Shown: piece after piece, positions 1 through 64,000 of the stretch | Layout: each line of letters starts with the position of its first letter | Position numbering within the stretch: the first letter of the stretch is position 1 | NCBI GenBank assembly: GCA_031368515.1 | Contig: JANMNW010000674.1 | Span: 3,969 to 67,968 of the forward strand | Reading direction: 5' to 3' | Source: Chloroflexota bacterium | Lineage (GTDB): Bacteria; Chloroflexota; Anaerolineae; J036; Brachytrichaceae | Length of the DNA: 64,000 nucleotides | Made by a program: the position numbers and the translations under genes | Notes under the pieces: model-generated | What the model was told of the DNA's origin: nothing | Databases searched by the model: none | Seen by the model: the letters and a program-made list of their open reading frames with translations, nothing else

Positions 1-471
1 ATCGAAGCGGCGGCGATTCCGTTCCCCACCCCGCCCGGCGGCAAGCCCGCCACGATCGTAATCGGCAACGACATCCAGTCGCCACTCAAAGGCGGCAAGA
101 ATCCGGATCTGGCGATAAAGATGCTTGAGGAAACGGTCACCAATCCGGACACGCAAGCATGGCTGGCCAACAACGCCGGCATCTGGATTCCGGCGCTCAA
201 GTCGTTGCTGGAACAGCACAAAACATACGACAAGCTGGGCGGCTACAAGACCGACACCGCCAAGACCATGGTGCGCGTGACCATGGATACGTTGCTCAAC
301 GGCAACTCCGGGCCGCTGCCCGGCTGGCCCAAGAATGGTTCGCGCATCTGGACATCATGGAACGACATGTATGGCCGGATCTGGAAGGGCAAGCTCGGCA
401 AGGACGACGTCAAGAAAGAGCTGGATACCCTGCAAACCACCATTGAAGGCCTGGTGAAGAAGTCGGGTTAA
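1..471 (+). CDS. ABC transporter extracellular solute-binding protein, C-terminal part (5' end outside window)
   Basis: Frame 1 is open from base 1 to TAA at 469-471. Two MalF/MalG-type permease genes follow on the same strand. The family call rests mainly on this context. Confidence 0.55.
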   Translation: MEAAAIPFPTPPGGKPATIVIGNDIQSPLKGGKNPDLAIKMLEETVTNPDTQAWLANNAGIWIPALKSLLEQHKTYDKLGGYKTDTAKTMVRVTMDTLLNGNSGPLPGWPKNGSRIWTSWNDMYGRIWKGKLGKDDVKKELDTLQTTIEGLVKKSG

Positions 472-590
472 GCCGGTAGCCGGTAAGCGGTGGGTCGGTG
501 AGGCGGTGGAGCCGTGAGGCGGTGGGCGGTCCACTGCTCACCGCTCTACCGACCCACTGCCCACCGCTCTACCGTCCCACTGCCTGCAGA
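472..590 (+). repeat. Intercistronic G-rich/C-rich repeat block able to fold into imperfect long stem-loops
   Basis: GCCGGTA x2 (472-485) and GTGAGGCGGTGG-like units x2 (about 499-526) are followed by a 24-nt tandem direct repeat, CTCACCGCTCTACCGACCCACTGC / CCACCGCTCTACCGTCCCACTGC (537-583). This repeat is largely complementary to the G-rich units; for example 490-499 GTGGGTCGGT pairs perfectly with 548-557 ACCGACCCAC. Confidence 0.6.
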
Positions 591-1559
591 GTTCAGAAAG
601 ACACCGTGAACACACCTCCACACCAACCTGTCTTGTCGCCTGCGCCGCTGTCACCGAGCCAGCGCTTTGGACGCTGGTATCGCCGGCGCCGCGACGCGAT
701 CGTGGCATGGACGTTTCTGACGCCGATGGTGATCTACTTTGTGGTCATGACGTTTGTGCCGCTGGCGTTTCTGATCGGCATCAGCTTTACCGAATGGAAC
801 ATTATCTCGCCGCCCCAATGGGTGGGATTGCGCAACTTGAAGACCGTGTTCTCCAGTTTCGACAATTGGTTCTATCCGCGCGTGATCGGCCGCACCATCT
901 TGTATGCCGTCGCGATTCTGACTCTCAATATTGCTGGCGGTTTTTTTGTTGCCCTGGTGCTCAATCAATCGCTCAAAGGCAAGGGCTTGTTTCGGACGAT
1001 GTGGTATGTGCCGTCGGTGTTCTCCGGAGCGGTCGTCGCGCTGCTGCTCAAAATCTATCTGGCCGGATCGTCGATCGGCGTGCTCAACATGCTCATCGGC
1101 AATTTCGGCTTCGAACCGGTGGATTGGGTCAACCACCATGTGTGGATGCCGATCATCGGCGTGCTGTTCGTGGTGTGGCAGGGCATTGGCTTCACCGTGA
1201 TTTTCTTTTTGGCTGGCTTGCAGGCCATCGACGAAAACCTGTATGACGCCGCAAAAATCGACGGCGCCAACAGCCGCCAGCTGCTGCGCTTTATCACCAT
1301 CCCGCAAATGATTCCGGTGCTGTTGTTCATCTCGGTCACCGGCTTGATCGGCTCCATGCAGATGTGGGAAGTGCCCAAGATCATCACCGCCGGCGGGCCG
1401 AATTACATGACATACACGCTCGTCTACAGCATTCAAAACGACTCCTTCGCCGCCCTGGACATGGGCATGGGAACGGCGCAGTCGCTGGTGCTGTTCGCCA
1501 TGCTGCTGGTGTTCATCGGTTGGCAGCTGAATCAGTATCGCCAGCAACACGGGGTATAG
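498..1559 (+). CDS. Carbohydrate ABC transporter permease (MalF/UgpA-type)
   Basis: Polytopic hydrophobic ORF with the EAA-loop signature YDAAKIDGANSRQLLRFITIPQM. The first ~36 codons run through the repeat block and are probably not coding; GTG at 606 is a plausible true start. Confidence 0.85.
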   Translation: MRRWSREAVGGPLLTALPTHCPPLYRPTACRVQKDTVNTPPHQPVLSPAPLSPSQRFGRWYRRRRDAIVAWTFLTPMVIYFVVMTFVPLAFLIGISFTEWNIISPPQWVGLRNLKTVFSSFDNWFYPRVIGRTILYAVAILTLNIAGGFFVALVLNQSLKGKGLFRTMWYVPSVFSGAVVALLLKIYLAGSSIGVLNMLIGNFGFEPVDWVNHHVWMPIIGVLFVVWQGIGFTVIFFLAGLQAIDENLYDAAKIDGANSRQLLRFITIPQMIPVLLFISVTGLIGSMQMWEVPKIITAGGPNYMTYTLVYSIQNDSFAALDMGMGTAQSLVLFAMLLVFIGWQLNQYRQQHGV

Positions 1560-1573
1560 CCCGAACGCCACCC

Positions 1574-2458
1574 ATGAAAAATCAACGCTTCATTGTGCGC
1601 ACGCTGAGCTACCTGTTTCTCGGCGTGTCCAGCTTCATCATGATCTACCCGGTGCTGTTTATGGCGCTGGGCGCCTTCACAACAAAAAACCGCTTTCTTG
1701 AAGCGGATATCCTGCCCATCCCAAACACATTTAATGTCACGCTGTTTCAACGGGCGCTGGGCGCCGGCGTGTGGGACGCCTACGTGTTCACGCTGCAGCG
1801 CTGCGCGTTTTACATCGTCATCACGCTGTTCGTCGGGCTGCTGGGCGGCTACATCTTTTCAAAACTTAACTTTCCCGGCAAGAACAAGGTCTTCCTGCTC
1901 TTTCTATCGGGCATGGTGATGCCTGGCATCCTGATGCTGGTGCCCATGTATCTGTTGATGGCGTGGTTTCCGTTCTTCGGCGGCAACAACTGGCTGGGCC
2001 AGGGTGGACATGGGTTGATTGGCCAATGGCCGGTGCTATTCGTCTATGGCTGGGTGCCGCCGTTTGCCATCTTCCTGTTCAAGCAAAGTTTTGACATGCT
2101 GCCGAGCGAATACGAAGACGCCGCAAAAATGGACGGCGCGGGCATGTTCACGATCATCTTTCGCATCTACGGGCCGTTGCTTAAGCCGCCCATCGTCGCG
2201 CTGTTTATCGTCACATTCCTGGGCGTGTGGAACGAATATCTCTGGCCCAGCCTGACCATTGCCGGGCACCCGGAGTTCTACCCCATCGCCTATCGCATCC
2301 AGAGCGTCATTCTCTCGGACTACTCGCCAGTCGGAACGACCGACTATCCGGCTTTGATGGTGCGCACTTTTCTGGCCACATGGCCGCCGGCGCTGGTGTA
2401 CTTCCTGCTGCAGCGCTACTTCGTTCAGGGTCTGGTCGCAAGCGGGTTGAAAGGTTGA
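1574..2458 (+). CDS. Carbohydrate ABC transporter permease (MalG/UgpE-type)
   Basis: ATG at 1574 (MKNQRFIVRTLSYLFLG...) lies within the longer 1364 ORF. Six hydrophobic segments; EAA loop YEDAAKMDGAGMFTIIFRIYGPLLKP. Confidence 0.85.
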   Translation: MKNQRFIVRTLSYLFLGVSSFIMIYPVLFMALGAFTTKNRFLEADILPIPNTFNVTLFQRALGAGVWDAYVFTLQRCAFYIVITLFVGLLGGYIFSKLNFPGKNKVFLLFLSGMVMPGILMLVPMYLLMAWFPFFGGNNWLGQGGHGLIGQWPVLFVYGWVPPFAIFLFKQSFDMLPSEYEDAAKMDGAGMFTIIFRIYGPLLKPPIVALFIVTFLGVWNEYLWPSLTIAGHPEFYPIAYRIQSVILSDYSPVGTTDYPALMVRTFLATWPPALVYFLLQRYFVQGLVASGLKG

Positions 2459-2459
2459 C

Positions 2460-4133
2460 GTGGCGGACATTCAGGGGGTTCCGCGACACGGGCGCACACG
2501 GGCGCTGCCGCAAGCGCGGCAGCCGGCGGTTGTCACGCAGCCGCGCGCGCATCTGGCGCTGAAGCGCGGCGTCGATGCGATCGTCAACGCCATCCGGCCC
2601 ACGCTCGGCCCGCTGCCGAGGCTGGTGGTGATGGAAGGGCTACGGCCCACCGATTTGCCGGAGTTTCTCGACGACGCCGCCACCATCGCCCGGCGCATCA
2701 TCGAGATCCGCCCACGCAGCGACGATGTCGGCGCCATGCTGATCCGCCACGCGCTGGCGCGCATGCAGCGCGACGCCGGCGACGGCGGCGCCACTATGGC
2801 GGTGATCTACCAAGCCCTTTTGCATGAAGGGTTGCGCTCGCTGATGCATTTTGGCGCCAACGCCGCGCTGCTGCGCAACGGGTTGGAGCGCGCCCTGCCC
2901 CTGGTGCTGAAAGCGCTGCGGGCGGAGGCAACGCCGCTGACGGGACGCGCCGCCCTGTCGGATTTGGCGTTGAGCATGTGCCAGGGCGATGCCAGCCTGG
3001 CCGCCGTAATTGGCGAAGTCTTCGACATTGTCGGCGCGGATGGCTTGATCGTGGTCGAAGGCTGGAACCGCCTGGGGCAGGAGCGCGAATACGTCGAAGG
3101 CACCTATTGGAAGCTCAGCGGCTGGACCTCGCGCCTTTTCGCGACGGAAGCGGCGCATAAGCGCACCGTGTTCGAAGACGCGGCGCTGCTGATCACCGAT
3201 TTCGATCTGAGAGACCCGCAACAGCTTGTGCCGGTTCTGGAGCGCTGCATCGGCACGGGCGTAAAGAAGCTGGTCATCACCGCCGCAGGCGCGTCCGATG
3301 CGGTCACCGGCCTGCTGGTCAGCAACAACAAAGCCGGATCGATTGACAGCATGATCGTGCGCGTGCCACAAGCCTCCGAGATGGGCCGGGTGGCAGCCAT
3401 GGATGACATCGCCGCGATGGTCGGCGGTCGTCCGTTGTGCGCCGCGGCCTTCTCCGACTTCGAGTCGTTTGCGCCAGCCGATCTGGGTCGTGCCCGGCGC
3501 ATCTGGGCCACCGAAAGCATGTTTGGCTTTTTTGGCGGCAAAGGCGATCCGCGCAAGCTGCGGCAACACATGGCGCAGGTGCGCGGCGCGCTGCGGCAAG
3601 CCGACGATGCCCATCAAAAATCCGAGCTGCAGTCGCGCTTGGGGCGATTGAGCGGCGGCACCGCCATCCTGCGCGTCGGAGGCATCCACGATGTCGAACG
3701 CGATGCGCGAAAAGCGCTGGCCGAGCGCGCTGTCACCGGCATGCGCAATGCGGTGAGCGGCGGTGTGGTGGCCGGCGGCGGGGGCGCGCTGCTCGCAGCG
3801 CAAGCGGCTCTGGCGCAGCCGCGCGCCTGCGCGCCAGGCGAAGCCCTTGCGTTTCAGATCCTGGCGCGCGCGCTGGAAGCGCCCATGCGCGCCATCGCCC
3901 ACAACGCCGGTCGCGCGCCCGATGTCGTGATCGAACATGCGCGCGCGGCCGGACCCGGCGCAGGCTTCGATGCGCGCAACAGACGCATTGTCAACATGCG
4001 CGAGGCGCGCGTCTTCGATTCCGCCGAAACACTCTGCCGCGCGCTCGAAATTGCCGTGAGCGGCGCGGCCATGGCCCTGACCACCGATGTGATCGTGCAT
4101 CACCGCAATCCGATCGAGAGCATCGACCCGTGA
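2460..4133 (+). CDS. Divergent Cpn60/GroEL-family protein (chaperonin paralogue with degenerate ATPase motifs)
   Basis: Collinear with GroEL by eye: TLGPLPRLVV (GroEL TLGPKGRNVV), AGDGGATMAVIYQAL (AGDGTTTATVLAQAI), LSGGTAILRVGG (LAGGVAVIKVGA), GGVVAGGGGALL (EGVVAGGGVALI). GTG start 1 nt after the permease stop. No GGM-rich C-terminal tail. Confidence 0.8.
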   Translation: MADIQGVPRHGRTRALPQARQPAVVTQPRAHLALKRGVDAIVNAIRPTLGPLPRLVVMEGLRPTDLPEFLDDAATIARRIIEIRPRSDDVGAMLIRHALARMQRDAGDGGATMAVIYQALLHEGLRSLMHFGANAALLRNGLERALPLVLKALRAEATPLTGRAALSDLALSMCQGDASLAAVIGEVFDIVGADGLIVVEGWNRLGQEREYVEGTYWKLSGWTSRLFATEAAHKRTVFEDAALLITDFDLRDPQQLVPVLERCIGTGVKKLVITAAGASDAVTGLLVSNNKAGSIDSMIVRVPQASEMGRVAAMDDIAAMVGGRPLCAAAFSDFESFAPADLGRARRIWATESMFGFFGGKGDPRKLRQHMAQVRGALRQADDAHQKSELQSRLGRLSGGTAILRVGGIHDVERDARKALAERAVTGMRNAVSGGVVAGGGGALLAAQAALAQPRACAPGEALAFQILARALEAPMRAIAHNAGRAPDVVIEHARAAGPGAGFDARNRRIVNMREARVFDSAETLCRALEIAVSGAAMALTTDVIVHHRNPIESIDP

Positions 4134-4152
4134 CTTCGCCGTCCAACTCCGC

Positions 4153-5982
4153 ATGGAAAAACGCCCCCTAGCCCAAGGCCCGGCTTTGACCGCCGCCGGA
4201 CACCTGCCAGCTGGCACGCCAACCGCGCTGGCGCTGGCAGGCGCCGACAACCGCACGCTGCTGCTGGGAAGCAAGATCGGCATTCATCGCTGCGCCGATT
4301 GGCTGCAAGCCTCGCCACGCTGGGAACGCCTGCCTAACGCGCCGCTGGGCGTGATTGCGCTGGCCGCATCTCCTGATTTCGACAACGACCATACCCTCGT
4401 CGCCAGCACGCAAGCGGACATATTTATCTCGCGCGATGGCGGGGCCACCTGGCAGCCGGCGAATTTGCCGCCGCCCCACCCGCTGATTCTGTGCCTCGCA
4501 TTTTCACCTGGATTTGCCGAAGACGGGATGATTGTGGCGGGCACCATGGAAGACGGCGTGATCGTCTCGGACGACCGCGGCGCGCACTGGCAACGCCGCA
4601 ATTTCGGCCTGCTTGACGCCGCCGTCTACGCCATCGCGTTTTCACCCAGCTTTTCAGCCGACGGCACGTTGTATGCCGGCGCGGAGTCGGCTCTTTACAA
4701 AAGTTACAACCGGGCCAAAGCCTGGAAGCCGCTCGATTTCGATGAAACGGCTGCGCCGGTGCTCAGCCTGGCGATCGACGGCGCCGGCGCGCTTTTCGCC
4801 GGAACGGAGGCCAGCGGGCTGTTTCGCCTGGATAACGGGCTAACTTTATGGCAGCGTTGTGATCTTGCGCCCGGCACGGTCAATGCATTGACTGCGACTC
4901 GCGATGGCCGGGTGATCGCGGCTACTCACGAAGGCGTGTACGAGGCTGCGAAAGGCCAGACTGACTGGCGCCAAGTGTTGCGGGCGCCGGTGCTCAGTGT
5001 GTGCGCGCACCCGTCCGGCGTGTTTGCCAGTGTGATCGAGGGAGGCTTGTGGTCACAAACCGGCGCGGACGAATGGCGCCCGCTGGGAACGCCGCCGATC
5101 CGTTCGGTCAGCGGTTGCGTGTTGTCGCCGCATGTGCCGAGCGGCGAAAAAGTGTATGCGCATGGGCTGCAAGAAGGCATCTGGTCGAGCGTCGACGGCG
5201 GCACAACCTGGCAATCGCTTAATGACGAACTGCCCGCGATTGATGTGCATGCGCTCGCTATCTCGCCGGCCGCTGGCACTCTGGCGGCCGCCACGCCCGA
5301 CGGCATCGTGCTGAGCGACAACGACGGCGCAACCTGGCGCATCGCGCGCGAAGGTGCCGCCACACGGGTGTGCTTTTCGCCGGACGGCGGCGCGCTGGCG
5401 GCGGTCTTCAACGACTGCGACGTGCTAACCGGTTCGCGCGACGGCGCAGCCTGGCGCGACTGCGCGATCCCTTGGCCGGGCGACAGTCGCATTTTGGCTT
5501 TGGCGCTGCGCGATGACGGGATGCTATGCGTGGCGGCGCAGCAGCGCGAAGCGGTGTGCATTTGGTCCGGACGACCCGGCGCGTGGCGCGCGGTGCTGCG
5601 CCTGGACTCAATGCCCAACGCAACGGTCTCGTTTGAGGGAGCGGAACGGCCCGGGCGCTGGCATGCCAGCATCGGTCACACGGTTTTCATGTTCGAGCAG
5701 GATGCGCTTGCGGCTCAGGGCGTAATTCAGCCCAAAGACGAGGCCATGGCGACGGTTCTCGGCTTGTGCGGCGCAACACATGCCGGCCGGCATGTGCTCT
5801 TCGCCAATACCGGCAGGCGAATACTGCGCTCCGAGTCGGTCACGGACTGGCGCATCGTGCATGACTTTGGCGAAGACATCGCGCTTGCATTGGCCCTGGG
5901 CAAGCCATCGGCCGGAAAGGCAAGCGTGTGCGCGCTGGTGCTGGGCGGCGAGTTCCAGCGCGGCGTTTTTGACCTGACCTGA
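4153..5982 (+). CDS. BNR/Asp-box repeat beta-propeller protein (Ycf48/sialidase-like fold)
   Basis: Four S-x-D-x-G-x-(T/H)-W Asp-boxes: SRDGGATW, SDDRGAHW, SVDGGTTW, SDNDGATW. No obvious signal peptide at the N-terminus. Confidence 0.7.
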   Translation: MEKRPLAQGPALTAAGHLPAGTPTALALAGADNRTLLLGSKIGIHRCADWLQASPRWERLPNAPLGVIALAASPDFDNDHTLVASTQADIFISRDGGATWQPANLPPPHPLILCLAFSPGFAEDGMIVAGTMEDGVIVSDDRGAHWQRRNFGLLDAAVYAIAFSPSFSADGTLYAGAESALYKSYNRAKAWKPLDFDETAAPVLSLAIDGAGALFAGTEASGLFRLDNGLTLWQRCDLAPGTVNALTATRDGRVIAATHEGVYEAAKGQTDWRQVLRAPVLSVCAHPSGVFASVIEGGLWSQTGADEWRPLGTPPIRSVSGCVLSPHVPSGEKVYAHGLQEGIWSSVDGGTTWQSLNDELPAIDVHALAISPAAGTLAAATPDGIVLSDNDGATWRIAREGAATRVCFSPDGGALAAVFNDCDVLTGSRDGAAWRDCAIPWPGDSRILALALRDDGMLCVAAQQREAVCIWSGRPGAWRAVLRLDSMPNATVSFEGAERPGRWHASIGHTVFMFEQDALAAQGVIQPKDEAMATVLGLCGATHAGRHVLFANTGRRILRSESVTDWRIVHDFGEDIALALALGKPSAGKASVCALVLGGEFQRGVFDLT

Positions 5983-5997
5983 ACGCCGCATCATCAG

Positions 5998-6299
5998 TCA
6001 GTATGCGACGAGCCGCTGCTTCAGATCTGCGCGCACGCGCTCAAACTCCGATTGAACGGCCTCCGCATGCGCCGTCAGTCCCTCCACCGCGCCCGCGCGC
6101 GCTGCCGAATCCAAATCGGCCGCATACTGCACGAGCCGTGCCGCGCCGATGAAGCGTGAGCCGGCCGCGATCTGCTGAGCAATCGTTCGCGCGGTTTCGT
6201 GATCGCGCGCGCGCGCCGATTCAGTCAGGCGCGCAATCTGCGCCGAAAGGTCATCCAAATACACGGATGCGACCGCGCCGGCTGTTTGATCCGAGCCGT

Positions 6300-6312
<13 letters not shown>
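5998..6312 (-). CDS. Hpt-like four-helix protein; canonical phospho-accepting His position is Gln
   Basis: 104 aa, helical. ARTIAQQIAAGSRFIGAARL aligns with the Hpt signature A-H-x-L-K-G-S-x-x-x-x-G-A but has Q at the His position. The start overlaps the stop of the hybrid kinase by 13 nt. Confidence 0.45.
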
Positions 6313-8914
<2,602 letters not shown>

Positions 8915-8918
<4 letters not shown>

Positions 8919-9466
8919 GCCGGTTGCGGCATGCGCGTCAACACCCACTCGGCATGGGTGCCATCTTCCGCGCCCGCGTCGCGCTGCAGGGTGATGTTTT
9001 CACCAAAGTGTTGGATGCACCCCATGATCAGGCCCTCGGCCACGCCGGCAAAGGGCCGGACCGAGCGGTATGTCAGGCGCGCGCCGCCGTCCGCGGCCAA
9101 GTCCACAGAAATGCGCGGCAGCTCGGCATCCGGATATAGCTTGCGCACTTCCACATGAATGTAGCCATCGATCCGTTGCAGCATGTCAAAAGCGCTGGTC
9201 ACACCCTCGAAAAATGCCGGATACAACGTGGAGAAACGGCCAAACAGATAGCGGCCAAACGCGCGGGTTAGATCGGGCAACGGCACGCCTGTCTGCGCGC
9301 TCAGCGCGACCACCATGCTGAGCATCTCGCGATGGTCGTAACTGCCGACGGCCGTGTACGCCCCGCCCGACGGCAAGTCGGACTTGGTGATGATGTCGTC
9401 GGCAACGTCAACGCCAAAGGTCTGCTCGACCATCTCGATAAATTCGGTGAAGACCATTCCTTTCAT
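8915..9466 (-). CDS. hnoX: H-NOX (heme NO/O2-binding) sensor protein
   Basis: MKGMVFTEFIEMVEQTFG N-terminus, a proximal-His candidate in IDGYIHVEVRKLYP, and the heme-propionate motif Y-x-S-x-R (LTYRSVRP). Stand-alone at 183 aa and translationally coupled to the kinase. Confidence 0.85.
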
Positions 9467-9481
9467 TGTTGTGCTCCAGTG

Positions 9482-10795
9482 TCAAGCATGCTGCGATGAA
9501 AAAGCGGCGCGTTCCCGGCGATATAGCATCAGGTCCCAAACTAGCACCGCGCCAAACAGGCCGGCCATGAGGACGACCTGAATCAAAACAACGTCGCGCA
9601 GCGTGGCGTGAAACAGCCACAGCGCAGCGACTTGCGACACGCCGCCACAAATCGCAAACACACTGCCAAGTTTGTTGCCCGCCGAGAGCCGGTAGTTGAT
9701 GATCACATTGGCCAGCGCATAGAACGCCGTCGCCAGCGCATACAGCCACACCAGCGGCGCAACCGGCAGATAAGCGGCCCCAAACAGCAGCCGCACGATA
9801 AACTCCGGCGCGGCATAGGCCGCCACGACAATGGCCGCGCTGACCGCTCCCACCAGCCCCAATGAATTGACCAGCAGGTGATGATGACGCTCGCCGCGCG
9901 CATGGCGTTGCGCAACGATCGGAAAGAGCGTGGTCACCACCGACCAGGTGGCAAAAAACACGATGCGTCCGATCAGCGCCAGCGCCGCATACTGGCCGGC
10001 GTCTTCGGCCGCAAAGAAGTGTTTGACCATCAGCACATCGCTGTTGTTGATCAGGATCTGACCGACCAGCGCGCCGCCGGCCGCCAGCGCAAAGCGGCCG
10101 ACCGCTCGGCGCTCCTCGGCCGGCACCGTCGCCGTTTCGCCGACGCCGGGCCGCTCGGCGGGTGCGCGCGCGATGACCAGGGCGGCGGCCAGCGACACCA
10201 GCAGCGCCGCCACCACGCCGTTGACCTCCAGGCCAAGCGCAAGCAGCGCCACGGCGACGATCAGGCGCGACCACATTTCGGCCTGATAGCTGGCGGCCAG
10301 GCGGCCAAACCGCGTGCGGCCTTGCAGCGCGCCTCGATCGACGGAGACGGCCAAATAGACCGGAACGCCAAATCCAAGAACCGCCAACGGCAGCGCCGAT
10401 GCCAGATGGAAAAAGTCGCGCAACAGCGGCGACAGGCCGGCAAAAACCACCGCGAAGCCCAGCCCGGTCATCCAGGCCAGCCGCGAAAGCCAGCGCTTCA
10501 GCGCGGCTCCCTGCCCGCGCAGCATCGCGCTGCCCGCGCCGTCCGTCGCGTAATGGGTGGCGACAAACTTGGAGGTGACCATGATCAACGCCGCCGCCAC
10601 AAACGAAAACAGCAGCAACAGCGTGACCATCAGGCTGGCATCGGCAAACGCCGCTGGTCCAAGCCAGCGGCCCAGCACAATGTTGAAGGCATAGTTGCCG
10701 ACGTTGACCAGCGTGCTGCTGACAAACAGCAGCCCGCCGCCGCGCAGCAGCTCGCCGGGCGCCGGCAGCTTGCCGCGCCCTAGTGCCTTAAGCAT
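9482..10795 (-). CDS. Polytopic membrane protein, MOP/Wzx-type oligosaccharide flippase family
   Basis: 437 aa with about 12-14 hydrophobic helices. The N-terminal GGLLFVSSTLVNVGNYAFNIVLGRWLGPAAF resembles polysaccharide-biosynthesis (PST) flippases. Confidence 0.6.
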   Translation of the reverse strand: MLKALGRGKLPAPGELLRGGGLLFVSSTLVNVGNYAFNIVLGRWLGPAAFADASLMVTLLLLFSFVAAALIMVTSKFVATHYATDGAGSAMLRGQGAALKRWLSRLAWMTGLGFAVVFAGLSPLLRDFFHLASALPLAVLGFGVPVYLAVSVDRGALQGRTRFGRLAASYQAEMWSRLIVAVALLALGLEVNGVVAALLVSLAAALVIARAPAERPGVGETATVPAEERRAVGRFALAAGGALVGQILINNSDVLMVKHFFAAEDAGQYAALALIGRIVFFATWSVVTTLFPIVAQRHARGERHHHLLVNSLGLVGAVSAAIVVAAYAAPEFIVRLLFGAAYLPVAPLVWLYALATAFYALANVIINYRLSAGNKLGSVFAICGGVSQVAALWLFHATLRDVVLIQVVLMAGLFGAVLVWDLMLYRRERAAFSSQHA

Positions 10796-11145
10796 TGGTC
10801 GACCGCCTTTAGCAGTTCCTGCGTGCTCGACGGTTTGGTGAGAAAGGCGGTCGCGCCGGCGGCGCTGGCGCGCGCGCGGTCTTCGTCATAGTTGCTGGCG
10901 GTAAGCATGATCACCGGCAGGTATTTCGTGCTTGCATCGGCGCGCAGATGCTTGAGCAGCTCCACGCCGTCCACATCGGGCATGTCGATGTCACAGATGA
11001 CCAGATCGACCGACCGCTGCTCCAGCAGACTGATCGCGGCGGTTGCGCCGTCGGCCACGACTGTCTCGTGGCCGGCGGTGCGCAGTTGGGCCTGCAGCAC
11101 CCGTTGCGTGACAGAGTAATCGTCCACTGCGAGTATGCGTGCCAT
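10780..11145 (-). CDS. Single-domain response regulator (REC only)
   Basis: MARILAVDDYSVTQ..., DLVICDIDMPDVDG, VIMLTAS, FLTKP. ATG at 11145 lies within the longer ORF. Confidence 0.85.
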   Translation of the reverse strand: MARILAVDDYSVTQRVLQAQLRTAGHETVVADGATAAISLLEQRSVDLVICDIDMPDVDGVELLKHLRADASTKYLPVIMLTASNYDEDRARASAAGATAFLTKPSSTQELLKAVDQCLRH

Positions 11146-11155
11146 AGAAATGCGT

Positions 11156-11506
11156 TTAAGCCTTGCGCCAAACAGCCAATGCTTCTTCGGCGCTGGCCGA
11201 GAATTCAAAGACCTGGTCGAATCGGGTGAGTTTGAGAATGCGGTTGGCGGCCTCGATTTTGGGCGCCACCATGCGCACATTGCCGCCCGCCATGCGCGAG
11301 CGTTTGAGCGCCATCACCAGCACCGACATGCCGGCTGAGTCCATAAACGGCGTGCTCGACAGGTCTAGCACCAGGTTGGTGACGCCGCTGTCCAGCAGGT
11401 TGGTGATGCGTTCGCGCAACGCCGGCGCGCTGAACGCGTCGATTGCGCTCTTGGGCGCGATGACCGCGGCGCGGATAAGGTGTTCGTCTACAGTTAGGTC
11501 CATCAT
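11156..11506 (-). CDS. STAS-domain anti-sigma-factor antagonist (SpoIIAA/RsbV-like)
   Basis: LVLDLSSTPFMDSAGMSVLV carries the conserved phospho-Ser context (D-S-A-G). ATGA overlap with the upstream kinase stop. Confidence 0.8.
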   Translation of the reverse strand: MMDLTVDEHLIRAAVIAPKSAIDAFSAPALRERITNLLDSGVTNLVLDLSSTPFMDSAGMSVLVMALKRSRMAGGNVRMVAPKIEAANRILKLTRFDQVFEFSASAEEALAVWRKA

Positions 11507-11931
11507 GGTATGTTCTTGATTAGCCTCCAGCAATTGCCACTTGATTCACGCTCGCAGGCCAGCTCGTCCAAGAGCGTGCGCGCGAGAAATACGCCGTAGC
11601 CGCCTTCGTGCACGTCATCCAACGCGGGATCGGGCATCGCAGCGGGGTTGAATGGCGCGCCCGAATCGCGCAGCTCGATTTCGATGCGTCGCGGGCGCTG
11701 AAAAACCGACAGGGTCGCGCGGATGCGCTGACGTTCAGGATCGCGCCCGCCCTTGTAGGCGTGCTCGACGATATTTACCGCAATTTCCTGGGCGGCCAGC
11801 TGCACGTTGTAGCAAATCGACTCGGCATCCTCGACGCCTTTCAACATGCGCAACGTGTCGGCGACGGCTTCGCGCAAATGCGCCACCTGTGACAGGCTTC
11901 CCGGAAGGTCGAGTTTCATTACTTCAGCCAT
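11503..11931 (-). CDS. Anti-sigma regulatory Ser kinase (SpoIIAB/RsbW-like GHKL ATPase)
   Basis: 142 aa. N-box-like AAQEIAVNIVEHAY and a later DSGAPFNP...GGYGVFL. 8-nt overlap with the phosphatase stop. Confidence 0.75.
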   Translation of the reverse strand: MAEVMKLDLPGSLSQVAHLREAVADTLRMLKGVEDAESICYNVQLAAQEIAVNIVEHAYKGGRDPERQRIRATLSVFQRPRRIEIELRDSGAPFNPAAMPDPALDDVHEGGYGVFLARTLLDELACERESSGNCWRLIKNIP

Positions 11932-13429
11932 GGCGTTTGATTACCAGCATTGTTTGATCATCCGACTGCTCGGCTGATCCAGAAAATCCGTGCACATCGC
12001 CCATCACCCGCGCGACAATGTCTCGCGCCGATCCAGGCGCATGCAGCTCAATCGATTCCAGCAGGCGTTCGGTGCTGAACAGCTCGCCGCCCATATCCTT
12101 TGCCTCATTCAAGCCGTCGGATGTCACGCAAAGCACATCGCCCGGCTGCAGCCGCAGCGTGTGGTCGGCACACAGGTTGAAATCCAGAACGCCAACCGGC
12201 GGCGCATCGGCTTCCAGCAGCACAGCCCGGCCGCCGCTCGGACAGAAGACCACCGGCGAATGACCCGCGTTTGCATAAACCAGTTCGCCGCTCTTGGGCG
12301 AGTAGCGCCCGACAAACATGGTCGTGAACATGGCGTTGTTGGTCATGTCGTCATACAAATCCTCGTTGGTGCGGCCAAGCACCAACGCCGGCGTGGGTTC
12401 ATGCATGAACTTTGCGTGCGTGCGCGTGGCGGTGCGAACCACCGCCATCATCATGGCAGCCGGCATGCCCTTGCCTGACACATCGCCCACATAGAACATC
12501 AGGCCGCCATCCGGTTCAGGCATCAGGTCGTAGAAGTCGCCGCCCACATCGCGCGCGGGGGCCGAAAAGGTGGCGATGTCCAGTCCTGCAAACATCCGAT
12601 CCAGGCTGGGCAGCAGGCGCGCCTGCACATCGCGGGCCAGCTGCATTTCGGCGCCCAGCCGCGCCTGGCGCAGGTTGTCCTGATATAGCAGCGCGTTTTC
12701 CAGATAGGCGCTGGTGCGGTCGGCGATCGCCCCGATCAATTTCACATCCGGCGATCCAAACACGCCGCGCGCGCTATCGGCGACGCCGACCACACAATAC
12801 ACGTCCTTGCGCACGCGAAAGCGCTTGAGGTAGAGCGAGTGTACGCCAGGGGGCAGCGCATCGCGCGCAGGCAGCCATTCGCCCGCCTCGCCGCCGGCAC
12901 AGCGCGCGCGGATGACTTCCAGCGCCGCGGTGCTGAGCTGGCCGCCCGGTGATTGCACCAGCGACGTCACGGCAACGCCGTCGCTCATCGCCGCAAACCC
13001 GGAGCGCGCATGAACCAGCCTGGCGGCTTCGCCTGCCGTATGTGTGAGCATCTCTTCGGCATTCAGATACAGCCGCGTCGACTGCGCCATGTCATATAGC
13101 GCCAGCAACTGATCCTGGCTTTCGACCAGGTCGCCGGTCATGACATCCAGATCGTTCTCCAGGCGGCTGATCGCGCCAAGCGTGCGCGCATCGAGATTCA
13201 GGCGCGCTTCGCTCCATATCGGCAGCGCCCCGCTCACGCGAAGGCGCGTGCGCGTGCCAGCGATCATCGGAGATTCAATGCTAGCCGCATCGCCCACGCC
13301 CGCAGCGCCCCACAGCTGGCGGCACTGGCCGTCGTCGATCAGCGCGAAGCTCGCCGCACCCGCCGCAAGCCAGAATTGCGCTTGCGCATCAAGCTCGCGT
13401 CTCTGACCGGATAGCAGTGAGTTTGGCAT
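11924..13429 (-). CDS. SpoIIE/RsbU-family PP2C phosphatase with N-terminal sensory (GAF-like) region
   Basis: C-terminal half contains ARDVQARLLPS, VGGDFYDL, GDVSGKGMPAAMMMA, TSDGLNEA and QSDDQTMLVIK. Confidence 0.85.
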   Translation of the reverse strand: MPNSLLSGQRRELDAQAQFWLAAGAASFALIDDGQCRQLWGAAGVGDAASIESPMIAGTRTRLRVSGALPIWSEARLNLDARTLGAISRLENDLDVMTGDLVESQDQLLALYDMAQSTRLYLNAEEMLTHTAGEAARLVHARSGFAAMSDGVAVTSLVQSPGGQLSTAALEVIRARCAGGEAGEWLPARDALPPGVHSLYLKRFRVRKDVYCVVGVADSARGVFGSPDVKLIGAIADRTSAYLENALLYQDNLRQARLGAEMQLARDVQARLLPSLDRMFAGLDIATFSAPARDVGGDFYDLMPEPDGGLMFYVGDVSGKGMPAAMMMAVVRTATRTHAKFMHEPTPALVLGRTNEDLYDDMTNNAMFTTMFVGRYSPKSGELVYANAGHSPVVFCPSGGRAVLLEADAPPVGVLDFNLCADHTLRLQPGDVLCVTSDGLNEAKDMGGELFSTERLLESIELHAPGSARDIVARVMGDVHGFSGSAEQSDDQTMLVIKRHG

Positions 13430-13470
13430 GATGACAGTGTGACGCGTGGATCTCGTATCGTGTCTGAACT

Positions 13471-13809
13471 TCAGTTTCTGCGGAAGGACAGCGCGGCCAC
13501 GCCTTCCTGCTCAGAAATGGCAATTGGAAAGGCGCGATCCAGACGCGTCAATTCAAAAATGATGCGCACCGGCTGAGCCACGCAGCTCAACGCAAGCTCG
13601 CCGCCGCGCTCGCGGCAGTGCTTCATCTGCTGCACCAGCAACGACAGCGCCGACGAGTCCAAAAAGTTCACGCCGGTCAGGTTGACCACGGCTTTGGCCG
13701 GCTTATTGGCATCGAACCAGGCGCGCACCTGCGGCACCTCGTATGCGTCAAAGCGGCCGCTCAGGCGCACGACGGGCACGCCTTCAAGATGAGTTGATTC
13801 TACTTTCAT
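13471..13809 (-). CDS. Second STAS-domain anti-sigma-factor antagonist
   Basis: MKVESTHLEGVPVVRLSGRFD..., VVNLTGVNFLDSSALSLLV. AAGGAGA lies upstream of the ATG at 13809. Confidence 0.8.
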   Translation of the reverse strand: MKVESTHLEGVPVVRLSGRFDAYEVPQVRAWFDANKPAKAVVNLTGVNFLDSSALSLLVQQMKHCRERGGELALSCVAQPVRIIFELTRLDRAFPIAISEQEGVAALSFRRN

Positions 13810-13862
13810 GTTCGGTGTCTCCTTGGGCTTCATTAATCGGCCGCAGGGCCGCACTACACAGT

Positions 13863-15077
13863 TCAGGCTGGCAACGGCTGGCTGCGATTGCGCTCGCCAA
13901 TCAGCCGCTCGAAATGCAGCAGATACCAGTCCACGACTTCGTCCATGGGCAGGCCGCGCGCGGCGCGATAGTTGCGCAACCCCATTTGCTTGCGATGCTC
14001 CGGGTAGTCGATGATCTTGCCGATCGCGTGGGCCAGGCTGTTGGCGTCATCGGGGTCAAAGAACTCGCCGGTGTATCCCTCTTCTGCAACCAGCTCGGCC
14101 AGATCGCCGATGCGCGGCAGCACCACAGCCTTGGCGTAGTCGCCGGCTTGATGCAGCACGCCGCTGCTGCCGGTGGTGCTGGTGTACGGAAACACCACAA
14201 CCGCCGCCTCGCCAAAGATTCGCCGCACGTCCTCTTCCGGCACATAGCCGGTAAAGCGAACGTTTTCCACATCGCTATAGCGCTGGCGCATGGATTCGAG
14301 ATAGCCCGCCGCGTTGGGCGAGTCTGTGCCCGCAATCACCAGTTCCAACTTCGGCCGGGCGCTGCTCTGCATCAGGCTAAACGCCTCAATCAGCCGCTCC
14401 ACCCGCTTGTATGTGCCAAACTTGCCAAAAGTCATGATCTGCAGCGGGCCGGGCGGCAGCTCAAGCGAAGGCGGCGGCGACTCGTCAAACGAGCCATGCG
14501 GCGCCAGAAGCGCATTGTCCACGCCATATTTCGCGCGCAAAATCTCTACGTACTTGGGGATGGTCAGCGCAACCATATCGGCGCTAAGCAGCATGCGCGT
14601 GGCGGCATTGCCAAATATGCGGATGGCCGATTCCATGAGCTTGTTGCCGCCGAACCCTGCATTTTTGAGATCGACCGTCTCCATGATGTTGTGCAACAGC
14701 ACGATCGTGGGCAGGCCAAGCTGTTTGACCAGCCAGGGCGCGCTCAGCCCGAGTGACGCCGGCACTTTCCCCCGGCCAAAGCTGGCGAACTGAATGTTGA
14801 ACAACACGGCATCGGGCTTGTGCTTGCTCACCGCATTGCGAATGCGCCAGGCGTTGTCGATGGCGTCGAAACGCCAGCACGGATCGACGGTCACCTTGGC
14901 GCCGGGCCCGTCAAACACATACTGCTTGCCGGCGGGCAGCTCGTCGCCAAGCAGGATCAATTCGTCCACTTCCGGCTTGCGGCGCAGATAGCGGAAGAAG
15001 TGAAAGGCATATTCGGTCAGCGATCCGCTGCTGGGCGGATGCGCGGTGACGACGGCGATGCGAAGCGTTGGTGGCAT
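13863..15077 (-). CDS. Glycosyltransferase family 4 (group 1)
   Basis: N-terminal LRIAVVTAHPPSSGSLTEY. The C-terminal VVVFPYTSTTGSSGVLHQA matches the GT-B E-x7-E region context. Confidence 0.8.
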   Translation of the reverse strand: MPPTLRIAVVTAHPPSSGSLTEYAFHFFRYLRRKPEVDELILLGDELPAGKQYVFDGPGAKVTVDPCWRFDAIDNAWRIRNAVSKHKPDAVLFNIQFASFGRGKVPASLGLSAPWLVKQLGLPTIVLLHNIMETVDLKNAGFGGNKLMESAIRIFGNAATRMLLSADMVALTIPKYVEILRAKYGVDNALLAPHGSFDESPPPSLELPPGPLQIMTFGKFGTYKRVERLIEAFSLMQSSARPKLELVIAGTDSPNAAGYLESMRQRYSDVENVRFTGYVPEEDVRRIFGEAAVVVFPYTSTTGSSGVLHQAGDYAKAVVLPRIGDLAELVAEEGYTGEFFDPDDANSLAHAIGKIIDYPEHRKQMGLRNYRAARGLPMDEVVDWYLLHFERLIGERNRSQPLPA

Positions 15078-15108
15078 GGTGGTAATTGTGATGGTTGATC
15101 GCTAACGT

Positions 15109-15882
15109 TCAGGCGGCTTGCGGGTAAATGCCGCGCCAGTTGTTGCGGAGAATGGTGACCATGTCCGTCAGAAAGCGGCGCGACTCTTTGACAGCATCGA
15201 CCTTTGAGCCGGGTGAATCGACCCAGGTCACCGGCACTTCAGCCACACGCCAGTCCCACTTCGCGGCCAGAAAGAGATGCTCCAAATCGAATGAAAAGCC
15301 GTTGATCGTCTGGGCTTGATACAGCTTTGCCGCCGCCGCGGCGGTGTACATCTTAAATCCGCACTGCGTGTCGCGTACGCCGATGCGCAGCACGTTTTGC
15401 ACGAGGAAGCGCAGCGTGCCGCTCATGACGCGCCTCACCAGCTTGCGATTGGATTCACCCGCGCCTTTCGCCGCACGCGAGCCCACGGCAACGTCGTAGC
15501 CTTCATCGGCCAGCTTTGCCAGCAGCCGGCTCAACTCCTCAATTGGCGTGGAGTTGTCCGCATCCGCGAACAGCCGATAGCGCCCGCGCGCGGCCAGCAT
15601 GCCGCGGCGCACCGCGCTGCCCTTGCCGCCATTGCGCTCGGCTTCGACCACGCACAAATTGGCCAGCCCCAGGCCCTTGCACAAGGCAACCGTGTCATCC
15701 TTCGAGCCATCATCGGTAATGATCAATTCCCAGTCAATGCCGAGATCGCACACATGCGACGCAATCGCGCCGATGGTCGGCACAATGCGCATCGCTTCGT
15801 TGTATGCAGGCACCACGATGGAAAGGTAAGGTTCTCCTTTCAAGGGCTGTGTTTTCCAGCTTTGATAGTTTTCGTATGACAT
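15109..15882 (-). CDS. Glycosyltransferase family 2 (polyprenyl-phosphate glycosyltransferase-like)
   Basis: LSIVVPAYNE, ITDDGSKDDT, FADADNSTP (DxD). ATG at 15882 lies within the longer ORF. Confidence 0.85.
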   Translation of the reverse strand: MSYENYQSWKTQPLKGEPYLSIVVPAYNEAMRIVPTIGAIASHVCDLGIDWELIITDDGSKDDTVALCKGLGLANLCVVEAERNGGKGSAVRRGMLAARGRYRLFADADNSTPIEELSRLLAKLADEGYDVAVGSRAAKGAGESNRKLVRRVMSGTLRFLVQNVLRIGVRDTQCGFKMYTAAAAAKLYQAQTINGFSFDLEHLFLAAKWDWRVAEVPVTWVDSPGSKVDAVKESRRFLTDMVTILRNNWRGIYPQAA

Positions 15883-16270
15883 GGGTCGACACTCAGATGG
15901 ACTTGAGAATTCAGTATCAGCCTTGGAGCGATCATAGGATCTAGGCGCACGCGACGGCATTGGGCCATGGGTTGATACTGCACCGCGCCTGTGGTCCGAA
16001 GGTTGTCAAACGGCCGATCCCGGCTCCGCCTTGCAGCCGAGATGCGCGCAGGGCAATCGTCGATAATCACACAAGGGTCTACGACTGCGCATGGACGGCG
16101 CACTACACCCATGATGAGTACACCGCGTTCGCAAGGGCTTTGCAAAACGGCGGATCGATCGATGGGATGCGTTGCCTGGGCGGGGCACGCGGCAAGACTT
16201 TGGTCGCGTCGCGCGAAATAGTTCTATCGACGCTGTATGCGCGGCGTCGCATCGAGATAATCAGCAGCAC

Positions 16271-18787
16271 ATGCGCCACCTTCACGCCACGCTCAGCCTG
16301 ATGACCGCCGCGGTGATACTGCTTTGGTCGCAACGCGCGGCCTCGGCGCCGCCGCAACCGGAAGGCGTGGCGAAACTGTCGGCGGCGGCGGGCGCGCCGC
16401 TGCGCGCCATCGCGCGCGCGACGAACGCGCCCGGCCAGCCGCCCGAACCGTTGCGTTTTCTCGGCGCAGATCCATCACATGCCATTCCCGTCGCAGCCGG
16501 CGGACTGGGCGCCAGCCCCGGTCCGGAAGCCATCGCCCGCGCGTTTTTGCGCCAGAACGGCGCTCTGTTTGGCGTTCGCGATGAAGCTTCCGAGTTGCGC
16601 ACGCTGCGCGTGCGTTCGACTGCCGCATCATCCGGCGAAACGCGCGGCAGTGCGCGATTCCAACAGCTGCACAAAGGCCTGCCCGTGCTTGGCGCCGAAA
16701 TGGTCGTGCAAACCAAGTCGGCCGGCGGCAAGTCGCACGTCGTTTCGACCCTCAGTCGTTTCGTGACAGGCGCGCCGCCTGCCAGCCTCGCGCCGTCGGT
16801 CAATGCTGCGGATGCCGGCGGCATCGCGCGCGCGGTGGTGGCCAAGCATCAGCACGTGCCGGAAAGCATCCTGCGCGATTCCAACGCGGGCCTATGGCTC
16901 TACAACCCCAGCGTGTTTGGCTATGGGCGAAACGTCATGTCGCTCATCTGGAAGATCGATGTCAAAGCCCAGGACCTGTTGAGCACGCCAGTGCGCGATT
17001 GGGTCTTCGTCGATGCGCGCACCGGACGCGTGCTGTTGCGCATCAGCCAGATACACGCCGCGCTCGACCGGCGCGTGTATGACAACAACAATTCGACCGC
17101 CTTTGGCCTTCCTGGCAGCGGTCCGGTCCGCACCGAAGGCGCGCCGGCCACCGGCAACATTGACGCGGACAACGCCTACACATTTACCGGCGACGCCTAC
17201 AACTTTTTCTTCCAGCAGTTTGGGCGGAACAGCCTGGACGACAACGGCATGCCGTTGACCACCACTGTCCGCTATTGCGCCGCCGGAGCAAGCTGTCCCT
17301 ATGGCAACGCATTTTGGAACGGTGAACAGATGGTTTTTGGCGCCGGCTTTGTGGTCGATGATGTCACCGCGCATGAGCTCACCCACGGAGTGACGCAGTA
17401 TGAATCCGGGCTGTTCTACTACATGCAATCGGGCGCGATCAATGAGGCATTGTCCGACATTTTCGGCGAATTTGTCGACATGACCAACGGCCAGGGCAAC
17501 GACTCACCGGCAGTCACTTGGAAGATGGGCGAAGATATGACCATCGGCACGCTGCGCGACATGCGCGATCCAACTGTGTTCAACGACCCGGACAAGATGA
17601 CCAGCTCGCTCTATGTGTGCGGCGCCACGGACAGCGGAGGCGTGCACAGCAACAGCGGCATCGCCAACAAAGCCACCTATCTGATGGTCAATGGCGACAG
17701 CTTCAATGGCGTGACCGTCACCGGCATCGGCATGACCAAAACCGCGGCCGTCTGGTATGAGGCCTCGACCAGCCTGCTCACCTCCGCCAGCGACTACGCC
17801 GATCTCAGCAGCGCACTTGAACAGGCATGCGTCAACCGAATCGGCAGCGCGGGCATCGGCGCCGGCGATTGCGACGACGTGCGCAACGCGCTACGGGCGG
17901 TCGAAATGCATTCGCAGCCGTCGTTGTGCGCCGCGCCGGAAGCGCCGGTGTGCCCGCCCGGAACCACACAGCAATCGATCTTCATGGACAACCTTGAAAA
18001 CGCCGCGTCCGGCCACTGGGTCGCCGGCGGCATTGTGGGCGGCACGCACTGGTATTACCCGCAAAACACACACAACTATGCCGACTTCGACGCGACCTAC
18101 GCCACCAGCGGTGTGCGCAATTTTTTTGGCGACGATATCAACATCCGCTCCGATTCCTTCATCGCCACGTCCGCGTCAATTGCCTTGCCGGCTGGCAGTC
18201 AGGTTTACCTGCGCTTCAACCACGCCTATGGTTTCGAATACGCCGCGGCAAACAACTATGACGGCGGCATGCTTGAATACAGCCTCGACGGCGGCGCGAG
18301 CTGGCTGCCGACTACGGGACTTGCCAGCGTCAACGGCTACGGCGGCGCCCTGTATGCCACGTCCGGAAACCCGCTGGCCGGGCGTCAAGCTTTTGTCGGC
18401 CAAAGCAACGGCTATATCAGCAGCCGCTTTGATCTGAGCCCCTTGGCCGGACAATCCGTGCGCCTGCGCTTTCGCATCGGCACGGACACCAACGTCGGCG
18501 ACTTTGGCTGGTTTATCGACGATGTGAATGTGTATCGCTGCGCCGCTCCGGGCGATCCAACGCTGACTCCCACCCATACAGCCACTCCCGCGAGCACCGC
18601 GACAGCGACCGCCACTCCAACGGTCACGTCGACCGTGACATCCACTGGCACAGTCACAATCACTGCCACACCCACAATCAGTGTGACACTTTCGGACACG
18701 CCAACGCCAATGCCTACCGAGACCGCGATTCCCACAGCCACGGCTGTGCTGCTGCCGCGCGCCGCCCTGCCGATGGTAATGCGCTAG
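16271..18787 (+). CDS. Secreted thermolysin-family (M4) zinc metalloprotease with C-terminal accessory domain and Thr/Pro-rich tail
   Basis: Signal peptide MRHLHATLSLMTAAVILLWSQRAASA. HEXXH (VTAHELTHGV) plus GAINEALSDIFGE, which supplies the third zinc ligand Glu. The C-terminal domain ends GWFIDDVNVY, followed by about 60 aa of T/P/A-rich sequence. Confidence 0.9.
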   Translation: MRHLHATLSLMTAAVILLWSQRAASAPPQPEGVAKLSAAAGAPLRAIARATNAPGQPPEPLRFLGADPSHAIPVAAGGLGASPGPEAIARAFLRQNGALFGVRDEASELRTLRVRSTAASSGETRGSARFQQLHKGLPVLGAEMVVQTKSAGGKSHVVSTLSRFVTGAPPASLAPSVNAADAGGIARAVVAKHQHVPESILRDSNAGLWLYNPSVFGYGRNVMSLIWKIDVKAQDLLSTPVRDWVFVDARTGRVLLRISQIHAALDRRVYDNNNSTAFGLPGSGPVRTEGAPATGNIDADNAYTFTGDAYNFFFQQFGRNSLDDNGMPLTTTVRYCAAGASCPYGNAFWNGEQMVFGAGFVVDDVTAHELTHGVTQYESGLFYYMQSGAINEALSDIFGEFVDMTNGQGNDSPAVTWKMGEDMTIGTLRDMRDPTVFNDPDKMTSSLYVCGATDSGGVHSNSGIANKATYLMVNGDSFNGVTVTGIGMTKTAAVWYEASTSLLTSASDYADLSSALEQACVNRIGSAGIGAGDCDDVRNALRAVEMHSQPSLCAAPEAPVCPPGTTQQSIFMDNLENAASGHWVAGGIVGGTHWYYPQNTHNYADFDATYATSGVRNFFGDDINIRSDSFIATSASIALPAGSQVYLRFNHAYGFEYAAANNYDGGMLEYSLDGGASWLPTTGLASVNGYGGALYATSGNPLAGRQAFVGQSNGYISSRFDLSPLAGQSVRLRFRIGTDTNVGDFGWFIDDVNVYRCAAPGDPTLTPTHTATPASTATATATPTVTSTVTSTGTVTITATPTISVTLSDTPTPMPTETAIPTATAVLLPRAALPMVMR

Positions 18788-19062
18788 AACTCACCCGATG
18801 ACATCTGTTGCGCCGCCCTTGACGCATCAGTGACATGCCGAACTGCAATGCCATTACCCGGATGTCACAATGCCGGCATGTGCGCGGCGGCAGGAACGGA
18901 AAAACCATATCGAATAAAAAAATCTGCTGCGCGACTTCCATCAGACCGTCTCGCGGGGCAATGCGCCGGATGACCTGGCGCGCGTTGACACAGCTTGCCG
19001 CTCGGCTGTGCCAGAAAAAGCGCTCAGCCTAGTAATCGGTCCAGTCAAGAAATTCAAGCGCC

Positions 19063-19103
19063 GAAATCACCATCCCCGCGAAGATGGCGGGGATGATGAT
19101 TTC
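19063..19103 (-). terminator. Stem-loop downstream of the DsrE-like gene (candidate intrinsic terminator)
   Basis: 17-bp stem (19063-79 / 19087-103) with a 7-nt loop. The single non-Watson-Crick position is a G.U pair only in the minus-strand RNA. The sequence after it on the minus strand is GGCGCUUGAAUUUCUUG, which is only moderately U-rich. Confidence 0.45.
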
Positions 19104-19133
19104 GGCGAGAAAAAGCTTTCCTTCGACGGGCCG

Positions 19134-19634
19134 CTAGATGAAAATCACCTGCGCGCCTTCGGTCATGTCCATGAAATCGCCGGCAGTGACGATGCCTTCC
19201 ACGCCGTCGACAAAGTCTTCTTTCGTCAGTCCAAACATGTCGACGGACATTTTGCACGCATACATTTTTGCGCCGCCGTCGAGCAGCATCTGAATGTACT
19301 CGCTCACCGTTGGAATCTCCAGCGAGGCCATCTTGTCCTTCATCACTTTGGTGGCCATGGCGGTCATACCGGGCAGAACGGCCAGCGCGTTGGGGATGCC
19401 AAGATGCCCGGGCACGCCCATCATGTCCATCTTCATGCTCGTGTGTCCGACGGGCGCAAGCTCCAAGTGATCCTGGCGCGCCTTGTTGATGATGTCCATG
19501 CCCCAGAACGTAAAGAACATGGTCACATCGATGCCGTTGCCCAGCGCCGCCCAGCCCATCACCAGGGCCGGATAGGCCATGTCCAGATCGCCCTTCGAAC
19601 AGATAAATGCGACTTTTCTATTGGATTCAGTCAT
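19134..19634 (-). CDS. DsrE/DsrF-like sulfur-relay family protein
   Basis: KVAFICSKGDLDMAYPALVMGWAALG..., conserved Cys context KMYACKMSVDMFG. ATG at 19634 lies within the longer ORF. Confidence 0.75.
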   Translation of the reverse strand: MTESNRKVAFICSKGDLDMAYPALVMGWAALGNGIDVTMFFTFWGMDIINKARQDHLELAPVGHTSMKMDMMGVPGHLGIPNALAVLPGMTAMATKVMKDKMASLEIPTVSEYIQMLLDGGAKMYACKMSVDMFGLTKEDFVDGVEGIVTAGDFMDMTEGAQVIFI

Positions 19635-19645
19635 GATGCCATCTC

Positions 19646-19963
19646 CTAAACGCAGCCTTCGGGTTTGCCCAAACCGGAGATCCGCGCCACTTTCTTGGCC
19701 GGTCCTTTCGGGAACAGCGCAAACATGTCTTTGGTGCTCAGTCCGGTTTGCGATGTGATGCGGCGCAGCGTCGGCGCCTTGCCGCTGGCCAGGCCGTCCG
19801 TGCGGCAAAACTCGATCACCTTCCAATGCGCCGGCGACAGCGCGGGTATGCCTTCCTCGGCCGCGACAGCGCTTGCAATGTCATTGTTCCACTCGTTCGG
19901 ATCGGTCATAAAGCCTTCGTCGTTCACTTGAACGGTCTTTCCTGCAATCAATTTAGTAGCCAT
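19646..19963 (-). CDS. TusE/DsrC-family sulfur carrier protein
   Basis: 105 aa. VNDEGFMTDPNEWN, HWKVIEFCR, and the family-typical C-terminus GLGKPEGCV with a penultimate Cys. Confidence 0.85.
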   Translation of the reverse strand: MATKLIAGKTVQVNDEGFMTDPNEWNNDIASAVAAEEGIPALSPAHWKVIEFCRTDGLASGKAPTLRRITSQTGLSTKDMFALFPKGPAKKVARISGLGKPEGCV

Positions 19964-20007
19964 AGTTGAATCACTCCTGGGCCGCTTGCGCTTCCCAAAA
20001 TCACCAC

Positions 20008-20697
20008 TCAGTTGTTGTGCGCCGCGCCTGCGCCTGCGGCGTTGCCGCCAATGCCGCCCACCACGCGCATGGCCAGTCCGAGCCCGCGCCGCACGTTTGG
20101 ATCGCGCATCTGCGCGAGCAGTCCGCGATACGACACATCCACGGGCGCTTCGGTCTCGCTTTCCGCCAGCGTCACGGTGGCGCGCAGGAAGTTCATTACT
20201 TCCGGCTGCGTCATCTGCTGCACGGTGCGCAGAATCAGCACCACGTTGTCGCCCAGCTGGCGCACGTCGTCTTCGGTGAACGACGTGACAATCCTGTCGA
20301 CGATGCGCGCGCCGCCGCGCGCAAACGTCATGTAACCGGCGCGGTCGAGCGCGTCCAACGATTCAGTCGCCTTGGCAAACGCGTCTTTGCCGATCGGACC
20401 GGCCACTTCGAGCAGGCCGGTCACGCTGTCAATCTGGTCCAGCGCGCTCTCGATATCCGGCAGATGCCTCAGCAGCTTCTTGACGACGCGCCCGATTACG
20501 CGAATGTCGGCCTCGGCCTGCACGTCTTCCAATTCGCGCGTCACCAGGCGCATCGCATCGCCGGCGATGGGCGACAGGTCGCGCCAAAGTTCGGCGCGGT
20601 TTTCGCGCTCTGCCGCATCGCGCCGCGTCAGCTCGGTTAGCGCGCGCACCTGCTCGCTCAGCGCGTCGATTTTGGTGTTCAGCTCTTGCAGTTCCAT
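20008..20697 (-). CDS. DUF1641-like helical protein (frequent partner of SQR-type flavoproteins)
   Basis: N-terminal coiled coil; lies 2 nt after the SQR-like stop if the ATG at 20697 is used (a GTG at 20712 is also possible). The family call is from memory of the typical SQR neighbourhood and is not motif-proven. Confidence 0.5.
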   Translation of the reverse strand: MELQELNTKIDALSEQVRALTELTRRDAAERENRAELWRDLSPIAGDAMRLVTRELEDVQAEADIRVIGRVVKKLLRHLPDIESALDQIDSVTGLLEVAGPIGKDAFAKATESLDALDRAGYMTFARGGARIVDRIVTSFTEDDVRQLGDNVVLILRTVQQMTQPEVMNFLRATVTLAESETEAPVDVSYRGLLAQMRDPNVRRGLGLAMRVVGGIGGNAAGAGAAHNN

Positions 20698-20699
20698 GA

Positions 20700-21932
20700 T
20701 CAATTGTTCCACTTGCCGGCCATGCTCATCAAGGCGGGCAGCGGCAGATCTCGGCCCTTAAGCAAAATGTTCCAGTACATCCAGCGGAACATCATCTTGC
20801 CCCAGTGATTGGCCTCGGACTCTTCCAGCAGTGTGAACGGACCCACGCCGGGCAGCGGGTAGCGGCCGGGCAACGGCTCTGTTTCATAGTTAAAATCGAT
20901 CAACAGGCCTTTGCCATAGCCGGATTCGATAAAGCAATTGGCATGGCCGTCAAACACCGGCAACAACTCGCGGCCCTCGGTGTAGCGCACAAAGTTTTCG
21001 CCAAATGTCTCAGTGGCGAAGTGCGCCACCGAGCCGGCCTTGGATGCCGGAACCGCGGCGGCATCGCCCAACGCGAACACGTTCTTGTAGCGTGTCGACA
21101 AAAAGGTGTGCTTGTCGACCGGCACAAAATTAAGCTCATCGCCAAGGCCGCTTGCGCCAACCACCGGCGCGCCCATGTTCAGCGGCACGCTGACCAGCAA
21201 GTCGTAGTCCACCGATTGCTCGTCATACGCAACAATCTTGCGCGCTTCGGCATCGACGTGCTCGATCAAAAATTCCGGAATCACCGAGATCTTCTTTTCA
21301 TCGAGCAAGTGGCCCAGCATCTTCGACGCGCGCGGCTTGGTAAACGCGCCGGGCAGCGGCGTGGCATAGACAAGCTCGACCTTGTCGCGCATGCCCTTCT
21401 CGTGAAAGAACCAGTCGGCGAGCATCAAGAACTCAAGCGGCGCCACCGGGCACTTGATCGGGTTTTCAACCACGTTGAGCACTAGCCGCCCGCCCTGCCA
21501 CGTCTTCAGCTTCTCGCCCAGCGCCACCGCGCCGTCAAAGGTGTAAAAGGTGTGGATCGATTTGCCAAATTCGTCGCCCGCCAGGCCTTCAGTCTGTTCA
21601 GGATGAACATCGGCGCCGGTGGCGACGATGAGAAAGTCATAGTCCAACACCCGGCCGCCCGCCACGCGCACGCGATTGGCATCCGGTTCGATGGCTTCGA
21701 TAACCGCCTGCACCAGCTCCACGCCATCGGGCAAAAAGTCGCGCTTGGGCTTGATCACATCACGTTTGCCATAAACGCCAAACGGAATAAAGAGAAATCC
21801 GGGTTGGTAATAGTGTGTCTGGTCTTGATCGACCATCGTGATCTTCCAGTCGTTGCCATCCAGCAACCGGCGCAGTCGGTTGGCCGCCATCGTGCCAGCG
21901 GTGCCGGCGCCAAGAATCAGCAGTCGTTTCAT
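20700..21932 (-). CDS. Sulfide:quinone oxidoreductase-like FAD-dependent pyridine nucleotide-disulfide oxidoreductase
   Basis: MKRLLILGAGTAGTMAA (FAD GxGxxG). Conserved Cys contexts NPIKCPVAP and DGHANCFIESG. ALGDAA FAD motif. ATG at 21932 lies within the longer ORF. Confidence 0.8.
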   Translation of the reverse strand: MKRLLILGAGTAGTMAANRLRRLLDGNDWKITMVDQDQTHYYQPGFLFIPFGVYGKRDVIKPKRDFLPDGVELVQAVIEAIEPDANRVRVAGGRVLDYDFLIVATGADVHPEQTEGLAGDEFGKSIHTFYTFDGAVALGEKLKTWQGGRLVLNVVENPIKCPVAPLEFLMLADWFFHEKGMRDKVELVYATPLPGAFTKPRASKMLGHLLDEKKISVIPEFLIEHVDAEARKIVAYDEQSVDYDLLVSVPLNMGAPVVGASGLGDELNFVPVDKHTFLSTRYKNVFALGDAAAVPASKAGSVAHFATETFGENFVRYTEGRELLPVFDGHANCFIESGYGKGLLIDFNYETEPLPGRYPLPGVGPFTLLEESEANHWGKMMFRWMYWNILLKGRDLPLPALMSMAGKWNN

Positions 21933-22092
21933 CACATGCCTCCACAGTAGCGCGAGTGGCCGTTTCTCGCCGCCTCGCACCCCTATTTTTAACAACGGCC
22001 TGAAACTGGCGCATCGGCCATGTGCGCCTTTCGCACTGACCAGTTGGACAGGTGATCTATTGCGTGGCCTACAATCAGCTCGGAGACTGGAG

Positions 22093-24972
22093 ATGAAAGT
22101 GAAACTTGCACTTCGCCCGCACATATGCCTGGCCGCAGCCATTTGCCTGGCCGGCGTGCCCGCCCGTGGCGCTGGCAGGGCGCATGCCGATTCAGCAGCC
22201 CATCCGCTACCATTCGCGCAGGATTGGTCGACGACATCGTTCATCACAACATCCAACGATTGGTCCAGCGTGCCGGGCATTCTGGGCTATCGCGGAGACG
22301 CGCTGACAAGCTCCGACGGCGCCGATCCGCAGCTCATCCTCGCGCCAGGCGACACCACACCGCTTAACGTGGCCGCCAACCAGACCAACCCAAACACTTT
22401 CACCACGGGCGGGGTGGCCGAGTTCGACACCCTCGCCGACCCAAGCATCGCCCTGCAAGGCTCCGGCACCGCCGACGCGCCGCACATCGTGATCAACCTG
22501 GACACGCGCGGCTGGCAATCTGTGACCGTTGAGTATTTGTTGCGCGATCTGGATGGCTCGGCCGACAACGCCGCACAGCAAGTGGCGCTGCACTATCGCG
22601 TGGGTGCAGGCGGCGGCTTTGTCAATGTGCCGGCTGCCTATGTCGCCGATGCCACCCATGGGCCCAGCCTTGCCACACTCACCACGACCGTGAGTGTGAC
22701 GCTTTCGGCAAGCGTCAACAACAAGCCGCTTGTTCAGCTGCGCATTCTCACAAGCAATGCCGCCGGCAGCGACGAATGGGTCGGCATCGACGACATCCGC
22801 GTCACGGGCGCGCCACTGCCGCCGGGCAGTGCAGATATCTCAGTTGCCAAGAGCGGCCCGGCCAGCGCGGTGCCGGGCAGCCTTGTCACCTACACGCTCA
22901 GCGTGCTCAACTATGGCCCGGCGGCGGCATCCGTTGTGCTTACAGACAGCCTGCCCACCGGTTTCGTCGCGGTTACCCACACGGCATCGGTCAGCGCCAG
23001 CACTGGCAGCGGCTCGCTCGCATGGGACATCGGTTCGCTGGCTTCCGGCGCGGAGCTATCTTTCACACTCGTGCTCAGCGCAGCCGGCGCGCCGGGCATC
23101 TACACCAACACAATAACCGCATCGACTGCGGTGACAGAATCAGACAGTTCAAACAATGCCGCCACCGCGACAACCGTGCTGGGGCTGCCGCCCGTGCCTG
23201 CCCGCATTCGCGACATTCAAGGCGCGTCGCACACCTCGCCGTTGAACGGCAGCGCGGTGGCCAGCGTGCCTGGCATCGTCACACTGCGCCGACCGTCATC
23301 GTTCTATATGCAGGATGCGACATCGGATGGCGATCCGTCCACTTCGGAAGGCATTCTGGTGTTCACCGGCAGCACGCCGACGGTCAACGTCGGTGACGCG
23401 GTGTTGGTTACTGCGACGGTGCAGGAATTTCGCCCCGGCGGAAGTGGCGGCCTCGGCAACTTGACGCTGACCGAGCTGGTCAATCCGAGCGTGATGACCC
23501 TCTCATCAGGCAACATCCTGCCCGCTCCGGTCATCATGGGAATCGGCGGACGACTCGCGCCAACCCAGACGATCGAAAACGACGCCAGCGGCGATGTTGA
23601 GCTGGGCGCGCTGTTCGACCCGGCCAATGACGGCCTCGATTTTTACGAATCGCTCGAAGGCATGCGTGTGCAGGTCAACGATGCGCTGGCCGTCGGCCCA
23701 ACCAGCGACTTTGGCGAAATAGCCGTGGTGGCCGACAATGGCGCGCACGCCGGTGAACGCCAGGTGCGCGGCGGTGTGGTCATCTCGCCCACCGATTTCA
23801 ACCCGGAGCGCATCATCATTGACGATGCGGCGATCGGAGCGGCGATGCCAAGGATGAATGTCGGCGACAGCGCGACTGCGCCGATCACCGGCGTGATCGA
23901 CTATGCATTTGAGAACTTCAAGCTGCTGGTCGCCGCGCCGTTTTCTGTAACGCTAGGCGCGCTCACGCCTGAGACCACCACAGCCGTGCTAAGCGGCACG
24001 CTGGCGGTCGCCACGATGAACGTCGAAAATCTGAGCGTGCTGGACCCCATCACGAAATTCAACCGTCTGGCCGGCATTGTGGTGAACAACCTTGGCGCGC
24101 CCGATCTTCTTGCGCTGGAAGAGGTGCAAGACAACAGCGGGCCAGGCAGCGACGGTGTGGTCGACGCGACGCAGACGTATTCGCAGTTCATCGCCGCGAT
24201 CGCAGCCAGCGGCGGGCCGTCGTATCAATTTACGCAGATCGATCCGGTCAACGGGCAGGACGGCGGGCAGCCGGGCGGCAACATCCGCGTCGGGTTCTTG
24301 TTTCGCACCGACCGTGGTCTCAGCCTGACCGCACGGCCCGGCGCAGTCGCATCCACGCCCAACACGGTGATCACAGGCACCGGCGGCGTGCGCCTGCAGT
24401 ATTCGCCCGGGCGCATCGATCCGGCAAACACCGCGTTTAGCGCCAGCCGCAAGCCGTTGGCGGCCGAGTTCGCCTACCGCGGCAAAGCGCTGTTTGTCAT
24501 CGCCAATCACTTCAATTCAAAAGGCGGCGACGATGCGCTGTTTGGACGCTATCAGCCGCCGGTGCTCAACAGCGAAAATCAGCGCGTGGCGCAGGCTGTC
24601 GTCGTGCGCGATTTTGTCGCGCAGATACTGAGCGCCGATCCGGCTGCGGCGGTGATCGTGCTGGGCGATTTGAACGACTTCGAGTGGTCGCCGCCGCTGT
24701 CCATGCTCAAAGCGGCGGGGTTTACCACGCTGGTCGAAACACTGCCAAAATCCGAGCGTTACACGTATGTGTTCGAAGGCAACTCGCAGGTGCTCGATCA
24801 CATCATGGTGTCGCCGCACTTGCGCGCGGCCTATGCCGCAACGCTCGACATCGTGCATGTCAACAGCGAGTTTTTCGATCAGGTCAGCGATCATGATCCG
24901 CAGGTGGCCACGTTTGAGCCAGTGGCGGACGGGTCGCGGTTATATTTGCCGCTCGTTGCCCACGCACCATGA
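22093..24972 (+). CDS. Secreted ExeM/NucH-type extracellular nuclease (N-terminal accessory domain, DUF11 repeat, OB-like region, endonuclease/exonuclease/phosphatase domain)
   Basis: Signal peptide MKVKLALRPHICLAAAICLAGVPARGAG. DUF11-like ADISVAKSGP...YTLSVLNYGP...ESDSSNN. IRDIQGASHTSPL is typical of this nuclease family. C-terminal EEP motifs VATMNVENL, LALEEVQDN, VLGDLNDF, SDHDP. Confidence 0.8.
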   Translation: MKVKLALRPHICLAAAICLAGVPARGAGRAHADSAAHPLPFAQDWSTTSFITTSNDWSSVPGILGYRGDALTSSDGADPQLILAPGDTTPLNVAANQTNPNTFTTGGVAEFDTLADPSIALQGSGTADAPHIVINLDTRGWQSVTVEYLLRDLDGSADNAAQQVALHYRVGAGGGFVNVPAAYVADATHGPSLATLTTTVSVTLSASVNNKPLVQLRILTSNAAGSDEWVGIDDIRVTGAPLPPGSADISVAKSGPASAVPGSLVTYTLSVLNYGPAAASVVLTDSLPTGFVAVTHTASVSASTGSGSLAWDIGSLASGAELSFTLVLSAAGAPGIYTNTITASTAVTESDSSNNAATATTVLGLPPVPARIRDIQGASHTSPLNGSAVASVPGIVTLRRPSSFYMQDATSDGDPSTSEGILVFTGSTPTVNVGDAVLVTATVQEFRPGGSGGLGNLTLTELVNPSVMTLSSGNILPAPVIMGIGGRLAPTQTIENDASGDVELGALFDPANDGLDFYESLEGMRVQVNDALAVGPTSDFGEIAVVADNGAHAGERQVRGGVVISPTDFNPERIIIDDAAIGAAMPRMNVGDSATAPITGVIDYAFENFKLLVAAPFSVTLGALTPETTTAVLSGTLAVATMNVENLSVLDPITKFNRLAGIVVNNLGAPDLLALEEVQDNSGPGSDGVVDATQTYSQFIAAIAASGGPSYQFTQIDPVNGQDGGQPGGNIRVGFLFRTDRGLSLTARPGAVASTPNTVITGTGGVRLQYSPGRIDPANTAFSASRKPLAAEFAYRGKALFVIANHFNSKGGDDALFGRYQPPVLNSENQRVAQAVVVRDFVAQILSADPAAAVIVLGDLNDFEWSPPLSMLKAAGFTTLVETLPKSERYTYVFEGNSQVLDHIMVSPHLRAAYAATLDIVHVNSEFFDQVSDHDPQVATFEPVADGSRLYLPLVAHAP

Positions 24973-26009
24973 ATACAGTCTCTTTACGCACACTGCCCAA
25001 AACGACACTGGCGGTCTATCCGATCTGCCTCGGCAGCGCTTTTTTTGGCGCAGTCATCAACAAGGCTGAGTCGTTTGCACTGATGGATGCCTATGTGGCA
25101 GCCGGCGGCAACTTCATCGACACAGCCAAAGTGTATTCCGATTGGATTCCCGGCGAGCGCAGCCGCAGCGAGAAGCTGATCGGCGAATGGATGACCGCGC
25201 GCGGCAACCGCAATGCCATCGTGCTGGCGACCAAGGGCGCGCATCCGCCGCTCACAACAATGATGCCGCGCATGTCGGCGCAGGACATCAGCGACGACGT
25301 GCACGCCAGCCTGAGCCACCTGCGCGCGCATACGATCGATCTTTATTGGCTGCATCGCGACGACCCGGCCACTCCGGTCAACGCCATCATCGACGCGCTG
25401 AACACCCATGTGCGCGCCGGCAAGCTGCGTTATCTGGGCTGCTCAAACTGGCGCGTGGCGCGCATTCGGGAAGCCAACGCCTACGCGGCGGCCAGCGGCC
25501 AGGCGGGATTTGTCGCCAGCCAACCGATGTGGAGCGCGGCCATCGTTGACCCGGCCGGCGTCGCCGATAAGACGATGGCCATCATGGATGGCGAGACGCA
25601 TGCGTTTCATCGCGACACTCAGCTGGCATGCGTGCCGTTCTCGTCGCAAGCCGGCGGCTTGTTTACGAAGCTCGGTCAGCCGTCGAGCGCAAAGTTGGCG
25701 CGCACGTTCCGAGGCGGGCCACGCGCCATAGCGCGCACGGCTTATATCGCGTTGCGCGCCATGCTGGCCGGCAACCGGCCCATGTATCCGGTTCAGCCCA
25801 ATCAACGGCGCCGCGCAGCCTTGCTGCAAGTGGCGCAGGCGCGCGGGCTGACGCTGACGCAGGTGGTGCTGGGCTATCTCATCGCCCAACCCTTCCCTAC
25901 CATCCCCATTGTGGGCTGCCGCACACAGGGTCAATTGCAGAACAGCCTGACGGCCATCGGCGCGCAGTTGTCCGCTGCCGATCTCGCTGTCATCGACGCG
26001 GCGAACTAA
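24969..26009 (+). CDS. Aldo/keto reductase
   Basis: GGNFIDTAKVYS, IDLYWLHRDD, KLRYLGCSNW. ATGA overlap with the nuclease stop. Confidence 0.85.
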   Translation: MNTVSLRTLPKTTLAVYPICLGSAFFGAVINKAESFALMDAYVAAGGNFIDTAKVYSDWIPGERSRSEKLIGEWMTARGNRNAIVLATKGAHPPLTTMMPRMSAQDISDDVHASLSHLRAHTIDLYWLHRDDPATPVNAIIDALNTHVRAGKLRYLGCSNWRVARIREANAYAAASGQAGFVASQPMWSAAIVDPAGVADKTMAIMDGETHAFHRDTQLACVPFSSQAGGLFTKLGQPSSAKLARTFRGGPRAIARTAYIALRAMLAGNRPMYPVQPNQRRRAALLQVAQARGLTLTQVVLGYLIAQPFPTIPIVGCRTQGQLQNSLTAIGAQLSAADLAVIDAAN

Positions 26010-26017
26010 CGCGCCGA

Positions 26018-27889
26018 CTAGACCGCCACCACGCGCAATTCGATATCGGCCAGCGTCACGGCATCGCCTGGCTGCAGCGCAACCCGGGCATGCGCCGCCA
26101 GCCGCTCGCCATTCTTGCGTGTGCCATTCGACGAATTCAGATCGGTCACATGCAAGCCACCGGCCATGTCAAAGCGCGCGTGCGCGGCCGACAGAAAAGC
26201 GCTCGGCAACGTCACCGCATGCGCGCCGCACGGCGCGCGGCCGAGCACCAAGCCGTCGGCGCTGGCCGGAACCACGATGTCGCGGCCGGCTTGCGCACCG
26301 CTGGACACGCGCAGGCGCAGCCCGCCGCTTGCCACCTCGCCCGGCGCGGCAGCATTGATGAGATGCGTGCCTGACGCGCTGTGACCAAACTCAGCGGCCG
26401 GCGGCGCGACCACCGCGCGTACCAGCGTTTGCGCGTCGCCGCCGACTCGCGCGTGCCGCACACCAAATGCCGCATCTGCCGCAAGCGCATTGTGTGGCCT
26501 GGGCGGCGCATATGAGCGGCGCGCGCGAAGGGCAATGGCCGCGCCGCCAAGCAGCGTGACGACGGTCGTGGCAAGTCCGGCCACACCCGCAAGCGAGATC
26601 GAAACGCTGGGCGCCGGCGCAGCCTCGGCGCCAAGACCCGCCTGCGCCAGCGCGTGCGCAGCTGCAGTATCGGCGACGGCCAGCAACACTACGCGCTCGC
26701 CATACAACCGCATGTCTTGCACGCTGCCGTAGGCCCTGATCTTCAACGCTGTCGGCACGTTCGGGTCGAGCATGGCGGTGTCCAGCGTCAAGCTGAACGG
26801 CGGGCGCGCGGCCACTTCGGTGCGCGCGCCCAGCGTGTACTCTACGCGCTCGATATGCCGCCCCAGCACGCGCGGCGTCAAGCGAATTTGCTGCTCCATG
26901 GGCAGTGCCTGCGGGGCGACGGGTGCGCCTGCCGCCGCCAACTCCGGCCAATCGACAATCGGCGCAGCCGGCATGGGCACGAACGTCTGCGCAGCCTGCA
27001 GCGTGTCCATGCCCGCCCGCACGCGCACCACCGCCATGCGTTGGGTCAACGCCGGCGCCGCCCATGCGTCAAACCGCAGGCGGTAGCGCGCCCTCTGCCG
27101 CCAGGCGATCTGTGCGAAGGCGTGAGCGATGGCGTTCTTTGCGCCGGCGGCAATGTGCAGGCCACCGCTCGCCTGAGCCAGCCGATTGAGCGCGCGATGG
27201 TCCGCCGCGCCCACGCCAATGCTGATGATCGGCACGCCGTGAGCGCGTGCCAATGCAACGGCCTCGTCCAATGCGCACGCCGGTCCCAGCGCACTTCTTG
27301 CTGGCGCATCGCGGCCATCGCCAATTGCAATGATTACGCGCGCAATCTGCTTGCGCGAAGCCGACTTTTCGACTTCATCGCACAGCGCGTCGTAGAAGCG
27401 CGCGCGTGGGTCCGGGAGCAGCGCCTGAATAGCAGCGCGCGCTGATGCCGCGTCATTTTCAATCAGCGGTGACGCTGAGGGTGCATCGACTGACGCGCCC
27501 GCAACACGCCACAGCAAGGCGTCGCCCGGATCAATCGCGTCCAATGCCCTTGACGCGGCGTCGTTGAGCGCGCGCATCGAGCGCATCGGAACGCCAGGGT
27601 CAACGAGCACCGTCACATGCATGCGCACCGCCGGGTCGGCAAGCTTGCGCAGGCTCAACACGCGAGCGGGCGCGCCGGCGCTTTCGACGGTCACATCACC
27701 CGCCTGCACGTCATCAATCGGATCGCCGCGCCGATTGCGCAGCACCAGTTCGCACGACACCTCTGGATAGGCCGCGGCATCACACTTCTCCAGAACGGCT
27801 ATGGCGGAATCCAACGCGCGCGCAGGATTTGGCCTTTGCAGCGCACCGCACCCGAACGCGCACAAAAGCGCGGCCATCAGCAGGCGCAT
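26018..27889 (-). CDS. Signal peptide + extracytoplasmic vWA-like domain + TM helix + cytoplasmic FHA domain
   Basis: N-terminal MRLLMAALLCAFGCGAL. vWA-like blocks VTVLVDPGVPM (degenerate MIDAS), VIIAIGDGRDA, GVPIISIGVGAADHRALNRLAQASGG. TM helix LAGVAGLATTVVTLLGGAAIAL followed by RARR. C-terminal FHA: LVLGRAP..., SAAHARF, DLNSSNGTRKNGERL. Its start lies 1 nt after the upstream stop. Confidence 0.7.
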   Translation of the reverse strand: MRLLMAALLCAFGCGALQRPNPARALDSAIAVLEKCDAAAYPEVSCELVLRNRRGDPIDDVQAGDVTVESAGAPARVLSLRKLADPAVRMHVTVLVDPGVPMRSMRALNDAASRALDAIDPGDALLWRVAGASVDAPSASPLIENDAASARAAIQALLPDPRARFYDALCDEVEKSASRKQIARVIIAIGDGRDAPARSALGPACALDEAVALARAHGVPIISIGVGAADHRALNRLAQASGGLHIAAGAKNAIAHAFAQIAWRQRARYRLRFDAWAAPALTQRMAVVRVRAGMDTLQAAQTFVPMPAAPIVDWPELAAAGAPVAPQALPMEQQIRLTPRVLGRHIERVEYTLGARTEVAARPPFSLTLDTAMLDPNVPTALKIRAYGSVQDMRLYGERVVLLAVADTAAAHALAQAGLGAEAAPAPSVSISLAGVAGLATTVVTLLGGAAIALRARRSYAPPRPHNALAADAAFGVRHARVGGDAQTLVRAVVAPPAAEFGHSASGTHLINAAAPGEVASGGLRLRVSSGAQAGRDIVVPASADGLVLGRAPCGAHAVTLPSAFLSAAHARFDMAGGLHVTDLNSSNGTRKNGERLAAHARVALQPGDAVTLADIELRVVAV

Positions 27890-27890
27890 G

Positions 27891-29450
27891 TCAGATCACC
27901 ACCCGCAAGGCCGTCGATCCCAGCACCAGCTCGTCGCCAATATCCACCACACACGGCCCATCGATGCGTTGACCGCGCACCAGCACTCCATTGGCCGCGC
28001 GCGGCATCGGCCGCACGTGCCAGGCGTTGTCGGAAAAATGGAGCTCCGCATGCCAGCGCGAGATTTCGCGGTCGGCCGGGTTGAGCATGTCGCGGCCCAG
28101 CAGCATGGGCGAGCCCGTCACTGGCACGATGCGGCGCGCAGCAGCCACATGCAGCCGTATCGGCCGCAGCGCGTGTGGGGGCTTGTCCGCATCATGCGCT
28201 TGCGCGGCCAATCCATCCGCGCCCCGGACATCCGCGATGAGGCGCGCAAGTTCGCGCGCGCTGATCATGCGCCTGCGCGCATCCATGCCCAGCGCAAGAT
28301 GAATTGCCGCCCGCAGCTCGCGCGGCAGCGCCAGCCCGGCATCATCAAGAGCAACAGATTGGCCAGGCGCCGACCTCATTTGCGCATCATCGCATCCAAG
28401 CAACTGGCAGGCCAGGCTGGCGAATGCGCGCATGTCCGACGCCGCGCCGCCGCCGTCATCTGCCCGGGCCGCCGCGCCCGTTCGCGCCGCAAACAGCCGG
28501 GCCAGGCCCGCGTTGGCCAGTTGAATGTGATTGTCGGCGCCGATCAACACGTCGCCGGCTGTCAGCGCGCCATGCGCAAGCCCGGCGTCATGCAGCGCTG
28601 CCAACGCTTCCGATAGCTCATGCATGAGCCGCAAGGCTTCATGTTGCGGCGCCCGCTCGCGCATGCGGCCGGCCAGCGAGCCACCATGCGCAAAGGCTTC
28701 GATCAGATAAGGCGGTTCATGCGCGTCATCACCGCCATAGATCGGCGCCACAAGCGCATGCTTGAACGCCATCCCGGCGCGCAGATGCCGGGCAAAGCTG
28801 GCGCGCAACCCGTCCGGATCGCGGCGCAACAGCGTGTCGTTTAGAAATTTCACCGCAACCGCGCATCCCTCGCCCTCAGCGCAGCGCGCATCAGGCAGCC
28901 GCCCCGTCCGTAGCGCCGCCCGCCGCACCACGAAATGCTGGCCGACATGCACCACCTCGTCCAAATCGCACTGGCTGAGCCGAATCGGCTGTGAGCCCGC
29001 GCACGCAGCAGGCACGGCAGCGGCGCAATCGTTCGGCACAGCGCGTGGAATGGGCCACTCGCACCCAGCGCCAAGCACGGCATACACCGAACGCCCAATT
29101 TGGAATTGATCACCCGGCGCCAGCAATTCGTCGAAGACACGCCGGCCGTCGATCCAGGTGCCGTTGGCGCTGCCCAGATCGCGCAAGCGCAGTTCCGTCG
29201 CCGCGCGTTGCACCATCGCATGCTCGCGCGACGCATCCGGATCGGCGATGCGCGCCGGGCAGTGCGCCCCGCGGCCAATCAACAGCGCCTCGTCGCCAAT
29301 CCGGTAAAACGCGCCGTCGTTGGCGCCGGCCACACAAGCCAGCATCAAGCTCGGCTGGCGGCGGCGCTGCCGGCGGCGCAACAGCACCACCACGACCAAC
29401 ATAAGCAAAAGCGCCATGCACGGCGCGGCCCAAAACATCCACATTGGCAT
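27891..29450 (-). CDS. Membrane-anchored FHA - pseudokinase - FHA protein
   Basis: TM helix MWMFWAAPCMALLLMLVVVVLL + RRRQRRRQ. FHA1: LLIGRGAHC..SREHAMV..DLGSANGTWIDGRRV. The kinase-like core has VAVKFL, YLIEAFAHGGSL and LHDAGLAHGALTAGDVLI (HRD changed to HGA), then IQLANAGLA (DFG changed to NAG). FHA2: LLGRDM..SRWHAEL..ANGVLVRGQRI. The start is ATG 29450, or 29444 which has better SD spacing. Confidence 0.7.
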   Translation of the reverse strand: MPMWMFWAAPCMALLLMLVVVVLLRRRQRRRQPSLMLACVAGANDGAFYRIGDEALLIGRGAHCPARIADPDASREHAMVQRAATELRLRDLGSANGTWIDGRRVFDELLAPGDQFQIGRSVYAVLGAGCEWPIPRAVPNDCAAAVPAACAGSQPIRLSQCDLDEVVHVGQHFVVRRAALRTGRLPDARCAEGEGCAVAVKFLNDTLLRRDPDGLRASFARHLRAGMAFKHALVAPIYGGDDAHEPPYLIEAFAHGGSLAGRMRERAPQHEALRLMHELSEALAALHDAGLAHGALTAGDVLIGADNHIQLANAGLARLFAARTGAAARADDGGGAASDMRAFASLACQLLGCDDAQMRSAPGQSVALDDAGLALPRELRAAIHLALGMDARRRMISARELARLIADVRGADGLAAQAHDADKPPHALRPIRLHVAAARRIVPVTGSPMLLGRDMLNPADREISRWHAELHFSDNAWHVRPMPRAANGVLVRGQRIDGPCVVDIGDELVLGSTALRVVI

Positions 29451-29466
29451 CTCCCCACCGCTGCGC

Positions 29467-29781
29467 TCAGGCCCCGCCCCGCCGCAAGCGGTCTTCGATT
29501 TCCCGGCGCGCGCGCTCCTCGGCTTCCTGCACAATGTGGGCCGTATCTCGCAAAATTCCAGCAATGCGCGAAAGCATGCCTGGCAGCTGCGCAGAACGCG
29601 CGGCGCACGACTGCGCCTGCGCGCTGAATTCGTCGGAAGCGATGCCGTCCCAGGCCTCGAGTGCCTGTTGCGTGGCCTGCCCCGCCTGAGTCAGCACGTC
29701 GGTTTCGCCCGCTGCGCCTCGCTCAAACTCGCGGGCCACGGCGCGCATCTCGTCATAGTCGATTCCCAAAATAAAGGACAT
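29467..29781 (-). CDS. WXG100-family protein (paralogue 4)
   Basis: 104 aa helical hairpin. MSFILGIDYDEM N-terminus, central W-D-G, GGAG upstream of the ATG at 29781. Confidence 0.8.
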   Translation of the reverse strand: MSFILGIDYDEMRAVAREFERGAAGETDVLTQAGQATQQALEAWDGIASDEFSAQAQSCAARSAQLPGMLSRIAGILRDTAHIVQEAEERARREIEDRLRRGGA

Positions 29782-29805
29782 CTTTCGCTCCAACAGCCGG
29801 CGGGG

Positions 29806-30114
29806 TCACCCATCGGCCGAAATCGTGTGCGCAATCTCGGCGCGCGCCAGCGCCTCATGCTCTTCGACGATGCGCGCGGTTTCGCGCACATCGGTTGCCA
29901 GTTCGTCAAGCAGCGCCAGCGCGCGGCGCATGCGCGTGCGGCAGCTGAGGAGCTGCGCCATGAACTCCTGTTCCGCCACGCCATCCCAGCCTTCAAGCAA
30001 TTGCCGGTTGCGCGCATCGGCCCGGGCGAGGCAGCGCTTGATCACGCCGCCCTGCGCATCGAATGCTTGAGCCGTCGCCCGCAGCGCGTCGTATGGCGCC
30101 CGTATCGAGCTCAT
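29806..30114 (-). CDS. WXG100-family protein (paralogue 3)
   Basis: 102 aa with central LEGWDGVAEQEF. ATGA overlap with the stop of paralogue 2. Confidence 0.8.
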   Translation of the reverse strand: MSSIRAPYDALRATAQAFDAQGGVIKRCLARADARNRQLLEGWDGVAEQEFMAQLLSCRTRMRRALALLDELATDVRETARIVEEHEALARAEIAHTISADG

Positions 30115-30434
30115 GCTTCGCCTCCGGCAGTGTCATTGACCACGGCTGTCTCAATGGCGTCGCGCGCGCGCTGCTCCGCCAGGCGAATGGTGCGCGCCGT
30201 GATGTGCAGCGCAGTGCTGATCTGGTCAAGCACGAGCGGCACATGGCTCATGTCGCGCAGGCAGGCGGCGTAAGCCGGGTCAAATGCCGCGCGCGCCTTG
30301 CCCAGCCACAGCGGCGTCAGCTCGCCCACCGCTCGCTCAATGGCATGTATTGCCGCACGGGCTTCCTCTGCGCAACCGCCGATATCGAGCGCCACCGCCG
30401 TCATTTCGTCATAATTCAGGCGAATCTGGCCCAT
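30111..30434 (-). CDS. WXG100-family protein (paralogue 2)
   Basis: 107 aa. MGQIRLNYDEM, central W-L-G. AAGGAAGGA lies upstream of the ATG. Confidence 0.8.
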   Translation of the reverse strand: MGQIRLNYDEMTAVALDIGGCAEEARAAIHAIERAVGELTPLWLGKARAAFDPAYAACLRDMSHVPLVLDQISTALHITARTIRLAEQRARDAIETAVVNDTAGGEA

Positions 30435-30452
30435 CGAATCCTTCCTTGATCA

Positions 30453-30479
30453 ATGCGCGGCGCGGGTTGCCCCGCGCAT
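30453..30479 (-). promoter_or_regulatory. GC-rich stem-loop between WXG100 paralogues 1 and 2
   Basis: On the minus strand, GCGCGGG-GCAA-CCCGCGC (30460-30477) forms a 7-bp stem with a GNRA-type tetraloop. An alternative 8-bp stem is ATGCGCGG/CCGCGCAT (30453-60/30472-79). No U-tract follows. Confidence 0.5.
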
Positions 30480-30527
30480 CGAGCACCGTTCTAACAACTT
30501 GAAAAAATGAATTTGAGGGTTCGAACG

Positions 30528-30839
30528 CTAATTCGTGTCGTCCACGATCGCGCTGCCGATCTGCGCCCGCGCTTCTTCTTCAGCGCGCTGCACGAGGTCG
30601 GACGCTGTTTTGATGGCGGTGGAAATTTCGCTCATCATCAGCGGCGTGTGCTGCAGGCGCGCCATGCACGAATCGATCTGGGCGAGGAACTCGGTGTCCG
30701 CCACGCCCTCCCAACCCGCGCTCAGCTTGTCCGACTCGCCTTTCACGCGCTTAACCAGCTCGTCCGCCTGCTGCGACATCTGCATAAAGGTGTTCGAGCT
30801 CGCCGCCATCTCTTCATAGTTCATCTTGATTTGGCTCAT
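30528..30839 (-). CDS. WXG100-family protein (paralogue 1)
   Basis: 103 aa. MSQIKMNYEEM, central SAGWEGVADTEF. AAAGGAG lies upstream of the ATG at 30839. Confidence 0.85.
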   Translation of the reverse strand: MSQIKMNYEEMAASSNTFMQMSQQADELVKRVKGESDKLSAGWEGVADTEFLAQIDSCMARLQHTPLMMSEISTAIKTASDLVQRAEEEARAQIGSAIVDDTN

Positions 30840-30909
30840 GTCTGATTACTCCTTTGCGCCGGAGAGTGTTTGTCCGATCGCGCAGTTAGCATGACACAAA
30901 TCCGATGCG

Positions 30910-30945
30910 ATGAAGCTGACAGTTCCTGACAGTTCTGTCAGGTTC
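30910..30945 (-). promoter_or_regulatory. 36-bp operator-like element, copy 1 (upstream of the WXG100 operon)
   Basis: The plus strand reads ATGAAGCTGACAGTTCCTGACAGTTCTGTCAGGTTC. It matches 35985-36020 at 35 of 36 positions. It contains three 7-mers (CTGACAG, CTGACAG, CTGTCAG) starting at offsets 0, 10 and 19. Confidence 0.75.
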
Positions 30946-30955
30946 GCACATGCGC

Positions 30956-31582
30956 TCAGGCGAGCTTGAGCATGTAGCCCTTGCCGCGCACAGTCACGAT
31001 GAGGTCGCCCGCATCAGGGCTGATGCCGCGCAGCCGCAGCCGCAACCGGCTCAGCACTTGATCGAGCGCGTCGGAATCCATCAGGCCGTCGTAGTTGTGG
31101 CCCCATACCGCGCGGGCGCAATCGTGCCGCGCGCACACTTCACCGCGATGCTCAAACAAGTGCAGCAACAGGGCTTGTTGATCGCTGGACAAGTCGATTT
31201 TTTCGGCGTCCCAGAAAAAGCACCAGACTTTGAAATCGAAGCGCAAATGCGTGACCGGCTGCACAGTCTTGTCTTTGTCCAGATACACAATCAACCCGGT
31301 CGGATCGCCCAGGCCGATCTCGTCACCGTGCTTCAGCTTGTGGGGCGCACGCAACGGCCGGCCGTTGACAAATGTGCCATTCTGGCTTTGGCTGTCGCAC
31401 AAGACAAAGTAGTGACCATCCCAGGCAATGCGCGCATGCAGCCGTGATGTCAATGGACGCAGCACCACCATGGCGCAATCGCTCGCCCGGCCCAGCGTGC
31501 AGCCGCCGGCAGGCAGCACAATCATCTGCGGTGTGACTTCGGGAAAATTCGCCCGCAGTGCTTTGGTCGATGTCTTTGTCAT
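30956..31582 (-). CDS. FHA domain + OmpR/PhoB-type winged-helix DNA-binding domain transcriptional regulator
   Basis: FHA: CTLGRASDCAMVV..SRLHARI..DSQSQNGTFVNGRPL. C-terminal wHTH: LSSDQQALLLHLFEHRGEVCARHDCARAVWG...DALDQVLSRLRLRL...IVTVRGKGYMLK. ATG at 31582 lies within the longer ORF. Confidence 0.8.
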   Translation of the reverse strand: MTKTSTKALRANFPEVTPQMIVLPAGGCTLGRASDCAMVVLRPLTSRLHARIAWDGHYFVLCDSQSQNGTFVNGRPLRAPHKLKHGDEIGLGDPTGLIVYLDKDKTVQPVTHLRFDFKVWCFFWDAEKIDLSSDQQALLLHLFEHRGEVCARHDCARAVWGHNYDGLMDSDALDQVLSRLRLRLRGISPDAGDLIVTVRGKGYMLKLA

Positions 31583-31608
31583 CGTTTGCTCCCCAGAAAC
31601 GTTGTGAA

Positions 31609-34600
31609 TCATTGATTTTCCGGCGCTTTTAGCACAGCTTGCCCAATCGCGCTCAGCCAGTCGCCCCAGCCCCAGCCCTCCTCTTGCGGCACGGCAAATC
31701 GCGCGCGCAGCGGTTTGGACTGCCTGCGGCAGGTGTAGTAGCCGTGCCCGGCCGGCAACGGCTTGTCGCGTTCGCCCACGGGCAAGCGCAATCCAAAACC
31801 GACTGATTGCAGGCCGCCCAACACCACCCACGACTGCGCGTCCTTGATGCGTTTGAGCCAGCCGTCCAGCGCATCAAGCGCGCGATCAGGCCCGGCCATC
31901 AGCACATGAAAAGGCAAGCGTAAGCCGGCGCGTTCCAACAGGCCATCCAGCCGCTCTTTGGCCACGCGCGGCAATGCGCGGACAAAAGCGTCGGCGTCGT
32001 CAATCGCAAGCACCACCGCGGGCAGGCCGCGGGCTATCGTGGATGCGCTCCATTCCGGCGTCGCCGCGCGCGCGGCATGCTGCATCTCGCCCATGCTTTC
32101 CAGCGTGGCGGCAAGCTCATCAAGCAGCGCAGGAATTTCATCGCCATGCTGCGCACACTGGCGCACGTGCGGCAACCCGGACAGCGCGGCCAAGCCGTCG
32201 TCCGCGCCGCTGACATCGCACAGATACACCATCAGCTGGTCGGGATCGCGCGCACGCGCCAGCGACAGCAGCATGCTTTGCAGCACGGAGGTTTTTCCGC
32301 TTTGCGGCGCGCCGGTGACAAGCACGTGCGGGCTGGCGCCGATGTCAATCCGCAAAGGTTGTAAGTCCGCGGTCTGCAGCCCAACCGTGGCGACAAGCGG
32401 CTCGCCGGCACGTTCGCCGGACACACGCGCATGCGGCGCATCAGCCAGAAGCGCGCGCAAAGTCAACTCGGCCGGCATGGTCGCAATCGGCGGCGCGCGC
32501 CGCCCGGCGTATTGCGCGCGCAATGCGCCAGCCGCTTCGGCCAGTTGCGCCGCGCGCTCGGCATCGGTGGCGCCCGGCGCTGGCAGCGCCGCCTGGAATT
32601 CCAGCGGGCTCTGCCCCATCCGTTTGATCAGCCCGCGCCCGGGCGTCGCCGCCGGTTCCAGGCCGCCCGTCCGTCCAACCACTGCGGCATAGTCGGAGCG
32701 ATCCGCCAGTTGAAACGCAAGCGCGGCCGTGATATTGCCGCTCACGCGGCTGCGCACGTCAAGCGGTTTGTTGGCGCTGATCACCACATGCATCCCCAGC
32801 GGCGCGCCTTCGCGCACTACAGTGACCAGCGTATCTTCGTAGTCCATGCGGGCAAAAGCCGGATAGTTGTCGATGACCAGCAGGATCGCCGGCATGCCAG
32901 CCGCGGCGCCCAGATCGGCAAACTTGCGGCCGGCCAGCGCGTCTTTGCGCAAGGCCAATTCGCGCCGCAGCTGGCGAAACAGCCGCATCAGGCGTTCATC
33001 GTCGTCTTCAAACAGCACGGCGCCCACCTGCGGCAGCGCAGCCAACGCCGTCAGGCTGCGGCTGCCAAAGTCCAGCACGTAGGCATTTAGCTCGTCGGGC
33101 GAATGCGCACGCGCCAGCGCTAGCAACAGTGTTTGCAGCAAGGTTGATTTGCCTGCACCGGCCTGGCCGAACATCATCAGGTGCCCATCGCGGCCCAAAT
33201 CGATGATTGCCGCATCCTGCCGGCGCTCGCGCGGGTCGTCCATGCGGCCAATGACTGCGCGCAACCAGCCCGCAGTGTCGCCGGATGCGGCCGCCGATTC
33301 AAGCAGCAGCCGTTCGGGCAATGGATCGAGCCAGATGCGTTCGGCCGCTTGCACGTGTTCGGCGAGCGTTGTCCGGCGCACGTGGTCCATCAGCGCAGCC
33401 AACTGGCGCGGCTGTTCGCCGCCTGGCGGGCGCGGTTGCGTGATCCAGCAGCGCCGTTGCAGATCGGGCGTGCCATCGAGCAGCAGCGGCGCCACGTACC
33501 GTTGCGCCGCGTCCGGGTCTTCGTCCGGGTCGTAGCGCGCTCCGCCATACGCCGATTGAAATCGCTCATAGCGCTCATCGCTGCCCACCAGAAAGTATGC
33601 CTCTCCCGCGCGCGCAAGGTGAGCGGCATCGGGGCGTTTGAGCATTTCCTTGCTGTCACTTTCGTCCTGCACGCGCAGGCACAGCTTGAAGCGGCTGTTC
33701 GACCAGATCTGGTCGTCTACAACGCCAGACGGTTTTTGAGTGGCAAGGATCAGATGCACGCCCAGGCTGCGGCCGATTCGCGCGGCGCTGATCAGCTGCT
33801 TCATAAAGTCGGGCTGGTCGCGTTTCAGCTCGGCAAACTCATCCACGATGATCACCAGACGCGGCATGGCCTTGAAGCGATCGGCGCCGCCTGCCGCATA
33901 TAGGCGCTGATAGTCGTCGATATAGGTCACGCTGTGCTGATCAAAGATGCGTTGACGCCGCTTGAGCTCGCTGGCCAGCGCGATAAGCGCGCGGCGCGCG
34001 GCGCTGGGCTCAACGAGGTTGGTAATCACGCCGCTCAAATGCGGCAGGTCGATATCCGGCACGGGCGACACCGTGCGCGCGGCCGAACGCTGGCGCAGAA
34101 ACGCATTGGCCATGCCGCCGCCTTTGTAGTCAATCAACAAAAATGAAATCCACTCCGGGCTGAAGCGCACCGCCAGCGAAGCGATCAGGGTCTGCAACAA
34201 CTCGCTTTTGCCCGCGCCGGTTGTGCCGGCGACCAACCCATGCGCGCCATGGCCGCGATCTCCATCGCGCAAATCCAGCTGCAGCAATCGTCCACCCGCC
34301 GCGCGGCCGATCGGCACGACAAGCGAGCCTGCGTCCAAATGCGCATGCGTGCGCCACAGCCCGGCGACATCCACATCCTCCACGTGGCGGGCATCCCACA
34401 GTGAAAGCAGCGTCACGGCCGCAGGAATTTCAGCGGGTGCGGCGGTGCGGCGCAGCCGGATGGCTGACAGCGAGCGCGCCAACGCCTCGCACTCCAGCCC
34501 CGGCAGCGCGTCTACGCTGTCGAGCTGTCGCGGGCGGCCGTTGTCGGTCGCCGCAAACAGACGCGCGCGGCCGGCTTCATAGTGGACATAGGCGTCGCAC

Positions 34601-35946
34601 TCGCGCGGCAACAGATGCCGGTGGTCCGCCAGAAACACCGCGGTAAACCCTGCGCCGCGCGCCAGCGCAAGCAACTGCGGCAGCGCAGCATCTTGGCCAA
34701 ACAGGCCGGGCTCCGCCAGAAAGAAAAGGGTATGGCGCGGAAGCTGTTCAGCCCGCGCCTTGCGATGCGCGGCCAGCAAGACGGCGTCAAGCGCGCGTTT
34801 GGCGCCGTCGGGGTCGCACGCCAGCAGGCGATGGCGGTGTTCGGCATCCCACGCATGCGGCAACCAGCGCATCCAGCGCCACGCATCGCCCTCAGTTTCC
34901 GGGAAAACCGCGGCGAGTGCGAGATCGTCCGGGCTGTGATGCGCGGCCAGCTGCGCCGCCAGCGCGAAACAGGCGCGCAGCAGCGCGGCGCGCGGGCCGG
35001 CCAGCCCCAGCGCGCGCAACTGGCCGACCGGCACGCACAGCGGCACGCGCTCGATCGCGGCAAACGCGTCCGCCAGTTCAAGCATGCGGTCGCCCAGCGC
35101 ATCGGGCGCCAACAACGGCTCGTAGCGCGCAGTCTTGATCGTGAAGCGGGCGGGCGCGCGCCCAAGACCGATACGCGCCTGCAAGTAATCGGGGTCGCCC
35201 GGTTCGCGCATCCACACGCGCGCGCATTGCCGCACGCGGCCGCGCAGAGTGTGCAAGTCCGGGTCCTCGTCCAGCGCTTCGATTCGCAGGCGATTGACTT
35301 GCGCCGCCAGCTGCGCGCGACGTTGCTCCAGATATGAGTCGTAACGCGCGGCGCGTTCAGCCATATCGCGGGCATGGCGGCGCCGTTCGCTGACATAGGA
35401 CCACAGGCCTGTCAGCGCGGACGCGCCCATGAATCCGGTGGTGAGAAAGTTCATCGGACCGTTGGCATGCGGCAAGCTCACCGTTGCGGCCAGAGATGCG
35501 ACGGCAAACGCCGCCGGCATTACGATGCCCGGCCATTGCAGGCGCGGCGCGCTTGGCGCGTTGGGCGGCGCGGTCAGTTCGATCTCACCCCCTTCCAATT
35601 GAAAAAATGGACGCGGCGGGCGCTGGAAGAATGGCTGCGGCTTGGCGGGCAAAACGGCGGGCGAGCGGTCGCTGTGTTGCGGCCGCTCGGATACGCAGAC
35701 CAGATGCACCTGCGCGCCATCCCAAACACCAGCGTGATCCAGACTGTCCTCTGCCCGCAGCGGCACGCGCGCGTCGCATTGCTCGGCATGCGAGATGATC
35801 CAGTGTTGGCCGGCAGGGCATCGCCAGTCCAGCGCGCTGGCGATGGCCGGCGCAAGGTCATAGGCTGGCACATCAGCGGGCGCGCGCACGTCTTCGGGCG
35901 GCCAGCCTGCGGCATTGGCTGTAACAAACACCTGTCGCATCGTCAT
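31609..35946 (-). CDS. EssC/EccC-like FtsK/SpoIIIE-family type VII secretion ATPase with N-terminal YukD-like ubiquitin fold
   Basis: N-terminal ~85 aa resemble YukD/EsaB (QHWIIS..., SLDHAGVWDGAQVHLV). Two TM helices (WPGIVMPAAFAVASLAATVSL, MNFLTTGFMGASALTGLWSYV). Three P-loops: GTTGAGKSE, GQAGAGKST, GAPQSGKTS. Walker B motifs: VIIVDEFAEL, LLVIDNYPAF, VLAIDDADAF. The start is 35946 or 35940, not 35979 (see findings). Confidence 0.9.
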   Translation of the reverse strand: MTMRQVFVTANAAGWPPEDVRAPADVPAYDLAPAIASALDWRCPAGQHWIISHAEQCDARVPLRAEDSLDHAGVWDGAQVHLVCVSERPQHSDRSPAVLPAKPQPFFQRPPRPFFQLEGGEIELTAPPNAPSAPRLQWPGIVMPAAFAVASLAATVSLPHANGPMNFLTTGFMGASALTGLWSYVSERRRHARDMAERAARYDSYLEQRRAQLAAQVNRLRIEALDEDPDLHTLRGRVRQCARVWMREPGDPDYLQARIGLGRAPARFTIKTARYEPLLAPDALGDRMLELADAFAAIERVPLCVPVGQLRALGLAGPRAALLRACFALAAQLAAHHSPDDLALAAVFPETEGDAWRWMRWLPHAWDAEHRHRLLACDPDGAKRALDAVLLAAHRKARAEQLPRHTLFFLAEPGLFGQDAALPQLLALARGAGFTAVFLADHRHLLPRECDAYVHYEAGRARLFAATDNGRPRQLDSVDALPGLECEALARSLSAIRLRRTAAPAEIPAAVTLLSLWDARHVEDVDVAGLWRTHAHLDAGSLVVPIGRAAGGRLLQLDLRDGDRGHGAHGLVAGTTGAGKSELLQTLIASLAVRFSPEWISFLLIDYKGGGMANAFLRQRSAARTVSPVPDIDLPHLSGVITNLVEPSAARRALIALASELKRRQRIFDQHSVTYIDDYQRLYAAGGADRFKAMPRLVIIVDEFAELKRDQPDFMKQLISAARIGRSLGVHLILATQKPSGVVDDQIWSNSRFKLCLRVQDESDSKEMLKRPDAAHLARAGEAYFLVGSDERYERFQSAYGGARYDPDEDPDAAQRYVAPLLLDGTPDLQRRCWITQPRPPGGEQPRQLAALMDHVRRTTLAEHVQAAERIWLDPLPERLLLESAAASGDTAGWLRAVIGRMDDPRERRQDAAIIDLGRDGHLMMFGQAGAGKSTLLQTLLLALARAHSPDELNAYVLDFGSRSLTALAALPQVGAVLFEDDDERLMRLFRQLRRELALRKDALAGRKFADLGAAAGMPAILLVIDNYPAFARMDYEDTLVTVVREGAPLGMHVVISANKPLDVRSRVSGNITAALAFQLADRSDYAAVVGRTGGLEPAATPGRGLIKRMGQSPLEFQAALPAPGATDAERAAQLAEAAGALRAQYAGRRAPPIATMPAELTLRALLADAPHARVSGERAGEPLVATVGLQTADLQPLRIDIGASPHVLVTGAPQSGKTSVLQSMLLSLARARDPDQLMVYLCDVSGADDGLAALSGLPHVRQCAQHGDEIPALLDELAATLESMGEMQHAARAATPEWSASTIARGLPAVVLAIDDADAFVRALPRVAKERLDGLLERAGLRLPFHVLMAGPDRALDALDGWLKRIKDAQSWVVLGGLQSVGFGLRLPVGERDKPLPAGHGYYTCRRQSKPLRARFAVPQEEGWGWGDWLSAIGQAVLKAPENQ

Positions 35947-35984
35947 TTCCAGGAACGGCGATAGTGTGCGACAAAGCATGCAGA

Positions 35985-36020
35985 ATGAAGCTGACAGTTG
36001 CTGACAGTTCTGTCAGGTTC
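35985..36020 (-). promoter_or_regulatory. 36-bp operator-like element, copy 2 (upstream of essC-like gene, in the divergent region with the kinase)
   Basis: The plus strand reads ATGAAGCTGACAGTTGCTGACAGTTCTGTCAGGTTC, one mismatch from copy 1. Confidence 0.75.
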
Positions 36021-36081
36021 AGTTGAGCCGATCACATAATGGCGCGCAGCGCGAATTTATGTACACAAAACGACGCTATAG

Positions 36082-36145
36082 CCGGAGAAAACTTTAAGAG
36101 TTTTCATCTCTTAAAGAGATGAAAACTCTTAAAGTTTTCTCCCGG
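36082..36145. repeat. AT-rich 64-nt near-perfect palindrome with nested GAAAAC-N7-GTTTTC sites
   Basis: GGAGAAAACTTTAAGAGTTTTCATCTCTT (36084-36112) | A (36113) | AAGAGATGAAAACTCTTAAAGTTTTCTCC (36114-36142) forms 29 perfect base pairs. The outer CC/GG pair follows after a 1-nt bulge. Each arm contains GAAAAC-N7-GTTTTC (36087-36105 and 36121-36139). Confidence 0.85.
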
Positions 36146-36188
36146 TCATGACGAATCGCTCGTTTGACTCTACAATCTTCACGACGGC

Positions 36189-38201
36189 ATGGGCACGTCC
36201 CAGGCTTGTCAAGGGGTTGTTGTGGCGTTTGATCTGATTGGAAAAACGCTCGGCCCATACCGCATTGACGCATTGCTCGGCGCTGGCGGCATGGCCGAGG
36301 TGTACAAAGCCTTTCAACCGAGCATGGACCGCATTGTCGCGCTCAAAGCGCTCCCGGCCGCGCTCAGCGCACAGCCGGAGTTTCGCGAGCGCTTTCGCCG
36401 CGAAGCAAAGCTGATCGCCCAGCTCAAGCACACGCACATTCTGCCGGTGTATGACTTCGGCGAAGCCGAAGGCCACGCCTACCTGGTCATGCCGCTGATG
36501 GAAAACGGCACGATCGCTTCGCGCGTGCGCGGCCGCCGCCTCCCGCTCGAAGACATCGTGCGCGTCGGCACGCAAATCGGCGACGCGCTCGATTACGCGC
36601 ACGAAAAAGGCATGGTGCATCGCGATGTCAAACCAGGCAACATCCTGCTCGACACGCGCGGCAATTGCCTGCTCAGCGACTTTGGCATCGCGCGGATGAC
36701 GGTCGACACGCTCACGCCGGATCAATCGCGCATGGGCACGCCTGCCTACATGTCGCCCGAACAAGCCGAAGGCGACAACATCGACGGCCGCTCCGATGTT
36801 TATTCGCTGGGCGTGGTGCTCTATGAACTGGCCACTGGGCGACGACCGTTTGACTCGTCCGACCCCAATGTGCTGATGTATCAGCACGCACACAATACGC
36901 CGCCTGCCCCGCGCAGCATCGATCCCACCCTTCCCGAGCAGCTGGAATGGGTCATCCTGCATGCGATGGCCAAACGCCCGGCCGACCGCTTCATCAATGG
37001 CGCTGAGCTTGGCCGGGCGCTGCGCCCGCTGATTATCAGCGAGCGCAGCGGTCCCGATGCCGCACGCCCGCGCATCGCCCCGGATTTGCCGGTCGCCAGC
37101 AAAGTTGCCGGGCCTGTGGCCTCGGATGCCGCAACTGCGCCGCGCCCCAACGCCGAAGCCCCGCCGCCCGCGCGGAATGCGCCGCTCAATACCGCGCTGC
37201 TGCCCGCAGGCGTGGCGCGCCCGGGTGCCGCGCGCCCGGCTTTCCAACCGGCGCCCTTCGCGCCACCGGCGCCGGCCAAAGCGCGTTGGCGCCTCCCCAG
37301 ATTCAGACGGATTTTCGCCATCGGACAGAGCGCACGGCCGTCGCCGGCAAGCTACGGATATGGCGGCGCGCACGAACGGTCCAGGCCGCTGTTCAACACG
37401 CTTTTTGCCGGGCTGGCCGGCGCGATTATTCTGGTGCTGCTGGCCAGCGCGGTCAGCAACTTCTTGCGCAGCATCAACGAGCAGGCTGCGGCCATCGCGC
37501 CGCCCACCGCCACCTATGCGGCTTTCGCCACAGCGTTGGCTGATGCGACAGAAACGCCGGCGCCGGCTGAGACTCCTGCGCAAGTGACAGTCGCCGCCGC
37601 AGCCGATGCCCCGGCTGTTGCAGTGACAATCGCGCCCGCGCAAGTCACCGAAACGCCTTTGAGCGCGCGGCCGCTTGCCGAGCCGGCGGCCTGCGCGCGC
37701 GCCAGCGCGCTGACGCTCGACCCCGGCCAGCTCCAGGGCGTCGGATGTCCATCGCAGGCATTGGTGCCGGCGCGGCGCGTGATGGTGCAGACATTCGAAC
37801 GCGGCATCATGGTGCTGTTTCTGCGCAACAACAGCGCGTTGAACGGCGGGGTCATCTACGCGCTCGCAAGCGATGGCCACGCCTGGCGCATCAGCGACAC
37901 CTGGGCCAGCGCTTCACGCAATCGCGACACTTGGTACTCGTGCCGCGCGGCGCCCGGGCAATCGCCCGCGCAATCCGGTGTGCCATGGCGCGGATTTGGG
38001 CGGGCATGGTGCAACGACCAGGCGCTGGCCTCTGCTTTGGGTGCGGCCGTCACGGAAGAATCGGATGCGCGAGCGGCTTTCCAGGCGCATGCCAACGGGC
38101 GCGTCTTTCGGCTGGACAACTGGCCCGGCGCGCCTGGCTTTGCGCCGGAGCGCATCTATGCCGTGGCCATGCTCGACAATCGCTCCGAGCAGTGGCGCTG
38201 A
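36189..38201 (+). CDS. Receptor-type Hanks Ser/Thr protein kinase (kinase, Pro/Ala-rich linker, TM helix, Cys-containing ectodomain)
   Basis: LGAGGMAEVYKA, VALK, HRDVKPGNILL, SDFGIA, GTPAYMSPEQ. TM helix LFAGLAGAIILVLLASAVSNFL. The ~230-aa C-terminal domain has 4 Cys. Confidence 0.9.
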   Translation: MGTSQACQGVVVAFDLIGKTLGPYRIDALLGAGGMAEVYKAFQPSMDRIVALKALPAALSAQPEFRERFRREAKLIAQLKHTHILPVYDFGEAEGHAYLVMPLMENGTIASRVRGRRLPLEDIVRVGTQIGDALDYAHEKGMVHRDVKPGNILLDTRGNCLLSDFGIARMTVDTLTPDQSRMGTPAYMSPEQAEGDNIDGRSDVYSLGVVLYELATGRRPFDSSDPNVLMYQHAHNTPPAPRSIDPTLPEQLEWVILHAMAKRPADRFINGAELGRALRPLIISERSGPDAARPRIAPDLPVASKVAGPVASDAATAPRPNAEAPPPARNAPLNTALLPAGVARPGAARPAFQPAPFAPPAPAKARWRLPRFRRIFAIGQSARPSPASYGYGGAHERSRPLFNTLFAGLAGAIILVLLASAVSNFLRSINEQAAAIAPPTATYAAFATALADATETPAPAETPAQVTVAAAADAPAVAVTIAPAQVTETPLSARPLAEPAACARASALTLDPGQLQGVGCPSQALVPARRVMVQTFERGIMVLFLRNNSALNGGVIYALASDGHAWRISDTWASASRNRDTWYSCRAAPGQSPAQSGVPWRGFGRAWCNDQALASALGAAVTEESDARAAFQAHANGRVFRLDNWPGAPGFAPERIYAVAMLDNRSEQWR

Positions 38202-38202
38202 A

Positions 38203-39642
38203 CTAGCGCCACAGGTCGAGCTGCGGCGGCGCGGTATCCGGAAACCAGCGCGCATAGATCTCGGCGTAGCTGCCATCGGCGATCATTTGCTGCAACGCAA
38301 GATTGACCGCGTCGCGCAGCGGCGATTGTCGCTGGGGCAGACCGATGGCCACAGTCGTGTCGCCGGCGCGATAGATCGGTGTTGAAAAATCGATCACCCG
38401 GTCAAGCGTCTGTGTGCGCGGCAGCCCGCCGATCACCAGATCGGCCGTCCCGGCGGCAAAAACTTGTGCCGCATCGCCAGCCAGCGGCAAAAACTCAACC
38501 GACTCCGCCGAACCCATCACGCGTGCGCCGATGGCGCGAGACAGCTCCACCTCAAACCCGCCCGGCAAATTGTTCTCTTCAAGCCGGGAAAAAGGCGGAT
38601 TGCTGGCAAAGGCCACGCGCAAACGATTGGCCGCGCGAGCTTGGGCCAAACGATCAACCGATTGCAGCGCGTCAGGCAGCTGCGCAAGCTGCAAGTCGAT
38701 CGGCCCCAGCAGGGGCGCCAGCGCCGAAGGATCGGGCGGCGCGCCAAACCATTGTTGATACAGGCGCGCATACGTGCCGTCCAACATCATGTTGCTCAGC
38801 GTGATGTTGACCAGGTCCGCCCACTCGGAATCGCCTGGCGGCAGCACAATGGCCACCGGTTCGCGCTTGAAGACGCTCAGGACAAACAGCGCGGGGTCCT
38901 GCGCCGCGCGCGTGCGCAAGCGGCGCCAGCGCCCGGCCATGCCATCCACATCGCCGTTGGCCAGCAGGCCGTATGCCTCGGCATAGGTGCTGGCCGCCTT
39001 GGTCGTCACTGTGACGCCATTGACGTTTTGCGCATCGCGCAGTGCAAAGGTGCTCGCGTCGTCAACGTAGACGATCGGCCGCCCGGCCAGCGACACAAAA
39101 TCCGAGAACGTCCCGGTGCGCACTAGCAACGCATCGCCGTCCTGCAGGTAGGGCATGCTGAAATCCGCTTCAAGCTCGGCGGCGCGGCTCTGCACAATGC
39201 CGCCCATGGCCAGATCGACCTCTCGCGCGCGCACTTTGCCCGGCGCCGAATTGCTGGTGACCTGAACAAACTCAACATTGCGATCGCTGCCCAGCCAGCG
39301 CCGCGCAAACTGCCGCGCCAAATCCACGTCAAAGCCTTCGAGCTCGCCACGGTCGTTTACCCGCGACAGCGGCGGGGCATCAAAGCGAATGCCGACGCGA
39401 ATGCGGCTGCGCAGCTTGACCAGCGCCGCGGTTGAATAATCCGGCGGCGGCGGCGTCACCGAGGCTTCGATCGTCACCGGGTCGGCCGTGGCCACCACGC
39501 GCGCAATCGAATCGACATTGACGTAGCGCTGCACGGTGTCCAGCGAAAGCGAGCTGCACGCGGTCATAGCCAGCGTCAGCAACGCCGCCAGCGCGCGCCG
39601 CGCCGCGCCGATGCCTGTAGCTTTGCCCACGGTCTCACTCAC
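38203..39642 (-). CDS. Lipoprotein with two tandem family-3 (amino-acid type) solute-binding domains
   Basis: Lipobox LTLAMTACSS. Two repeats of the SBP_bac_3-like pattern: IRVGIRFDAPPLS...GFDVDLAR and LRVAFASNPPFS...GFEVELSR. Confidence 0.8.
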   Translation of the reverse strand: MSETVGKATGIGAARRALAALLTLAMTACSSLSLDTVQRYVNVDSIARVVATADPVTIEASVTPPPPDYSTAALVKLRSRIRVGIRFDAPPLSRVNDRGELEGFDVDLARQFARRWLGSDRNVEFVQVTSNSAPGKVRAREVDLAMGGIVQSRAAELEADFSMPYLQDGDALLVRTGTFSDFVSLAGRPIVYVDDASTFALRDAQNVNGVTVTTKAASTYAEAYGLLANGDVDGMAGRWRRLRTRAAQDPALFVLSVFKREPVAIVLPPGDSEWADLVNITLSNMMLDGTYARLYQQWFGAPPDPSALAPLLGPIDLQLAQLPDALQSVDRLAQARAANRLRVAFASNPPFSRLEENNLPGGFEVELSRAIGARVMGSAESVEFLPLAGDAAQVFAAGTADLVIGGLPRTQTLDRVIDFSTPIYRAGDTTVAIGLPQRQSPLRDAVNLALQQMIADGSYAEIYARWFPDTAPPQLDLWR

Positions 39643-39985
39643 CGATAAACTCGACGGTCTGGCCTGAAGGCAGGCGCAGCACCGTCACACGCTGAGTCAT
39701 GCCAAGCTCTTCCTGGTCCAGCTCAATTGTCTGATCCGCCTCGCGCAAGGCGGCAGTGATCTTTTCCAGATTCGGCACATGCAGCCCAAACTGAACGGTG
39801 CCATCCAGAGCCGCATCGGCGCCGACTGCGCGCTGCAGCACAAGCTGCGCGCCGCGCGTGCTGAACACGACGATGTTTGCATCCTCGTAGGAAATTGGCA
39901 CTTGCAGCACATTGGCAAAGACATCGCGATTGGCCGCAAAGTCCTTGGACCAGATGGACACGTAGCTGACTTGTAGCTCGGACAT
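39635..39985 (-). CDS. VOC/glyoxalase-family small protein
   Basis: 116 aa with a beta-alpha-beta-beta-beta-like pattern (VSYVSIWSKDFAANRDVF...). ATG at 39985 lies within the longer ORF. Confidence 0.6.
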   Translation of the reverse strand: MSELQVSYVSIWSKDFAANRDVFANVLQVPISYEDANIVVFSTRGAQLVLQRAVGADAALDGTVQFGLHVPNLEKITAALREADQTIELDQEELGMTQRVTVLRLPSGQTVEFIGE

Positions 39986-39992
39986 GCTTTGA

Positions 39993-41291
39993 TTATCCCG
40001 CGTCGCGCGTCTCTTCATAGACGGCGAGCAGTTTATCTGTCACGCGTTGCCAGCTGAAGTCTTCGGCATAGCACGAAGCGCTGTGCCCCATGCGGCGGCG
40101 CAGCGCCACGTTGTCGAGCAAACGCTCGATCGCGCGGGCCAGCGCTTCGGTGTCGCTGACCTTGACCCGGATGCCGGTCTTGTTGTGCTGCACCAGCTCG
40201 TGCAGGCCGCCCACGTCCGACACCACCACAGGCGTGCCGCACGCCATGGCCTCAAGCGCCACCATGCCAAACGATTCGTAATGCGAGGGCATCACCAGCA
40301 TCTCCGCGGCCGAGTAATAGTACTGCAACGAGTCTTGATCCCGCGCGCCGATAAAGGCGATCAAGTCATTGAGGCCCAGGTCATCGCGAAGCGCGTGCAA
40401 GCGGGCCATTTCCTGGTTGTCGCGCAGCCCGCGCTCGCTGGGGTCGCCGCCGATGACCGTGACGCACAAGTTGCGCCAATCCATGTCGGCGCGGCGCTGT
40501 TTGAGCAACGCCATGGCGCGAAAGAGCGTGTCGACGCCTTTCAGGCGCTCGATGCGGCCGGCAAACAGGATCATGCGATGCTGCGGCGGCACGCCAATTA
40601 CTGCTTTGGCGTAGCTTTGCTCGATCGGCATGAATCGCGACAGGTCGGCGCCGGGCGGCACGATGCGAATTTTGGACGAGCCTGCGCCATACAAATGCAC
40701 CAGCTGGTCCTTCTCCACTTTGGTCGACGCGGTCAATCGATCGGCGGCATAGCACAAATGACATTCCTGGCTCAGGCGCAGATCGGTTTCGGCGTCTTCC
40801 GCCCGCTGCGCGATCTGATTCTTCATCTCGGCCAGCGTGTGAAAGGTCATTACAAAACGCGTGCCCCAGCATTTGCGCAGCGATTCCGCCACCAGCCCGG
40901 AGAGCCAGTAATTGGCGTGAATCAAGTCGTAGCGGCCAAGCGCGTGCAGATGCGAATCAGCGTGCGCGGCGCCGCCGCCCTGCTCTTGTTCGGCAAACTG
41001 GCACATCCATTCGGCGAACGCCGGCACGTATTGAAAAAGATCGTCTTTGGCGACCGGCGCTTCCGGCCCGGCCGGCACGTGAATGACGCGCACGCCCGGC
41101 GCGAGCCGCGGATCGATGCGCAGCGACTGCGTTCCCTGGCTGCGCGTAAACACATCAACGGCAATGCCGCGATGCGCAAGCTCGCGCGCGATCTCGCGCA
41201 CATACACATTCATGCCGCCAGTGTCTTTGCCGCCCAGCGTCGCCAAAGGCGAAGTGTGAAAGCTGATGAGGGCCACGCGCTTGAGTGTCAT
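39993..41291 (-). CDS. GT4 glycosyltransferase, MshA-like (D-inositol-3-phosphate glycosyltransferase family)
   Basis: VALISFHTSPLATLGGKDTGGMNVYVREIA is close to the MshA N-terminus. YDLIHANYWLSG. C-terminal PSHYESFGMVALEAMACGTPVV. TAATG stop/start overlap with the upstream ADH. Confidence 0.85.
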   Translation of the reverse strand: MTLKRVALISFHTSPLATLGGKDTGGMNVYVREIARELAHRGIAVDVFTRSQGTQSLRIDPRLAPGVRVIHVPAGPEAPVAKDDLFQYVPAFAEWMCQFAEQEQGGGAAHADSHLHALGRYDLIHANYWLSGLVAESLRKCWGTRFVMTFHTLAEMKNQIAQRAEDAETDLRLSQECHLCYAADRLTASTKVEKDQLVHLYGAGSSKIRIVPPGADLSRFMPIEQSYAKAVIGVPPQHRMILFAGRIERLKGVDTLFRAMALLKQRRADMDWRNLCVTVIGGDPSERGLRDNQEMARLHALRDDLGLNDLIAFIGARDQDSLQYYYSAAEMLVMPSHYESFGMVALEAMACGTPVVVSDVGGLHELVQHNKTGIRVKVSDTEALARAIERLLDNVALRRRMGHSASCYAEDFSWQRVTDKLLAVYEETRDAG

Positions 41292-42463
41292 TAGAAATCC
41301 ACCGTTTCGCCCGAATAAACGCACATGAAAAGCTTGCGCAAGTCCTCGTCGTCGGGCTGGCGCGGCGAGGTGAAGACCATGGTGTCGCTCAGGGTCAAAT
41401 CGAGCAGCCGCGGCAATGCATGCGCGTATGTCGCCTCGTTCACGCCGGCATCGGCCAAATTCACGGGCAGGCCAACTGCGCGCGCCAGTGCGCGCACACG
41501 GCCGGCGAGCCCGCGGCAGGCGCCCGGATCATCAGGTGCGGCACCGCCCAAAAACCGCGCGATGTCGATGCACCGCGTGCCGCCATCCGCGCGCGCATAA
41601 TATTCCAGAACACAAGGCAGGCACATGCCGACAACGCGGCCATGCGGCAGGCTGAGCGCCGCGCCCAGCGCGTGTCCCATGGCGTGCGCCAAGCCGACCA
41701 TCGAGTTGATGTATCCCAGGCCGGAAATCGAGGCGGCATTGGCCATGCGCTCGCCCGCTTCGCGATCGCCTGGATCGGCGACCGTGCGTGGCAGATGCTC
41801 AAACACCAGCTTGGTCGCAACCAGGCACAAGCCGTCTGTGTAGTCATTGGACCAGTTCGAAAGATAGCCCTCAATCGCTTGCGTCAACGCATCCATGCCC
41901 GAGTCGGCGCGCAGTTCGGGCGGCATGCTCGCGCTCATGACCGGGTCGACGATGGCGTAGTCCGGCACGGCCGATGGGTGGCCGCTGCTGAACTTGCGCT
42001 TCGCGCCGTCCTCTTCAAAGGTCACCTCAAACGCCCAGGTGGCCTCGCTGCCCGAACCGGCGGTTGTGGGAACGGCAATCAGGCGGGCGCGTTCGCGCAG
42101 CGTAATCGGCTCCAGCGGATTAACCTGCTCCAAATCCAAATCCGGGTTTTCATACAGCACCCACATGGCCTTGGCCGCGTCCAGCACGCTGCCGCCACCG
42201 ACGGCGACGATCCAATCGGGCCCGATGGCGTTCATCATGTCGGCGCCGGCTTCGATGGCGTCAAGCAGCGGCTCGGACTCGACCGCATCGTATGTGTCGA
42301 TCTGCATGCCGGCGCGCTCAAGCTGGATGAGCACGGGCGCGATCAGGCGCTGGGCATTCAGCGTCTTGTCCGTGACAACAAACGCCTTCTTGCCCCGCAA
42401 CTCGCGGATGTGCAGCAGCGCGTCTTCGCCAAACACGATCGTGGGTGAGCGAAAGAACCACAT
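41291..42463 (-). CDS. Iron-containing (group III) alcohol dehydrogenase
   Basis: AFVVTDK, GGGSVLDAAKA, and the metal-His region GLAHAMGHALG. Confidence 0.85.
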   Translation of the reverse strand: MWFFRSPTIVFGEDALLHIRELRGKKAFVVTDKTLNAQRLIAPVLIQLERAGMQIDTYDAVESEPLLDAIEAGADMMNAIGPDWIVAVGGGSVLDAAKAMWVLYENPDLDLEQVNPLEPITLRERARLIAVPTTAGSGSEATWAFEVTFEEDGAKRKFSSGHPSAVPDYAIVDPVMSASMPPELRADSGMDALTQAIEGYLSNWSNDYTDGLCLVATKLVFEHLPRTVADPGDREAGERMANAASISGLGYINSMVGLAHAMGHALGAALSLPHGRVVGMCLPCVLEYYARADGGTRCIDIARFLGGAAPDDPGACRGLAGRVRALARAVGLPVNLADAGVNEATYAHALPRLLDLTLSDTMVFTSPRQPDDEDLRKLFMCVYSGETVDF

Positions 42464-42485
42464 GGATAGGTATTGTACCGGCGCG

Positions 42486-43316
42486 CTATGCCGGCCGCTC
42501 GATGATCATCCCAAACGACGTGGTGACATACCCGGCCAACAGCAACTTGAGATGCGGCAGCTTGAATGGCTCCGTATCGATGAGTCGGTCGGCCGGCAAG
42601 CCTCCATCGCGCAAATCCAGCGTCACGCGCATGCCAGCTTGGCGCAGGCGGCGCGCCAGCTCGCGTATGTCGCGACGCCGGTAGATGACCGCGACGCCGT
42701 CCATCAGTGTTCGGGTGTTCGATACAACATTGATCTCGGTGGTATGCACGGCGACGCCGCCAGGCGCAAGGTGGCGTAGCGCGTTCATCACAAAAGACAT
42801 GCCGGCTTCAAGGCTGCCAAGGTGCTCCATCGAGCACGATGACCAGATAAAGTCATACACGCCCAGATCCTCGGGAAGCGCGCGCATGTCTATGGATCGG
42901 AATCGCACGCGCTGATCAAACAGTTCCGGCGCGCATAACCCGCGCGAATTGATGTTGGCAAGTGAACTGGCATGTTGCGCGGTGTCAATCCACATTGCCG
43001 CATCCTTGGCATCAGCGCCAAGGTCGGTGGCCAGAATTTCGCAGCCGCGGGCGGCAAACAACGATGGCATCGGCTCCTGGCCAACCGCGAAGCCCAGACC
43101 GCGTTTGCCAAGGCTTAGCATGCCGCGCTCATGCAGCGCCTGGGCTATGAATGCGAACTCCCACAGCTTGCGATGCAAGGCGTCAGGCGATTCGTTCATC
43201 GCCCGCACCCATTGTTGAAACTCGGGTGACAGCAGCTGAGCCTGCGTGCACAGGCATGATTTCAAGGGCAATCGCGGTGCCACTCGGATTTTGTTAAACG
43301 GCAACCATAGATTCAT
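42486..43316 (-). CDS. Class I SAM-dependent methyltransferase
   Basis: GLGFAVGQEP (motif I-like), YDFIWSSCSMEHL, LAPGGVAVHTTE. ATG at 43316 lies within the longer ORF. Confidence 0.6.
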   Translation of the reverse strand: MNLWLPFNKIRVAPRLPLKSCLCTQAQLLSPEFQQWVRAMNESPDALHRKLWEFAFIAQALHERGMLSLGKRGLGFAVGQEPMPSLFAARGCEILATDLGADAKDAAMWIDTAQHASSLANINSRGLCAPELFDQRVRFRSIDMRALPEDLGVYDFIWSSCSMEHLGSLEAGMSFVMNALRHLAPGGVAVHTTEINVVSNTRTLMDGVAVIYRRRDIRELARRLRQAGMRVTLDLRDGGLPADRLIDTEPFKLPHLKLLLAGYVTTSFGMIIERPA

Positions 43317-43347
43317 GTCAGCCTCCAAGATAACGTGATGACGACAA

Positions 43348-43674
43348 TCAGCCCAACAGAGCCTGCAACAGCCACAGCGCCAGCATCCCGCCAATGATCG
43401 TCGCCAGTACATTGCGTGTTTTAACCGCCACGGCCATGGCCACAAGTCCGGCCAGCAGTCGCGGATTGAGCGGCGACAGGTTCAGCACGCCCGCCCGCAC
43501 CACCAGCTCGGGCAGAATAATCGCCGAGAGCGCCGCAATCGGCACAAAGCGCAAGCCACGCCGCAGCCAGTCCGGAACGCTCAAGCGTTCGAACAGCACG
43601 ATAAACGACAACCGATACGCAAACGTCACCGAGCCGATCACCAGGATGGCCGACCACACTCCGAAGGCGCTCAT
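43348..43674 (-). CDS. azlD: AzlD-family branched-chain amino acid transport protein
   Basis: About 108 aa with 3-4 TM helices (AILVIGSVTFAYRLSFIVLF). ATGA overlap with the azlC stop. Confidence 0.75.
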   Translation of the reverse strand: MSAFGVWSAILVIGSVTFAYRLSFIVLFERLSVPDWLRRGLRFVPIAALSAIILPELVVRAGVLNLSPLNPRLLAGLVAMAVAVKTRNVLATIIGGMLALWLLQALLG

Positions 43675-44384
43675 GAGCGCCCCTTGCAATCAAGCAGCAT
43701 GCCCACGGCGATGCCTGCGAGCGTCGCCGCAACCAGGCTGAGCTTGAAAGGCAGATTGAACGCCAGCACGGACAACAAGCCGGCCGTCAGCGCTGCGCCA
43801 AGGGCGGCGCGATCGCGCAGGTTGGGCAGCACAATCGCCGTAAACGTGAGAGGCACAGCAAAGTCGAGCGACCAGCTTTCAGGAATGCGCCCGCCGACAA
43901 AGACGCCGACGGCGGTGCTGACGTGCCACACCAGCCACAGCGCCGAGCCGGCGCCAAAAAAGTACCAATGCTTGGCCAACTTTTCGAGCGGCGCCTGCGC
44001 GCCCAGCGCGTCGAAATGTCCGATGACCACCGCATAGGCTTCGTCGGTCAAAAGATACGCCAGCAGCCATTTCCAGCCTCGGCTGAACTGCTGCATATAC
44101 GGCGCGATTGAGGCGCTATAGAGCATGTGCCGTAAGTTGAGAAGAACCCCAGTCAGTACCAGCGTCAACCATGGCGCCCCGTCGCCAAACAAGCGCGCAA
44201 AAACGAGCTGCGCCGAACCGGCAAAGATGAGCGTGCTCGTCGCCTGTGCAGCGATCGGCTGCAGATGAGCGGTGTTGACCGTAACGCCAAAGATCAGTCC
44301 AAAGGGCGCCGCGCCCAAAAGCAGCGGCGCAACATGGACCGCGCCACGCAGCAGTTCGCGCAAGCGCGGTGAAGTCTCTCTCAT
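43671..44384 (-). CDS. azlC: AzlC-family branched-chain amino acid permease
   Basis: Polytopic (APLLLGAAPFGLIFG, IFAGSAQL) and paired with azlD. Confidence 0.8.
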   Translation of the reverse strand: MRETSPRLRELLRGAVHVAPLLLGAAPFGLIFGVTVNTAHLQPIAAQATSTLIFAGSAQLVFARLFGDGAPWLTLVLTGVLLNLRHMLYSASIAPYMQQFSRGWKWLLAYLLTDEAYAVVIGHFDALGAQAPLEKLAKHWYFFGAGSALWLVWHVSTAVGVFVGGRIPESWSLDFAVPLTFTAIVLPNLRDRAALGAALTAGLLSVLAFNLPFKLSLVAATLAGIAVGMLLDCKGRS

Positions 44385-44422
44385 GGGTTCTGAATCTAAA
44401 GTGCTGAGTGCTGAAAAGTCTA

Positions 44423-45391
44423 TCAGTCCCACTTTGTCAAGATGTTTAGCACACTGACCTCGTCAGGGCTCAGCCGATAACCCACAGCGCCGAGCGAATC
44501 GTTGAGCTGGTCGACCGTGTTCGCGCCGATGATCGGCGCGGTGATGACCGGGTTGCTCAACATCCAGGCCAGCGCCGTCTGCGCGATGGTCTTGCCGTGC
44601 GACTTGCCGATGTCGTCCAGCTTGGCGATCACGCCGTCGTATTTGGCGACATAGGCGGCGAAGCGCTCGTTGTTCTCGCCGCGCGCGCCCTTGGGCATCG
44701 GCTGTCCGGCGCGATACTTGCCAGTGAGATAGCCGCCCGCCAGCGGGCTGTAGGGAATCACACCCAAGCCCTGGTCTTTGCACAGCGGCAGCAGTTCGCG
44801 CTCAAACTCGGCGCGATGGGCCAGGTTGTAATGCGGCTGCACGCATTCGAAACGCGCCAAGTTGCGCGCATCGCTGATCCACAACGCTTTGGTCTGCAAC
44901 CAGGCCGGAAAGTTGCTCGCGCCGATATAGCGCACTTTGCCCGCGCGCACAAAGTCGTCCAGCGCGCGCAGCGTTTCTTCGAGTGGCGTGTCGTAGTCGG
45001 GCCAGTGGATCTGATACAGATCGACATAGTCGGTTTGCATGCGGCGCAGGCTGTAGTCGAGCGCCTGGGTCAAATGCGCCCGCGATGCCCCCTGATCGTT
45101 GGGATCGTCGCCCATCGGCGCGCGGCCTTTGGTGGCGAAGATCAGCCGGTCGCGCGGTATGGCATTTGCGCGCCACCACTTGCCCATCACCATTTCGGCC
45201 GTGCCACCCGGGTTGCCCGGCGCCCAGCGCGAATACACATCGGCCATGTCGATGAAGTTGCCGCCGGCGTCGCGAAAAGCCGAGAGCACATCAAACGATG
45301 TCTTCTCGTCGCTCGTCCACAAAAACGTCATCGTGCCCAAGCACAACTCGCTGACCTTGAGACCGGTGCGGCCCAGCTTGCGGTAGTCCAT
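44423..45391 (-). CDS. Aldo/keto reductase
   Basis: MDYRKLGRTGLKVSELCLGTMTF, GGNFIDMADVYS, VDLYQIHWPD, KVRYIGASNF. Confidence 0.9.
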   Translation of the reverse strand: MDYRKLGRTGLKVSELCLGTMTFLWTSDEKTSFDVLSAFRDAGGNFIDMADVYSRWAPGNPGGTAEMVMGKWWRANAIPRDRLIFATKGRAPMGDDPNDQGASRAHLTQALDYSLRRMQTDYVDLYQIHWPDYDTPLEETLRALDDFVRAGKVRYIGASNFPAWLQTKALWISDARNLARFECVQPHYNLAHRAEFERELLPLCKDQGLGVIPYSPLAGGYLTGKYRAGQPMPKGARGENNERFAAYVAKYDGVIAKLDDIGKSHGKTIAQTALAWMLSNPVITAPIIGANTVDQLNDSLGAVGYRLSPDEVSVLNILTKWD

Positions 45392-45482
45392 AGCATTCGA
45401 GTGTACATGGGCCGGTGGCGTCGCGGGCTGGCCATGCCGGGCGCGCTTGCGCCTATCGCCGCGAAACGGTACAACCTTCATT

Positions 45483-46622
45483 ATGAAGATCACCAACATC
45501 GAAGGCTTTCCGGTCTGGGGCGGTCATCGCAACTATTTCTTTCTGGTCATCGACACCGACGAGGGCATTTACGGCGTGGGCGAAGGAGGCATCACCAGCC
45601 GCGAACTCGCCTCGGTTGGCTATATCGATCACATCAAGCCATTGCTGATCGGCCAGGACCCATTTCGCATCGAGCACCTGTGGCAGCTGCTGTGGCGCGG
45701 CGGCTTCTTCCCGGCTGAAGGCATCGCCGCGGCCACCATATCGGCCATCGACATCGCCTTGTGGGACATCAAGGGCAAGGCGCTGAACGTGCCGGCATAC
45801 GACTTGATGGGGGGCCGGGTGCGCGACAAGGTGGTGTGCTATCCGCACAACTCCGGCCATCACATGGACACACAAGCGATCGTCGATTCGTGCCAGAAAA
45901 CCAAGGCCGAAGGCTGGAAGTTCGTGCGCTGGGGCGTGCCGAGCGAAGGCGACATTCTGGAGCCGCGCCGGGTAGTGGCGGCGTCGATCAAGCAGATGCA
46001 GGCGGTGCGCGAGGCGGTGGGCGACGAGATCGAGATCGCGTTCGATGTGCACACACGCCTGGATTTGCCCGACGCGCTGTGGCTGTGCACCGAAAGCGAG
46101 GCGCTGCGGCCGTATTTCATCGAGGACCCGTTGCGCAGCGAAAATGCCGATTCATTCAAGACGCTGCGGCCGCGCACACGCGTGCCGCTGGCCGCGGGCG
46201 AGCAGTTCAGCAGCAAGTGGCGCTTCCGCGAGATGATCGAAAACGAGTGGATCGATTACGCGCGCGTGGATCTGTGCATCGTCGGCGGCTTCACGGAGGC
46301 CAAAAAGATCGCCGGCTGGTGCGAGACGCACTACATCAACATGGTGGTGCATAACCCGCTCGGGCCGGTGTCCAGCGCGGCGTGTTTGCAGTTCAACCTG
46401 GCGGTGCCCAACTTCGGCGTGCAAGAGCAGCCGACCAAACCGGGCAGCATGCTGACCGATGTGGTGCCGGTGCAGCCCGAATGGCGCGACGGCTATCTGC
46501 TCCCGCCCACGCGGCCCGGGCTGGGCATCGAGTTCGACCGCGACGCCGCCCGCAAGCACCCGTTTAAGTTGGCCGAGTTGCCGCACCTGCGGCGCGACGA
46601 TGGCAGTGTGACGAATTGGTAA
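45483..46622 (+). CDS. Enolase-superfamily dehydratase, D-galactonate dehydratase (DgoD)-like
   Basis: MKITNIEGFPV..., LIGQDPFRIEHLWQ, AISAIDIALWDIKGKALNVPAYDLMGGRVRDK closely resembles DgoD. Confidence 0.85.
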   Translation: MKITNIEGFPVWGGHRNYFFLVIDTDEGIYGVGEGGITSRELASVGYIDHIKPLLIGQDPFRIEHLWQLLWRGGFFPAEGIAAATISAIDIALWDIKGKALNVPAYDLMGGRVRDKVVCYPHNSGHHMDTQAIVDSCQKTKAEGWKFVRWGVPSEGDILEPRRVVAASIKQMQAVREAVGDEIEIAFDVHTRLDLPDALWLCTESEALRPYFIEDPLRSENADSFKTLRPRTRVPLAAGEQFSSKWRFREMIENEWIDYARVDLCIVGGFTEAKKIAGWCETHYINMVVHNPLGPVSSAACLQFNLAVPNFGVQEQPTKPGSMLTDVVPVQPEWRDGYLLPPTRPGLGIEFDRDAARKHPFKLAELPHLRRDDGSVTNW

Positions 46623-46632
46623 GGGCGAGAGG

Positions 46633-47679
46633 TCACACGAAATAACGATATAGAAGGTTGCCTGCCTTCTCCGTCACATCATCAGATACCTGTCCGTCCA
46701 CAAACAGTCCGGTTAATGCTCCAAAAAGCGACTTTATTTGCGCTTCTGAAGGAATGGGCGCGTACCCTGCCGGCTCAAACCGCAAAAAAGAAATTGTGCC
46801 ATCTTCAGTTGCGTACTTCTGCTTGAAACGAATCAGGCCCTCCTGATCCCAGTCGCTCAAGCCAAAATCGACCCATGCACAGCCTTGCGCTTTTGCAAGC
46901 TTTATGAGTTCCCAGACAATGATGTCATTGGGGCGCGCGCCAAGCTGATTGCGGGCCGACGCATTGAACTTGTAGTACAGCGTATCTTGCCAGCGGAGAA
47001 CAAGCGTGCCCGCAATGACACTGCCATCCACCGAGGCCAGGAGAATGCCGCCATTCTTCGGCGCTATCCAGTGTTCGAAAATTGCCTCAAAGAAAGTCCA
47101 CGGTTGCGCCAGCATGCCATATTTGTACTTTCTGACCGCCAGATGCATTTCATAGTAGGCTCGCATGGCTTCGCCATCCTGCCTGTAAGTCACTTCGACC
47201 CTGTCGCGTTGAGCTTTCTTAATTGCACGGCGTGTAGACTCATCATTGCGCTGCCAGATGTCTTCCAGATCAGGTGTGATATCTATTCGATGCCAGCGCG
47301 CCTTTTTGGTTTCCGCAAAACGCGGGTCGTGCCGCACAATGTGGTTGTGCAATGGGCGGATTATGATCGGTGATCTCTGTTCACAAAGGGAGGTGATCAA
47401 CTCTGACCACAGTCCTTCTGTGGTTACCAGAGGATCACAATAGTCCGAAAACGGCATGGAGACCAGCCGGTTGCCCAGCATGTCAGACACGCGTGCAAAT
47501 GAAATTCCTGCGGTCAATAGTCCACTTGCGTCGGTGATGGCCTGAGCTTCAAAGGTGAATCCATAGCAGTCAGCAAGAACAGCCAGCCATGCCGGTGCGT
47601 GAAAAAGCGAGCTGGGTCCACCCGAAATAAACCTATGCCATCGTGGGTCTGTGATGGGATCTAGCGTGATGATGCTCAT
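46633..47679 (-). CDS. FemAB-like / GNAT-fold acyl(aminoacyl)transferase
   Basis: 348 aa, with a C-terminal GTLVLRWQDTLYYKFNASAR...RPNDIIVWELIKLAKAQGCAWVDFG pattern typical of Acetyltransf_6/FemAB-like proteins in EPS loci. Confidence 0.65.
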   Translation of the reverse strand: MSIITLDPITDPRWHRFISGGPSSLFHAPAWLAVLADCYGFTFEAQAITDASGLLTAGISFARVSDMLGNRLVSMPFSDYCDPLVTTEGLWSELITSLCEQRSPIIIRPLHNHIVRHDPRFAETKKARWHRIDITPDLEDIWQRNDESTRRAIKKAQRDRVEVTYRQDGEAMRAYYEMHLAVRKYKYGMLAQPWTFFEAIFEHWIAPKNGGILLASVDGSVIAGTLVLRWQDTLYYKFNASARNQLGARPNDIIVWELIKLAKAQGCAWVDFGLSDWDQEGLIRFKQKYATEDGTISFLRFEPAGYAPIPSEAQIKSLFGALTGLFVDGQVSDDVTEKAGNLLYRYFV

Positions 47680-47750
47680 GAACTATGAATTCCTCCATGC
47701 GAAATGTTCTGCGAGTGCGCAACTTCCAAGTTGCTTGCCAAAAGCGTGGG

Positions 47751-47801
47751 CGCCGATTTGCCCGTACCCGTCGCGTGTCGACGGGTACGGGCAAATCGGC
47801 G
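47751..47801. terminator. 23-bp perfect stem-loop between the lyase-like and FemAB-like genes
   Basis: CGCCGATTTGCCCGTACCCGTCG (47751-73), loop CGTGT, then CGACGGGTACGGGCAAATCGGCG (47779-801). The plus strand continues GGCATTGTTTTTGG. The minus strand continues CCCACGCTTTTGG. Confidence 0.65.
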
Positions 47802-47823
47802 GGCATTGTTTTTGGACTGTTGC

Positions 47824-50178
47824 CTAGAATGTGATGACCACAAATTCGTCACTTTGAATATACGGATGTCTTGCGCCGTTGACCCTAACAAATGTTGCCT
47901 TGGGTGCACGGATCGCGAGCTCCGAGCCGGGACGCATGTCGGCCGCGCTAACTTCAATTCCCCCGACAGCGTAGGTGACCTCCAAACCAGATCCTGTCCA
48001 CCCCCGTACAAAAGTTGTGTCTTCAATTCTCACTTGACTTCCAAAAGCCATGAATATTTGGGCCACTGAGCCAGCGTTTCTCCTTACAACCACGTTTCGG
48101 CTGTCACTGGAAATGCCTTGTTGATCGACAACCGAGCGTGGAAAGTCATAGTTGAACAGAAGCTCCTGATCGAGAGCACCTTCAGCCCTGAAGTGAACCC
48201 GGATGCTCAACTGGCTCGCATTGTTACTTGTTGACTCAACATGCGGAGGTTGCACCCATGCAGTTCCATCAGGCGGAAACAGGATGTTGACAAAGCGTGT
48301 TTCTGTCGTCGGGCTGGAGGGGCTGATCGCGACATAGCCCGATTCAACTCCCGTGTCATCGATATGGCCACCCAATCGAAAGTGCGGTTTGTCTGGCAGC
48401 AATGAAAGCACATGCAAGGCCTGATTGTCTGAAACCCCGCCTCGCACCCAGCTGTCTGTCATGGCAATATCCATTGCCTTGACACCGAAATGGGACAGCC
48501 ACTCCACCAACCTGGGAGCCCTCACTGAAACGTCATCGACCATTACGAAATAGCTGGGGCGCACAAAAACGACCTGCCTGATGAAACGAGTGACCCCCTG
48601 CGCTTGGTCATACGCAAGGGTTGCATTCGATTCCAAATAGTCATGCATGTGAGTACTGGCGGCCGTTTGGACGGCCGTTCCGCCTTGCAACCTCACGAGC
48701 TCGCTGAGCAAGATATCGTCAGCAGCCGGGCGCCATTGCCCCTTCCCATCCACCAAAACGGTGTTGCTGAACTCGGTATCCAGCATATCGTAGCGCTTTA
48801 CGGATGGCGCCAGCCAGCGACCACCACCAAACAAGTAGAAGCTGTTTGCATCAGCGTGATCGTGTCCCACGTTCAATACGCATTGCCGGCAGGCGTTCCA
48901 TGGTCCTTGCTCCTGTAAAAATGCATTCGCAGCAGCGTTTCCGCCAAATGGGCCGTTTTTTAGAGCGAAAACCAGGGACGAGTCCTGCCACCCTGTCCGC
49001 CACACAATGGCGCCAAGATCTGCAAAAATCCGGCTATTTGGAAGACGATCCGGGCGATTGGGCGCAACAGAATCGTCGCCATAAAGAAAACCTAAGGCAT
49101 CCCAGGGAGCACTGTAAACATTGGGCGGATCACGATTGTCAAGTTCACCAGCCAGCCACTGCGCAACCGGGTCATGATACTCGGCCGCCACAAAACGCAA
49201 TAGATTTCGCGGTTTGAAGCCATCAGACCACGACCATGCGAAGTTCCCGTATGCCAAAATGAAACGATCAAGCCCGTCCTGGCTCGGAAGATGGTTGTAT
49301 AGGCGCCAGGCGCCGTAATTGCTGAGGTACCGATGCGGCAAATCGTCCTGGCTCGCAAGCCGGCGAAGGTTGTACCAAAAGGGCAGCACCATTGTCAAGC
49401 CATAGCTTTGATATGGAATGCTTTCATGCCAACTGCCATCTGTGATGCGAGTGAGAAGATCACGCACATGTGACAGCCGTTCCGCCGCAAGTGAGATCCA
49501 CACAGGCGAGCGATTATCTTCGCCATGCAGAGCCATGCCCGCGACGCCCAGCGCGCTATACGCGGTCCAGCTATGGTTTTGCGCGTACGAGAAAGGCCAC
49601 CAATTGTTCCAAGCCGGATCGAACCGGCTGGTGGCCGCCTCATAAAGCGACTGCGCCCAATGTCCGAGCCGTTCTTTTATGATGCTGCGCTCGCTGTTCG
49701 TCAGCTTGTCATACATCCAGTCGTACGCCAGGGCATTGCCCAGCAGCATGTGCGCGTGGCCAAGGTCACGCCATCCATGCTCGCCCCATTTCGTCCACGA
49801 TGCGTAGGTAAGCATCAACATTTTGGTGCGCTCACAGACCGTCGCATCGTTATGCAACGTGCAGTCCAATGCCAGCGGAATCAGCTGATTGCCTGCGTTC
49901 CGATAATGATTAAGCGCATCGTCAGCCGGCATCTCGAGGGGCAGCGCTGACCCGATTGATTCACGGGAAAACAAAGCGATATTCGCCCATGTGCCAAACG
50001 AGTCTCTCTGGGCGCGGGCGCGCAGTTTGGGAAGGTCAGCCGCTGCAAAATAGAGTCGAGGATGATCAGTAACGGTGATGACAAGCCGACGCTCAAGCGC
50101 TGACGCACACCCCGAGGCGGCCAGCGCCACAGCGAACAACAACCAAATTAGTATCCTGCTTGTCGAGGCCACACGCAT
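47824..50178 (-). CDS. Heparinase II/III-family polysaccharide lyase-like lipoprotein
   Basis: Lipoprotein-like MRVASTSRILIWLLFAVALAASGC. N-terminal HPRLYFAAADLPKLRARA. C-terminal VGHDHADANSFYLFGGGRWLAPS is typical of the Hepar_II_III domain. Confidence 0.7.
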   Translation of the reverse strand: MRVASTSRILIWLLFAVALAASGCASALERRLVITVTDHPRLYFAAADLPKLRARAQRDSFGTWANIALFSRESIGSALPLEMPADDALNHYRNAGNQLIPLALDCTLHNDATVCERTKMLMLTYASWTKWGEHGWRDLGHAHMLLGNALAYDWMYDKLTNSERSIIKERLGHWAQSLYEAATSRFDPAWNNWWPFSYAQNHSWTAYSALGVAGMALHGEDNRSPVWISLAAERLSHVRDLLTRITDGSWHESIPYQSYGLTMVLPFWYNLRRLASQDDLPHRYLSNYGAWRLYNHLPSQDGLDRFILAYGNFAWSWSDGFKPRNLLRFVAAEYHDPVAQWLAGELDNRDPPNVYSAPWDALGFLYGDDSVAPNRPDRLPNSRIFADLGAIVWRTGWQDSSLVFALKNGPFGGNAAANAFLQEQGPWNACRQCVLNVGHDHADANSFYLFGGGRWLAPSVKRYDMLDTEFSNTVLVDGKGQWRPAADDILLSELVRLQGGTAVQTAASTHMHDYLESNATLAYDQAQGVTRFIRQVVFVRPSYFVMVDDVSVRAPRLVEWLSHFGVKAMDIAMTDSWVRGGVSDNQALHVLSLLPDKPHFRLGGHIDDTGVESGYVAISPSSPTTETRFVNILFPPDGTAWVQPPHVESTSNNASQLSIRVHFRAEGALDQELLFNYDFPRSVVDQQGISSDSRNVVVRRNAGSVAQIFMAFGSQVRIEDTTFVRGWTGSGLEVTYAVGGIEVSAADMRPGSELAIRAPKATFVRVNGARHPYIQSDEFVVITF

Positions 50179-50207
50179 CGGCGGCAATGCACAATCGCAG
50201 CAAGCAG

Positions 50208-51422
50208 TCATACGCCAAACAACGATGAGTACGCGGCCAAGAGGTGCTTCGACTGGCACGCCCACGACAAATGATCTTCCACACGCTTGCGTCCGAGCGC
50301 ACCCATTTCATCCCTTCGCGCTGGATCATCCATCAGCTCTGCGATACAAGCCGCGAAGTGCGCCTCGTCATTGGGCGTGGCATACAGCGCAGAATCTCCC
50401 GCCGAAAATCGATTCTCGGCCAGATCAAATGCAACGATGGGCCTGGACATGGCCATGTATTCCATCATCTTGATCACGGTTGACGAGTTATTGTATGGAT
50501 TCAGGGGATCGGGAACAACGCACAGATCAACGCTGGACAAAACTTCCCTAACCACATCGTATGGAACGCGTCCTGTAAACCGCACATGGCGAGAAATACC
50601 GAGATCCATTGACAACTGCTTTAGCGCGGGGACGGCGGAACCGTCACCCACGATTACGCAACACACGTCACGCCTGTTAAGCGTATTGACAAGATTGGCG
50701 ATCGAACGCAGCAGATAGTCACCGCCATCCTGCGGTCCTAGAATTCCCACATAGCCTATGACAAAGCTGGCGCTGCCGCGATAGTCTAAATTTGGCGGGG
50801 TCGGCCTAAATGTGTCCAGATCCGGCCCATTGCGAACGACATGCACCGCGTCCGCCCGCACCTTGCTGCGCTCGATTTCCTTCTGCTTATAGGACTCGTT
50901 GGAGGCGATGATGATGTTGGCGGCCTTGCACGTCAGCCGCTCGCATAGAACCAACGCGCCAACCACGAGTTTGCTACCCGCACCCCCATCTCCTATGCCC
51001 GAGCCGCCCCGCGATCTCGCGTCATACATTTCAGGTGAGAGATCGTGGTGATCAAATACGAATTTCTTGCCCAAAAGGCGCGCCAAGATACCCAGACCAA
51101 AAAAAATGTCCGGTGGATTGTGCGCATGCAGCACATCAAAACCATGCCTGACGCCAATCCACGCGGTCAGTGAAAACATCATCACGGCGGCAAAGCCATA
51201 TTCCACGATAAAACCGAGCGTGCTTTCATGCTCAGGCGGGTTGGGGAAATAATGAAGTTCCACGCGATCGACCACTTCCCGCCACACACGAGCGCCTTTC
51301 GGCCGCGGACATATCACCGACACTCGATAACCAGCCTGAATGAGCGTTGAGGCCTCACGCAGCGGGCGCACATCCTTGCGAAAGGTGTTGTTCTCGAGCA
51401 ACATCAAAATGTGCTTGTTCAT
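50208..51422 (-). CDS. Glycosyltransferase family 4
   Basis: MNKHILMLLENNTFRKDVRPLREA... is WcaI-like. C-terminal GT-B core. ATGA overlap with the upstream gene. Confidence 0.8.
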   Translation of the reverse strand: MNKHILMLLENNTFRKDVRPLREASTLIQAGYRVSVICPRPKGARVWREVVDRVELHYFPNPPEHESTLGFIVEYGFAAVMMFSLTAWIGVRHGFDVLHAHNPPDIFFGLGILARLLGKKFVFDHHDLSPEMYDARSRGGSGIGDGGAGSKLVVGALVLCERLTCKAANIIIASNESYKQKEIERSKVRADAVHVVRNGPDLDTFRPTPPNLDYRGSASFVIGYVGILGPQDGGDYLLRSIANLVNTLNRRDVCCVIVGDGSAVPALKQLSMDLGISRHVRFTGRVPYDVVREVLSSVDLCVVPDPLNPYNNSSTVIKMMEYMAMSRPIVAFDLAENRFSAGDSALYATPNDEAHFAACIAELMDDPARRDEMGALGRKRVEDHLSWACQSKHLLAAYSSLFGV

Positions 51423-52687
51423 TTGGCTGTGCTGATCCTGGGGTACGTGCCAGCGGCGCGGCGTTCAACAACGGTCTGAAGAAGCGCCGCCAGGCTGGCC
51501 ACATTTTTCCGCGCGGAGTGCTTCTCCAATATGGTCGCGCGCGCCGCGCTGCCCAGCCGCTCTCGAAGCTCGCGATCCAATAGCAGCCTTTCAAGAGCCT
51601 GCGCCAGTCCATGCGCATCCGCCTGTCTGACGAGAAGACCGTTCACGCCGTCTTCTATTAATTCCGGAATTCCTGAAGCATCCGTAGAGACAGCAGGAAG
51701 GCCGCACGACATGGCTTCGATTAGGGTTAGCGGAATGCCGTCGCGGTCGCCACTCTTGGCCATCATACTTGCCAGAGCGGAAACACTGCTGGTTCTATAG
51801 CAGTCAATCGTCGCCTCATGAGACAGCGCGCCCAATAAGCGCACACAGCTTCGAACAGCCAACTTGTCGATGCAGGCCTCCAACTCATGCCGGAGCGGGC
51901 CATCGCCGACAATCACGCATTCAAACGGAATGCCCTTGTTGTGCAGCATGGCGCACGCCTCTATCAGGAAGCGGTGTCCTTTCTTTTCGATCAAGCGGCC
52001 CACTGACAGAATCCGCAAGGGACCCTTCGTTTGAACGCAAGAGTCCGGAGTGTAGATGTCAGTCTCGATCCCGTACCGAACGACCGATATCGAGCCGCTT
52101 CCACTCTTATTGCAGAGTGATGCAATATACCGTGCATTGTATTCCGATATGGTGATGACTTTGTCTGCCTGGTCCAGCAGTCGTCTGACGTTTGTAGCTT
52201 CACGTTCAAACAAGTCGAACGCGTGCGGATAAATCGAGAAAGAGATGCCGGTAAGTTCGCGCACCACTGCAGCGGCCAACGCACCGAGCCACGCGAAATG
52301 CGCGTGAATATGTTCCACGCCATCTTTCCTAAGTTCGGCAGCTACTTGCACGATTTTTGGAAAAAGGATCATACTGCGCAGCCAGATCAGCGGCTCGCGC
52401 CATGTCAATCCCGACAGTAGCGCGAGTGCCCGCCAGTATGCCGCCGGCATTTGAAGCATTGTGGCAAAGTTTGTCGCCAGCACCCGGGCAGACAGCATCG
52501 GGCCGTAATGCGTCAGGGGCAGCAGCTCCCGAGATTGCCCATGCACAGGCTCATTGGCGCGCGGCGGAAGCAATGAGTACAGGGTGACATCGGCGTGCTC
52601 CCTCATCCAAAATATCTCTCTGGCGACAAATGTTTCAGTCAAAAGAGGAAACCGATGCAAGAGATACGCCACCTTCAAGCGCGTCAT
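51419..52687 (-). CDS. Glycosyltransferase family 4 (WcaL-like)
   Basis: MTRLKVAYLLHRFPLLTETFVAREI, and DGIPLTLIEAMSCGLPAVSTDASGIPELI (E-x7-E region). GAGGAGG lies upstream of the ATG at 52687. Confidence 0.8.
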   Translation of the reverse strand: MTRLKVAYLLHRFPLLTETFVAREIFWMREHADVTLYSLLPPRANEPVHGQSRELLPLTHYGPMLSARVLATNFATMLQMPAAYWRALALLSGLTWREPLIWLRSMILFPKIVQVAAELRKDGVEHIHAHFAWLGALAAAVVRELTGISFSIYPHAFDLFEREATNVRRLLDQADKVITISEYNARYIASLCNKSGSGSISVVRYGIETDIYTPDSCVQTKGPLRILSVGRLIEKKGHRFLIEACAMLHNKGIPFECVIVGDGPLRHELEACIDKLAVRSCVRLLGALSHEATIDCYRTSSVSALASMMAKSGDRDGIPLTLIEAMSCGLPAVSTDASGIPELIEDGVNGLLVRQADAHGLAQALERLLLDRELRERLGSAARATILEKHSARKNVASLAALLQTVVERRAAGTYPRISTAK

Positions 52688-52787
52688 ATGAAGTTCCTCC
52701 TCGAAACACACGCCTCTGAGCCGTGACACATCTCGAATGAAACTACCCTATGCTTTGTTTCGCAGCAGGTTCCAATTCGAAGGATAT

Positions 52788-54704
52788 TCATCTGCGAGCC
52801 TCTTGCGCCAGACCATGACCTGGCTGTTTGTCAACAAAAGTCTGTTGCCAAAGCTCTATGTTGATCAATCCCCAGATCAAGGAGCTGTGATCCGCAAAAC
52901 CCGACTCATGCTCGTGCAACAAGCCCGACACATAGTTGGCTGAAAACAACCCGCGCGTCATTATGGTTGCAGACGAAAGAGTATCTCGGACGTACTCCCG
53001 TAGTTCGTTTCGAAACCAACTGGCATAGGCCACCGGGAATCCTTTCTTTGCGCGCCGGCTCGTTTCCGGCGGCAGCCACTGGGCCGCCGTCTTTCTGAGT
53101 AGATATTTCCGCGTCAAACCTCGGATTTTCAGCCGAGTGGGGAGTCGCGCAGCAAATTCCACCAGCTTGTGATCCAAAAGCGGAACACGTGCCTCAAGCG
53201 ATACCGCCATCGCCATCTTGTCCCCACGAGCCAACAGGTCATCCGGCAGCCACAGTTTGCTGTCAACATACAACATGCGGTTTAGTCGATTGGATGTTCG
53301 GCTGCGCGACAATTGCTCGCCTACCGCGTCGTACGCTGCATGTTCGGGCATCACCGATCGTGCGTGGTCGGTCAACAATGCTTGCCGCCGATGCCTGTTG
53401 AATAACGGAAACCATTCCACCAGGCGCATAGCCTCGTCATTTACATTGATGGCCGCGTATGCCTTTTTGATTCGATTCATGCCGGGAATCGTGCGCGACA
53501 ACATAGACGCAAGCTTGAGTACGTTTCTGGGCATGACCTGCACGACGGGCGCAAAGCACTCGCCCAGATATCGGGCGTAACCACCAAACAGTTCGTCACC
53601 GCCTTCTCCGGTCAACACCGTCTTGACATCGCGCGCGGCAGCTCGTGCCAGGCAATAGTTGGCCAGCGCCGCATCATCGGCGATGGGCTGATCCAGGTGC
53701 CACACAACCTTATTGACGCTGTTCAGGAAGTCGCCAGGCGTGACAATCACCTCCGTGTGTTCAGTCGCGCAGTGTCTCGAGACGCTTCGGGCATAAGGCA
53801 GTTCGCCGGTCACCCCCTTCGTGGCTGCAAATCCCAGCGCGTAGGTCTTCACCGGGCTGTTCACGTAACGGGACATAATGGCCACGATGCTGCTTGAGTC
53901 CAATCCGCCGCTCAAAAACGCACCCACGGGCACATCGCCAATCAGGTGCATTTTTACGCACTCGCGCAGTAATCCGTCCAACTCCTCGGCATAATCGCGC
54001 TCGCGCCGCGCCTTTGCTTCCTCAACAAATGACAAGTCCCAATATTGTTTCGTCACCGCGCCACGGCCCGCCGCGCATGTCAAAACGTGTCCGGGCTGCA
54101 GCGCCCGTATCCCTGCAAACATGGTCATGGGCGCAGGAACATATTGCAGTGAAATGAACGCAGACATTGCCGCGTAATCCACGCTTGGGCAAACCGCTGG
54201 GTGCTGCAAGATCGCCTTGATCTCCGACGCGAATACCAAGGTCTTCCCATCGTCGTAGTAATAAATCGGCTTGATGCCAAGTCGGTCTCGAGCCAGAACA
54301 AGTTGGCGTTTCGCGCCGTCCCAAATTGCAACACCAAACATGCCGCGCAGGTGCTCGACAAATCCCAGTCCATGTTCTTCATAAAGATGGGCAATGACTT
54401 CAGTGTCGCTTTCGGTCGTCAGTTGATGCCCTTGTAGCAGCAGATTGCGGCGAAGCTCGCGATAGTTATATGTCTCGCCGTTGTAAGCGACTGCAACGCT
54501 ACGATCTTCATTGAACATAGGCTGATGCCCGTTTTTCAAATCGACAATGCTCAGCCGCTGGGCACCAATTGCCGCTTCATTGTCAATGACCCACCCTTTG
54601 TCGTCCGGTCCTCGATGTTGCAGGACGTCCAGCATGGCGCGCAACACGTCAGAAGAAACGTGAGCTCCGTTTGCATAGTTGTGAATCCCGGCGATGCCAC
54701 ACAT
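52788..54704 (-). CDS. asnB: Asparagine synthase (glutamine-hydrolysing)-family amidotransferase
   Basis: N-terminal nucleophile MCGIAGI, plus HRGPDD and the PP-loop FLSGGLDSS. Confidence 0.9.
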   Translation of the reverse strand: MCGIAGIHNYANGAHVSSDVLRAMLDVLQHRGPDDKGWVIDNEAAIGAQRLSIVDLKNGHQPMFNEDRSVAVAYNGETYNYRELRRNLLLQGHQLTTESDTEVIAHLYEEHGLGFVEHLRGMFGVAIWDGAKRQLVLARDRLGIKPIYYYDDGKTLVFASEIKAILQHPAVCPSVDYAAMSAFISLQYVPAPMTMFAGIRALQPGHVLTCAAGRGAVTKQYWDLSFVEEAKARRERDYAEELDGLLRECVKMHLIGDVPVGAFLSGGLDSSSIVAIMSRYVNSPVKTYALGFAATKGVTGELPYARSVSRHCATEHTEVIVTPGDFLNSVNKVVWHLDQPIADDAALANYCLARAAARDVKTVLTGEGGDELFGGYARYLGECFAPVVQVMPRNVLKLASMLSRTIPGMNRIKKAYAAINVNDEAMRLVEWFPLFNRHRRQALLTDHARSVMPEHAAYDAVGEQLSRSRTSNRLNRMLYVDSKLWLPDDLLARGDKMAMAVSLEARVPLLDHKLVEFAARLPTRLKIRGLTRKYLLRKTAAQWLPPETSRRAKKGFPVAYASWFRNELREYVRDTLSSATIMTRGLFSANYVSGLLHEHESGFADHSSLIWGLINIELWQQTFVDKQPGHGLAQEARR

Positions 54705-54707
54705 TTT

Positions 54708-55721
54708 TTAAAGACTCAATTGACTGTCTGCGATCTGCGATCGGTTGCGATTCCGGGATAGCACAGCGCCATACATCTCCACCAGCCGCGCGACGACAGA
54801 ATCCGGCGAATATCGCCCCATGGTCTCATATCCCTTTGTGCGGCGGCCGCCCGCGACCACTTTGGCAATCGCCTCGGCAAATGTGATTGCGTCGGGATTA
54901 CAGATATGACAGTCAGCCGTTTGGCCAATCACCTCGCGGATGTCACCCACATCCGCGGCGACGATCGGCAGGTTGCATGCCATCGCCTGTTTGACCACGT
55001 TGGGCGATCCTTCCTGGTATGAAGGAAACACGAGCACATCGCATAAGTTCATGTACTTCGCCAGAATCTGTTGCGTCTGGTCGTGCACCACGATCAACTC
55101 CAACTCCAAGCCGGCGTCGTTCACGCGGTCAACAGCCGCTTTGGCCAGTTCAAAGCGTTTCACAGGTATGGCGGGATTTGCGGCAAACAATGCGCGATGC
55201 CGTGAAGGAACGAGACCCAATTGTCTGCAAACATCCCCACGATCAACCGGATGAAATATGGAGAAATCCACTTCATGTGGGATTACGTATGCGTCACGCC
55301 GACCTGACAATTGAGCCATGCGCTTGTTTTGAACCACGACAGCATCCGCTCTGCGCGCCACAAGTTGTCCAAGCAGTCGGACAGGAAGGGCTGTCCAAGA
55401 CAGGGTTCCGCCCCTTGCCACTGATCCCTGCAAATCATCTCCATGAAATGTGACGACAACTCGGGCATACCGCTGCAGCAGTGCCACAAAACCAACATAA
55501 CTGTAGTGCGCGTGAACCAGGTCGACGTCACCCAAAGCCAATCGGGAACGCAGTTTTGAAACTGCCTGAACATACATCCACTTGCGTGAGCGGCCGGTCA
55601 GAACAAACACTTCCACATCCATGCCAGCGGCGCGAAGTGATTGAACTTGCGTACGCACAAATGTGCCAAAATACGGCTGCGCGTCTGACGGGTACATGGC
55701 AGTGGCTACAAGTATTTTCAT
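54708..55721 (-). CDS. Glycosyltransferase family 4
   Basis: MKILVATAMYPSDAQPYFGTFV, and LVFPSYQEGSPNVVKQAMACNLPIVAADVGDIREVI. Confidence 0.8.
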   Translation of the reverse strand: MKILVATAMYPSDAQPYFGTFVRTQVQSLRAAGMDVEVFVLTGRSRKWMYVQAVSKLRSRLALGDVDLVHAHYSYVGFVALLQRYARVVVTFHGDDLQGSVARGGTLSWTALPVRLLGQLVARRADAVVVQNKRMAQLSGRRDAYVIPHEVDFSIFHPVDRGDVCRQLGLVPSRHRALFAANPAIPVKRFELAKAAVDRVNDAGLELELIVVHDQTQQILAKYMNLCDVLVFPSYQEGSPNVVKQAMACNLPIVAADVGDIREVIGQTADCHICNPDAITFAEAIAKVVAGGRRTKGYETMGRYSPDSVVARLVEMYGAVLSRNRNRSQIADSQLSL

Positions 55722-55740
55722 CGACAGTGATCCAACCAGG

Positions 55741-56814
55741 CTAGCCAACTTGGCCAGAACTCTCCACCGCTATCTCTCGTTGCCCTCGCAGTGTTCGCAC
55801 CTGCCCGTCCTCTTTTTCCGAGGCGGACTGTATCAAAGTCATGTGACGAAGGTATTCCTGCGCAGCAATGGGGGGCAACCACAGGCCACGAAGAGTGCCT
55901 TCAGCCATGAGCAAACGATTCACTAGAGAACAAACGGCCGCATTCATGCTGCGCTTGCGTATTGCCACAAGCGCAAACCAAGCGGACATCAAGATCGCAC
56001 AGACTATCAGCCAGGTCGCAACTCCGGTCGTGATATAAACCGCCAGCGCCACCGCGGCTATGCCACAGACAAACAGCATGGGCAGACCAAAACCGCGCTC
56101 TATCATGTACCGTGCAAAGAGACGACTGCCGATGCTTCGGCGCAGGTTTTGACCCGTTCCCAAAAACAATTTCCGCCGACGCCGCCTGAACAGTCCCGCA
56201 AGCGTCACTTGGGAATCAGAGAAATGATAGGCGATAACCTGCCTGAGTCTGACGACACGATAGCCAGCCTGTCGAATTCGAAGGCACAGCTCCGGCTCTT
56301 CATCGCTATAAATGTCAGGTCTGAAATCGCCCACAGCCTCAACCACAGCACGTCGGTAGAGTGCCGCACCCCCGCCATGGCGAACCTCCTGCGCAACCGT
56401 ACTGGCAAAAACTTCAGGCGGTGGGGTAGGCGGCGTTTCACCGGGCACCACATCAACTAGCGCGCCACTAACTACCGCGACCTCCGCATGCTCGTCAAGA
56501 TAGTCGACAGCCCGAGAAAGCCATCCGGCGCAGAGCTGCATATCACCATCCAAATAGAGCACATAGTCGCCGCTACAGAACCGCCCAGCCACAAAGCGTC
56601 CAGCCGCAGCGGTAAGGCGCAGGTTCTCAGACAAACGCACAACCGTGACAGGGTAATGCCCGGCGATGGCCACGGTGTCGTCACTCGATGCAGAATCCGC
56701 GACCACAATGTCACGAATTTCTATCCGGCGTCCCTCTTGAAGAACAGACTCCACAAGGCGTCCCACGAACCTTGCTTGGTTCCTGGTGATGAGGGCAACC
56801 GACACGGTAGTCAT
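55741..56814 (-). CDS. Glycosyltransferase family 2 with C-terminal membrane segments
   Basis: VSVALITRNQARFV, VADSASSDDT, LYLDGDM (DxD-like). Two C-terminal TM helices. The start is 56814 (5 nt after the flippase stop) or 56835. Confidence 0.8.
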   Translation of the reverse strand: MTTVSVALITRNQARFVGRLVESVLQEGRRIEIRDIVVADSASSDDTVAIAGHYPVTVVRLSENLRLTAAAGRFVAGRFCSGDYVLYLDGDMQLCAGWLSRAVDYLDEHAEVAVVSGALVDVVPGETPPTPPPEVFASTVAQEVRHGGGAALYRRAVVEAVGDFRPDIYSDEEPELCLRIRQAGYRVVRLRQVIAYHFSDSQVTLAGLFRRRRRKLFLGTGQNLRRSIGSRLFARYMIERGFGLPMLFVCGIAAVALAVYITTGVATWLIVCAILMSAWFALVAIRKRSMNAAVCSLVNRLLMAEGTLRGLWLPPIAAQEYLRHMTLIQSASEKEDGQVRTLRGQREIAVESSGQVG

Positions 56815-56818
56815 GACG

Positions 56819-58279
56819 TCATGCCGCTGGGCCATCCATGCCTGCGCGAGCGTGGAGCAGCATATCTTGCCAATGACCAGGTCGAGCGATGAGTCGCGCA
56901 CCCAGAAAAGCAAAGTACATTCCGATCCCCGAGCCTAACGCCAATACCCACGGCAAGTTCGTTGCCGCCCACATCCAGTACAGTGCCAATCCTCCAGCCG
57001 CCATCGCAGGCCAAATGCTTTGCCGCACAAATGCCATGCCTGGATAGCGTTGCGCAACGGCCTGATAGTGAAACCACACATCAACCAGTTTTGCACCCAC
57101 AGCAGCGCAGGCGGCGCCCATCAACCCATATGAATAAGTAAGCAGCGGCGCCAATACAACCGTGGCCACCGCATAGGCAAGAACCGAGCGCATCACTGCC
57201 CTTTCGCCGTTATTGGCCACAAGCACACGCCCAAAAACGCCATTCACCGCCTGGCATGCCAATGCCCATGCCAAAACTTGCAGCGGGACCGAAGCAGCCG
57301 CAAATTCGTCGCGCCCGTACAGCACCCTGAACAAGTGCGGGGAGAAAAATATGAGTGTCAACACCAACGGCAGCACCGCGGATAGCATGAGTTGCCAAAG
57401 TATTGAAGTAAGCGCGCGCATCGACCCCGGGGATACCGTAGCAGCACGACACAATACGGGATATGCGGCAGCGACCAAATTGAGCGTAATCATGCTGGCC
57501 ACGCTTAATAGCTGCGTCCCGGCGTTATAAAGAGCCAGTTGATCCTCACCCAGCAGCTTTGACACGACAATGAACAGCGAGCTTCCTGCAATCGAATAGA
57601 CAACTTCGATGCCCAGGAAAGCCTTGCTCATGCGCAGAACCGAGCGGATGCCGCGCTCAGTTAAATGTAGTGCACTAAGCACCTGTTTGCCGAGCACACG
57701 TGCGAGAACTACAACTAGAAGGGCCAACCCCAAAACATACAGCGCCACGTTGCTTATCAGCACCATATCGAGGTCGTAGCGCAATTCGAGCAATACCCAA
57801 ATTGATCCCATCCGCAAAAGATGCACAGGTATCTGCGTCAATGTGATAAGGTGTGTCTTGCCATGAGCTTGCAACAACGCCTCACAAATAGTGGACAATG
57901 CCGTTGGAAGAATCGTAAGAGACAGCAGCGCGATGACATGCCGGGTGTCGAGCGAGTAACCCAGGACAATAGAGAGCAAATACATGCCGAGCATGGCAAC
58001 AAGGGCCATCCCGGTTACGAGTGCTCCGCCGTTGGCCAAATAGCTGCCCGTTGCCGTGAGATCGCGTGAGACCTCGCGGATGACGAGCGATTTGAGGCCC
58101 ATGGTCGCCAACAACTGAAATGTGCTGAGCAGTGTCAAACCCAATGAAAGCTGACCAAACTGCGTGGTGCCAAGCCATCGTGCGACCAGGGCATAAAGCA
58201 CGAATACGGACAGCCGGCCCAAAAAGTCGCCCACAAAGAGCCACGAGGCATTCCCCAGCAAACGTCCCAATTTTTCCAT
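56819..58279 (-). CDS. Wzx-type oligosaccharide flippase (MOP superfamily)
   Basis: 486 aa and polytopic. MEKLGRLLGNASWLFVGDFLGRLSVFVLYALVARWLG is typical of Polysacc_synt proteins. Confidence 0.8.
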   Translation of the reverse strand: MEKLGRLLGNASWLFVGDFLGRLSVFVLYALVARWLGTTQFGQLSLGLTLLSTFQLLATMGLKSLVIREVSRDLTATGSYLANGGALVTGMALVAMLGMYLLSIVLGYSLDTRHVIALLSLTILPTALSTICEALLQAHGKTHLITLTQIPVHLLRMGSIWVLLELRYDLDMVLISNVALYVLGLALLVVVLARVLGKQVLSALHLTERGIRSVLRMSKAFLGIEVVYSIAGSSLFIVVSKLLGEDQLALYNAGTQLLSVASMITLNLVAAAYPVLCRAATVSPGSMRALTSILWQLMLSAVLPLVLTLIFFSPHLFRVLYGRDEFAAASVPLQVLAWALACQAVNGVFGRVLVANNGERAVMRSVLAYAVATVVLAPLLTYSYGLMGAACAAVGAKLVDVWFHYQAVAQRYPGMAFVRQSIWPAMAAGGLALYWMWAATNLPWVLALGSGIGMYFAFLGARLIARPGHWQDMLLHARAGMDGPAA

Positions 58280-58288
58280 GACGATTGC

Positions 58289-59767
58289 CTACTCGTGCGA
58301 TTTGCTCAAACGCGGTGACGCCAACCGTGCTTTGGCCTCACGCAGAAGCACGACAACGATCGCCGCATTGAGGGCAAGGATCGTCATTTCCGGGCGGCTA
58401 TTGAAAAGATCGACTGACATGTGGGGCAATTGGCCAATAATGAGCGCAAATACGGACAATCCTATTGGAGCCAGTGAACGCAAACCGTGCGCAAAGAGTC
58501 TCCAGGCTCGAATGGCGTTCGTCAGCAAATAACCGGCAAAGCAGATTAACCCCAGAATTCCCGTTTCAGCCCAAACCAGCAAGAACTGGTTGTGCACGGT
58601 ATATACCCATGCCCGGTTGAATTCCGGGCCTAGATAGCCCTGCATGGCGACGGCAAATGTGTTTACACCAGTTCCCCAAAGCGGGTAATCATTGATGATG
58701 AGCCAGGCCAAACGATTCAGCACAATGCGTCCATGCGTCGATCCGCCATCCGGTCGCACAAATCTGCCTGCCACAACGTCTCCGAAGGCCACTGCCAGAA
58801 GAGCCAGCGCGAAACCAACGGCAATGACGGGAACCGGAGACACCCAACGCTGTTTTATCGCTAGAACGAGCATGATCGTAACGGCAATAGCAAGGGAGAT
58901 CCATCCGCCGCGCGACTCAGTCAAAGCCAGGGCTGGCAGTGCAACGATGACTGAAACAATTGCCGCGACCCGAATGCTTCCGCGCAAATCCGATACGATC
59001 AAACCCAGTCCCAGCACGATGTTGCTGACCAAGTAAATCGCTGCGCGATTGGGATGTCCAAGCGTGCCACCAACGCGAATATTGCCACCCGCTACGTCTA
59101 CCATTCCTTGAATGCTCGCGATTTCGACAGAATGCCTGACGATGCGAAGGTAATACATCACCAGCGCTTGAAGAATCTGGCCAATCATGCACCACAGTAA
59201 AATGTGTCGAATATCGTCGAGTGCTGACACCCGGAGCACGATGTAGGCATAAAGAGCGAAGATCTGCGCATAAAGAAATATCGCATGAAACGATCGCAAG
59301 ACTTCAAAGTCGAGAGCGGGCAACATTGAGATCACGCAGGCGACCAGAAAAGGAAACGGTGTAAGCGCGTCCCGCCACGCGCGACCCGGCACCGGTTTCG
59401 CCCGTTTCTCCGACGCCTCAGCGAACCATTGCGCGTACAAGAGCACAATTGCAATCAGCGTCACCGAGATGCAAAACCCGCTAATGGCTCCCAGCCGCTC
59501 AACAGGTTCTCGCGAGCCAATGTACCAATCCAGCTGAAAAGGGATGTCGAGGGCTATCAATGCCAGCAAGATCTTGCGCACACTTCCCACTGCCAGCAAC
59601 AGCAGCGGCGCAACCAGCGCCAGGGCAACAACCGAGGCTAATTTGGTCCCCAGGCGCGGAGCAATCAAGATAAAACCCGCCACGACAGCCCCGACAACGG
59701 CTATCGCAATCGCCTGCCTGGGCATTCGGCCAAGCCCAGATCGGGTCCAACCTGCGGTGTCGATCAT
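58289..59767 (-). CDS. O-antigen ligase/polymerase family membrane protein (Wzy-like)
   Basis: Polytopic. The loop has HPNRAAIYL...[13 protein letters not shown], which is typical of the O-antigen ligase domain. Confidence 0.75.
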
Positions 59768-60927
59768 CCCGCGTTTCCAGTCATTGGATGCGCCAGGGTG
59801 ACTGTATCGCCGATCAGATCAAACTCCTCAATTTCCTGACACACAAAGTCAATGGCCGATTCCGGCAATTCAGCATACATTGGAAGCGACAGAATGCGCT
59901 CGGCATACATTTCACTTACCGGAAACTGCCCGTAGGTGTAACCCAGCCCGCGATATGCTTCCTGAAGGTGAATGGGAATTGGATAGTGCAATCCAACTGA
60001 GACGCCGCGCTCTGTCAAATGGCGGCGCAGAGCGTCGCGCCGATCGCTCTGAATCACATACAAGTGCCACACGGAAGAGCACTTGCTGCCTTCTGCCGGC
60101 GTCAACACGGATGTGCGCGCAAGCTGCCCGGAATAGCGTTGCGCATGCGAGGTGCGCGACGTGTTCCAAGCATCAAGATGCTTGAGCTTGACGCGCAATA
60201 CCGACGCCTGCAATGTGTCGAGGCGGCGGTTGTAGCCCTGCACGATATGGGTGTATTTCTCGCGCGAGCCGTAGTTCCGCAGCGTCCGGACTTTCGCCGC
60301 CATGCCTGCGTCATTCGTCACAAGAGCACCCGCGTCACCCGCAGCCCCCAAGTTCTTGGCCGGGTAAAAACTGAACGCGGCCGCATGGCCGATACTGCCA
60401 ACCCTACGCTCACCATAGTAGGCGCCATGCGCCTGGCATGCATCCTCAATCACGAGCAATCCGTGGCGGTTTGCAATGTCCATCACCCCATCCATGTCCG
60501 CGGGTTGACCATAAAGATGTACAGGGATGATAGCCGCCGTCCGCGGAGTGATTGCCGACTCTATCTGCCTAACATCGATATTGTACGTAGTCGGATCGCA
60601 ATCGACCAGCACCGGCGTGGCGCCACAATGTGAAATCGCGAGGACGGTGGCGACAAAAGTGTTGGCGACTGTGATGACCTCATCGCCCGGTCCGATGTCG
60701 TTGGCGCGCAATGCAAGCTCCAGTGCGGAAAGACCCGAATCGAGACCAACACCATGACTCGCCTGACAGTATGCGGCCCATTCCTCCTCAAATCGGTTAA
60801 CTGATTCACCCAGAATGTAGTCGCCGCGCCTCATCGTATTGAGCACAGCTGCGTCAAGTTCTGCAGACACACTTTCGTATTGTGCATGCAAGTCCACAAA
60901 TTGGATTTTTGAATGAGCGACTGTCAT
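59764..60927 (-). CDS. DegT/DnrJ/EryC1/StrS-family PLP-dependent sugar aminotransferase
   Basis: FVDLHAQY..., [25 protein letters not shown] (PLP-Lys context). ATGA overlap with the Wzy-like start. Confidence 0.9.
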
Positions 60928-60949
60928 ATCCCTCCGTTTGACCGTCAAC

Positions 60950-62011
60950 CTATGATTCAATTGTCACCGGCGCACCGCGATTGCGAGCGGACTCGCTAAT
61001 AGCTTCCATCACTTTGACCACTCGCAGGCCGTTTTCACCGCCCGTCTGCGGCGCCGCGCCACTCATCACACAATCGAGAAAATGGGCACACTGGCTTTTC
61101 AGCGGCTCATTGGGTTCGATCCGCGGGCTGATGATGTCGCCATCACGAATCAGTAACTGATGCGACACAAAGCCGTCGGCTTCCGGCTCGCCGTTGGACA
61201 CGCCTTTCTCAAACACACGAACGCGCTCAACCGCTTCGATATCGTTGAATATGATGCGCTGATTGCTGCCAACGACCACAACTTCCCGGACTTTGTTGGG
61301 GTCCGCCCAACTTGCGTGAATATGTGCAACAACGCCCGAGCCATACCCCAGGGACACAAATCCCACATCCTCCTGCACATTGTTGAGAACACGCGACGTG
61401 ACCGCGCTCACCCATGTGGGTTGCGCATCGAGCAGATAGTTGAAAATAGCAACATCATGCGTGGCCAAATCCCAGATCGCGTTGACGTCGCTGCGGATCG
61501 GACCCAGGTTTGTCCGGCGCGCATACATATAGTAGACGCGTCCCAATGAACCATTTTCAATATACTCTTTCAGCTTTCGAACCCCGTTGTTGTAGACAAA
61601 TGTGTGGCCCACCATCAGGGTCAGATTGAGTTTCGAGGCAATGGCATGCAAATCCGCGGCATCCGCAGATTTCGTCGTCATCGGCTTCTCAATCAGCACA
61701 TGCTTTCCGGCCAAGAGCGCTTGGCGCGCAATTTCAAAATGCGTTTCGGCTGTCGTGCAAACGGCCACGACATCAACATCAGCCATCGCAAGCACTTGCG
61801 AAATATCGTTGCACGCGTGCGCGTCGGGGAATCTCGATTGAAGTTCGGCGAGTCGTTGGTCTCGTGAATCGCAAATCGCGACGACTTTGGCATGCGGCAA
61901 TTCACCGAATACTCTGATGTAGTTGACGCCCCAGTAACCACACCCAATCACGGCAACGCCTATGCATTGCGTCGCCATCGCTGTTTGTTCTTGAACGATC
62001 GGCAATGTCAT
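60950..62011 (-). CDS. Gfo/Idh/MocA-family NAD-dependent sugar oxidoreductase (WbpB-like)
   Basis: [10 protein letters not shown] Rossmann motif and EKPM catalytic-region motif (VLIEKPMT). ATGA overlap with the sugar transferase stop. Confidence 0.85.
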
Positions 62012-62772
62012 CGTGCACCCGCCGCTTGTATCACCGCAGGCAGGGTTTTGAGCAGGATCAACATATCCAGTTTCAGGCTACAGTTGCGAACGTACTCAAT
62101 ATCCATCCGGCACATCTCGTCAAATGTGACCCGCCCGCGCCCAAGCACCTGCCACAGGCCGGTCATGCCGGGCAGCGCGTTAAGGCGCTCTTTTTGCTGA
62201 TGGCTATACAGGATCGATTCGTAAACTGGGACCGGCCGTGGACCAACCAAACTCATGTCGCCTCGCAGCACGTTCAGGAACTGGGGCAATTCGTCCAAAC
62301 TTGTTGCGCGCAGAACAGCACCTAGCCGTGTGATCCGTTTATCTTTGGACAGCTTGAAAGCAGCTCGATCACCTGCCAAGCCGCTTAAATTGCCGGATAC
62401 GTAGGCACGTATGTGATCGATATGAACTGACTGGTCCGCGTCCGACACCATGGAGCGGAACTTGTAGAATCGAAATTCGGTCGCTTCCCAAGCAGTGTCG
62501 CCGTCATCAGTCCGACGCCGGCTCCCGGTTCGCATTTGCACAAAGAGCGCCGGTCCCGGCGAATCCAGCTTGATCGCCAGGGCGATCAGGGCCAAAATCG
62601 GCGCCAACACGATCAGTGCGGCGATTGACAGAACAATATCAATTGTCCGTTTCGCAATGAAGTAGGCCAGTCGGGGACTGGTGCGGCCCACAGTAGTTGC
62701 CGGAGCGTGATCGCGATAGATCGAATCAATCGTCGCCAGGTTTTCTATGCCGGTTTCTTGAAAGCTCTCCAC
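62008..62772 (-). CDS. Small polyprenyl-phosphate hexose/HexNAc-1-phosphate transferase (bacterial sugar transferase)
   Basis: KRTIDIVLSIAALIVLAPILALIALAIKLDSPGPALF, YKFRSM, DELPQFLNVLRGDMSLVGPRP. Confidence 0.9.
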   Translation of the reverse strand: MESFQETGIENLATIDSIYRDHAPATTVGRTSPRLAYFIAKRTIDIVLSIAALIVLAPILALIALAIKLDSPGPALFVQMRTGSRRRTDDGDTAWEATEFRFYKFRSMVSDADQSVHIDHIRAYVSGNLSGLAGDRAAFKLSKDKRITRLGAVLRATSLDELPQFLNVLRGDMSLVGPRPVPVYESILYSHQQKERLNALPGMTGLWQVLGRGRVTFDEMCRMDIEYVRNCSLKLDMLILLKTLPAVIQAAGAR

Positions 62773-62813
62773 TGCCCATCCCCCTAGTTTTGCGATGCAA
62801 TCATCGCGCCCGG

Positions 62814-64000
62814 TTAGCGACTTGTCCCAATCTCATGCATCAACGAATTTTCAGCCAAGATTTTTTTCTCTGCGGGGCCACGGATCTTGGCAGTCCGCGG
62901 CACAGCTTTGTGCGCCGCTTCATAACTGGCGTAGGTCTTCTGCCTCGCGGCACGGTTAAACACGACTCCAAGCACTTGCGCATTGATGTAGCGCAAACGC
63001 TCACAGGTCATCCGAATAGCCGACTCCGTGGTCGTCGCGTTGCTTGCGACAAGAATCACGCGTTCAACGACGCCAGCCAGGGTCACGCTATCCGGCACCG
63101 CCAATATGGGAGGCGCGTCAAAAATGACCACGTCAAATGCGAATCGCAGATGTTTGACAAACTCTTCTGTCCGGTCACCTGCCAATAACTCGGTCGCGTT
63201 GCTTTCACTAGCTCCCGCGCTGAGAATATGAAGTCCCGACACGGGACCCCGCTGTATCAGGCGGTCCACAGTGGCAAGCACGGCATTTAGTTCGCCATTG
63301 AGTTCCTGTTGCCGGGTTAGCTGCGACAACTGGTGCAACGCACTGGACAGCCCGCCGTTGTTTTGAATCCCAAACAACACGTGCATGGAAGGCACGCGCA
63401 TATCCGCATCCACAAGCAACACTCGTTTACCGAGTTGCGCATAGCTGTAAGCCAGACAGGCGGCAATCAGCGACTTGCCCTCGCCAGGCTCCGAACTTGC
63501 CACAAGCAGGGTCCGATAGGGCGCCCGTTCGCTTTCGGACAGCAAGTTCGTCCGCAGATTCTGAAGTGCTGCAACCAAATGGGTTTCTTCGTAGAACGGT
63601 GCATGATTTGGGCGAAACGCCTTGCGTGGCGCAACCGGAACCATGCCAATAACCGGCAACTCGCTCACTTCACTGAGCCGCTCCGGTGTGAAAATGCGCG
63701 TGTCAAAGCTGTTAAATACAAATGCCAGCACCAAGCCTGAAATGCTGCCGCCTAACAGCGCCACTATCATGTTGAGCAGAGGATTTGGAAAACTTGGCCT
63801 CTCGGGCAACTCGGCGGGCACCAGCACCACGACACTACTAGAACGAAAGGAATCAGCCAGACGCAGCCGGCTGGACTGCTCCAACAGATCTACGTAAAGC
63901 CGTTGGACAAGCTCGGTCCGAAGTTCAGCTGGAGCAAGAAGCTTGCGGTCGGTGGTCGTTGAAAGCAACTGCTGATAGGAGTCTTGAGCCGCCTTGAGCT
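62814..64000 (-). CDS. Wzc-like polysaccharide co-polymerase / BY-kinase (N-terminal part continues beyond window)
   Basis: TM helix LLNMIVALLGGSISGLVLAFVF. Walker A SSEPGEGKS, Walker A' LLVDADMR, Walker B VVIFDAPP. Tyr residues in the C-terminal tail (YASYE). The reading frame is open to the window edge. Confidence 0.8.
   Translation of the reverse strand, partial: LKAAQDSYQQLLSTTTDRKLLAPAELRTELVQRLYVDLLEQSSRLRLADSFRSSSVVVLVPAELPERPSFPNPLLNMIVALLGGSISGLVLAFVFNSFDTRIFTPERLSEVSELPVIGMVPVAPRKAFRPNHAPFYEETHLVAALQNLRTNLLSESERAPYRTLLVASSEPGEGKSLIAACLAYSYAQLGKRVLLVDADMRVPSMHVLFGIQNNGGLSSALHQLSQLTRQQELNGELNAVLATVDRLIQRGPVSGLHILSAGASESNATELLAGDRTEEFVKHLRFAFDVVIFDAPPILAVPDSVTLAGVVERVILVASNATTTESAIRMTCERLRYINAQVLGVVFNRAARQKTYASYEAAHKAVPRTAKIRGPAEKKILAENSLMHEIGTSR

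Follow-up and report, generated by a model that had tools for sequence, protein, structure and literature searches.

Gene organisation at the locus

We analysed a 64,000-nucleotide stretch of DNA (the window) from a Chloroflexota bacterium, in which the open reading frame (ORF) at 2460–4133 encodes a Cpn60-like protein and lies between genes of a CUT1 sugar ABC importer and a β-propeller gene. The genes are as follows.

1–471, + strand: 3′ end of a CUT1 substrate-binding lipoprotein (SBP) gene; the full gene lies at 2907–4439 of contig C615 and encodes a twin-arginine lipoprotein signal (SRRDFV...LSAC)
498–1559, + strand: ABC permease 1 (BPD_transp_1, UgpA/MalF-like), with translation probably beginning downstream of 498
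1364–2458, + strand: ABC permease 2 (BPD_transp_1, UgpE/MalG-like), with translation probably beginning near 1560
2460–4133, + strand: divergent Cpn60/GroEL-derived protein of 557 aa with a GTG start (Pfam PF00118, alignment to GroEL structures, AF2 model)
4153–5982, + strand: BNR/Asp-box tandem double β-propeller of 609 aa (AF2; Pfam PSII_BNR/BNR and NCBIfam F510_1955 matches are below cut-off)

The initial annotation placed the GTG 1 nt past the permease stop and the propeller gene 19 nt downstream, and our coordinates agree with this. The TGA stop of permease 2 occupies 2456–2458 and is followed by one base and then by the GTG at 2460, with a Shine-Dalgarno-like box (GAAAGG) at 2449–2454, and the ORF ends in a TGA at 4131–4133, leaving a gap of 19 nt before the ATG at 4153. 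Scanning 1–6500 for promoters and terminators gave counts equal to the shuffled expectation. A search for heat-shock control sites detected one CIRCE-like site in the genome (C284:6273), with no further site at ≤3 mismatches in the genome, including the contig that carries the canonical groES-groEL (C372), and none at ≤5 mismatches in window positions 1–6500.

The protein is a divergent group I chaperonin

The Cpn60-like protein scored 125.4 bits against Pfam PF00118 (Cpn60/TCP-1; cut-off 34.3), which places it in this superfamily, and a phmmer search against solved GroELs matched residues 27–549 to residues 8–525 of Thermus GroEL (E 1e-72). The alignment to GroEL had been described as end to end and gapless; the first part holds, but phmmer introduced a few indels of 1–2 residues and so it is not strictly gapless. 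The AF2 model (pLDDT 86) superposed on GroES-bound GroEL subunits with TM scores of 0.80–0.83, and resembled apo GroEL less (0.57–0.62) than this extended form. However, the protein fell below the cut-off of every NCBIfam GroEL model, scoring 315 against 582.1 for the GroEL equivalog TIGR02348 and 349 against 352 for the best subfamily model, PRK12849. Thermosome models gave 30–33 bits against cut-offs of 400–671 and matched the C-terminal 150 residues only, and the chlamydial models NF038370 and NF038369 gave 91.2 and 96.9 bits against a cut-off of 600. All of the best PDB and NCBIfam matches belong to group I, and the protein is not a member of group II or III.

Catalytic and allosteric residues are replaced while most nucleotide contacts are kept

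Residues were numbered from a MAFFT alignment using E. coli GroEL as the ruler, and family frequencies were counted over 121 homologues. The relevant positions in the window are listed below, all on the + strand.

2601–2621, + strand: TLGPLPR, residues 48–54 (E. coli T30–R36, TLGPKGR); K34→L and G35→P, with TLGP kept
2670–2675, + strand: D71–D72 (E. coli K51–D52); K51→D in 120/121 of the family, with D52 kept
2778–2795, + strand: GDGGAT, residues 107–112 (E. coli G86–T91, GDGTTT), from the MAFFT alignment
3099–3140, + strand: family-specific apical motif GTYWKLSGWTSRLF in place of GMQFDRGYLSPYF; R197 lost, Y199→W, F204 kept
3726–3728, + strand: codon encoding R423, which takes the place of the catalytic D398 in E. 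coli GroEL (phmmer, MAFFT)
4098–4130, + strand: C-terminal tail HHRNPIESIDP, standing where the Gly-Met tail would be; family consensus HHRKPxESxEP

Of the three substitutions given in the initial annotation, GDGTTT to GDGGAT and D398 to Arg were identical in the phmmer and MAFFT alignments, and TLGPKGR to TLGPLPR was seen with MAFFT; formal alignment to GroEL again left Arg at 398 and a degenerate P-loop. Arg at 398 and Pro at 35 are each found in 118/121 homologues. D398 is the catalytic residue of E. coli GroEL, and by analogy with the E. coli D398A mutant we infer that hydrolysis is impaired. The equivalents of D52 and D87 are retained as D72 and D108, as had been thought, which makes residual ATPase activity possible. 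Across the family the nucleotide-site residues T30–P33, D52, D87, T91, G414–416 and D495 are invariant or nearly so; D87, G88, T91, TLGP, GGG414–416 and D495 show no variation, and T89 and T90 are variable.

Among the allosteric and inter-subunit salt-bridge residues R197-E386, D83-K327, E209 and E255/E257, those at R197, D83, K327, E209 and E255 are invariant in 18 canonical GroELs but replaced in the family (R197→S/G/T, D83→E/Q, K327→D/E/R/A, E209→A/G, E255→S), with R197S, D83R, K327E, E209A and E255S in the window protein. The glycines at the hinges (G192, G375, G410) are unchanged, and the apical hydrophobic residues of helix H/I are conserved in part, so that the protein could work with the single GroES of the genome. 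The Gly-Met-rich tail is absent, in keeping with the initial annotation, and the terminal Pro of the tail that replaces it is invariant in alignment A1, where 29 sequences with 37–76% identity to the window protein have 59 invariant columns.

A conserved Chloroflexota family beside a canonical groES-groEL

The whole 5.9-Mb assembly contains a single Cpn10 match, which is on contig C372 and adjoins a canonical groEL with intact GDGTTT and TLGPKGR motifs; no groES (Cpn10) was found in the window, as first noted, nor in any Cpn60-like locus inspected. The main groEL of the organism is therefore another gene, and the suspicion that the window copy is not the housekeeping chaperonin was borne out. 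A second gene of the divergent type is also present in the source genome. Among 24 related genomes, each has one canonical copy (780–841 bits) and up to three divergent copies (240–405 bits), with the divergent type found in most of them.

Placing these proteins against canonical GroELs in a tree gave a separate, long-stemmed clade that holds all 60 divergent copies (SH-aLRT 100, stem 0.63) and is sister to 14 canonical Chloroflexota GroELs, which lie outside it. Nine pairs from different subclades had dN/dS values of 0.10–0.22. Taken alone, the degenerate catalytic motifs could point to a pseudogene in decay or an error of annotation, but these dN/dS values, the intact frame of 557 codons, the conservation in A1 and hundreds of homologues of equal length put that explanation practically out of the question. 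Rather than decay, the residue changes are a signature that the family conserves under purifying selection, and the ORF at 2460–4133 belongs to a conserved GroEL-derived Chloroflexota family that is distinct from the housekeeping GroEL.

For a phylum-wide tally using the A1 profile, members were taken as sequences scoring >450 bits and reaching the C-terminal end of the profile; canonical GroELs score 420–445 bits on it, so the profile does not cleanly separate them from distant family members. As far as seen, the family is confined to Chloroflexota, and it is apparently undescribed: our searches of the literature and NCBIfam yielded no account of it.

The propeller and importer neighbourhood is conserved

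The propeller was modelled by AF2 with a pLDDT of 90.3, and its best Foldseek matches were GH74 xyloglucanases (TMq 0.66–0.70, 12–16% identity). GH74 xyloglucanases (PDB 6P2M, 7KN8) have in common with the predicted model a tandem double seven-bladed BNR-type architecture, whereas the window propeller is about 100 residues shorter and has no signal peptide, and is thus expected to be cytoplasmic. A BNR propeller gene lies directly downstream of the Cpn60-like gene in 33/55 loci, with ~40% lacking one, and in other subclades the partner is a single propeller of ~280 aa. The two divergent paralogues of the source genome have one propeller each. Propeller partners are also found with both basal members of the family, which have D or E at 398, so the pairing is older than the substitution at this position; one of these basal loci (L097) has an SBP-like ORF at the contig edge. 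Paralogue type tracks propeller type (Spearman 0.66, reached by 0/2000 permutations), a signal of co-diversification that is due in part to common species phylogeny. Propeller homologues of ~300 aa also exist away from any Cpn60-like gene, and two subclades (L055-58/63 and L057/59/67/70) have the order SBP-permease-permease-Cpn60-like with no propeller, which means that the propeller cannot be the sole partner. We found no fusion of the Cpn60-like and propeller genes; candidate Rosetta-stone frames of 657–898 aa proved to be upstream read-through.

In 32/37 loci CUT1 permeases lie within 7 kb of the Cpn60-like gene, their orientation being co-directional, divergent or inverted, and orthologous SBPs (520–890 bits) were detected in 22 related loci. 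By chance about 4% of the source genome is within 7 kb of a CUT1 permease, so this synteny is enriched ~20-fold over background and is kept through rearrangements. The proposed translational coupling to the permease is not what is conserved, since in many loci the transporter is in divergent orientation; the core that persists is a Cpn60-like gene with a propeller gene after it. Over 61 loci, the neighbourhood of propeller and CUT1 permease is conserved. We considered a chaperone function for Tat-exported SBPs and set it aside, as 8/13 CUT1 SBPs in the genome are twin-arginine proteins of operons without a Cpn60-like gene.

Discussion

The initial annotation had proposed a dedicated role linked to the transporter or the propeller, and the conserved synteny, the family signature and purifying selection lend this strong support. 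The conserved neighbourhood of propeller and sugar ABC importer suggests that this role is client-specific, and we infer that the Cpn60-like protein binds nucleotide without normal hydrolysis, is independent of GroES and has the propeller as its client or partner. In the reading that we favour, at about even odds, it would be a chaperonin or assembly partner that is specialised, works without GroES, has an altered ATPase cycle and serves the propeller in sugar-utilisation loci. The family would have arisen by duplication of a group I chaperonin, together with or beside a BNR β-propeller gene, and would afterwards have exchanged the catalytic Asp398 for Arg. Both the Gly-Met tail and the salt-bridge residues of canonical allostery would also have been lost, while the fold of three domains, the glycines of the hinges and most residues that contact nucleotide stayed in place. 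The resulting factor would bind nucleotide with a slow or altered hydrolysis cycle, and would fold, hold or stably partner a client of its own, mainly the cytoplasmic propeller encoded beside it; in the window this GH74-like double propeller has a mass of 66 kDa and would exceed the capacity of a GroES-capped cage. Being co-produced with the CUT1 importer, the factor would be present only when the sugar-utilisation locus is expressed.

A rather unlikely alternative is that the protein is an accessory of the CUT1 importer, acting for example in assembly of the permeases or of the Tat-exported SBP or in coupling transport to processing in the cytoplasm, with the propeller a neighbour that is frequent yet secondary. 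Permeases are the commonest neighbours, the Cpn60-like gene sits immediately 3′ of permease 2 in 13/37 loci, including the arrangement in the window, the two propeller-less subclades retain the importer genes, and every SBP of these operons bears a twin-arginine lipoprotein signal. However, the importer is often divergent, inverted or several kb away, the other basal D/E398 locus, together with others such as L032 and L065, has a propeller and no permease in reach, and twin-arginine signals are non-specific given the many CUT1 SBPs that carry them elsewhere in the genome. We also know of no precedent for a chaperonin subunit in an ABC importer. Quite unlikely, in our judgement, is a neofunctionalised Cpn60 fold that is no chaperone and acts as a structural or regulatory pseudo-ATPase scaffold with the propeller in a sugar-processing complex, where Arg398 in the γ-phosphate/Mg2+ site would pair with D51, D52 and D87 and lock a closed-like state with no ATP turnover. 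D398R came first and an acidic residue at 51 followed in most R398 subclades, which fits a new salt bridge, and the loss of the allosteric network, the extended, GroES-bound-like AF2 subunit and the conserved C-terminal peptide ending in Pro point the same way. Against this, the choice of conformation by AF2 is weak evidence, we found neither a fusion nor anything else that directly indicates a stable complex, and the invariance of T91, G88, TLGP, GGG and D495 argues that nucleotide is still bound.

It is very unlikely that the protein is just one more GroEL, serving as a general chaperonin that is redundant or needed only in certain conditions and uses the single GroES of the genome, as in rhizobia, myxobacteria and cyanobacteria, with its gene position incidental. 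The full-length GroEL fold and the partly kept helix H/I hydrophobics would suit such a protein and stand-alone groEL genes are common, one survey giving groEL without neighbouring groES in 770/4,861 genomes (PMC5406781). Yet nearly every homologue lacks the catalytic Asp, the allosteric residues have changed and the protein has no GGM tail and stays below each NCBIfam GroEL cut-off. The synteny enrichment also persists through rearrangements, and the family stands apart on a long branch as a clade with conserved motifs of its own.

For the preferred reading, a dedicated partner of the propeller, the Cpn60-like protein and the propeller make a tractable pair suited to expression in E. coli. 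They open the questions of how the chaperonin fold is repurposed, whether Arg398 gives a different nucleotide cycle, and whether bacterial β-propellers need dedicated chaperonins as eukaryotic WD40 proteins do. Hundreds of proteins from MAGs of Anaerolineae and other Chloroflexota now named 'chaperonin GroEL' belong to the divergent family, and these copies should stay out of housekeeping GroEL counts in cpn60-based surveys and proteostasis inventories.

Comparison with known chaperonin systems

Over its full length the protein has the three-domain fold of canonical GroEL (E. coli GroEL, Thermus Cpn60; PDB 1AON, 4V4O) at ~28–32% identity, and keeps the hinge glycines, TLGP, D52, D87, T91, GGG414–416, D495 and part of the helix H/I groove. 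It differs in D398→R, K51→D, G35→P and changes at I150/S151, in the loss of R197, D83, K327, E209 and E255, in its HHRKPxESxEP C-terminus without a GGM tail and ~20-aa N-terminal extension, and in its location in sugar-utilisation loci with a propeller and no adjacent groES.

Specialised GroEL paralogues are known, few of them with an identifiable client, and to our knowledge none combines a fixed replacement of the catalytic Asp with a conserved gene partner. Mycobacterial, myxococcal, cyanobacterial and rhizobial paralogues retain the catalytic Asp and the canonical P-loop, and for none of them has a conserved propeller/ABC-importer neighbourhood been reported. Mycobacterium Cpn60.1/GroEL1, Myxococcus GroEL2, cyanobacterial GroEL2 and the rhizobial copies are duplicated genes without a groES next to them, whose products have non-canonical C-termini and roles tied to particular clients or processes, and reviews describe multiple chaperonins in five phyla with no mention of Chloroflexi (PMC5904260, PMC3578752, PMC5381637). 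Chlamydial GroEL2 and GroEL3 are likewise extra paralogues without GroES, differing in the ATP-binding/hydrolysis and GroES-binding regions, not heat-inducible and with specialised roles (PMC1892554). They nonetheless form a separate family in a different phylum, as the NF038370 and NF038369 scores indicate, and the fixed D398R and conserved gene partner of the Chloroflexota family have not been reported for them.

CCT is the obligate folder of WD40 propellers, and the core subunits of the BBSome contain β-propellers. Seo et al., in PNAS in 2010, reportedly found that BBS chaperonin-like proteins act with CCT in BBSome assembly. These proteins are group II-derived, eukaryotic and not operon-encoded, so that the analogy with the Chloroflexota family is one of logic, with homology only at the level of the Cpn60_TCP1 superfamily. 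MKKS/BBS6, BBS10 and BBS12 offer a precedent for our favoured reading, as divergent paralogues of chaperonins in which the Gly-Pro dipeptide that binds nucleotide is retained and the hydrolysis motifs are degenerate (PMC2846930). Tentatively, and with some doubt, we propose that the Chloroflexota protein may be a private GroEL-descended machine, with Arg in cis for the catalytic Asp (later joined by a new Asp51), no GroES and no classical ATP-driven allosteric cycle, which would act as a dedicated folding or assembly partner, or as a permanent subunit, of BNR propeller enzymes in sugar-utilisation loci. If so, it would be the bacterial equivalent, built on group I, of the relationship in eukaryotes between CCT/BBS chaperonins and propellers.

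A divergent Cpn60-like protein encoded beside a propeller gene

The Cpn60-like protein P0001 and the BNR/Asp-box propeller P0002 are encoded by adjacent genes downstream of the second permease gene of a sugar ABC importer:

2460-4133, + strand: P0001 ORF, GTG start, 557 aa
4153-5982, + strand: P0002 ORF, 609 aa

As initially annotated, the GTG lies 1 nt past the permease stop (TGA at 2456-2458, one base between) and the ATG of the propeller gene follows 19 nt beyond the P0001 ORF end; a GAAAGG box is also present 6-11 nt 5' of the GTG. The G+C content is ~57% over the permease genes (501-2500) and rises to ~67% in the genes for P0001 and P0002 (2001-4500), which probably reflects membrane-protein codon content and not foreign origin.

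P0001 matches Pfam Cpn60_TCP1 with 125 bits and falls below all curated NCBIfam GroEL cut-offs (TIGR02348, 315 vs 582; best subfamily model, 349 vs 352), while the NCBIfam chlamydial GroEL2/3 and thermosome/CCT models match it only weakly. Using phmmer against all PDB sequences, residues 27-549 were aligned to Thermus Cpn60 8-525 (E 1e-72), with a similar alignment to E. coli GroEL. The match to GroEL is end to end, as first described, but not gapless, since it contains a few short indels.

With E. coli GroEL from NC_000913 as the residue ruler, all the residue changes originally proposed were borne out, with TLGPKGR replaced by TLGPLPR, GDGTTT by GDGGAT and D398 by Arg (R423 in P0001), the D52 and D87 equivalents retained, and the Gly-Met tail absent, the C-terminal end being HHRNPIESIDP. 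GGG414-416 is also retained. Across 121 family members, Arg occupies position 398 in 118, Pro position 35 in 118, Asp position 51 in 120 (where E. coli has K and canonical Chloroflexota GroEL has H) and Gly position 150 in 112, with Met or Leu at 151 and D or N at 52; T30-P33, D87, G88, T91, G414-416 and D495 are invariant or almost so. The classical allosteric network (R197, D83, K327, E209 and E255), invariant in 18 canonical GroELs, is replaced in the family, which still has hinge glycines 192, 375 and 410 and some of the apical hydrophobic groove (F204, L237 and V263, with Y199 replaced by W). Two motifs of the family's own are conserved, an apical GTYWKLSGW-SRLF and a C-terminal HHRKPxESxEP, whose final Pro is invariant across an alignment of 29 sequences.

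The AlphaFold2 model of P0001 shows a complete GroEL-like subunit (pLDDT 86) with the N-terminal 22 residues and C-terminal tail disordered. Its closest superposition is with GroES-bound 'football/cis' subunits (TM 0.80-0.83 vs 0.57-0.62 to apo GroEL), a choice of conformation to which we give little weight.

Housekeeping and second divergent copies in the same genome

The assembly is a 5.9-Mb MAG in 677 contigs, with the window at C615:3969-67968. Its single Cpn10 gene lies on contig C372, and the gene right after it is a canonical groEL that retains TLGPKGRNV and GDGTTT and is truncated at the contig edge; a C-terminal groEL fragment lies on C511. The window itself has no groES, and the canonical pair elsewhere bears out the view that P0001 is not the housekeeping chaperonin. 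A second divergent copy, with GDGAAT, TLGPLAR and Arg at position 398, was found on contig C504 (locus L003):

L003:953-2644, - strand: Cpn60-like copy, 563 aa, 37% identical to P0001
L003:123-950, - strand: short BNR propeller after it, about 275-310 aa

Upstream of this copy, and divergently transcribed, is an M29-type aminopeptidase-like gene (MFDPRFNRMAQV...), a neighbour found again in locus L039. A CIRCE-like inverted repeat, TTAGCACTC-N9-CAGTGCTAA, occurs at C284:6273-6299, with no other within 3 mismatches in the assembly, including C372 with its canonical groES-groEL.

A conserved family centred on Chloroflexota

A search of 5.8 billion proteins gave 859 matches to P0001, the best 120 of which are 50-98% identical, of equal length, mostly named 'chaperonin GroEL' and mostly from Chloroflexota, Anaerolineae, Caldilinea and Roseilinea MAGs. 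The dN/dS values of nine close pairs from different subclades were 0.10-0.22 (Nei-Gojobori), which together with the family-wide residue conservation refutes a reading of P0001 as a decaying pseudogene.

In a tree of 78 sequences (60 divergent copies, 14 canonical GroELs of related genomes and four outgroup GroELs from E. coli, Ralstonia, Paracoccus and Acaryochloris), all divergent copies formed one clade (SH-aLRT 100, stem 0.63 substitutions per site), sister to the canonical Chloroflexota GroELs (support 97) and split into at least seven subclades. Arg398 occurs in every subclade, the exceptions being two basal sequences with Asp or Glu. Most Arg398 subclades have Asp51, though some lack it. 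The topology makes an origin inside Chloroflexota likely, but not proven, because outgroup sampling is thin and the branch long.

Twenty-four genomes of the window's GTDB family each have one canonical copy, scoring 780-841 bits to TIGR02348, and in most there are also one to three divergent copies at 240-405 bits, the two score ranges being cleanly separated. Sixteen other sampled families of the class mostly have the canonical copy only, and when the whole phylum was scanned with a profile, clear members turned up in about a dozen more GTDB families, some of them outside the class. Every member seen comes from MAGs. Two lie in non-Chloroflexota bins, P0095 (labelled Omnitrophica WOR_2) and L060 (JAYTNY010000212.1, labelled Roseobacter sp. 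MAG), the latter with the usual Cpn60-like and permease neighbourhood and nested in a Chloroflexota subclade; these labels probably reflect mis-binning rather than transfer.

The gene neighbourhood recurs despite rearrangement

Searching 185,579 species genomes with peptide patterns specific to the family yielded 61 loci, 60 labelled Chloroflexota and one a 'Roseobacter' MAG contig, and their ORFs were defined stop-to-stop. The Cpn60-like, propeller and permease neighbourhood recurs, with a propeller gene directly after the Cpn60-like gene in 33/55 loci (those with at least 1 kb downstream) and CUT1-type permeases within 7 kb in 32/37 (those with 2.5 kb or more on each side); by comparison, just ~4% of the genome holding the window is equally close to such a permease. 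Three distant relatives have the order substrate-binding protein (SBP), permease, permease, Cpn60-like, two of them with a BNR propeller downstream. Wherever the propeller is directly downstream, the two genes are co-directional and almost abutting, whereas the placing of the transporter varies: upstream in the same direction (the window's arrangement), divergently transcribed, or inverted downstream. The permease coupling initially emphasised is thus present in the window but is just one of several arrangements. That the neighbourhood survives such rearrangements argues for a functional link.

A long propeller also follows directly in the basal Asp/Glu398 members, so the pairing is older than the D398R change. 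Paralogue type goes with propeller type: in the orthologue clade of the window's protein the propellers are about 620-700 aa long, in other clades they are single propellers of about 280-300 aa, and paralogues sharing a genome each have a propeller of their own. Pairwise identities of Cpn60-like proteins and propellers are correlated (Spearman 0.66, reached by 0/2000 permutations), to which shared species history contributes.

P0002 has no signal peptide and matches PSII_BNR/BNR, with the NCBIfam F510_1955 'glycosylhydrolase' model below cut-off. Its AF2 model is a tandem double propeller (pLDDT 90.3, pTM 0.87), for which the closest structures to the predicted fold are GH74 xyloglucanases (TMq 0.66-0.70, 12-16% identity).

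These are marked out as carbohydrate-utilisation loci by further recurrent neighbours, among them GH29 alpha-L-fucosidase, MR/MLE-type dehydratase, PhyH dioxygenases, MFS transporters and two-component systems. Neither an ABC ATPase nor groES was found in the clusters inspected; CUT1 systems usually share an ATPase and lack a gene of their own. In one short-propeller subclade (L037, L038, L040, L047, L049, L053 and L061), a conserved downstream block of GH29 alpha-L-fucosidase (PF01120, 299 bits) and two MFS-type transporters suggests a fucoside-utilisation locus. In L006/L016 (Roseilinea), L059 and L067, one or two PhyH-family dioxygenase genes take the propeller's place, followed in the Roseilinea loci by an MR/MLE dehydratase, an unannotated 768-aa protein and a GH28-like gene. 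Twin-arginine (S/T-RR-x-F/L-L) lipoprotein signals occur in 8/13 CUT1 sugar-type SBPs of the window's genome, where Tat-type export of binding lipoproteins seems, from these motifs, to be common. Examples of its CUT1 SBP genes are:

C130:4371-5882
C231:1538-3004
C420:50480-51952

Proposed role and comparison with known chaperonins

The family keeps almost all nucleotide-contacting residues, its catalytic Asp and allosteric salt bridges are replaced, and no GroES is encoded in cis. D398A GroEL (Rye et al. 1997) reportedly binds ATP and GroES but has a hydrolysis rate only about 2% that of the wild type. We give roughly even credence to a chaperonin-like, GroES-independent protein that would bind nucleotide, cycle slowly or not at all, be dedicated to proteins of its own locus, the propeller first, and be made together with the sugar importer. 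The GroEL-GroES cage limit is roughly 60 kDa, and P0002, at 66 kDa, exceeds it, which would fit non-encapsulating action if P0002 is the client.

Two subclades have SBP-permease-permease-Cpn60-like without a propeller, and propeller homologues also occur without a Cpn60-like neighbour. An accessory role centred on the transporter, whose position varies among loci, is in our estimate rather unlikely. A non-chaperone scaffold, in which Arg398 would fill the gamma-phosphate/Mg site, we consider unlikely. That the family is an ordinary extra GroEL working with the genome's single GroES, encoded beside the canonical groEL, appears quite improbable.

Full-text literature searches turned up no account of this family, no NCBIfam model in release 20 represents it, and reviews of multiple bacterial chaperonins cover five phyla with Chloroflexi unmentioned (PMC5904260, PMC11978752). 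The closest bacterial analogues are chlamydial GroEL2/3, whose ATP and GroES sites differ, which have no GroES and whose function is unknown (PMC1892554), although HMM scores place them in a different family. In logic, the closest analogue is provided by the eukaryotic chaperonin-like proteins BBS6/10/12, in which the Gly-Pro ATP-binding dipeptide is kept and the hydrolysis motifs are degenerate (PMC2846930).

Follow-up and report, generated by a model that had tools for sequence, protein, structure and literature searches.

Do the phosphorylation-signalling genes that surround a set of WXG100 genes and an EssC-class ATPase gene belong to the export machine itself, or do they represent a regulatory cassette that an export locus has taken up? 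The question is raised by positions 26018-38201 of a 64,000-nt stretch of DNA (hereafter the window) from an uncultured bacterium, probably of the Chloroflexota, in which all nine ORFs of the original prediction were found in place. The assignment to this phylum was made through a single marker, IF3, taken from the syntenic relative L009 and not from the window. Our analysis favors the second answer, with a probability of roughly 60%: a type VII-like export locus appears to have absorbed a threonine-phosphorylation signalling cassette, such that a kinase would act through FHA domains on both the ATPase and the substrate operons. The parts are familiar from Gram-positive type VII systems; their arrangement, in which an export locus is joined to a phospho-threonine cassette, appears to be new.

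Domain calls, made with Pfam at gathering scores and with NCBIfam at curated cutoffs, identify the locus as WXG100 plus EssC-class ATPase, and thus as type VII-like export. The ATPase (31609..35946, minus strand) consists of a ubiquitin-like (Ubl) domain at residues 1-90, two transmembrane (TM) helices at ~138-196 and three FtsK domains, recognized by Pfam as three FtsK_SpoIIE stretches (2e-66), with Walker A motifs at 574, 927 and 1212. The NCBIfam EssC equivalog model, TIGR03928, matches residues 116-1425 with 956 bits against a cutoff of 778, which confirms the three-P-loop, essC-like ATPase that had been predicted; the FtsK model reaches 54.8 bits on the same protein. The nearest EssC sequences outside the clade are ~35% identical and lie in T7SSd/e-like loci (L011). 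Four tandem minus-strand genes encode WXG100 proteins, each above the PF06013 gathering score: paralogue 1 (30528..30839, 103 aa; PF06013 51.4 bits, TIGR03930 52.7 bits, above cutoff), paralogue 2 (30111..30434, 107 aa; 37.4 bits), paralogue 3 (29806..30114, 102 aa; 39.4 bits) and paralogue 4 (29467..29781, 104 aa; PF06013 28.8 bits, TIGR03930 41 bits). The predicted extent of this array, 29467-30839, stands, with the start of paralogue 4 revised, most likely to the ATG at 29781. Paralogues 2 and 3 overlap by 4 nt, and paralogue 4 has WDG at position 44 and the C-terminal sequence VQEAEERARREI. The WxG hairpin is present in all four paralogues and their orthologues, as is, near the C-terminus, the HxxxD/ExxhxxxH pattern for recognition (pattern from PMC3935865). 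The most conserved is paralogue 1, with 96% identity in the close relative L001, 81% in L010 and a dN/dS of 0.08. Both the small proteins and the ATPase therefore pass the model thresholds for their families. Also borne out was the predicted absence of other type VII genes: EssA, EssB, EsaA, EccB, EccD, EccE and mycosin were not found at the locus by Pfam or NCBIfam domain searches, nor was any T7SSa- or T7SSb-specific membrane component recognized, and in the 64-kb window the only visible cargo consists of the WXG100 proteins, with no LXG, PE or PPE type.

At the N-terminus of the ATPase, a ubiquitin-like domain takes the place of FHA domains. YukD scores 24.8 bits here, slightly below its cutoff of 27; the AlphaFold model is a beta-grasp fold (pLDDT 84), for which Foldseek returned the Ubl domain of EccD1 (4kv2; E 2.3e-4, 25% identity) along with EccD of ESX-5 and ESX-3. 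The modelled fold and these matches support the YukD-type fusion that had been proposed, and we conclude that a YukD/EccD-Ubl-like module is fused in cis to the ATPase. Elsewhere in type VII secretion, the ubiquitin-like module is supplied as YukD/EsaB or as the N-terminal domain of EccD.

Downstream of the WXG100 array lie two genes for membrane proteins with FHA domains, separated by only 1 nt (position 27890), as had been noted. The spacing of WXG100 paralogue 4 and these two genes (16 nt and 1 nt, same strand) suggests that the WXG100, pseudokinase and vWA genes form one operon. The upstream gene (27891..29450, minus strand) encodes the predicted membrane-anchored FHA-pseudokinase-FHA protein of 519 aa, with two FHA domains (77 bits) flanking a kinase domain (PK_Tyr_Ser-Thr, 42.7 bits) in which HGA replaces HRD, NAG replaces DFG and the Gly-rich loop is degenerate. 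Its N-terminal TM is followed by RRRQRRRQ, so that the body of the protein should be cytoplasmic. Matches in the PDB include the GarA FHA domain and PknB (E 6e-6), and by these sequence features the protein is a relative of the Hanks-type kinases; close homologues number only 5 among 5.8 billion proteins.

The downstream gene (26018..27889, minus strand) encodes a 623-aa protein comprising a signal peptide, a beta-sandwich (30-84), a vWA domain (91-265), a beta plus Ig-like region (267-403), a TM (433-457), a disordered linker (460-521) and an FHA domain (524-622; Pfam 35.5 bits). The Pfam VWA match is weak (23 bits, cutoff 23.8), and the proposed ecto-vWA/TM/FHA organization was firmed up in other ways: a profile of the 40-member family, in which VWA is present in 35 members and FHA in 33, matches vWA (2e-20) and FHA (2e-18) domains in the PDB, and an AlphaFold model (pLDDT 84) returned ITIH1, the ANTXR2 vWA domain, ArnB and the DgcB FHA domain in Foldseek, with no T7SS structural component among the matches. 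Because the MIDAS motif is degenerate (DPGVP, not DxSxS), metal-dependent ligand binding is doubtful.

The original prediction had interpreted these two proteins as T7SSb modules in a re-partitioned form, with FHA domains moved off EssC and EssB fused between FHA domains. We did not find this to hold. No Pfam match to EssB/YukC was obtained for the pseudokinase, and its topology, an N-terminal anchor with the remainder cytoplasmic, is the reverse of that of EssB. Instead, it can be aligned over its whole length with TM-FHA-kinase-FHA proteins that are catalytically intact and whose genes always adjoin genes for a vWA-TM-FHA protein and a PP2C phosphatase. Descent of the pair from EssB and the EssC FHA domains is not supported, in view of this cassette homology together with the topology. 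The pair comes from a separate FHA-active kinase-FHA/vWA-TM-FHA/PP2C cassette that was recruited to WXG100 genes and then degenerated, the cassette kinase having died and the phosphatase having been lost in this clade; it may be a functional analogue, not a homologue, of EssB/FHA. The locus has no phosphatase gene, the nearest PP2C/SpoIIE gene being 13 kb away. In one locus (L067; vWA-protein identity ~24-28%), the kinase/vWA/PP2C cassette stands beside four small genes, two with a WXG100 Pfam match, and a Trans_reg_C gene. On two other contigs (L066, L069) it occurs with neither a WXG100 nor an EssC gene, and its tie to secretion may thus be facultative or confined to regulation.

Two further genes could connect this cassette to the core. 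The first encodes the predicted FHA-wHTH regulator (30956..31582, minus strand, 208 aa), in which Pfam found an FHA domain (63.9 bits) and an OmpR/PhoB-class winged helix (Trans_reg_C, 52.1 bits); it has no receiver domain, and its PDB matches are the DNA-binding domains of VicR/WalR. The other is a receptor Hanks-type Ser/Thr kinase (36189..38201, plus strand, 670 aa; Pkinase 164 bits), divergent from essC, with a single TM at ~400-425 and a conserved, Cys/Trp-rich ectodomain; VALK, HRD and DFG are all present, and its catalytic core is intact, as had been claimed. The tally of four FHA domains over three proteins was correct, and all four look competent to bind phospho-threonine, the GR, SxxH and NG residues being invariant. 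As the original prediction stated, both minus-strand runs are preceded by the same 36-bp element, GAAC-CTGACAG-AA-CTGTCAG-GAA-CTGTCAG-CTTCAT in the copy ~70 nt upstream of WXG100 paralogue 1 (30910..30945, minus strand); the other (35985..36020, minus strand) is 38 nt upstream of the essC start. The two copies are 35/36 identical and occur nowhere else in the window, with zero chance matches expected (100 shuffles). The element is kept before essC and the first WXG100 gene in four genomes (the window, L001, L009 and L010), and L009 has an additional copy before its second WXG100 gene. OmpR/PhoB-class DNA-binding domains bind tandem direct repeats with ~10-11 bp periodicity, and the element could be the operator at which the FHA-wHTH regulator acts.

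In relatives, the signalling genes stay beside the core. The complete nine-gene block is kept in L001 (EssC 83% identical) and in L009 (51%), where the downstream flank is unlike that of the window, and L010 and L062, which are partial contigs, are consistent with it; synteny of the core with the genes for the FHA, pseudokinase and vWA proteins, the regulator and the kinase thus extends to an EssC identity as low as 51%. The position of the receptor kinase is unchanged in L001, L009 and L010. Over all nine genes, dN/dS ranges from 0.03 to 0.26, indicating purifying selection on the pseudokinase (0.19) as well; the FHA-wHTH regulator has the lowest value (0.033) and the vWA protein stands at 0.26.

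In the mechanism that we propose, the ectodomain of the divergent receptor kinase would sense an envelope or extracellular cue, leading to autophosphorylation on threonine, and the four FHA domains would read phospho-threonine sites. At both promoters, the FHA-wHTH regulator would bind CTGTCAG repeats, arranged in tandem at 10 bp and close to the -35 region, and so switch the ATPase and substrate operons together; since its gene lies in the essC operon, it would be autoregulatory. The dead-kinase scaffold and the vWA-TM-FHA protein could serve as membrane adaptors through which the kinase state, and possibly an extracytoplasmic ligand bound by the vWA/Ig ectodomain, would influence how the Ubl-EssC hexamer assembles or is gated. 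Such coupling would resemble, by analogy, that of PpkA-Fha1 in type VI and, in T7SSb, that of YukD, YukC and the FHA domains of YukB. The C-terminal ATPase domain of EssC would recognize WXG100 dimers for export.

Three other readings have to be weighed against this one. The pseudokinase and vWA proteins might be obligatory translocon subunits, equivalent to EssB, the EssC FHA domains or EsaA, in a re-partitioned T7SSb core. Tight packing behind the WXG100 genes is what this reading expects, genes for any other membrane partner of EssC are missing, a pseudokinase that lost its catalytic residues under purifying selection fits a pure scaffold, and Ubl, FHA and pseudokinase modules make up the T7SSb core unit (PMC12637312). 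We nevertheless regard it as unlikely, given the missing EssB/YukC family match, the reversed topology, the homology of the pair to an active cassette found also on contigs with no T7SS gene, and the lack of T7SS structural components among the Foldseek matches of the vWA protein.

It is less probable still that the adjacency of the kinase, and possibly of the cassette, is inherited synteny with no functional link of its own, the kinase serving general envelope signalling while a bare Ubl-EssC and WXG100 machine answers to the FHA-wHTH regulator only. In L009, unrelated genes on the upstream side (Fe-ADH, GT4, a small ORF and SBP) are also kept, so that the kinase position could reflect general synteny; in L009 and L010, conservation of SBP, GT4 and Fe-ADH equals that of the kinase, a promoter-like site but no copy of the 36-bp element was found before the kinase gene, and a lineage-specific palindrome separates kinase and essC. 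However, the FHA regulator and three further, apparently competent FHA domains need a threonine kinase when the cassette's own is dead, the divergent kinase-essC order is found in all four genomes where it is visible, and kinases recur in T7SS variant clusters (PMC11217815). Least credible, to the point of being very improbable, is a locus that does not secrete protein at all, the FtsK-like ATPase moving DNA in conjugation or segregation next to unrelated small helical proteins: FtsK/SpoIIIE domains are common to DNA translocases, and the ATPase has weak matches to the TraB, TrwB and VirB4 P-loops, yet the EssC equivalog far outscores FtsK, the protein combines a Ubl and two N-terminal TM helices with three ATPase domains in tandem, four WXG100 genes with a secretion-signal pattern lie nearby, and the window has no relaxase or other conjugation genes. 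We retain the export locus with an absorbed phospho-threonine cassette as the preferred reading.

The original prediction had called the architecture unusual and perhaps undescribed. The exact arrangement indeed appears undescribed in the literature searched, although kinase, FHA and vWA parts of T7SS were already known (PMC11217815, PMC13622651). With T7SSb (the Ess/Yuk systems of Staphylococcus aureus and Bacillus subtilis) our locus shares an EssC-class ATPase, which here passes TIGR03928, sagEsxA-type WXG100 proteins with the C-terminal pattern and, surrounding the motor, FHA domains, a pseudokinase and a ubiquitin-like module. Here, in contrast, the Ubl is part of EssC, and the FHA domains lie on other proteins and retain phospho-threonine-binding residues that the T7SSb EssC FHA domains are reported to lack (Garrett et al., PMC11217815); the pseudokinase derives from Hanks kinases, has its anchor at the N-terminus and falls outside the EssB/YukC family; EssA and EsaA are absent; and there are four WXG100 genes rather than one. 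The same theme, EssC, WXG100 and Ubl with membrane Ser/Thr kinases, FHA proteins, the vWA protein TscE and PPM phosphatases, was catalogued in 2024 as T7SSc-T7SSj in Bacillota and Actinomycetota (Garrett, Higginson & Palmer, PMC11217815). The phylum here is a different one, probably Chloroflexota, and no described subtype has a Ubl fused to the ATPase, an FHA-pseudokinase-FHA protein, an extracytoplasmic vWA-TM-FHA protein (TscE is cytoplasmic) or an FHA-wHTH regulator, while TsdH/TsdI, DUF6382-FHA and EspG-like genes and the phosphatase are absent from our locus. Also similar is the Esr threat-sensing pathway of oral Actinomycetales, in which a vWA protein, a Ser/Thr kinase and an FHA output protein within Esx operons, together with a phosphatase, were experimentally shown to control Esx, at the level of transcription, control of activity via threonine phosphorylation being the authors' model (bioRxiv 2026, PMC13622651). 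The surface beta-propeller sensor, MoxR ATPase, transglutaminase and phosphatase of Esr are absent here, a direct fusion unites FHA output and OmpR-type DNA-binding domain in one protein, and the kinase of the cassette is dead.

In type VI secretion, a threonine-phosphorylation pathway (PpkA-PppA-Fha1 in Pseudomonas aeruginosa, TssL-Fha in Agrobacterium) gates machine assembly via phospho-threonine-FHA binding. Its Hanks kinase, extracytoplasmic vWA, FHA and PP2C domains are the set of the ancestral cassette, a comparison taken in part from the discussion in PMC11217815; the secretion machine is unrelated, and the vWA of PpkA sits on the kinase. In our locus, vWA is joined to FHA in a single polypeptide, and two FHA domains are found on the kinase-like protein. 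Phosphorylation-dependent vWA and FHA pairs beside a kinase and a phosphatase are also known from Sulfolobus ArnA-ArnB (PDB 8s05, 5a8i, 5a8j) and from the Deinococcus DRA0331-0334 operon (bioRxiv 10.64898/2026.01.23.701218). ArnB and ArnA rank among the top PDB matches for both the family profile and the model of the vWA-TM-FHA protein. Unlike the proteins here, these are soluble and cytoplasmic, have vWA and FHA on separate proteins, and regulate motility or the DNA-damage response, not secretion. Eukaryotic Rad53/Chk2 has the FHA-kinase-FHA order of the pseudokinase protein, and Rad53 is among its sequence matches; the likeness is one of architecture only, by analogy, the protein here being bacterial, membrane-anchored and, in its clade, catalytically dead.

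Additionally, the region between the essC operator and the promoter-like site of the kinase contains a perfect, AT-rich palindrome of 59 bp (36084..36142), with a DNA fold z-score of -12, which among the relatives is found only in L001 (93% complementary).

The ATPase gene of the locus (31609-35946, minus strand) encodes three FtsK_SpoIIIE stretches and two transmembrane (TM) helices. Its product scored 956 bits against the NCBI EssC equivalog model TIGR03928 (cutoff 778; residues 116-1425) and fell below the cutoffs of the EccCa and EccCb models (459 vs 509 and 316 vs 347, respectively). A Walker A motif was found in each of the three ATPase domains, at 574, 927 and 1212, and the first domain has a canonical Walker B (VIIVDE). 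On the same strand, four ORFs (29467-30839, minus strand) each exceeded the PF06013 gathering score; every product has a WxG near position 43 and, near residue 83, a C-terminal HxxxD/ExxhxxxH pattern that has been proposed as a common T7 recognition surface (PMC3935865). Pairwise identity among these paralogues is 25-38%. The locus thus combines the components by which type VII secretion is generally recognized: a three-P-loop FtsK/SpoIIIE ATPase in the membrane, belonging to the EssC/EccC class, and at least one nearby WXG100 gene, here four. All of the ORFs of the original prediction were present with the domain content claimed for them, and its assignments of the ATPase to the EssC class and of the four small proteins to WXG100 both stood, the former on TIGR03928 and the three tandem P-loop domains, the latter on PF06013. 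No further WXG100-like ORF was found in the window, and no cargo other than the WXG100 proteins was visible there. The spacer between the first and second WXG100 genes was rejected as an attenuator, its hairpin being no better than shuffles (z = -1.4).

A YukD-type domain had also been proposed at the N-terminus of the ATPase. The Pfam YukD model gave 24.8 bits, under its cutoff of 27. An AlphaFold model of residues 1-110, for which four homologues were included, showed a beta-beta-alpha-beta-beta-beta grasp fold (pLDDT 84); Foldseek matched it to ubiquitins and, as the best T7SS match, to the ubiquitin-like (Ubl) domain of EccD1 (4kv2, E 2.3e-4, 25% identity), with further Ubl matches to EccD of the ESX-5 and ESX-3 complexes and to EccD5 (7b7j). 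The top PDB sequence match of the N-terminus was again the EccD1 Ubl domain. Because fold model, Foldseek and PDB sequence match agree, we regard the Ubl-EssC fusion as confirmed. A domain scan of the ATPase gave no FHA match, the N-terminus being occupied by the ubiquitin-like fold. EssC homologues form an identity series of 95%, 83%, 51% and 50%, then 35% or less, and those in the last group bear N-terminal FHA domains. A scan of 185,579 species representatives for EssC returned only Clostridia loci at 28-34% identity and no close relative.

Two further minus-strand genes encode a pair of membrane proteins. The FHA-pseudokinase-FHA protein (27891-29450) has an N-terminal TM anchor, an FHA domain, a kinase-like domain and a second FHA domain; the vWA-TM-FHA protein (26018-27889) combines a signal peptide with an ectodomain, a single TM and FHA at the C terminus. 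The VWA match of the latter is sub-threshold, at 23 bits. An exhaustive HMMER search with its ectodomain retrieved 765 representatives at E<1e-3, of which 105 remained at E<1e-10; many are 600-690 aa long, and among 40 proteins of the family VWA was detected in 35, FHA in 33 and a Big_7 Ig domain in 12. The family profile matched structures of both kinds, vWA at 2e-20 and FHA at 2e-18. In the AlphaFold model of the protein (pLDDT 84), a beta-sandwich, a vWA domain and beta/Ig domains are followed by a TM helix, then by a disordered linker and an FHA domain; its Foldseek matches included ITIH1, the ANTXR2 vWA domain, ArnB and the FHA domain of DgcB, with no T7SS structural protein among them. 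The DxSxS of the MIDAS motif is intact in the family consensus and reads DPGVP in the window, DSGVP in L001 and DTGRE in L009, two relatives that carry the corresponding gene block. A tblastn search of plasmids with the vWA protein gave no match. About 30 residues ahead of the FHA domain, the family has a conserved linker motif, (K/R/Q)-T-x-(V/I), with the Thr present in 30 of the 40 members; in the window it is QTLV (residues 487-490, window 26420-26431), within the disordered cytoplasmic linker. This Thr is a candidate phospho-acceptor that an FHA domain, in cis or in trans, might read.

Close homologues of the pseudokinase are rare, with only five (76-100% identity) among 5.8 billion proteins. 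Its sole distant word-based match, P0006, was discarded because it lies in an unrelated FHA/kinase context, and a metagenome scan with the pseudokinase alignment yielded 49 loci that were all generic FHA proteins, the patterns falling inside the FHA domain; no EssC, WXG100 or vWA-ectodomain match was found at any of these 49. At L065/L066, L067/L068 and L069, vWA-TM-FHA members of 24-30% identity have a TM-FHA-kinase-FHA gene directly upstream and a PP2C gene downstream, and the adjacent arrangement of a TM-FHA-kinase-FHA gene with an SP-vWA-Ig-TM-FHA gene, as seen in the window, recurs in L009, the partial relative L062, L066, L067 and L069. The window pseudokinase aligned end to end with the distant TM-FHA-kinase-FHA kinases. 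Those of L065, L066 and L067 retain HRD, DFG and a full activation loop; the pseudokinases of the window, L001, L009 and L062 have in common HGA, N[AGV]G and a shortened loop. The PP2C gene lies downstream in L065/L066, L067 and L069 and not in the window, L009 or L062. Because of the full-length alignment with intact kinases, we trace the pseudokinase to the active kinase of a kinase/vWA-FHA/PP2C cassette. In L067 the cassette adjoins four small genes, two of them with WXG100 Pfam matches, and a Trans_reg_C gene; WXG100 and EssC genes are absent from the 7-10 kb contigs of L066 and L069. The most economical history suggested by these sequences is that a general threonine-phosphorylation cassette was recruited to a WXG100/EssC cluster, after which the kinase would have died and the phosphatase would have been lost in this clade.

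The original prediction, its underlying observation confirmed and its reading partly supported, had interpreted the locus as a re-partitioned T7SSb, with FHA moved off EssC, the pseudokinase placed between FHA domains and YukD fused to the ATPase. A functional analogy with T7SSb modules is compatible with what we found. YukD of Bacillus subtilis binds three parts of YukB (FHA domains, DUF domain and first ATPase domain) and brings in the pseudokinase YukC (PMC12637312). The same three module types, Ubl, FHA and pseudokinase, occur in both systems, differently supplied. The cassette ancestry of the pair nevertheless contradicts the re-partition itself. T7SSb EssB/YukC has an N-terminal pseudokinase, a TM and a C-terminal extracellular domain, whereas the window pseudokinase resembles PknB, has its anchor at the N-terminus and lies between FHA domains; EssB homology was rejected on the lack of a family match (none to EssB/YukC in Pfam at E<=0.01 for any locus protein), the opposite topology and the active-kinase sister proteins. 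The ubiquitin-like module, a small separate protein (EsaB/YukD) in T7SSb, is present in the window as a domain of the ATPase. EsaA and EssA gave no match in Pfam or NCBIfam among the nine locus proteins and the flanking ORFs, and a 127-aa ORF (39635-40018) considered as an EssA-like membrane protein is without a TM. EccB, EccD, EccE and the mycosin MycP of T7SSa were not matched among 39 window ORFs (nine of the locus, 30 flanking), so the predicted absence of the canonical T7SSa and T7SSb accessory proteins held among the ORFs scanned. MoxR-vWA 'ternary' conflict systems (PMC7159879) were also set aside, there being no MoxR ATPase present.

T7SSc comprises an active membrane kinase (TscD), a cytoplasmic vWA protein (TscE), a PPM phosphatase (TscF), an EspG-like protein (TscG) and a separate Ubl (TscB) (PMC11217815). 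The window locus has an active membrane kinase, but its vWA domain is extracytoplasmic and fused to TM-FHA, its Ubl is fused to the ATPase, and phosphatase and EspG-like genes were not found in it; this comparison with T7SSc, TscD included, is drawn from published component descriptions (PMC11217815). T7SSd/e is characterized by an FHA-EssC, the kinase TsdD, a small TM protein, TsdH, and a giant Ig-repeat protein, TsdI (Garrett et al. 2024). The nearest outgroup locus, L011, has this layout; in the window EssC is free of FHA, and neither a giant Ig protein nor a TsdH-like gene is present.

The locus is maintained as a block. L001 (83% EssC identity) keeps it entire, in the order SBP, divergent kinase, Ubl-EssC, FHA-wHTH, four WXG100, FHA-pseudokinase-FHA and vWA-TM-FHA. 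It is also entire in L009 (51% EssC identity), where the downstream flank differs, which places the block boundary at the vWA gene. The upstream flank of L009 (Fe-ADH, GT4, a small ORF, SBP) is conserved as well, so the position of the kinase by itself is weak evidence for a functional link. Of two partial contigs, L010 (50% EssC identity) keeps the order up to the contig end, and L062, the vWA protein of which is 35% identical, has WXG100, WXG100, pseudokinase and vWA-FHA. The expectation that the accessory genes are syntenic with the core was therefore borne out in L001 and L009; it does not extend to the distant active cassettes of L066 and L069, with neither WXG100 nor EssC on their contigs. 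Comparison with L001 gave dN/dS values of 0.03-0.26 for all nine genes, indicating purifying selection, the lowest being those of the regulator (0.033) and WXG100-1 (0.083); the pseudokinase stands at 0.19. For IF3 of the syntenic relative L009, the top matches with a name belong to Candidatus Brachytrichaceae (Anaerolineae, 61%) and Thermoflexales (59%); by this indirect placement, the source phylum is probably Chloroflexota. Rfam and tRNA scans of the window gave no match and so no RNA marker for taxonomy. In L009 (7737-7800), the database start of the ATPase is an ATG that falls within the conserved operator; judged by the aligned orthologues, translation truly starts about 18 codons downstream (MRHV...).

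The regulator gene (30956-31582, minus strand) joins an FHA domain to an OmpR/PhoB-class winged helix (Trans_reg_C, 52 bits). With FHA as its N-terminal domain and no receiver, the protein falls outside the definition of an OmpR/PhoB response regulator; its domains suggest an OmpR-type DNA binder in which a phospho-threonine input would replace phospho-aspartate. As had been predicted, a 36-bp element precedes both minus-strand runs, in two copies (30910-30945 and 35985-36020) that are identical at 35/36 positions; there is no third copy in the 64 kb, and shuffles predict zero matches. On the coding strand it reads GAAC-CTGACAG-AA-CTGTCAG-GAA-CTGTCAG-CTTCAT, in which a 10-bp direct repeat comes after an inverted pair. 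The window, L001, L009 and L010 all have the element upstream of both essC and the first WXG100 gene, with a third copy ahead of the second WXG100 gene in L009; it is thus kept at about 50% protein identity amid otherwise divergent intergenic DNA. OmpR/PhoB-type winged helices bind tandem repeats. Because the FHA-wHTH protein belongs to this class and is the only DNA-binding protein of the locus, we infer that it would co-regulate both operons and, its gene being in the essC operon, also autoregulate.

The divergent receptor Hanks kinase (36189-38201, plus strand) has intact VALK, HRD and DFG motifs, in keeping with the catalytic competence ascribed to it, one TM and a conserved ectodomain. 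The ectodomain (37750-38201, residues ~520-670) is Cys/Trp-rich and conserved among the relatives, with the motifs GCPS, VQxFExG, WYSC and PWRxxGxAWC, and had no match in Pfam. The essC/kinase intergenic region also contains a 59-bp perfect AT-rich palindrome (36084-36142; 29-nt arms, 1-nt spacer), directly upstream of a sigma-70-like site for the kinase gene (36148-36176). It looks terminator-like on both strands, and its DNA fold has a z-score of -12. The close relative L001 keeps it with three mismatches; L009 and L010 lack it.

The Arg/Ser/His/Asn residues for phospho-threonine binding are retained in all four FHA domains, whereas the FHA domains of T7SSb EssC lack such residues (PMC11217815). 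Since the kinase of the cassette itself is dead, phospho-threonine would most obviously come from the intact receptor kinase. In the pathway that we propose, a cue detected by the kinase ectodomain would lead to autophosphorylation on Thr; the FHA-wHTH regulator would then be recruited or activated and both operons transcribed; the dead-kinase scaffold and the vWA-TM-FHA protein would dock through their FHA domains, controlling assembly or gating of a Ubl-EssC hexamer; and putative export of WXG100 dimers would be the last step. In the broadest reading, which we hold only tentatively, at roughly three chances in ten, the locus would be an eleventh, non-Gram-positive type VII subtype with Ubl-EssC as its sole translocon protein. 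Phospho-threonine/FHA contacts alone would gate the assembly of the channel and its firing; the dead-kinase scaffold and an envelope-spanning vWA-FHA receptor would supply them, with the separate receptor kinase as driver, and the signal would be wired straight to transcription through the FHA-OmpR hybrid, making a self-contained sense-transcribe-assemble-fire module.

To our knowledge, Actinomycetota and Bacillota are the only phyla in which type VII secretion has been taken apart in detail. The type VI PpkA/PppA/Fha1 pathway has a domain set equal to that of the cassette, a kinase/FHA parallel that is also discussed in PMC11217815. WXG100/FtsK pairs have been noted in Chloroflexi since the early 2000s (PMC4010439, PMC3935865, PMC10765036); no description of their accessory or component genes was found in the searchable literature. 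The subtypes T7SSc-j, which Garrett et al. 2024 established for Bacillota and Actinomycetota, have clusters with kinases and PPM phosphatases as well as FHA proteins and one vWA protein that is cytoplasmic (PMC11217815), and a 2026 preprint on oral Actinomycetales shows a vWA/MoxR/kinase/phosphatase/FHA pathway inside Esx operons that controls Esx transcription and probably Esx activity (PMC13622651). Given these and the type VI precedents, the concept of phospho-signalling in type VII clusters is already known. What appears undescribed in the literature searched is the probable phylum, the Ubl on EssC in place of FHA, the pair of FHA-pseudokinase-FHA and ecto-vWA-TM-FHA proteins together with its origin, and the FHA-OmpR hybrid regulator with a shared operator. 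The recurring trio around the motor, a ubiquitin-like module, FHA and a kinase fold, can evidently come from different genes: here the Ubl is in cis on EssC, and FHA and kinase fold would come from a recruited cassette, its kinase dead. The locus is thereby a natural experiment on which contacts assembly of the machine requires. Its compact circuit, with one operator before two promoters, one FHA-wHTH regulator and one receptor kinase, bears on threonine-phosphorylation control of type VII secretion, a question already posed for T7SSc-j and lately taken up for Esx of oral Actinobacteria. To a type VII specialist the architecture will be informative rather than startling, and its practical value is limited by its occurrence in a handful of uncultured metagenome-assembled genomes with no visible cargo but the WXG100 proteins.

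The active cassette, with at least 105 representative vWA-ectodomain relatives at E<1e-10, is seemingly a widespread three-gene signalling unit, for which no name was found in the literature searched; it sometimes lies beside additional Ser/Thr kinases or a large NIDO/Ig-like surface protein.

Several flanking genes deserve mention. Just downstream of the locus are two large, probably secreted proteins (16172-18787 and 21838-24972), one an M4 protease of the thermolysin family that carries a MAM-like domain, the other a 1044-aa protein with DUF11 and endonuclease/exonuclease/phosphatase domains; as they are not conserved beside the locus in L009, they are probably unrelated to it. A 557-aa Cpn60/TCP-1-like ORF (2460-4133) reaches only 125 bits with the chaperonin model and has the look of a divergent GroEL paralogue. 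At 6300-13429, an H-NOX (haem-NO-binding) gene has as neighbours genes for a hybrid histidine kinase rich in PAS domains, for a response regulator and for a SpoIIE/PP2C phosphatase; the window has no other PP2C-type gene, and this one is ~13 kb away from the secretion locus. From ~46600 to 64000 the G+C content falls from ~63% to ~55%, and from 50.2 kb to 64 kb there is a polysaccharide/O-antigen-like cluster (two GT4, asparagine synthase, Wzx-like flippase, Wzy_C ligase-like and DegT aminotransferase genes); this cluster may be a horizontally acquired glycan island.

Follow-up and report, generated by a model that had tools for sequence, protein, structure and literature searches.

Type VII secretion systems (T7SS) outside the ESX and T7SSb models are poorly understood, and it is at issue what replaces EssB, EssA and EsaA, or EccB, EccD and EccE, in variant clusters. 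The window analysed here, a stretch of 64,000 nt from a Chloroflexota contig, raises this question through a gene for a membrane-anchored protein in which a kinase-like core is flanked by two FHA domains, and which lies beside WXG100 genes and the gene for an EssC-type ATPase. An earlier note on this DNA had suggested that the protein might be an analogue of EssB with built-in phosphothreonine readers. Our analysis leans towards a reading in which the protein (hereafter the target) would be a non-catalytic inner-membrane-face scaffold and a dedicated component of a non-canonical T7SS-like cluster, with a proposed role in coupling signalling to EssC.

Table 1. Features of the locus, with positions in the window and the evidence for each
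Feature	Position	Strand	Evidence and remarks
TM-FHA-pseudokinase-FHA target gene	27891..29450	-	ORF, Pfam domains, orthologues, AlphaFold2 model; 519 aa
N-terminal TM anchor (residues 6-24)	29379..29435	-	Kyte-Doolittle 2.72; helix 3-30 in AlphaFold2 model
FHA domain 1 (residues 34-126)	29073..29351	-	Pfam, GarA alignment; G59-R60, S74-R75-x-H77, N96-G97
Hanks-type pseudokinase domain (residues 159-411)	28218..28976	-	BLASTP, hhalign, Foldseek, family alignment
FHA domain 2 (residues 429-519)	27894..28166	-	Pfam, GarA alignment; G452-R453, S464-R465-x-H467, N487-G488
VWA-TM-FHA constant partner	26018..27889	-	623 aa; signal-like N-terminus, divergent VWA ectodomain, TM 436-454, cytoplasmic FHA
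WXG100 gene 4	29467..29793	-	Pfam; ends 16 nt before target
WXG100 gene 3	29806..30114	-	Pfam WXG100 39.4 bits, above cut-off
WXG100 gene 2	30111..30434	-	Pfam WXG100 37.4 bits
WXG100 gene 1	30528..30839	-	TIGR03930 52.7 bits (cut-off 44.85)
FHA + OmpR/PhoB-type winged-helix DNA-binding protein	30956..31582	-	208 aa; profile matches; conserved N-terminal T6 (T-K-A-L)
EssC-type T7SS ATPase, three FtsK/SpoIIIE domains	31609..35940	-	TIGR03928 956 bits (cut-off 778.4)
Intact Hanks Ser/Thr kinase	36189..38201	+	670 aa; Pfam Pkinase 164 bits; motifs; TM 404-422
SBP_bac_3 solute-binding lipoprotein-like protein	38203..39642	-	Profile matches; adjoins kinase; kept in L019, L021

The target reading frame begins with an ATG at 29450 or 29444 (517 aa from the latter) preceded by a GGGGAG Shine-Dalgarno-like site, and the orthologue alignment places the start codon at the same position. 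The sequence RRRQRRRQ directly follows the TM anchor, a topology that by the positive-inside rule indicates that the bulk of the protein is cytoplasmic. Pfam recognized two FHA stretches (E 1.2e-21, 77.3 bits) and, between them, PK_Tyr_Ser-Thr at residues 190-321 (E 4.8e-11, 42.9 bits against a cut-off of 23.1). Both FHA domains match GarA at all six phosphothreonine-binding positions (G-R, S-x-x-H and N-G) and, with the full residue set kept, are predicted phosphothreonine readers; by alignment, the same set is retained in all four FHA domains encoded in the locus. An AlphaFold2 model of the target had a mean pLDDT of 78.7 and a pTM of 0.51, the inter-domain arrangement not being confident. 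The membrane-bound FHA-pseudokinase-FHA layout with its TM helix and RRRQRRRQ, as first described from the letters, was borne out by the ORF, hydropathy, Pfam and the AlphaFold2 model.

By fold, the target belongs to the Hanks-type Ser/Thr kinase superfamily, without the catalytic residue set. Comparison by hhalign of the family profile with the neighbouring active kinase gave a probability of 100 % (E 3.6e-50) over 263 columns, indicating that the whole kinase domain is present, the N-lobe as well as the rest. The structures that Foldseek matched to the AlphaFold2 model were canonical kinases, among them PknB (6b2p, TM-score 0.73 on the target) and PknA (4ow8, 0.71), with ranks resting on the best 50 of at least 2000 matches, all 50 of which were canonical kinases; PknB and PknA were the best matches by sequence as well as by structure. 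BLASTP against the neighbouring active kinase set HGALTAGDVLI opposite HRDVKPGNILL and LANAGLARL opposite LSDFGIARM, such that in the target HRD is replaced by HGA, the catalytic-loop Asn by D300 and DFG by N313-A-G. The family alignment further revealed a Gly-rich loop degraded to HVGQHF, loss of the alphaC Glu, and an activation segment 14-24 residues shorter than that of active relatives. Only the VAIK Lys is kept among the Hanks catalytic residues, which makes the target a pseudokinase. Here the earlier note was right: the absence of the HRD and DFG aspartates on which it had based its pseudokinase claim was confirmed by BLASTP, the family alignment and hhalign, and its residue assignments (VAVK kept, HRD changed to HGA, the catalytic-loop Asn to Asp, DFG to NAG) agree with the alignments. 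It had also set alignment of the core to a kinase fold as a test; the match ran end to end, and no catalytic Asp was hidden by misalignment. The losses of the alphaC Glu and the Gly-rich loop and the shortening of the activation segment had escaped that first reading.

EssB consists of an N-terminal cytoplasmic pseudokinase, a TM helix and a C-terminal extracellular domain. That the target is a true, diverged member of the EssB/YukC family might be supposed from its kinase-like fold with degraded motifs, its one TM helix and its place beside EssC and WXG100 genes, but we regard this as extremely unlikely, since the 24-sequence family profile, when compared by hhalign with the S. aureus EssB sequence (4ANN, checked against PDB), returned a probability of 0.16 % as opposed to the 100 % obtained with a Hanks kinase, and Pfam gave no match of the target to YukC (PF10140) at E≤1. 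The leading PknB and PknA matches among the best 50 structural ones also speak against it, as does topology, for the target has a single hydrophobic helix at its N-terminus, all the remainder being FHA-kinase-FHA with no extracellular domain. Moreover, its close relatives with the same architecture are, judged by their motifs, active kinases. The analogy with EssB consequently stood in part: a kinase-like fold with degraded motifs beside EssC and WXG100 genes is present, whereas homology is not supported and the topology is reversed.

The family set examined comprised 24 sequences, with 11 in the near clade and 12 in a far clade. Every near-clade member lacks the HRD and DFG aspartates in the alignment, while in all 12 far-clade members, which share the architecture, H[RK]D...N, D[FL]G and the Gly-rich loop are retained and the activation segment has its full length. 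On these alignments, the target descends from an active membrane FHA-kinase-FHA family, of which it represents a dead offshoot, and the family provides a clear-cut natural case of the change from bacterial kinase to pseudokinase. This descent is not mentioned in the earlier note. The dead active-site region is nevertheless under strong purifying selection, equal to that on FHA domain 2 and far below the linkers in dN/dS: between the window and L019, dN/dS was 0.059 over residues 253-322, the stretch containing the degenerate catalytic loop and NAG, compared with 0.059 for FHA2, 0.17 for FHA1 and 0.36-0.48 for the linkers. The only Thr conserved in near-clade pseudokinases, T513, is structural, implying that phosphosites must lie on partner proteins, which are putative. 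Wider searches left the family at this size. Single-protein peptide patterns run against GTDB representative genomes found generic FHA relatives and no orthologue; a metagenome scan with the near-clade alignment (80 loci, hmmsearch of ORFs) found FHA-only or kinase-only genes and no further full-length member; and a word-index search with the family alignment was dominated by ordinary kinases and added nothing. Four proteins considered as EssC proteins with similar FHA domains (P0030, P0038, P0049 and P0071) were rejected as multi-FHA repeat proteins.

Selection of this strength on a dead active site could also mean that the target binds nucleotide and metal, acting as an ATP-dependent conformational switch or an atypical kinase of low activity. 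The beta3 Lys (K201) is invariant in 24/24 family members, and the metal-ligand positions are swapped rather than destroyed, with Asn changed to Asp (D300) and the DFG Asp to Asn (N313), a pairing found in 10 of the 11 near-clade sequences. We nonetheless judge such a switch distinctly improbable: the catalytic base is gone, with Ala for the HRD Asp in the window and Gly or Cys at the HRD Arg position in the near clade, the alphaC Glu is missing, a single Gly is left in the Gly-rich loop, and most near-clade members have lost the activation segment, P+1 loop and APE. The non-catalytic scaffold is the preferred reading.

The target does not stand alone. The ATG of the VWA-TM-FHA gene sits 1 nt past the target stop codon, and WXG100 gene 4 overlaps the target start by 4 nt in the orthologous loci L021 and L025; together these spacings indicate one operon. 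Three of the four small upstream genes score above the WXG100 cut-off by Pfam and the remaining one by TIGR03930, so that the adjacency of WXG100 genes claimed earlier holds but their number is four rather than three, gene 1 being an extra ORF. The active Ser/Thr kinase and EssC-type ATPase that had been named as neighbours were likewise supported, by Pfam and NCBIfam matches and by intact kinase motifs. This kinase, with a cytoplasmic kinase domain, a TM helix and an ectodomain of ~250 aa, is transcribed in the opposite direction to EssC, divergently, and is kept in L019 and L021; the adjoining SBP_bac_3 protein is a possible extracellular sensor partner for it, and the NF052427 StpK7 model matches both. 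A cassette of 10 genes is syntenic in L019 (82 % identity) and L021 (40 % identity) and partially so in L025. The VWA-TM-FHA gene, a constant partner that went unremarked in the earlier note and whose FHA domain weakly matches the TagH model, was present in every family locus with downstream sequence, adjacent to or in the same operon as the family member in L021, L023, L025, L107, L108, L109 and L110. The FHA-OmpR gene is kept in L019, L021, L022 and L025. On this sequence evidence, the target belongs as an integral part to a conserved WXG100/EssC cluster, with translational coupling to its neighbours. No PP2C phosphatase gene adjoined the dead form in any of the three near-clade loci examined, and the nearest PP2C-type gene lies 15 kb away. 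Active-clade loci L023/L024 and L110 carry four to five WXG100-like genes immediately upstream and VWA-FHA and PP2C genes downstream, with no EssC found within the available flanks of L023 and L110. Active and dead forms thus occupy related gene neighbourhoods, and the dead form keeps a separate kinase nearby.

These neighbourhoods bear on whether the locus might instead be a general kinase/PP2C/vWA/FHA signalling module that merely adjoins secretion genes and has as its output transcription, via FHA-OmpR, or some other process. The distant member L109 lies amid FHA, PP2C and VWA-FHA genes with no WXG100 gene within the available sequence, suggesting that the ancestral module may have been a general signalling unit; in L022 the FHA-OmpR gene immediately precedes the family member; and kinase-PP2C-vWA triads recur outside T7SS (PMC7159879). 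Against this, both clades mostly adjoin WXG100 genes as immediate neighbours where upstream sequence exists, down to 26 % identity, the coupling to a WXG100 gene in L021 and L025 is at operon level, and nothing else encoded in the cluster is a candidate for a membrane partner of EssC. Regulatory and structural roles can also coexist, and we consider an exclusively general module rather unlikely, if less so than a nucleotide switch. An anti-phage defence reading was rejected, PADLOC having given only generic kinase-domain and FtsK-domain matches, and no match for the VWA-FHA and FHA-OmpR proteins. Nor was the locus assigned to the vWA-MoxR 'ternary' conflict systems, as it holds no MoxR or VMAP gene (PMC7159879).

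As a putative secretion cluster, the locus combines within one gene cluster the EssC/EccC-type ATPase and WXG100 genes that form the minimal definition of a T7SS. Pfam found none of the T7SSb parts EssA, EssB, EsaA or a separate EsaB/YukD among the cluster genes, and profile searches found none of the T7SSa parts EccB, EccD, EccE or MycP among ORFs 26018-39642. From its gene content we classify the cluster as an undescribed, non-canonical variant of type VII (WXG100/EssC) secretion. EssC itself scores above the cut-off of the NCBIfam equivalog model for EssC. Its residues 93-368 align to YukB 214-486, the homology starting exactly past the FHA position of YukB; Pfam detected no FHA domain in the EssC N-terminus and matched YukD there below threshold only. 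An AlphaFold2 model of this region had a pLDDT of 54 and Foldseek returned nothing at E≤0.001, so the ubiquitin-like call stays at the level of the sub-threshold Pfam match. EssC probably carries a YukD-like, ubiquitin-like N-terminus where B. subtilis YukB has two FHA domains. YukB is contacted at its FHA domains by the YukC pseudokinase, YukD acting as a stabilizer (PMC12637312). The absence of these YukC-binding domains from the window EssC strengthens the idea of an EssB analogue.

The likeness to EssB/YukC (PDB 4ANN, 6Z0F; PMC9600267, PMC12637312) extends to degraded catalytic motifs and Gly-rich loop, a shortened activation loop, a single-pass membrane protein encoded beside EssC and WXG100 genes, and FHA and ubiquitin-like domains within the same system. 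In contrast to EssB/YukC, the target is a recent Hanks-kinase derivative with no detectable sequence relationship to that family and with an N-terminal TM helix. The FHA domains are carried by the pseudokinase instead of by EssC, and they retain the residues for phosphothreonine binding that are missing from the FHA domains of EssC (PMC11217815). The pseudokinase, FHA and (probable) ubiquitin-like elements of the T7SSb core would accordingly all be present, redistributed among polypeptides and with FHA residues that are phospho-competent. An EssB-like role as a phospho-gated scaffold is therefore a plausible functional analogy, and a reasonable one.

We propose that the target probably couples kinase signalling to the secretion machine. 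Upon an extracellular cue, the neighbouring active kinase would phosphorylate threonines of cluster proteins, candidate sites being T316 in the juxtamembrane region of the kinase, T6 of the FHA-OmpR protein and T512 of EssC. FHA1 and FHA2 of the pseudokinase and the FHA domain of the VWA partner would bind these phosphothreonines, and the resulting membrane complex would assemble or activate the EssC translocon. The target would then act like EssB/YukC together with the EssC FHA domains of T7SSb, but gated by phosphorylation as in the PpkA/Fha1 pathway of T6SS. A bolder version, which we put forward as a tentative possibility, is that the EssB-EssC interface has been convergently re-invented: a kinase would have lost catalysis and become a translocon subunit, with FHA domains supplied in trans and nucleotide binding as a second switch. 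Under such convergence, FHA domains that still read phosphothreonine would place channel assembly directly under the gating of the neighbouring sensor kinase, and nucleotide would still be bound, on the strength of the conserved exchange of Asn and Asp between two metal-ligand positions, providing the second switch. In either form, the locus would amount to a compact system of about ten genes, with three single-pass membrane partners and four predicted phosphothreonine readers.

T7SS variants repeatedly include kinases, PPM phosphatases, FHA and vWA proteins (PMC11217815). Types T7SSc-T7SSj, whose catalogued examples all come from Bacillota and Actinomycetota, are proposed to be regulated by phosphorylation (Garrett, Higginson and Palmer 2024, PMC11217815). 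Like the present cluster, these types (TscD/E/F, TsdD, TseJ) encode a membrane Ser/Thr kinase, vWA and separate FHA proteins; they also encode PP2C phosphatases, and in some of them EssC lacks FHA domains (PMC11217815). Going by the published component descriptions, however, no FHA-(pseudo)kinase-FHA, VWA-TM-FHA or ubiquitin-like-fused EssC protein occurs in T7SSc-j (PMC11217815). In TscD, unlike in the target, the active site is intact and the C-terminus forms an ectodomain; the TscE vWA is predicted to be cytoplasmic, whereas that in the window is extracellular and TM-linked to FHA; and the ubiquitin-like protein of T7SSc-j is separate, whereas in the window it is apparently fused to EssC (PMC11217815).

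Experimental precedent comes from the Esr pathway of Actinomycetales, described in a 2026 preprint, in which vWA, kinase, phosphatase and FHA proteins control Esx (PMC13622651). In this pathway, Thr phosphorylation of the FHA protein turns the response on and a post-translational control of EccC by FHA is proposed, and, as here, the vWA protein, kinase/phosphatase pair and FHA output protein are encoded with Esx genes (PMC13622651). Esr differs in its MoxR, beta-propeller surface sensor and pseudophosphatase-FHA output, and the passages of the preprint compared here report no pseudokinase-FHA fusion (PMC13622651); the window locus contains neither MoxR nor beta-propeller genes. M. tuberculosis MviN(MurJ)/FhaA (ActPs3; PMC12599244) similarly forms a regulatory complex from a membrane pseudokinase and an FHA domain, with PknB as the Hanks kinase that acts in trans. 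There the MviN pseudokinase is the phosphorylated ligand and the FHA domain is on a separate protein (PMC12599244), whereas the FHA readers of the target are fused to its pseudokinase. The near-clade alignment showed no conserved phospho-acceptor Thr in the target pseudokinase, again unlike MviN.

The PDB sequence matches of the target included Rad53. In Rad53, an active, soluble eukaryotic DNA-damage checkpoint enzyme (Rad53/Chk2 type), the order is FHA1-kinase-FHA2, and the active far clade is a bacterial counterpart of this order, a resemblance that is architectural and most likely convergent. In the T6SS pathways of PpkA/PppA/Fha1, TagH and Agrobacterium TssL-Fha (cited in PMC11217815), a membrane Hanks kinase phosphorylates a secretion component and an FHA protein binds the phosphothreonine, leading to assembly or firing. 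The machine differs from that of the present cluster, and T6SS has no pseudokinase and an FHA protein that is soluble or of TagH type. If the scaffold role proposed for the target is true, phosphorylation-gated assembly would link the regulation of T7SS mechanistically to PpkA/Fha control of T6SS.

The gene encoding the TM-FHA-pseudokinase-FHA protein lies within a minus-strand ORF at 27891-29564, and translation from the ATG at 29450 yields a 519 aa product. A Shine-Dalgarno-like GGGGAG site sits closely 5' of this ATG, a second ATG occurs two codons on, and the same start position is shared by five orthologues (76-100% identity). The one strongly hydrophobic segment spans residues 6-24 (Kyte-Doolittle 2.72), with RRRQRRRQ after it, which should leave most of the protein in the cytoplasm, as had been predicted from the sequence. 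Pfam identified two FHA stretches (E 1.2e-21) and a PK_Tyr_Ser-Thr match at residues 190-321 (E 4.8e-11, exceeding the gathering score), with the Pkinase model scoring under its cut-off. A profile built from 24 family members aligned with the intact kinase encoded in the same cluster over 263 columns, from the Gly-rich loop to helix alphaI (probability 100%, E 3.6e-50). The AlphaFold2 model (mean pLDDT 78.7) comprised FHA (34-126), kinase (159-411) and FHA (429-519) domains, and Foldseek matched it to canonical kinases, among them PknB (6b2p) and PknA (4ow8) at TM-scores, normalised to the target, of 0.73 and 0.71. The kinase fold of the central region is therefore complete. BLASTP against the neighbouring kinase paired HGALTAGDVLI with HRDVKPGNILL and LANAGLARL with LSDFGIARM, bearing out the earlier note's reading of HGA for HRD and NAG for DFG; its pseudokinase claim held, given that the region aligns to a kinase fold and no catalytic Asp had been misaligned. 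By fold and homology the protein belongs to the Hanks kinase superfamily, yet it fails the catalytic-residue test.

Column-by-column comparison of the 24 aligned sequences separated a near clade, comprising the window protein and its ten nearest relatives (36-100% identity), from a far clade of 12 members (24-31% identity) with identical TM-FHA-kinase-FHA architecture; one additional member, P0053, has degenerated independently. Near-clade sequences carry H-G/C-x at the HRD motif, Asp at the catalytic-loop Asn, N-x-G (G-V-G in one sequence) at DFG, a single Gly in the Gly-rich loop and no alphaC Glu, against H[RK]D, Asn, D[FL]G, a GGQ-type loop and a frequently present alphaC Glu in the far clade. 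Their activation segments span 14-24 residues in nine sequences and 35 and 39 in the other two, compared with 38-46 in the far clade, where a P+1/APE-like stretch is retained. The beta3 Lys is invariant (24/24). The metal-ligand positions are swapped, Asn to Asp in the catalytic loop and Asp to Asn in DFG, a pairing found in 10 of the 11 near-clade sequences; because these residues are exchanged rather than simply lost, the near-clade pseudokinases may still bind nucleotide or metal, with the catalytic base gone. Nei-Gojobori dN/dS between the window gene and its 82% orthologue was 0.059 both for residues 253-322 (alphaD to the NAG motif) and for FHA2, 0.155 for the kinase N-lobe, 0.17 for FHA1 and 0.36-0.48 for the linkers. 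The dead active site is under purifying selection and is not decaying.

Alignment of both FHA domains with those of two neighbouring proteins and GarA revealed invariant Gly-Arg, Ser-x-x-His and Asn-Gly positions, which make up the phosphothreonine pocket. Both domains are predicted to be phosphothreonine-competent, in keeping with the phospho-reader role first proposed, and differ in this from the FHA domains of T7SSb EssC, described as lacking the pocket consensus (PMC11217815). The single Thr invariant across near-clade proteins, T513, lies in a beta-strand, so the protein seems to read phosphothreonine rather than to serve as a conserved phosphorylation substrate. The gene product is a membrane-anchored, non-catalytic derivative of a Hanks kinase with two such FHA domains.

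Operon structure embeds the gene in a WXG100/EssC cluster with two further FHA proteins and one intact membrane kinase, the VWA-TM-FHA start codon falling 1 nt past the pseudokinase stop codon. Genes of the EssA, EssB, EsaA, EccB, EccD, EccE and MycP families were not found in the cluster.

Features of the pseudokinase cluster and of the remainder of the window
Feature	Position	Strand	Details
SBP_bac_3 solute-binding protein	38203-39642	-	lipoprotein-like leader
Intact Hanks kinase	36189-38201	+	TM helix 404-422; ~250-aa ectodomain
EssC-type ATPase	31609-35940	-	
FHA-OmpR	30956-31582	-	FHA plus OmpR-type DNA-binding protein
Four WXG100 genes	30528-30839, 30111-30434, 29806-30114, 29467-29793	-	
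FHA-pseudokinase-FHA	27891-29450	-	
VWA-TM-FHA	26018-27889	-	signal-like N-terminus; divergent VWA; TM helix 436-454; cytoplasmic FHA
PP2C-like gene	11924-13429	-	PP2C/SpoIIE-type phosphatase domain, 162 bits
1044-aa protein	21838-24972	+	DUF11 repeat and endonuclease/exonuclease/phosphatase domains
Divergent GroEL paralogue	2460-4133	+	349 bits (PRK12849 subfamily cut-off 352)
Polysaccharide cluster	46000-64000	-	G+C drops from ~0.63 to ~0.55

The VWA domain of the VWA-TM-FHA protein gave a partial Pfam match (E 1e-4) and reads D-P-G-V-P at the usual DxSxS MIDAS motif; orthologues in two active-clade loci, L023 and L109, have strong VWA matches, and metal-dependent ligand binding may have been lost in the window lineage. 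FHA-OmpR retains an N-terminal-tail Thr (T6, T-K-[AL]-L) in four orthologues. This tail is reminiscent of the self-binding phospho-switch in GarA/OdhI, and the domain pairing recalls the FHA-plus-DNA-binding logic of EmbR; the protein may serve as a transcriptional output of the neighbouring kinase. NCBIfam NF052427 (StpK7, a mycobacterial kinase-SBP fusion) matches both the kinase and the adjacent SBP_bac_3 protein, which points to an amino-acid-sensing kinase split over two genes; loci L019 and L021 retain both.

Outside the cluster, the low-G+C run of minus-strand genes includes an asparagine-synthase-type amidotransferase (PEP-CTERM/XrtA-like, below cut-off), a Wzx-like flippase and an O-antigen-ligase-like protein, and is possibly of foreign origin. 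The GroEL paralogue scores far under the GroEL equivalog cut-off and adjoins two ABC-transporter permease genes, whilst the 1044-aa protein is probably a nuclease or phosphatase, either secreted or at the cell surface.

A word-index search returned only five close orthologues of the pseudokinase, and searching 1.84 billion representatives exhaustively with HMMER yielded 20 proteins at E<=1e-30, with more members of the same architecture at weaker scores. Among loci with the dead form, L019 (82%) carries SBP, kinase, EssC, FHA-OmpR, four WXG100 genes, pseudokinase and VWA-FHA, L021 (40%) has an identical cassette, and L025 (38%) has its downstream half. Active-clade synteny rests on a few long contigs. 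In L023/L024 (30%), 4-5 divergently oriented WXG100-like genes lie upstream, and VWA-FHA followed by one or two PP2C genes downstream; L110 (26%) shares this pattern and adds a 456-aa protein with an N-terminal WXG100 domain. VWA-FHA is directly downstream in L107 and L108, FHA-OmpR directly upstream in L022, and L109 contains several FHA proteins, PP2C and VWA-FHA, with no WXG100 gene within its 0.5 kb of upstream sequence. These neighbourhoods identify VWA-TM-FHA as the invariant partner and WXG100 genes as frequent ones. PP2C accompanies the active form in 4/5 loci with enough downstream sequence and is absent from all three dead-form loci. The window has a single PP2C-like gene, 15 kb from the cluster. 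The 456-aa protein of L110 (6304-7674, minus strand) adjoins four small WXG100-like genes and may be an effector secreted by this T7SS variant.

The window ATPase scored 956 bits on the EssC equivalog TIGR03928 (cut-off 778), and its residues 93-368 align with 214-486 of Bacillus subtilis YukB (9qks), starting just past the two YukB FHA domains. The first ~90 residues, which occupy the place of those domains, gave a sub-threshold Pfam YukD match (24.8 bits; cut-off 27), equally weak in the L021 orthologue; PF08817 is precomputed for the homologues P0278 and P0283. The AlphaFold2 model obtained for this region was of low quality (pLDDT 54) and matched nothing significantly in Foldseek, so it could not confirm a beta-grasp fold. 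The ORF can begin at 35979, and the L019 orthologue begins at the Met equivalent to 35940. Close homologues are scarce (four clusters, 51-95% identity), and the next tier (30-32%) all have N-terminal FHA domains. This tier includes P0283, a Ubl-FHA-EssC protein and possible intermediate form, and the ATPase of L112, which has a kinase gene directly upstream, as described for T7SSd.

We lean towards reading the pseudokinase as a phospho-dependent T7SS scaffold. The intact kinase, with its adjacent solute-binding protein, may sense an extracellular ligand and would then phosphorylate cluster proteins; FHA domains would bind the phosphorylated sites, bringing the single-pass proteins into a complex that assembles on EssC or switches it on. 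Candidate phosphosites are offered by Thr residues that orthologues share in the kinase (T316, juxtamembrane), FHA-OmpR (T6, T-K-A-L, N-terminus) and EssC (T512). Of the proposed EssB analogue with phospho-readers, the pseudokinase and readers stood, whilst homology to EssB/YukC was rejected: there was no Pfam match, hhalign of the family against the EssB 4ANN sequence (verified against PDB) gave a probability of 0.16%, and the topology is reversed, with no ectodomain. In B. subtilis, cryo-EM identified a YukC pseudokinase dimer, two YukB FHA domains and ubiquitin-like YukD as the T7SSb cytoplasmic assembly hub (PMC12637312). All three domain types appear to be present in the window cluster, spread differently over polypeptides, which is the strongest argument for an EssB analogue as a functional statement and makes that analogy plausible. 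Within the scaffold reading, a regulatory adaptor role is more secure than a strictly structural one like that of EssB, and the protein could fill both.

Variant T7SS clusters are known to encode kinases, PPM phosphatases, vWA proteins and FHA proteins (PMC11217815), and experiments in Actinomycetales have shown that a vWA/kinase/phosphatase/FHA pathway controls Esx (PMC13622651). The FHA-pseudokinase-FHA protein, its VWA-TM-FHA partner and a Ubl-fused EssC were undescribed in the literature text consulted, and a review of bacterial pseudokinase families includes no FHA-pseudokinase-FHA family (PMC12599244). The regulatory theme was already anticipated in the literature, and the evidence for the window system is wholly computational. 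Yeast Rad53 has the linear order FHA-kinase-FHA, in common with the window protein, and this likeness is most likely the result of convergence.
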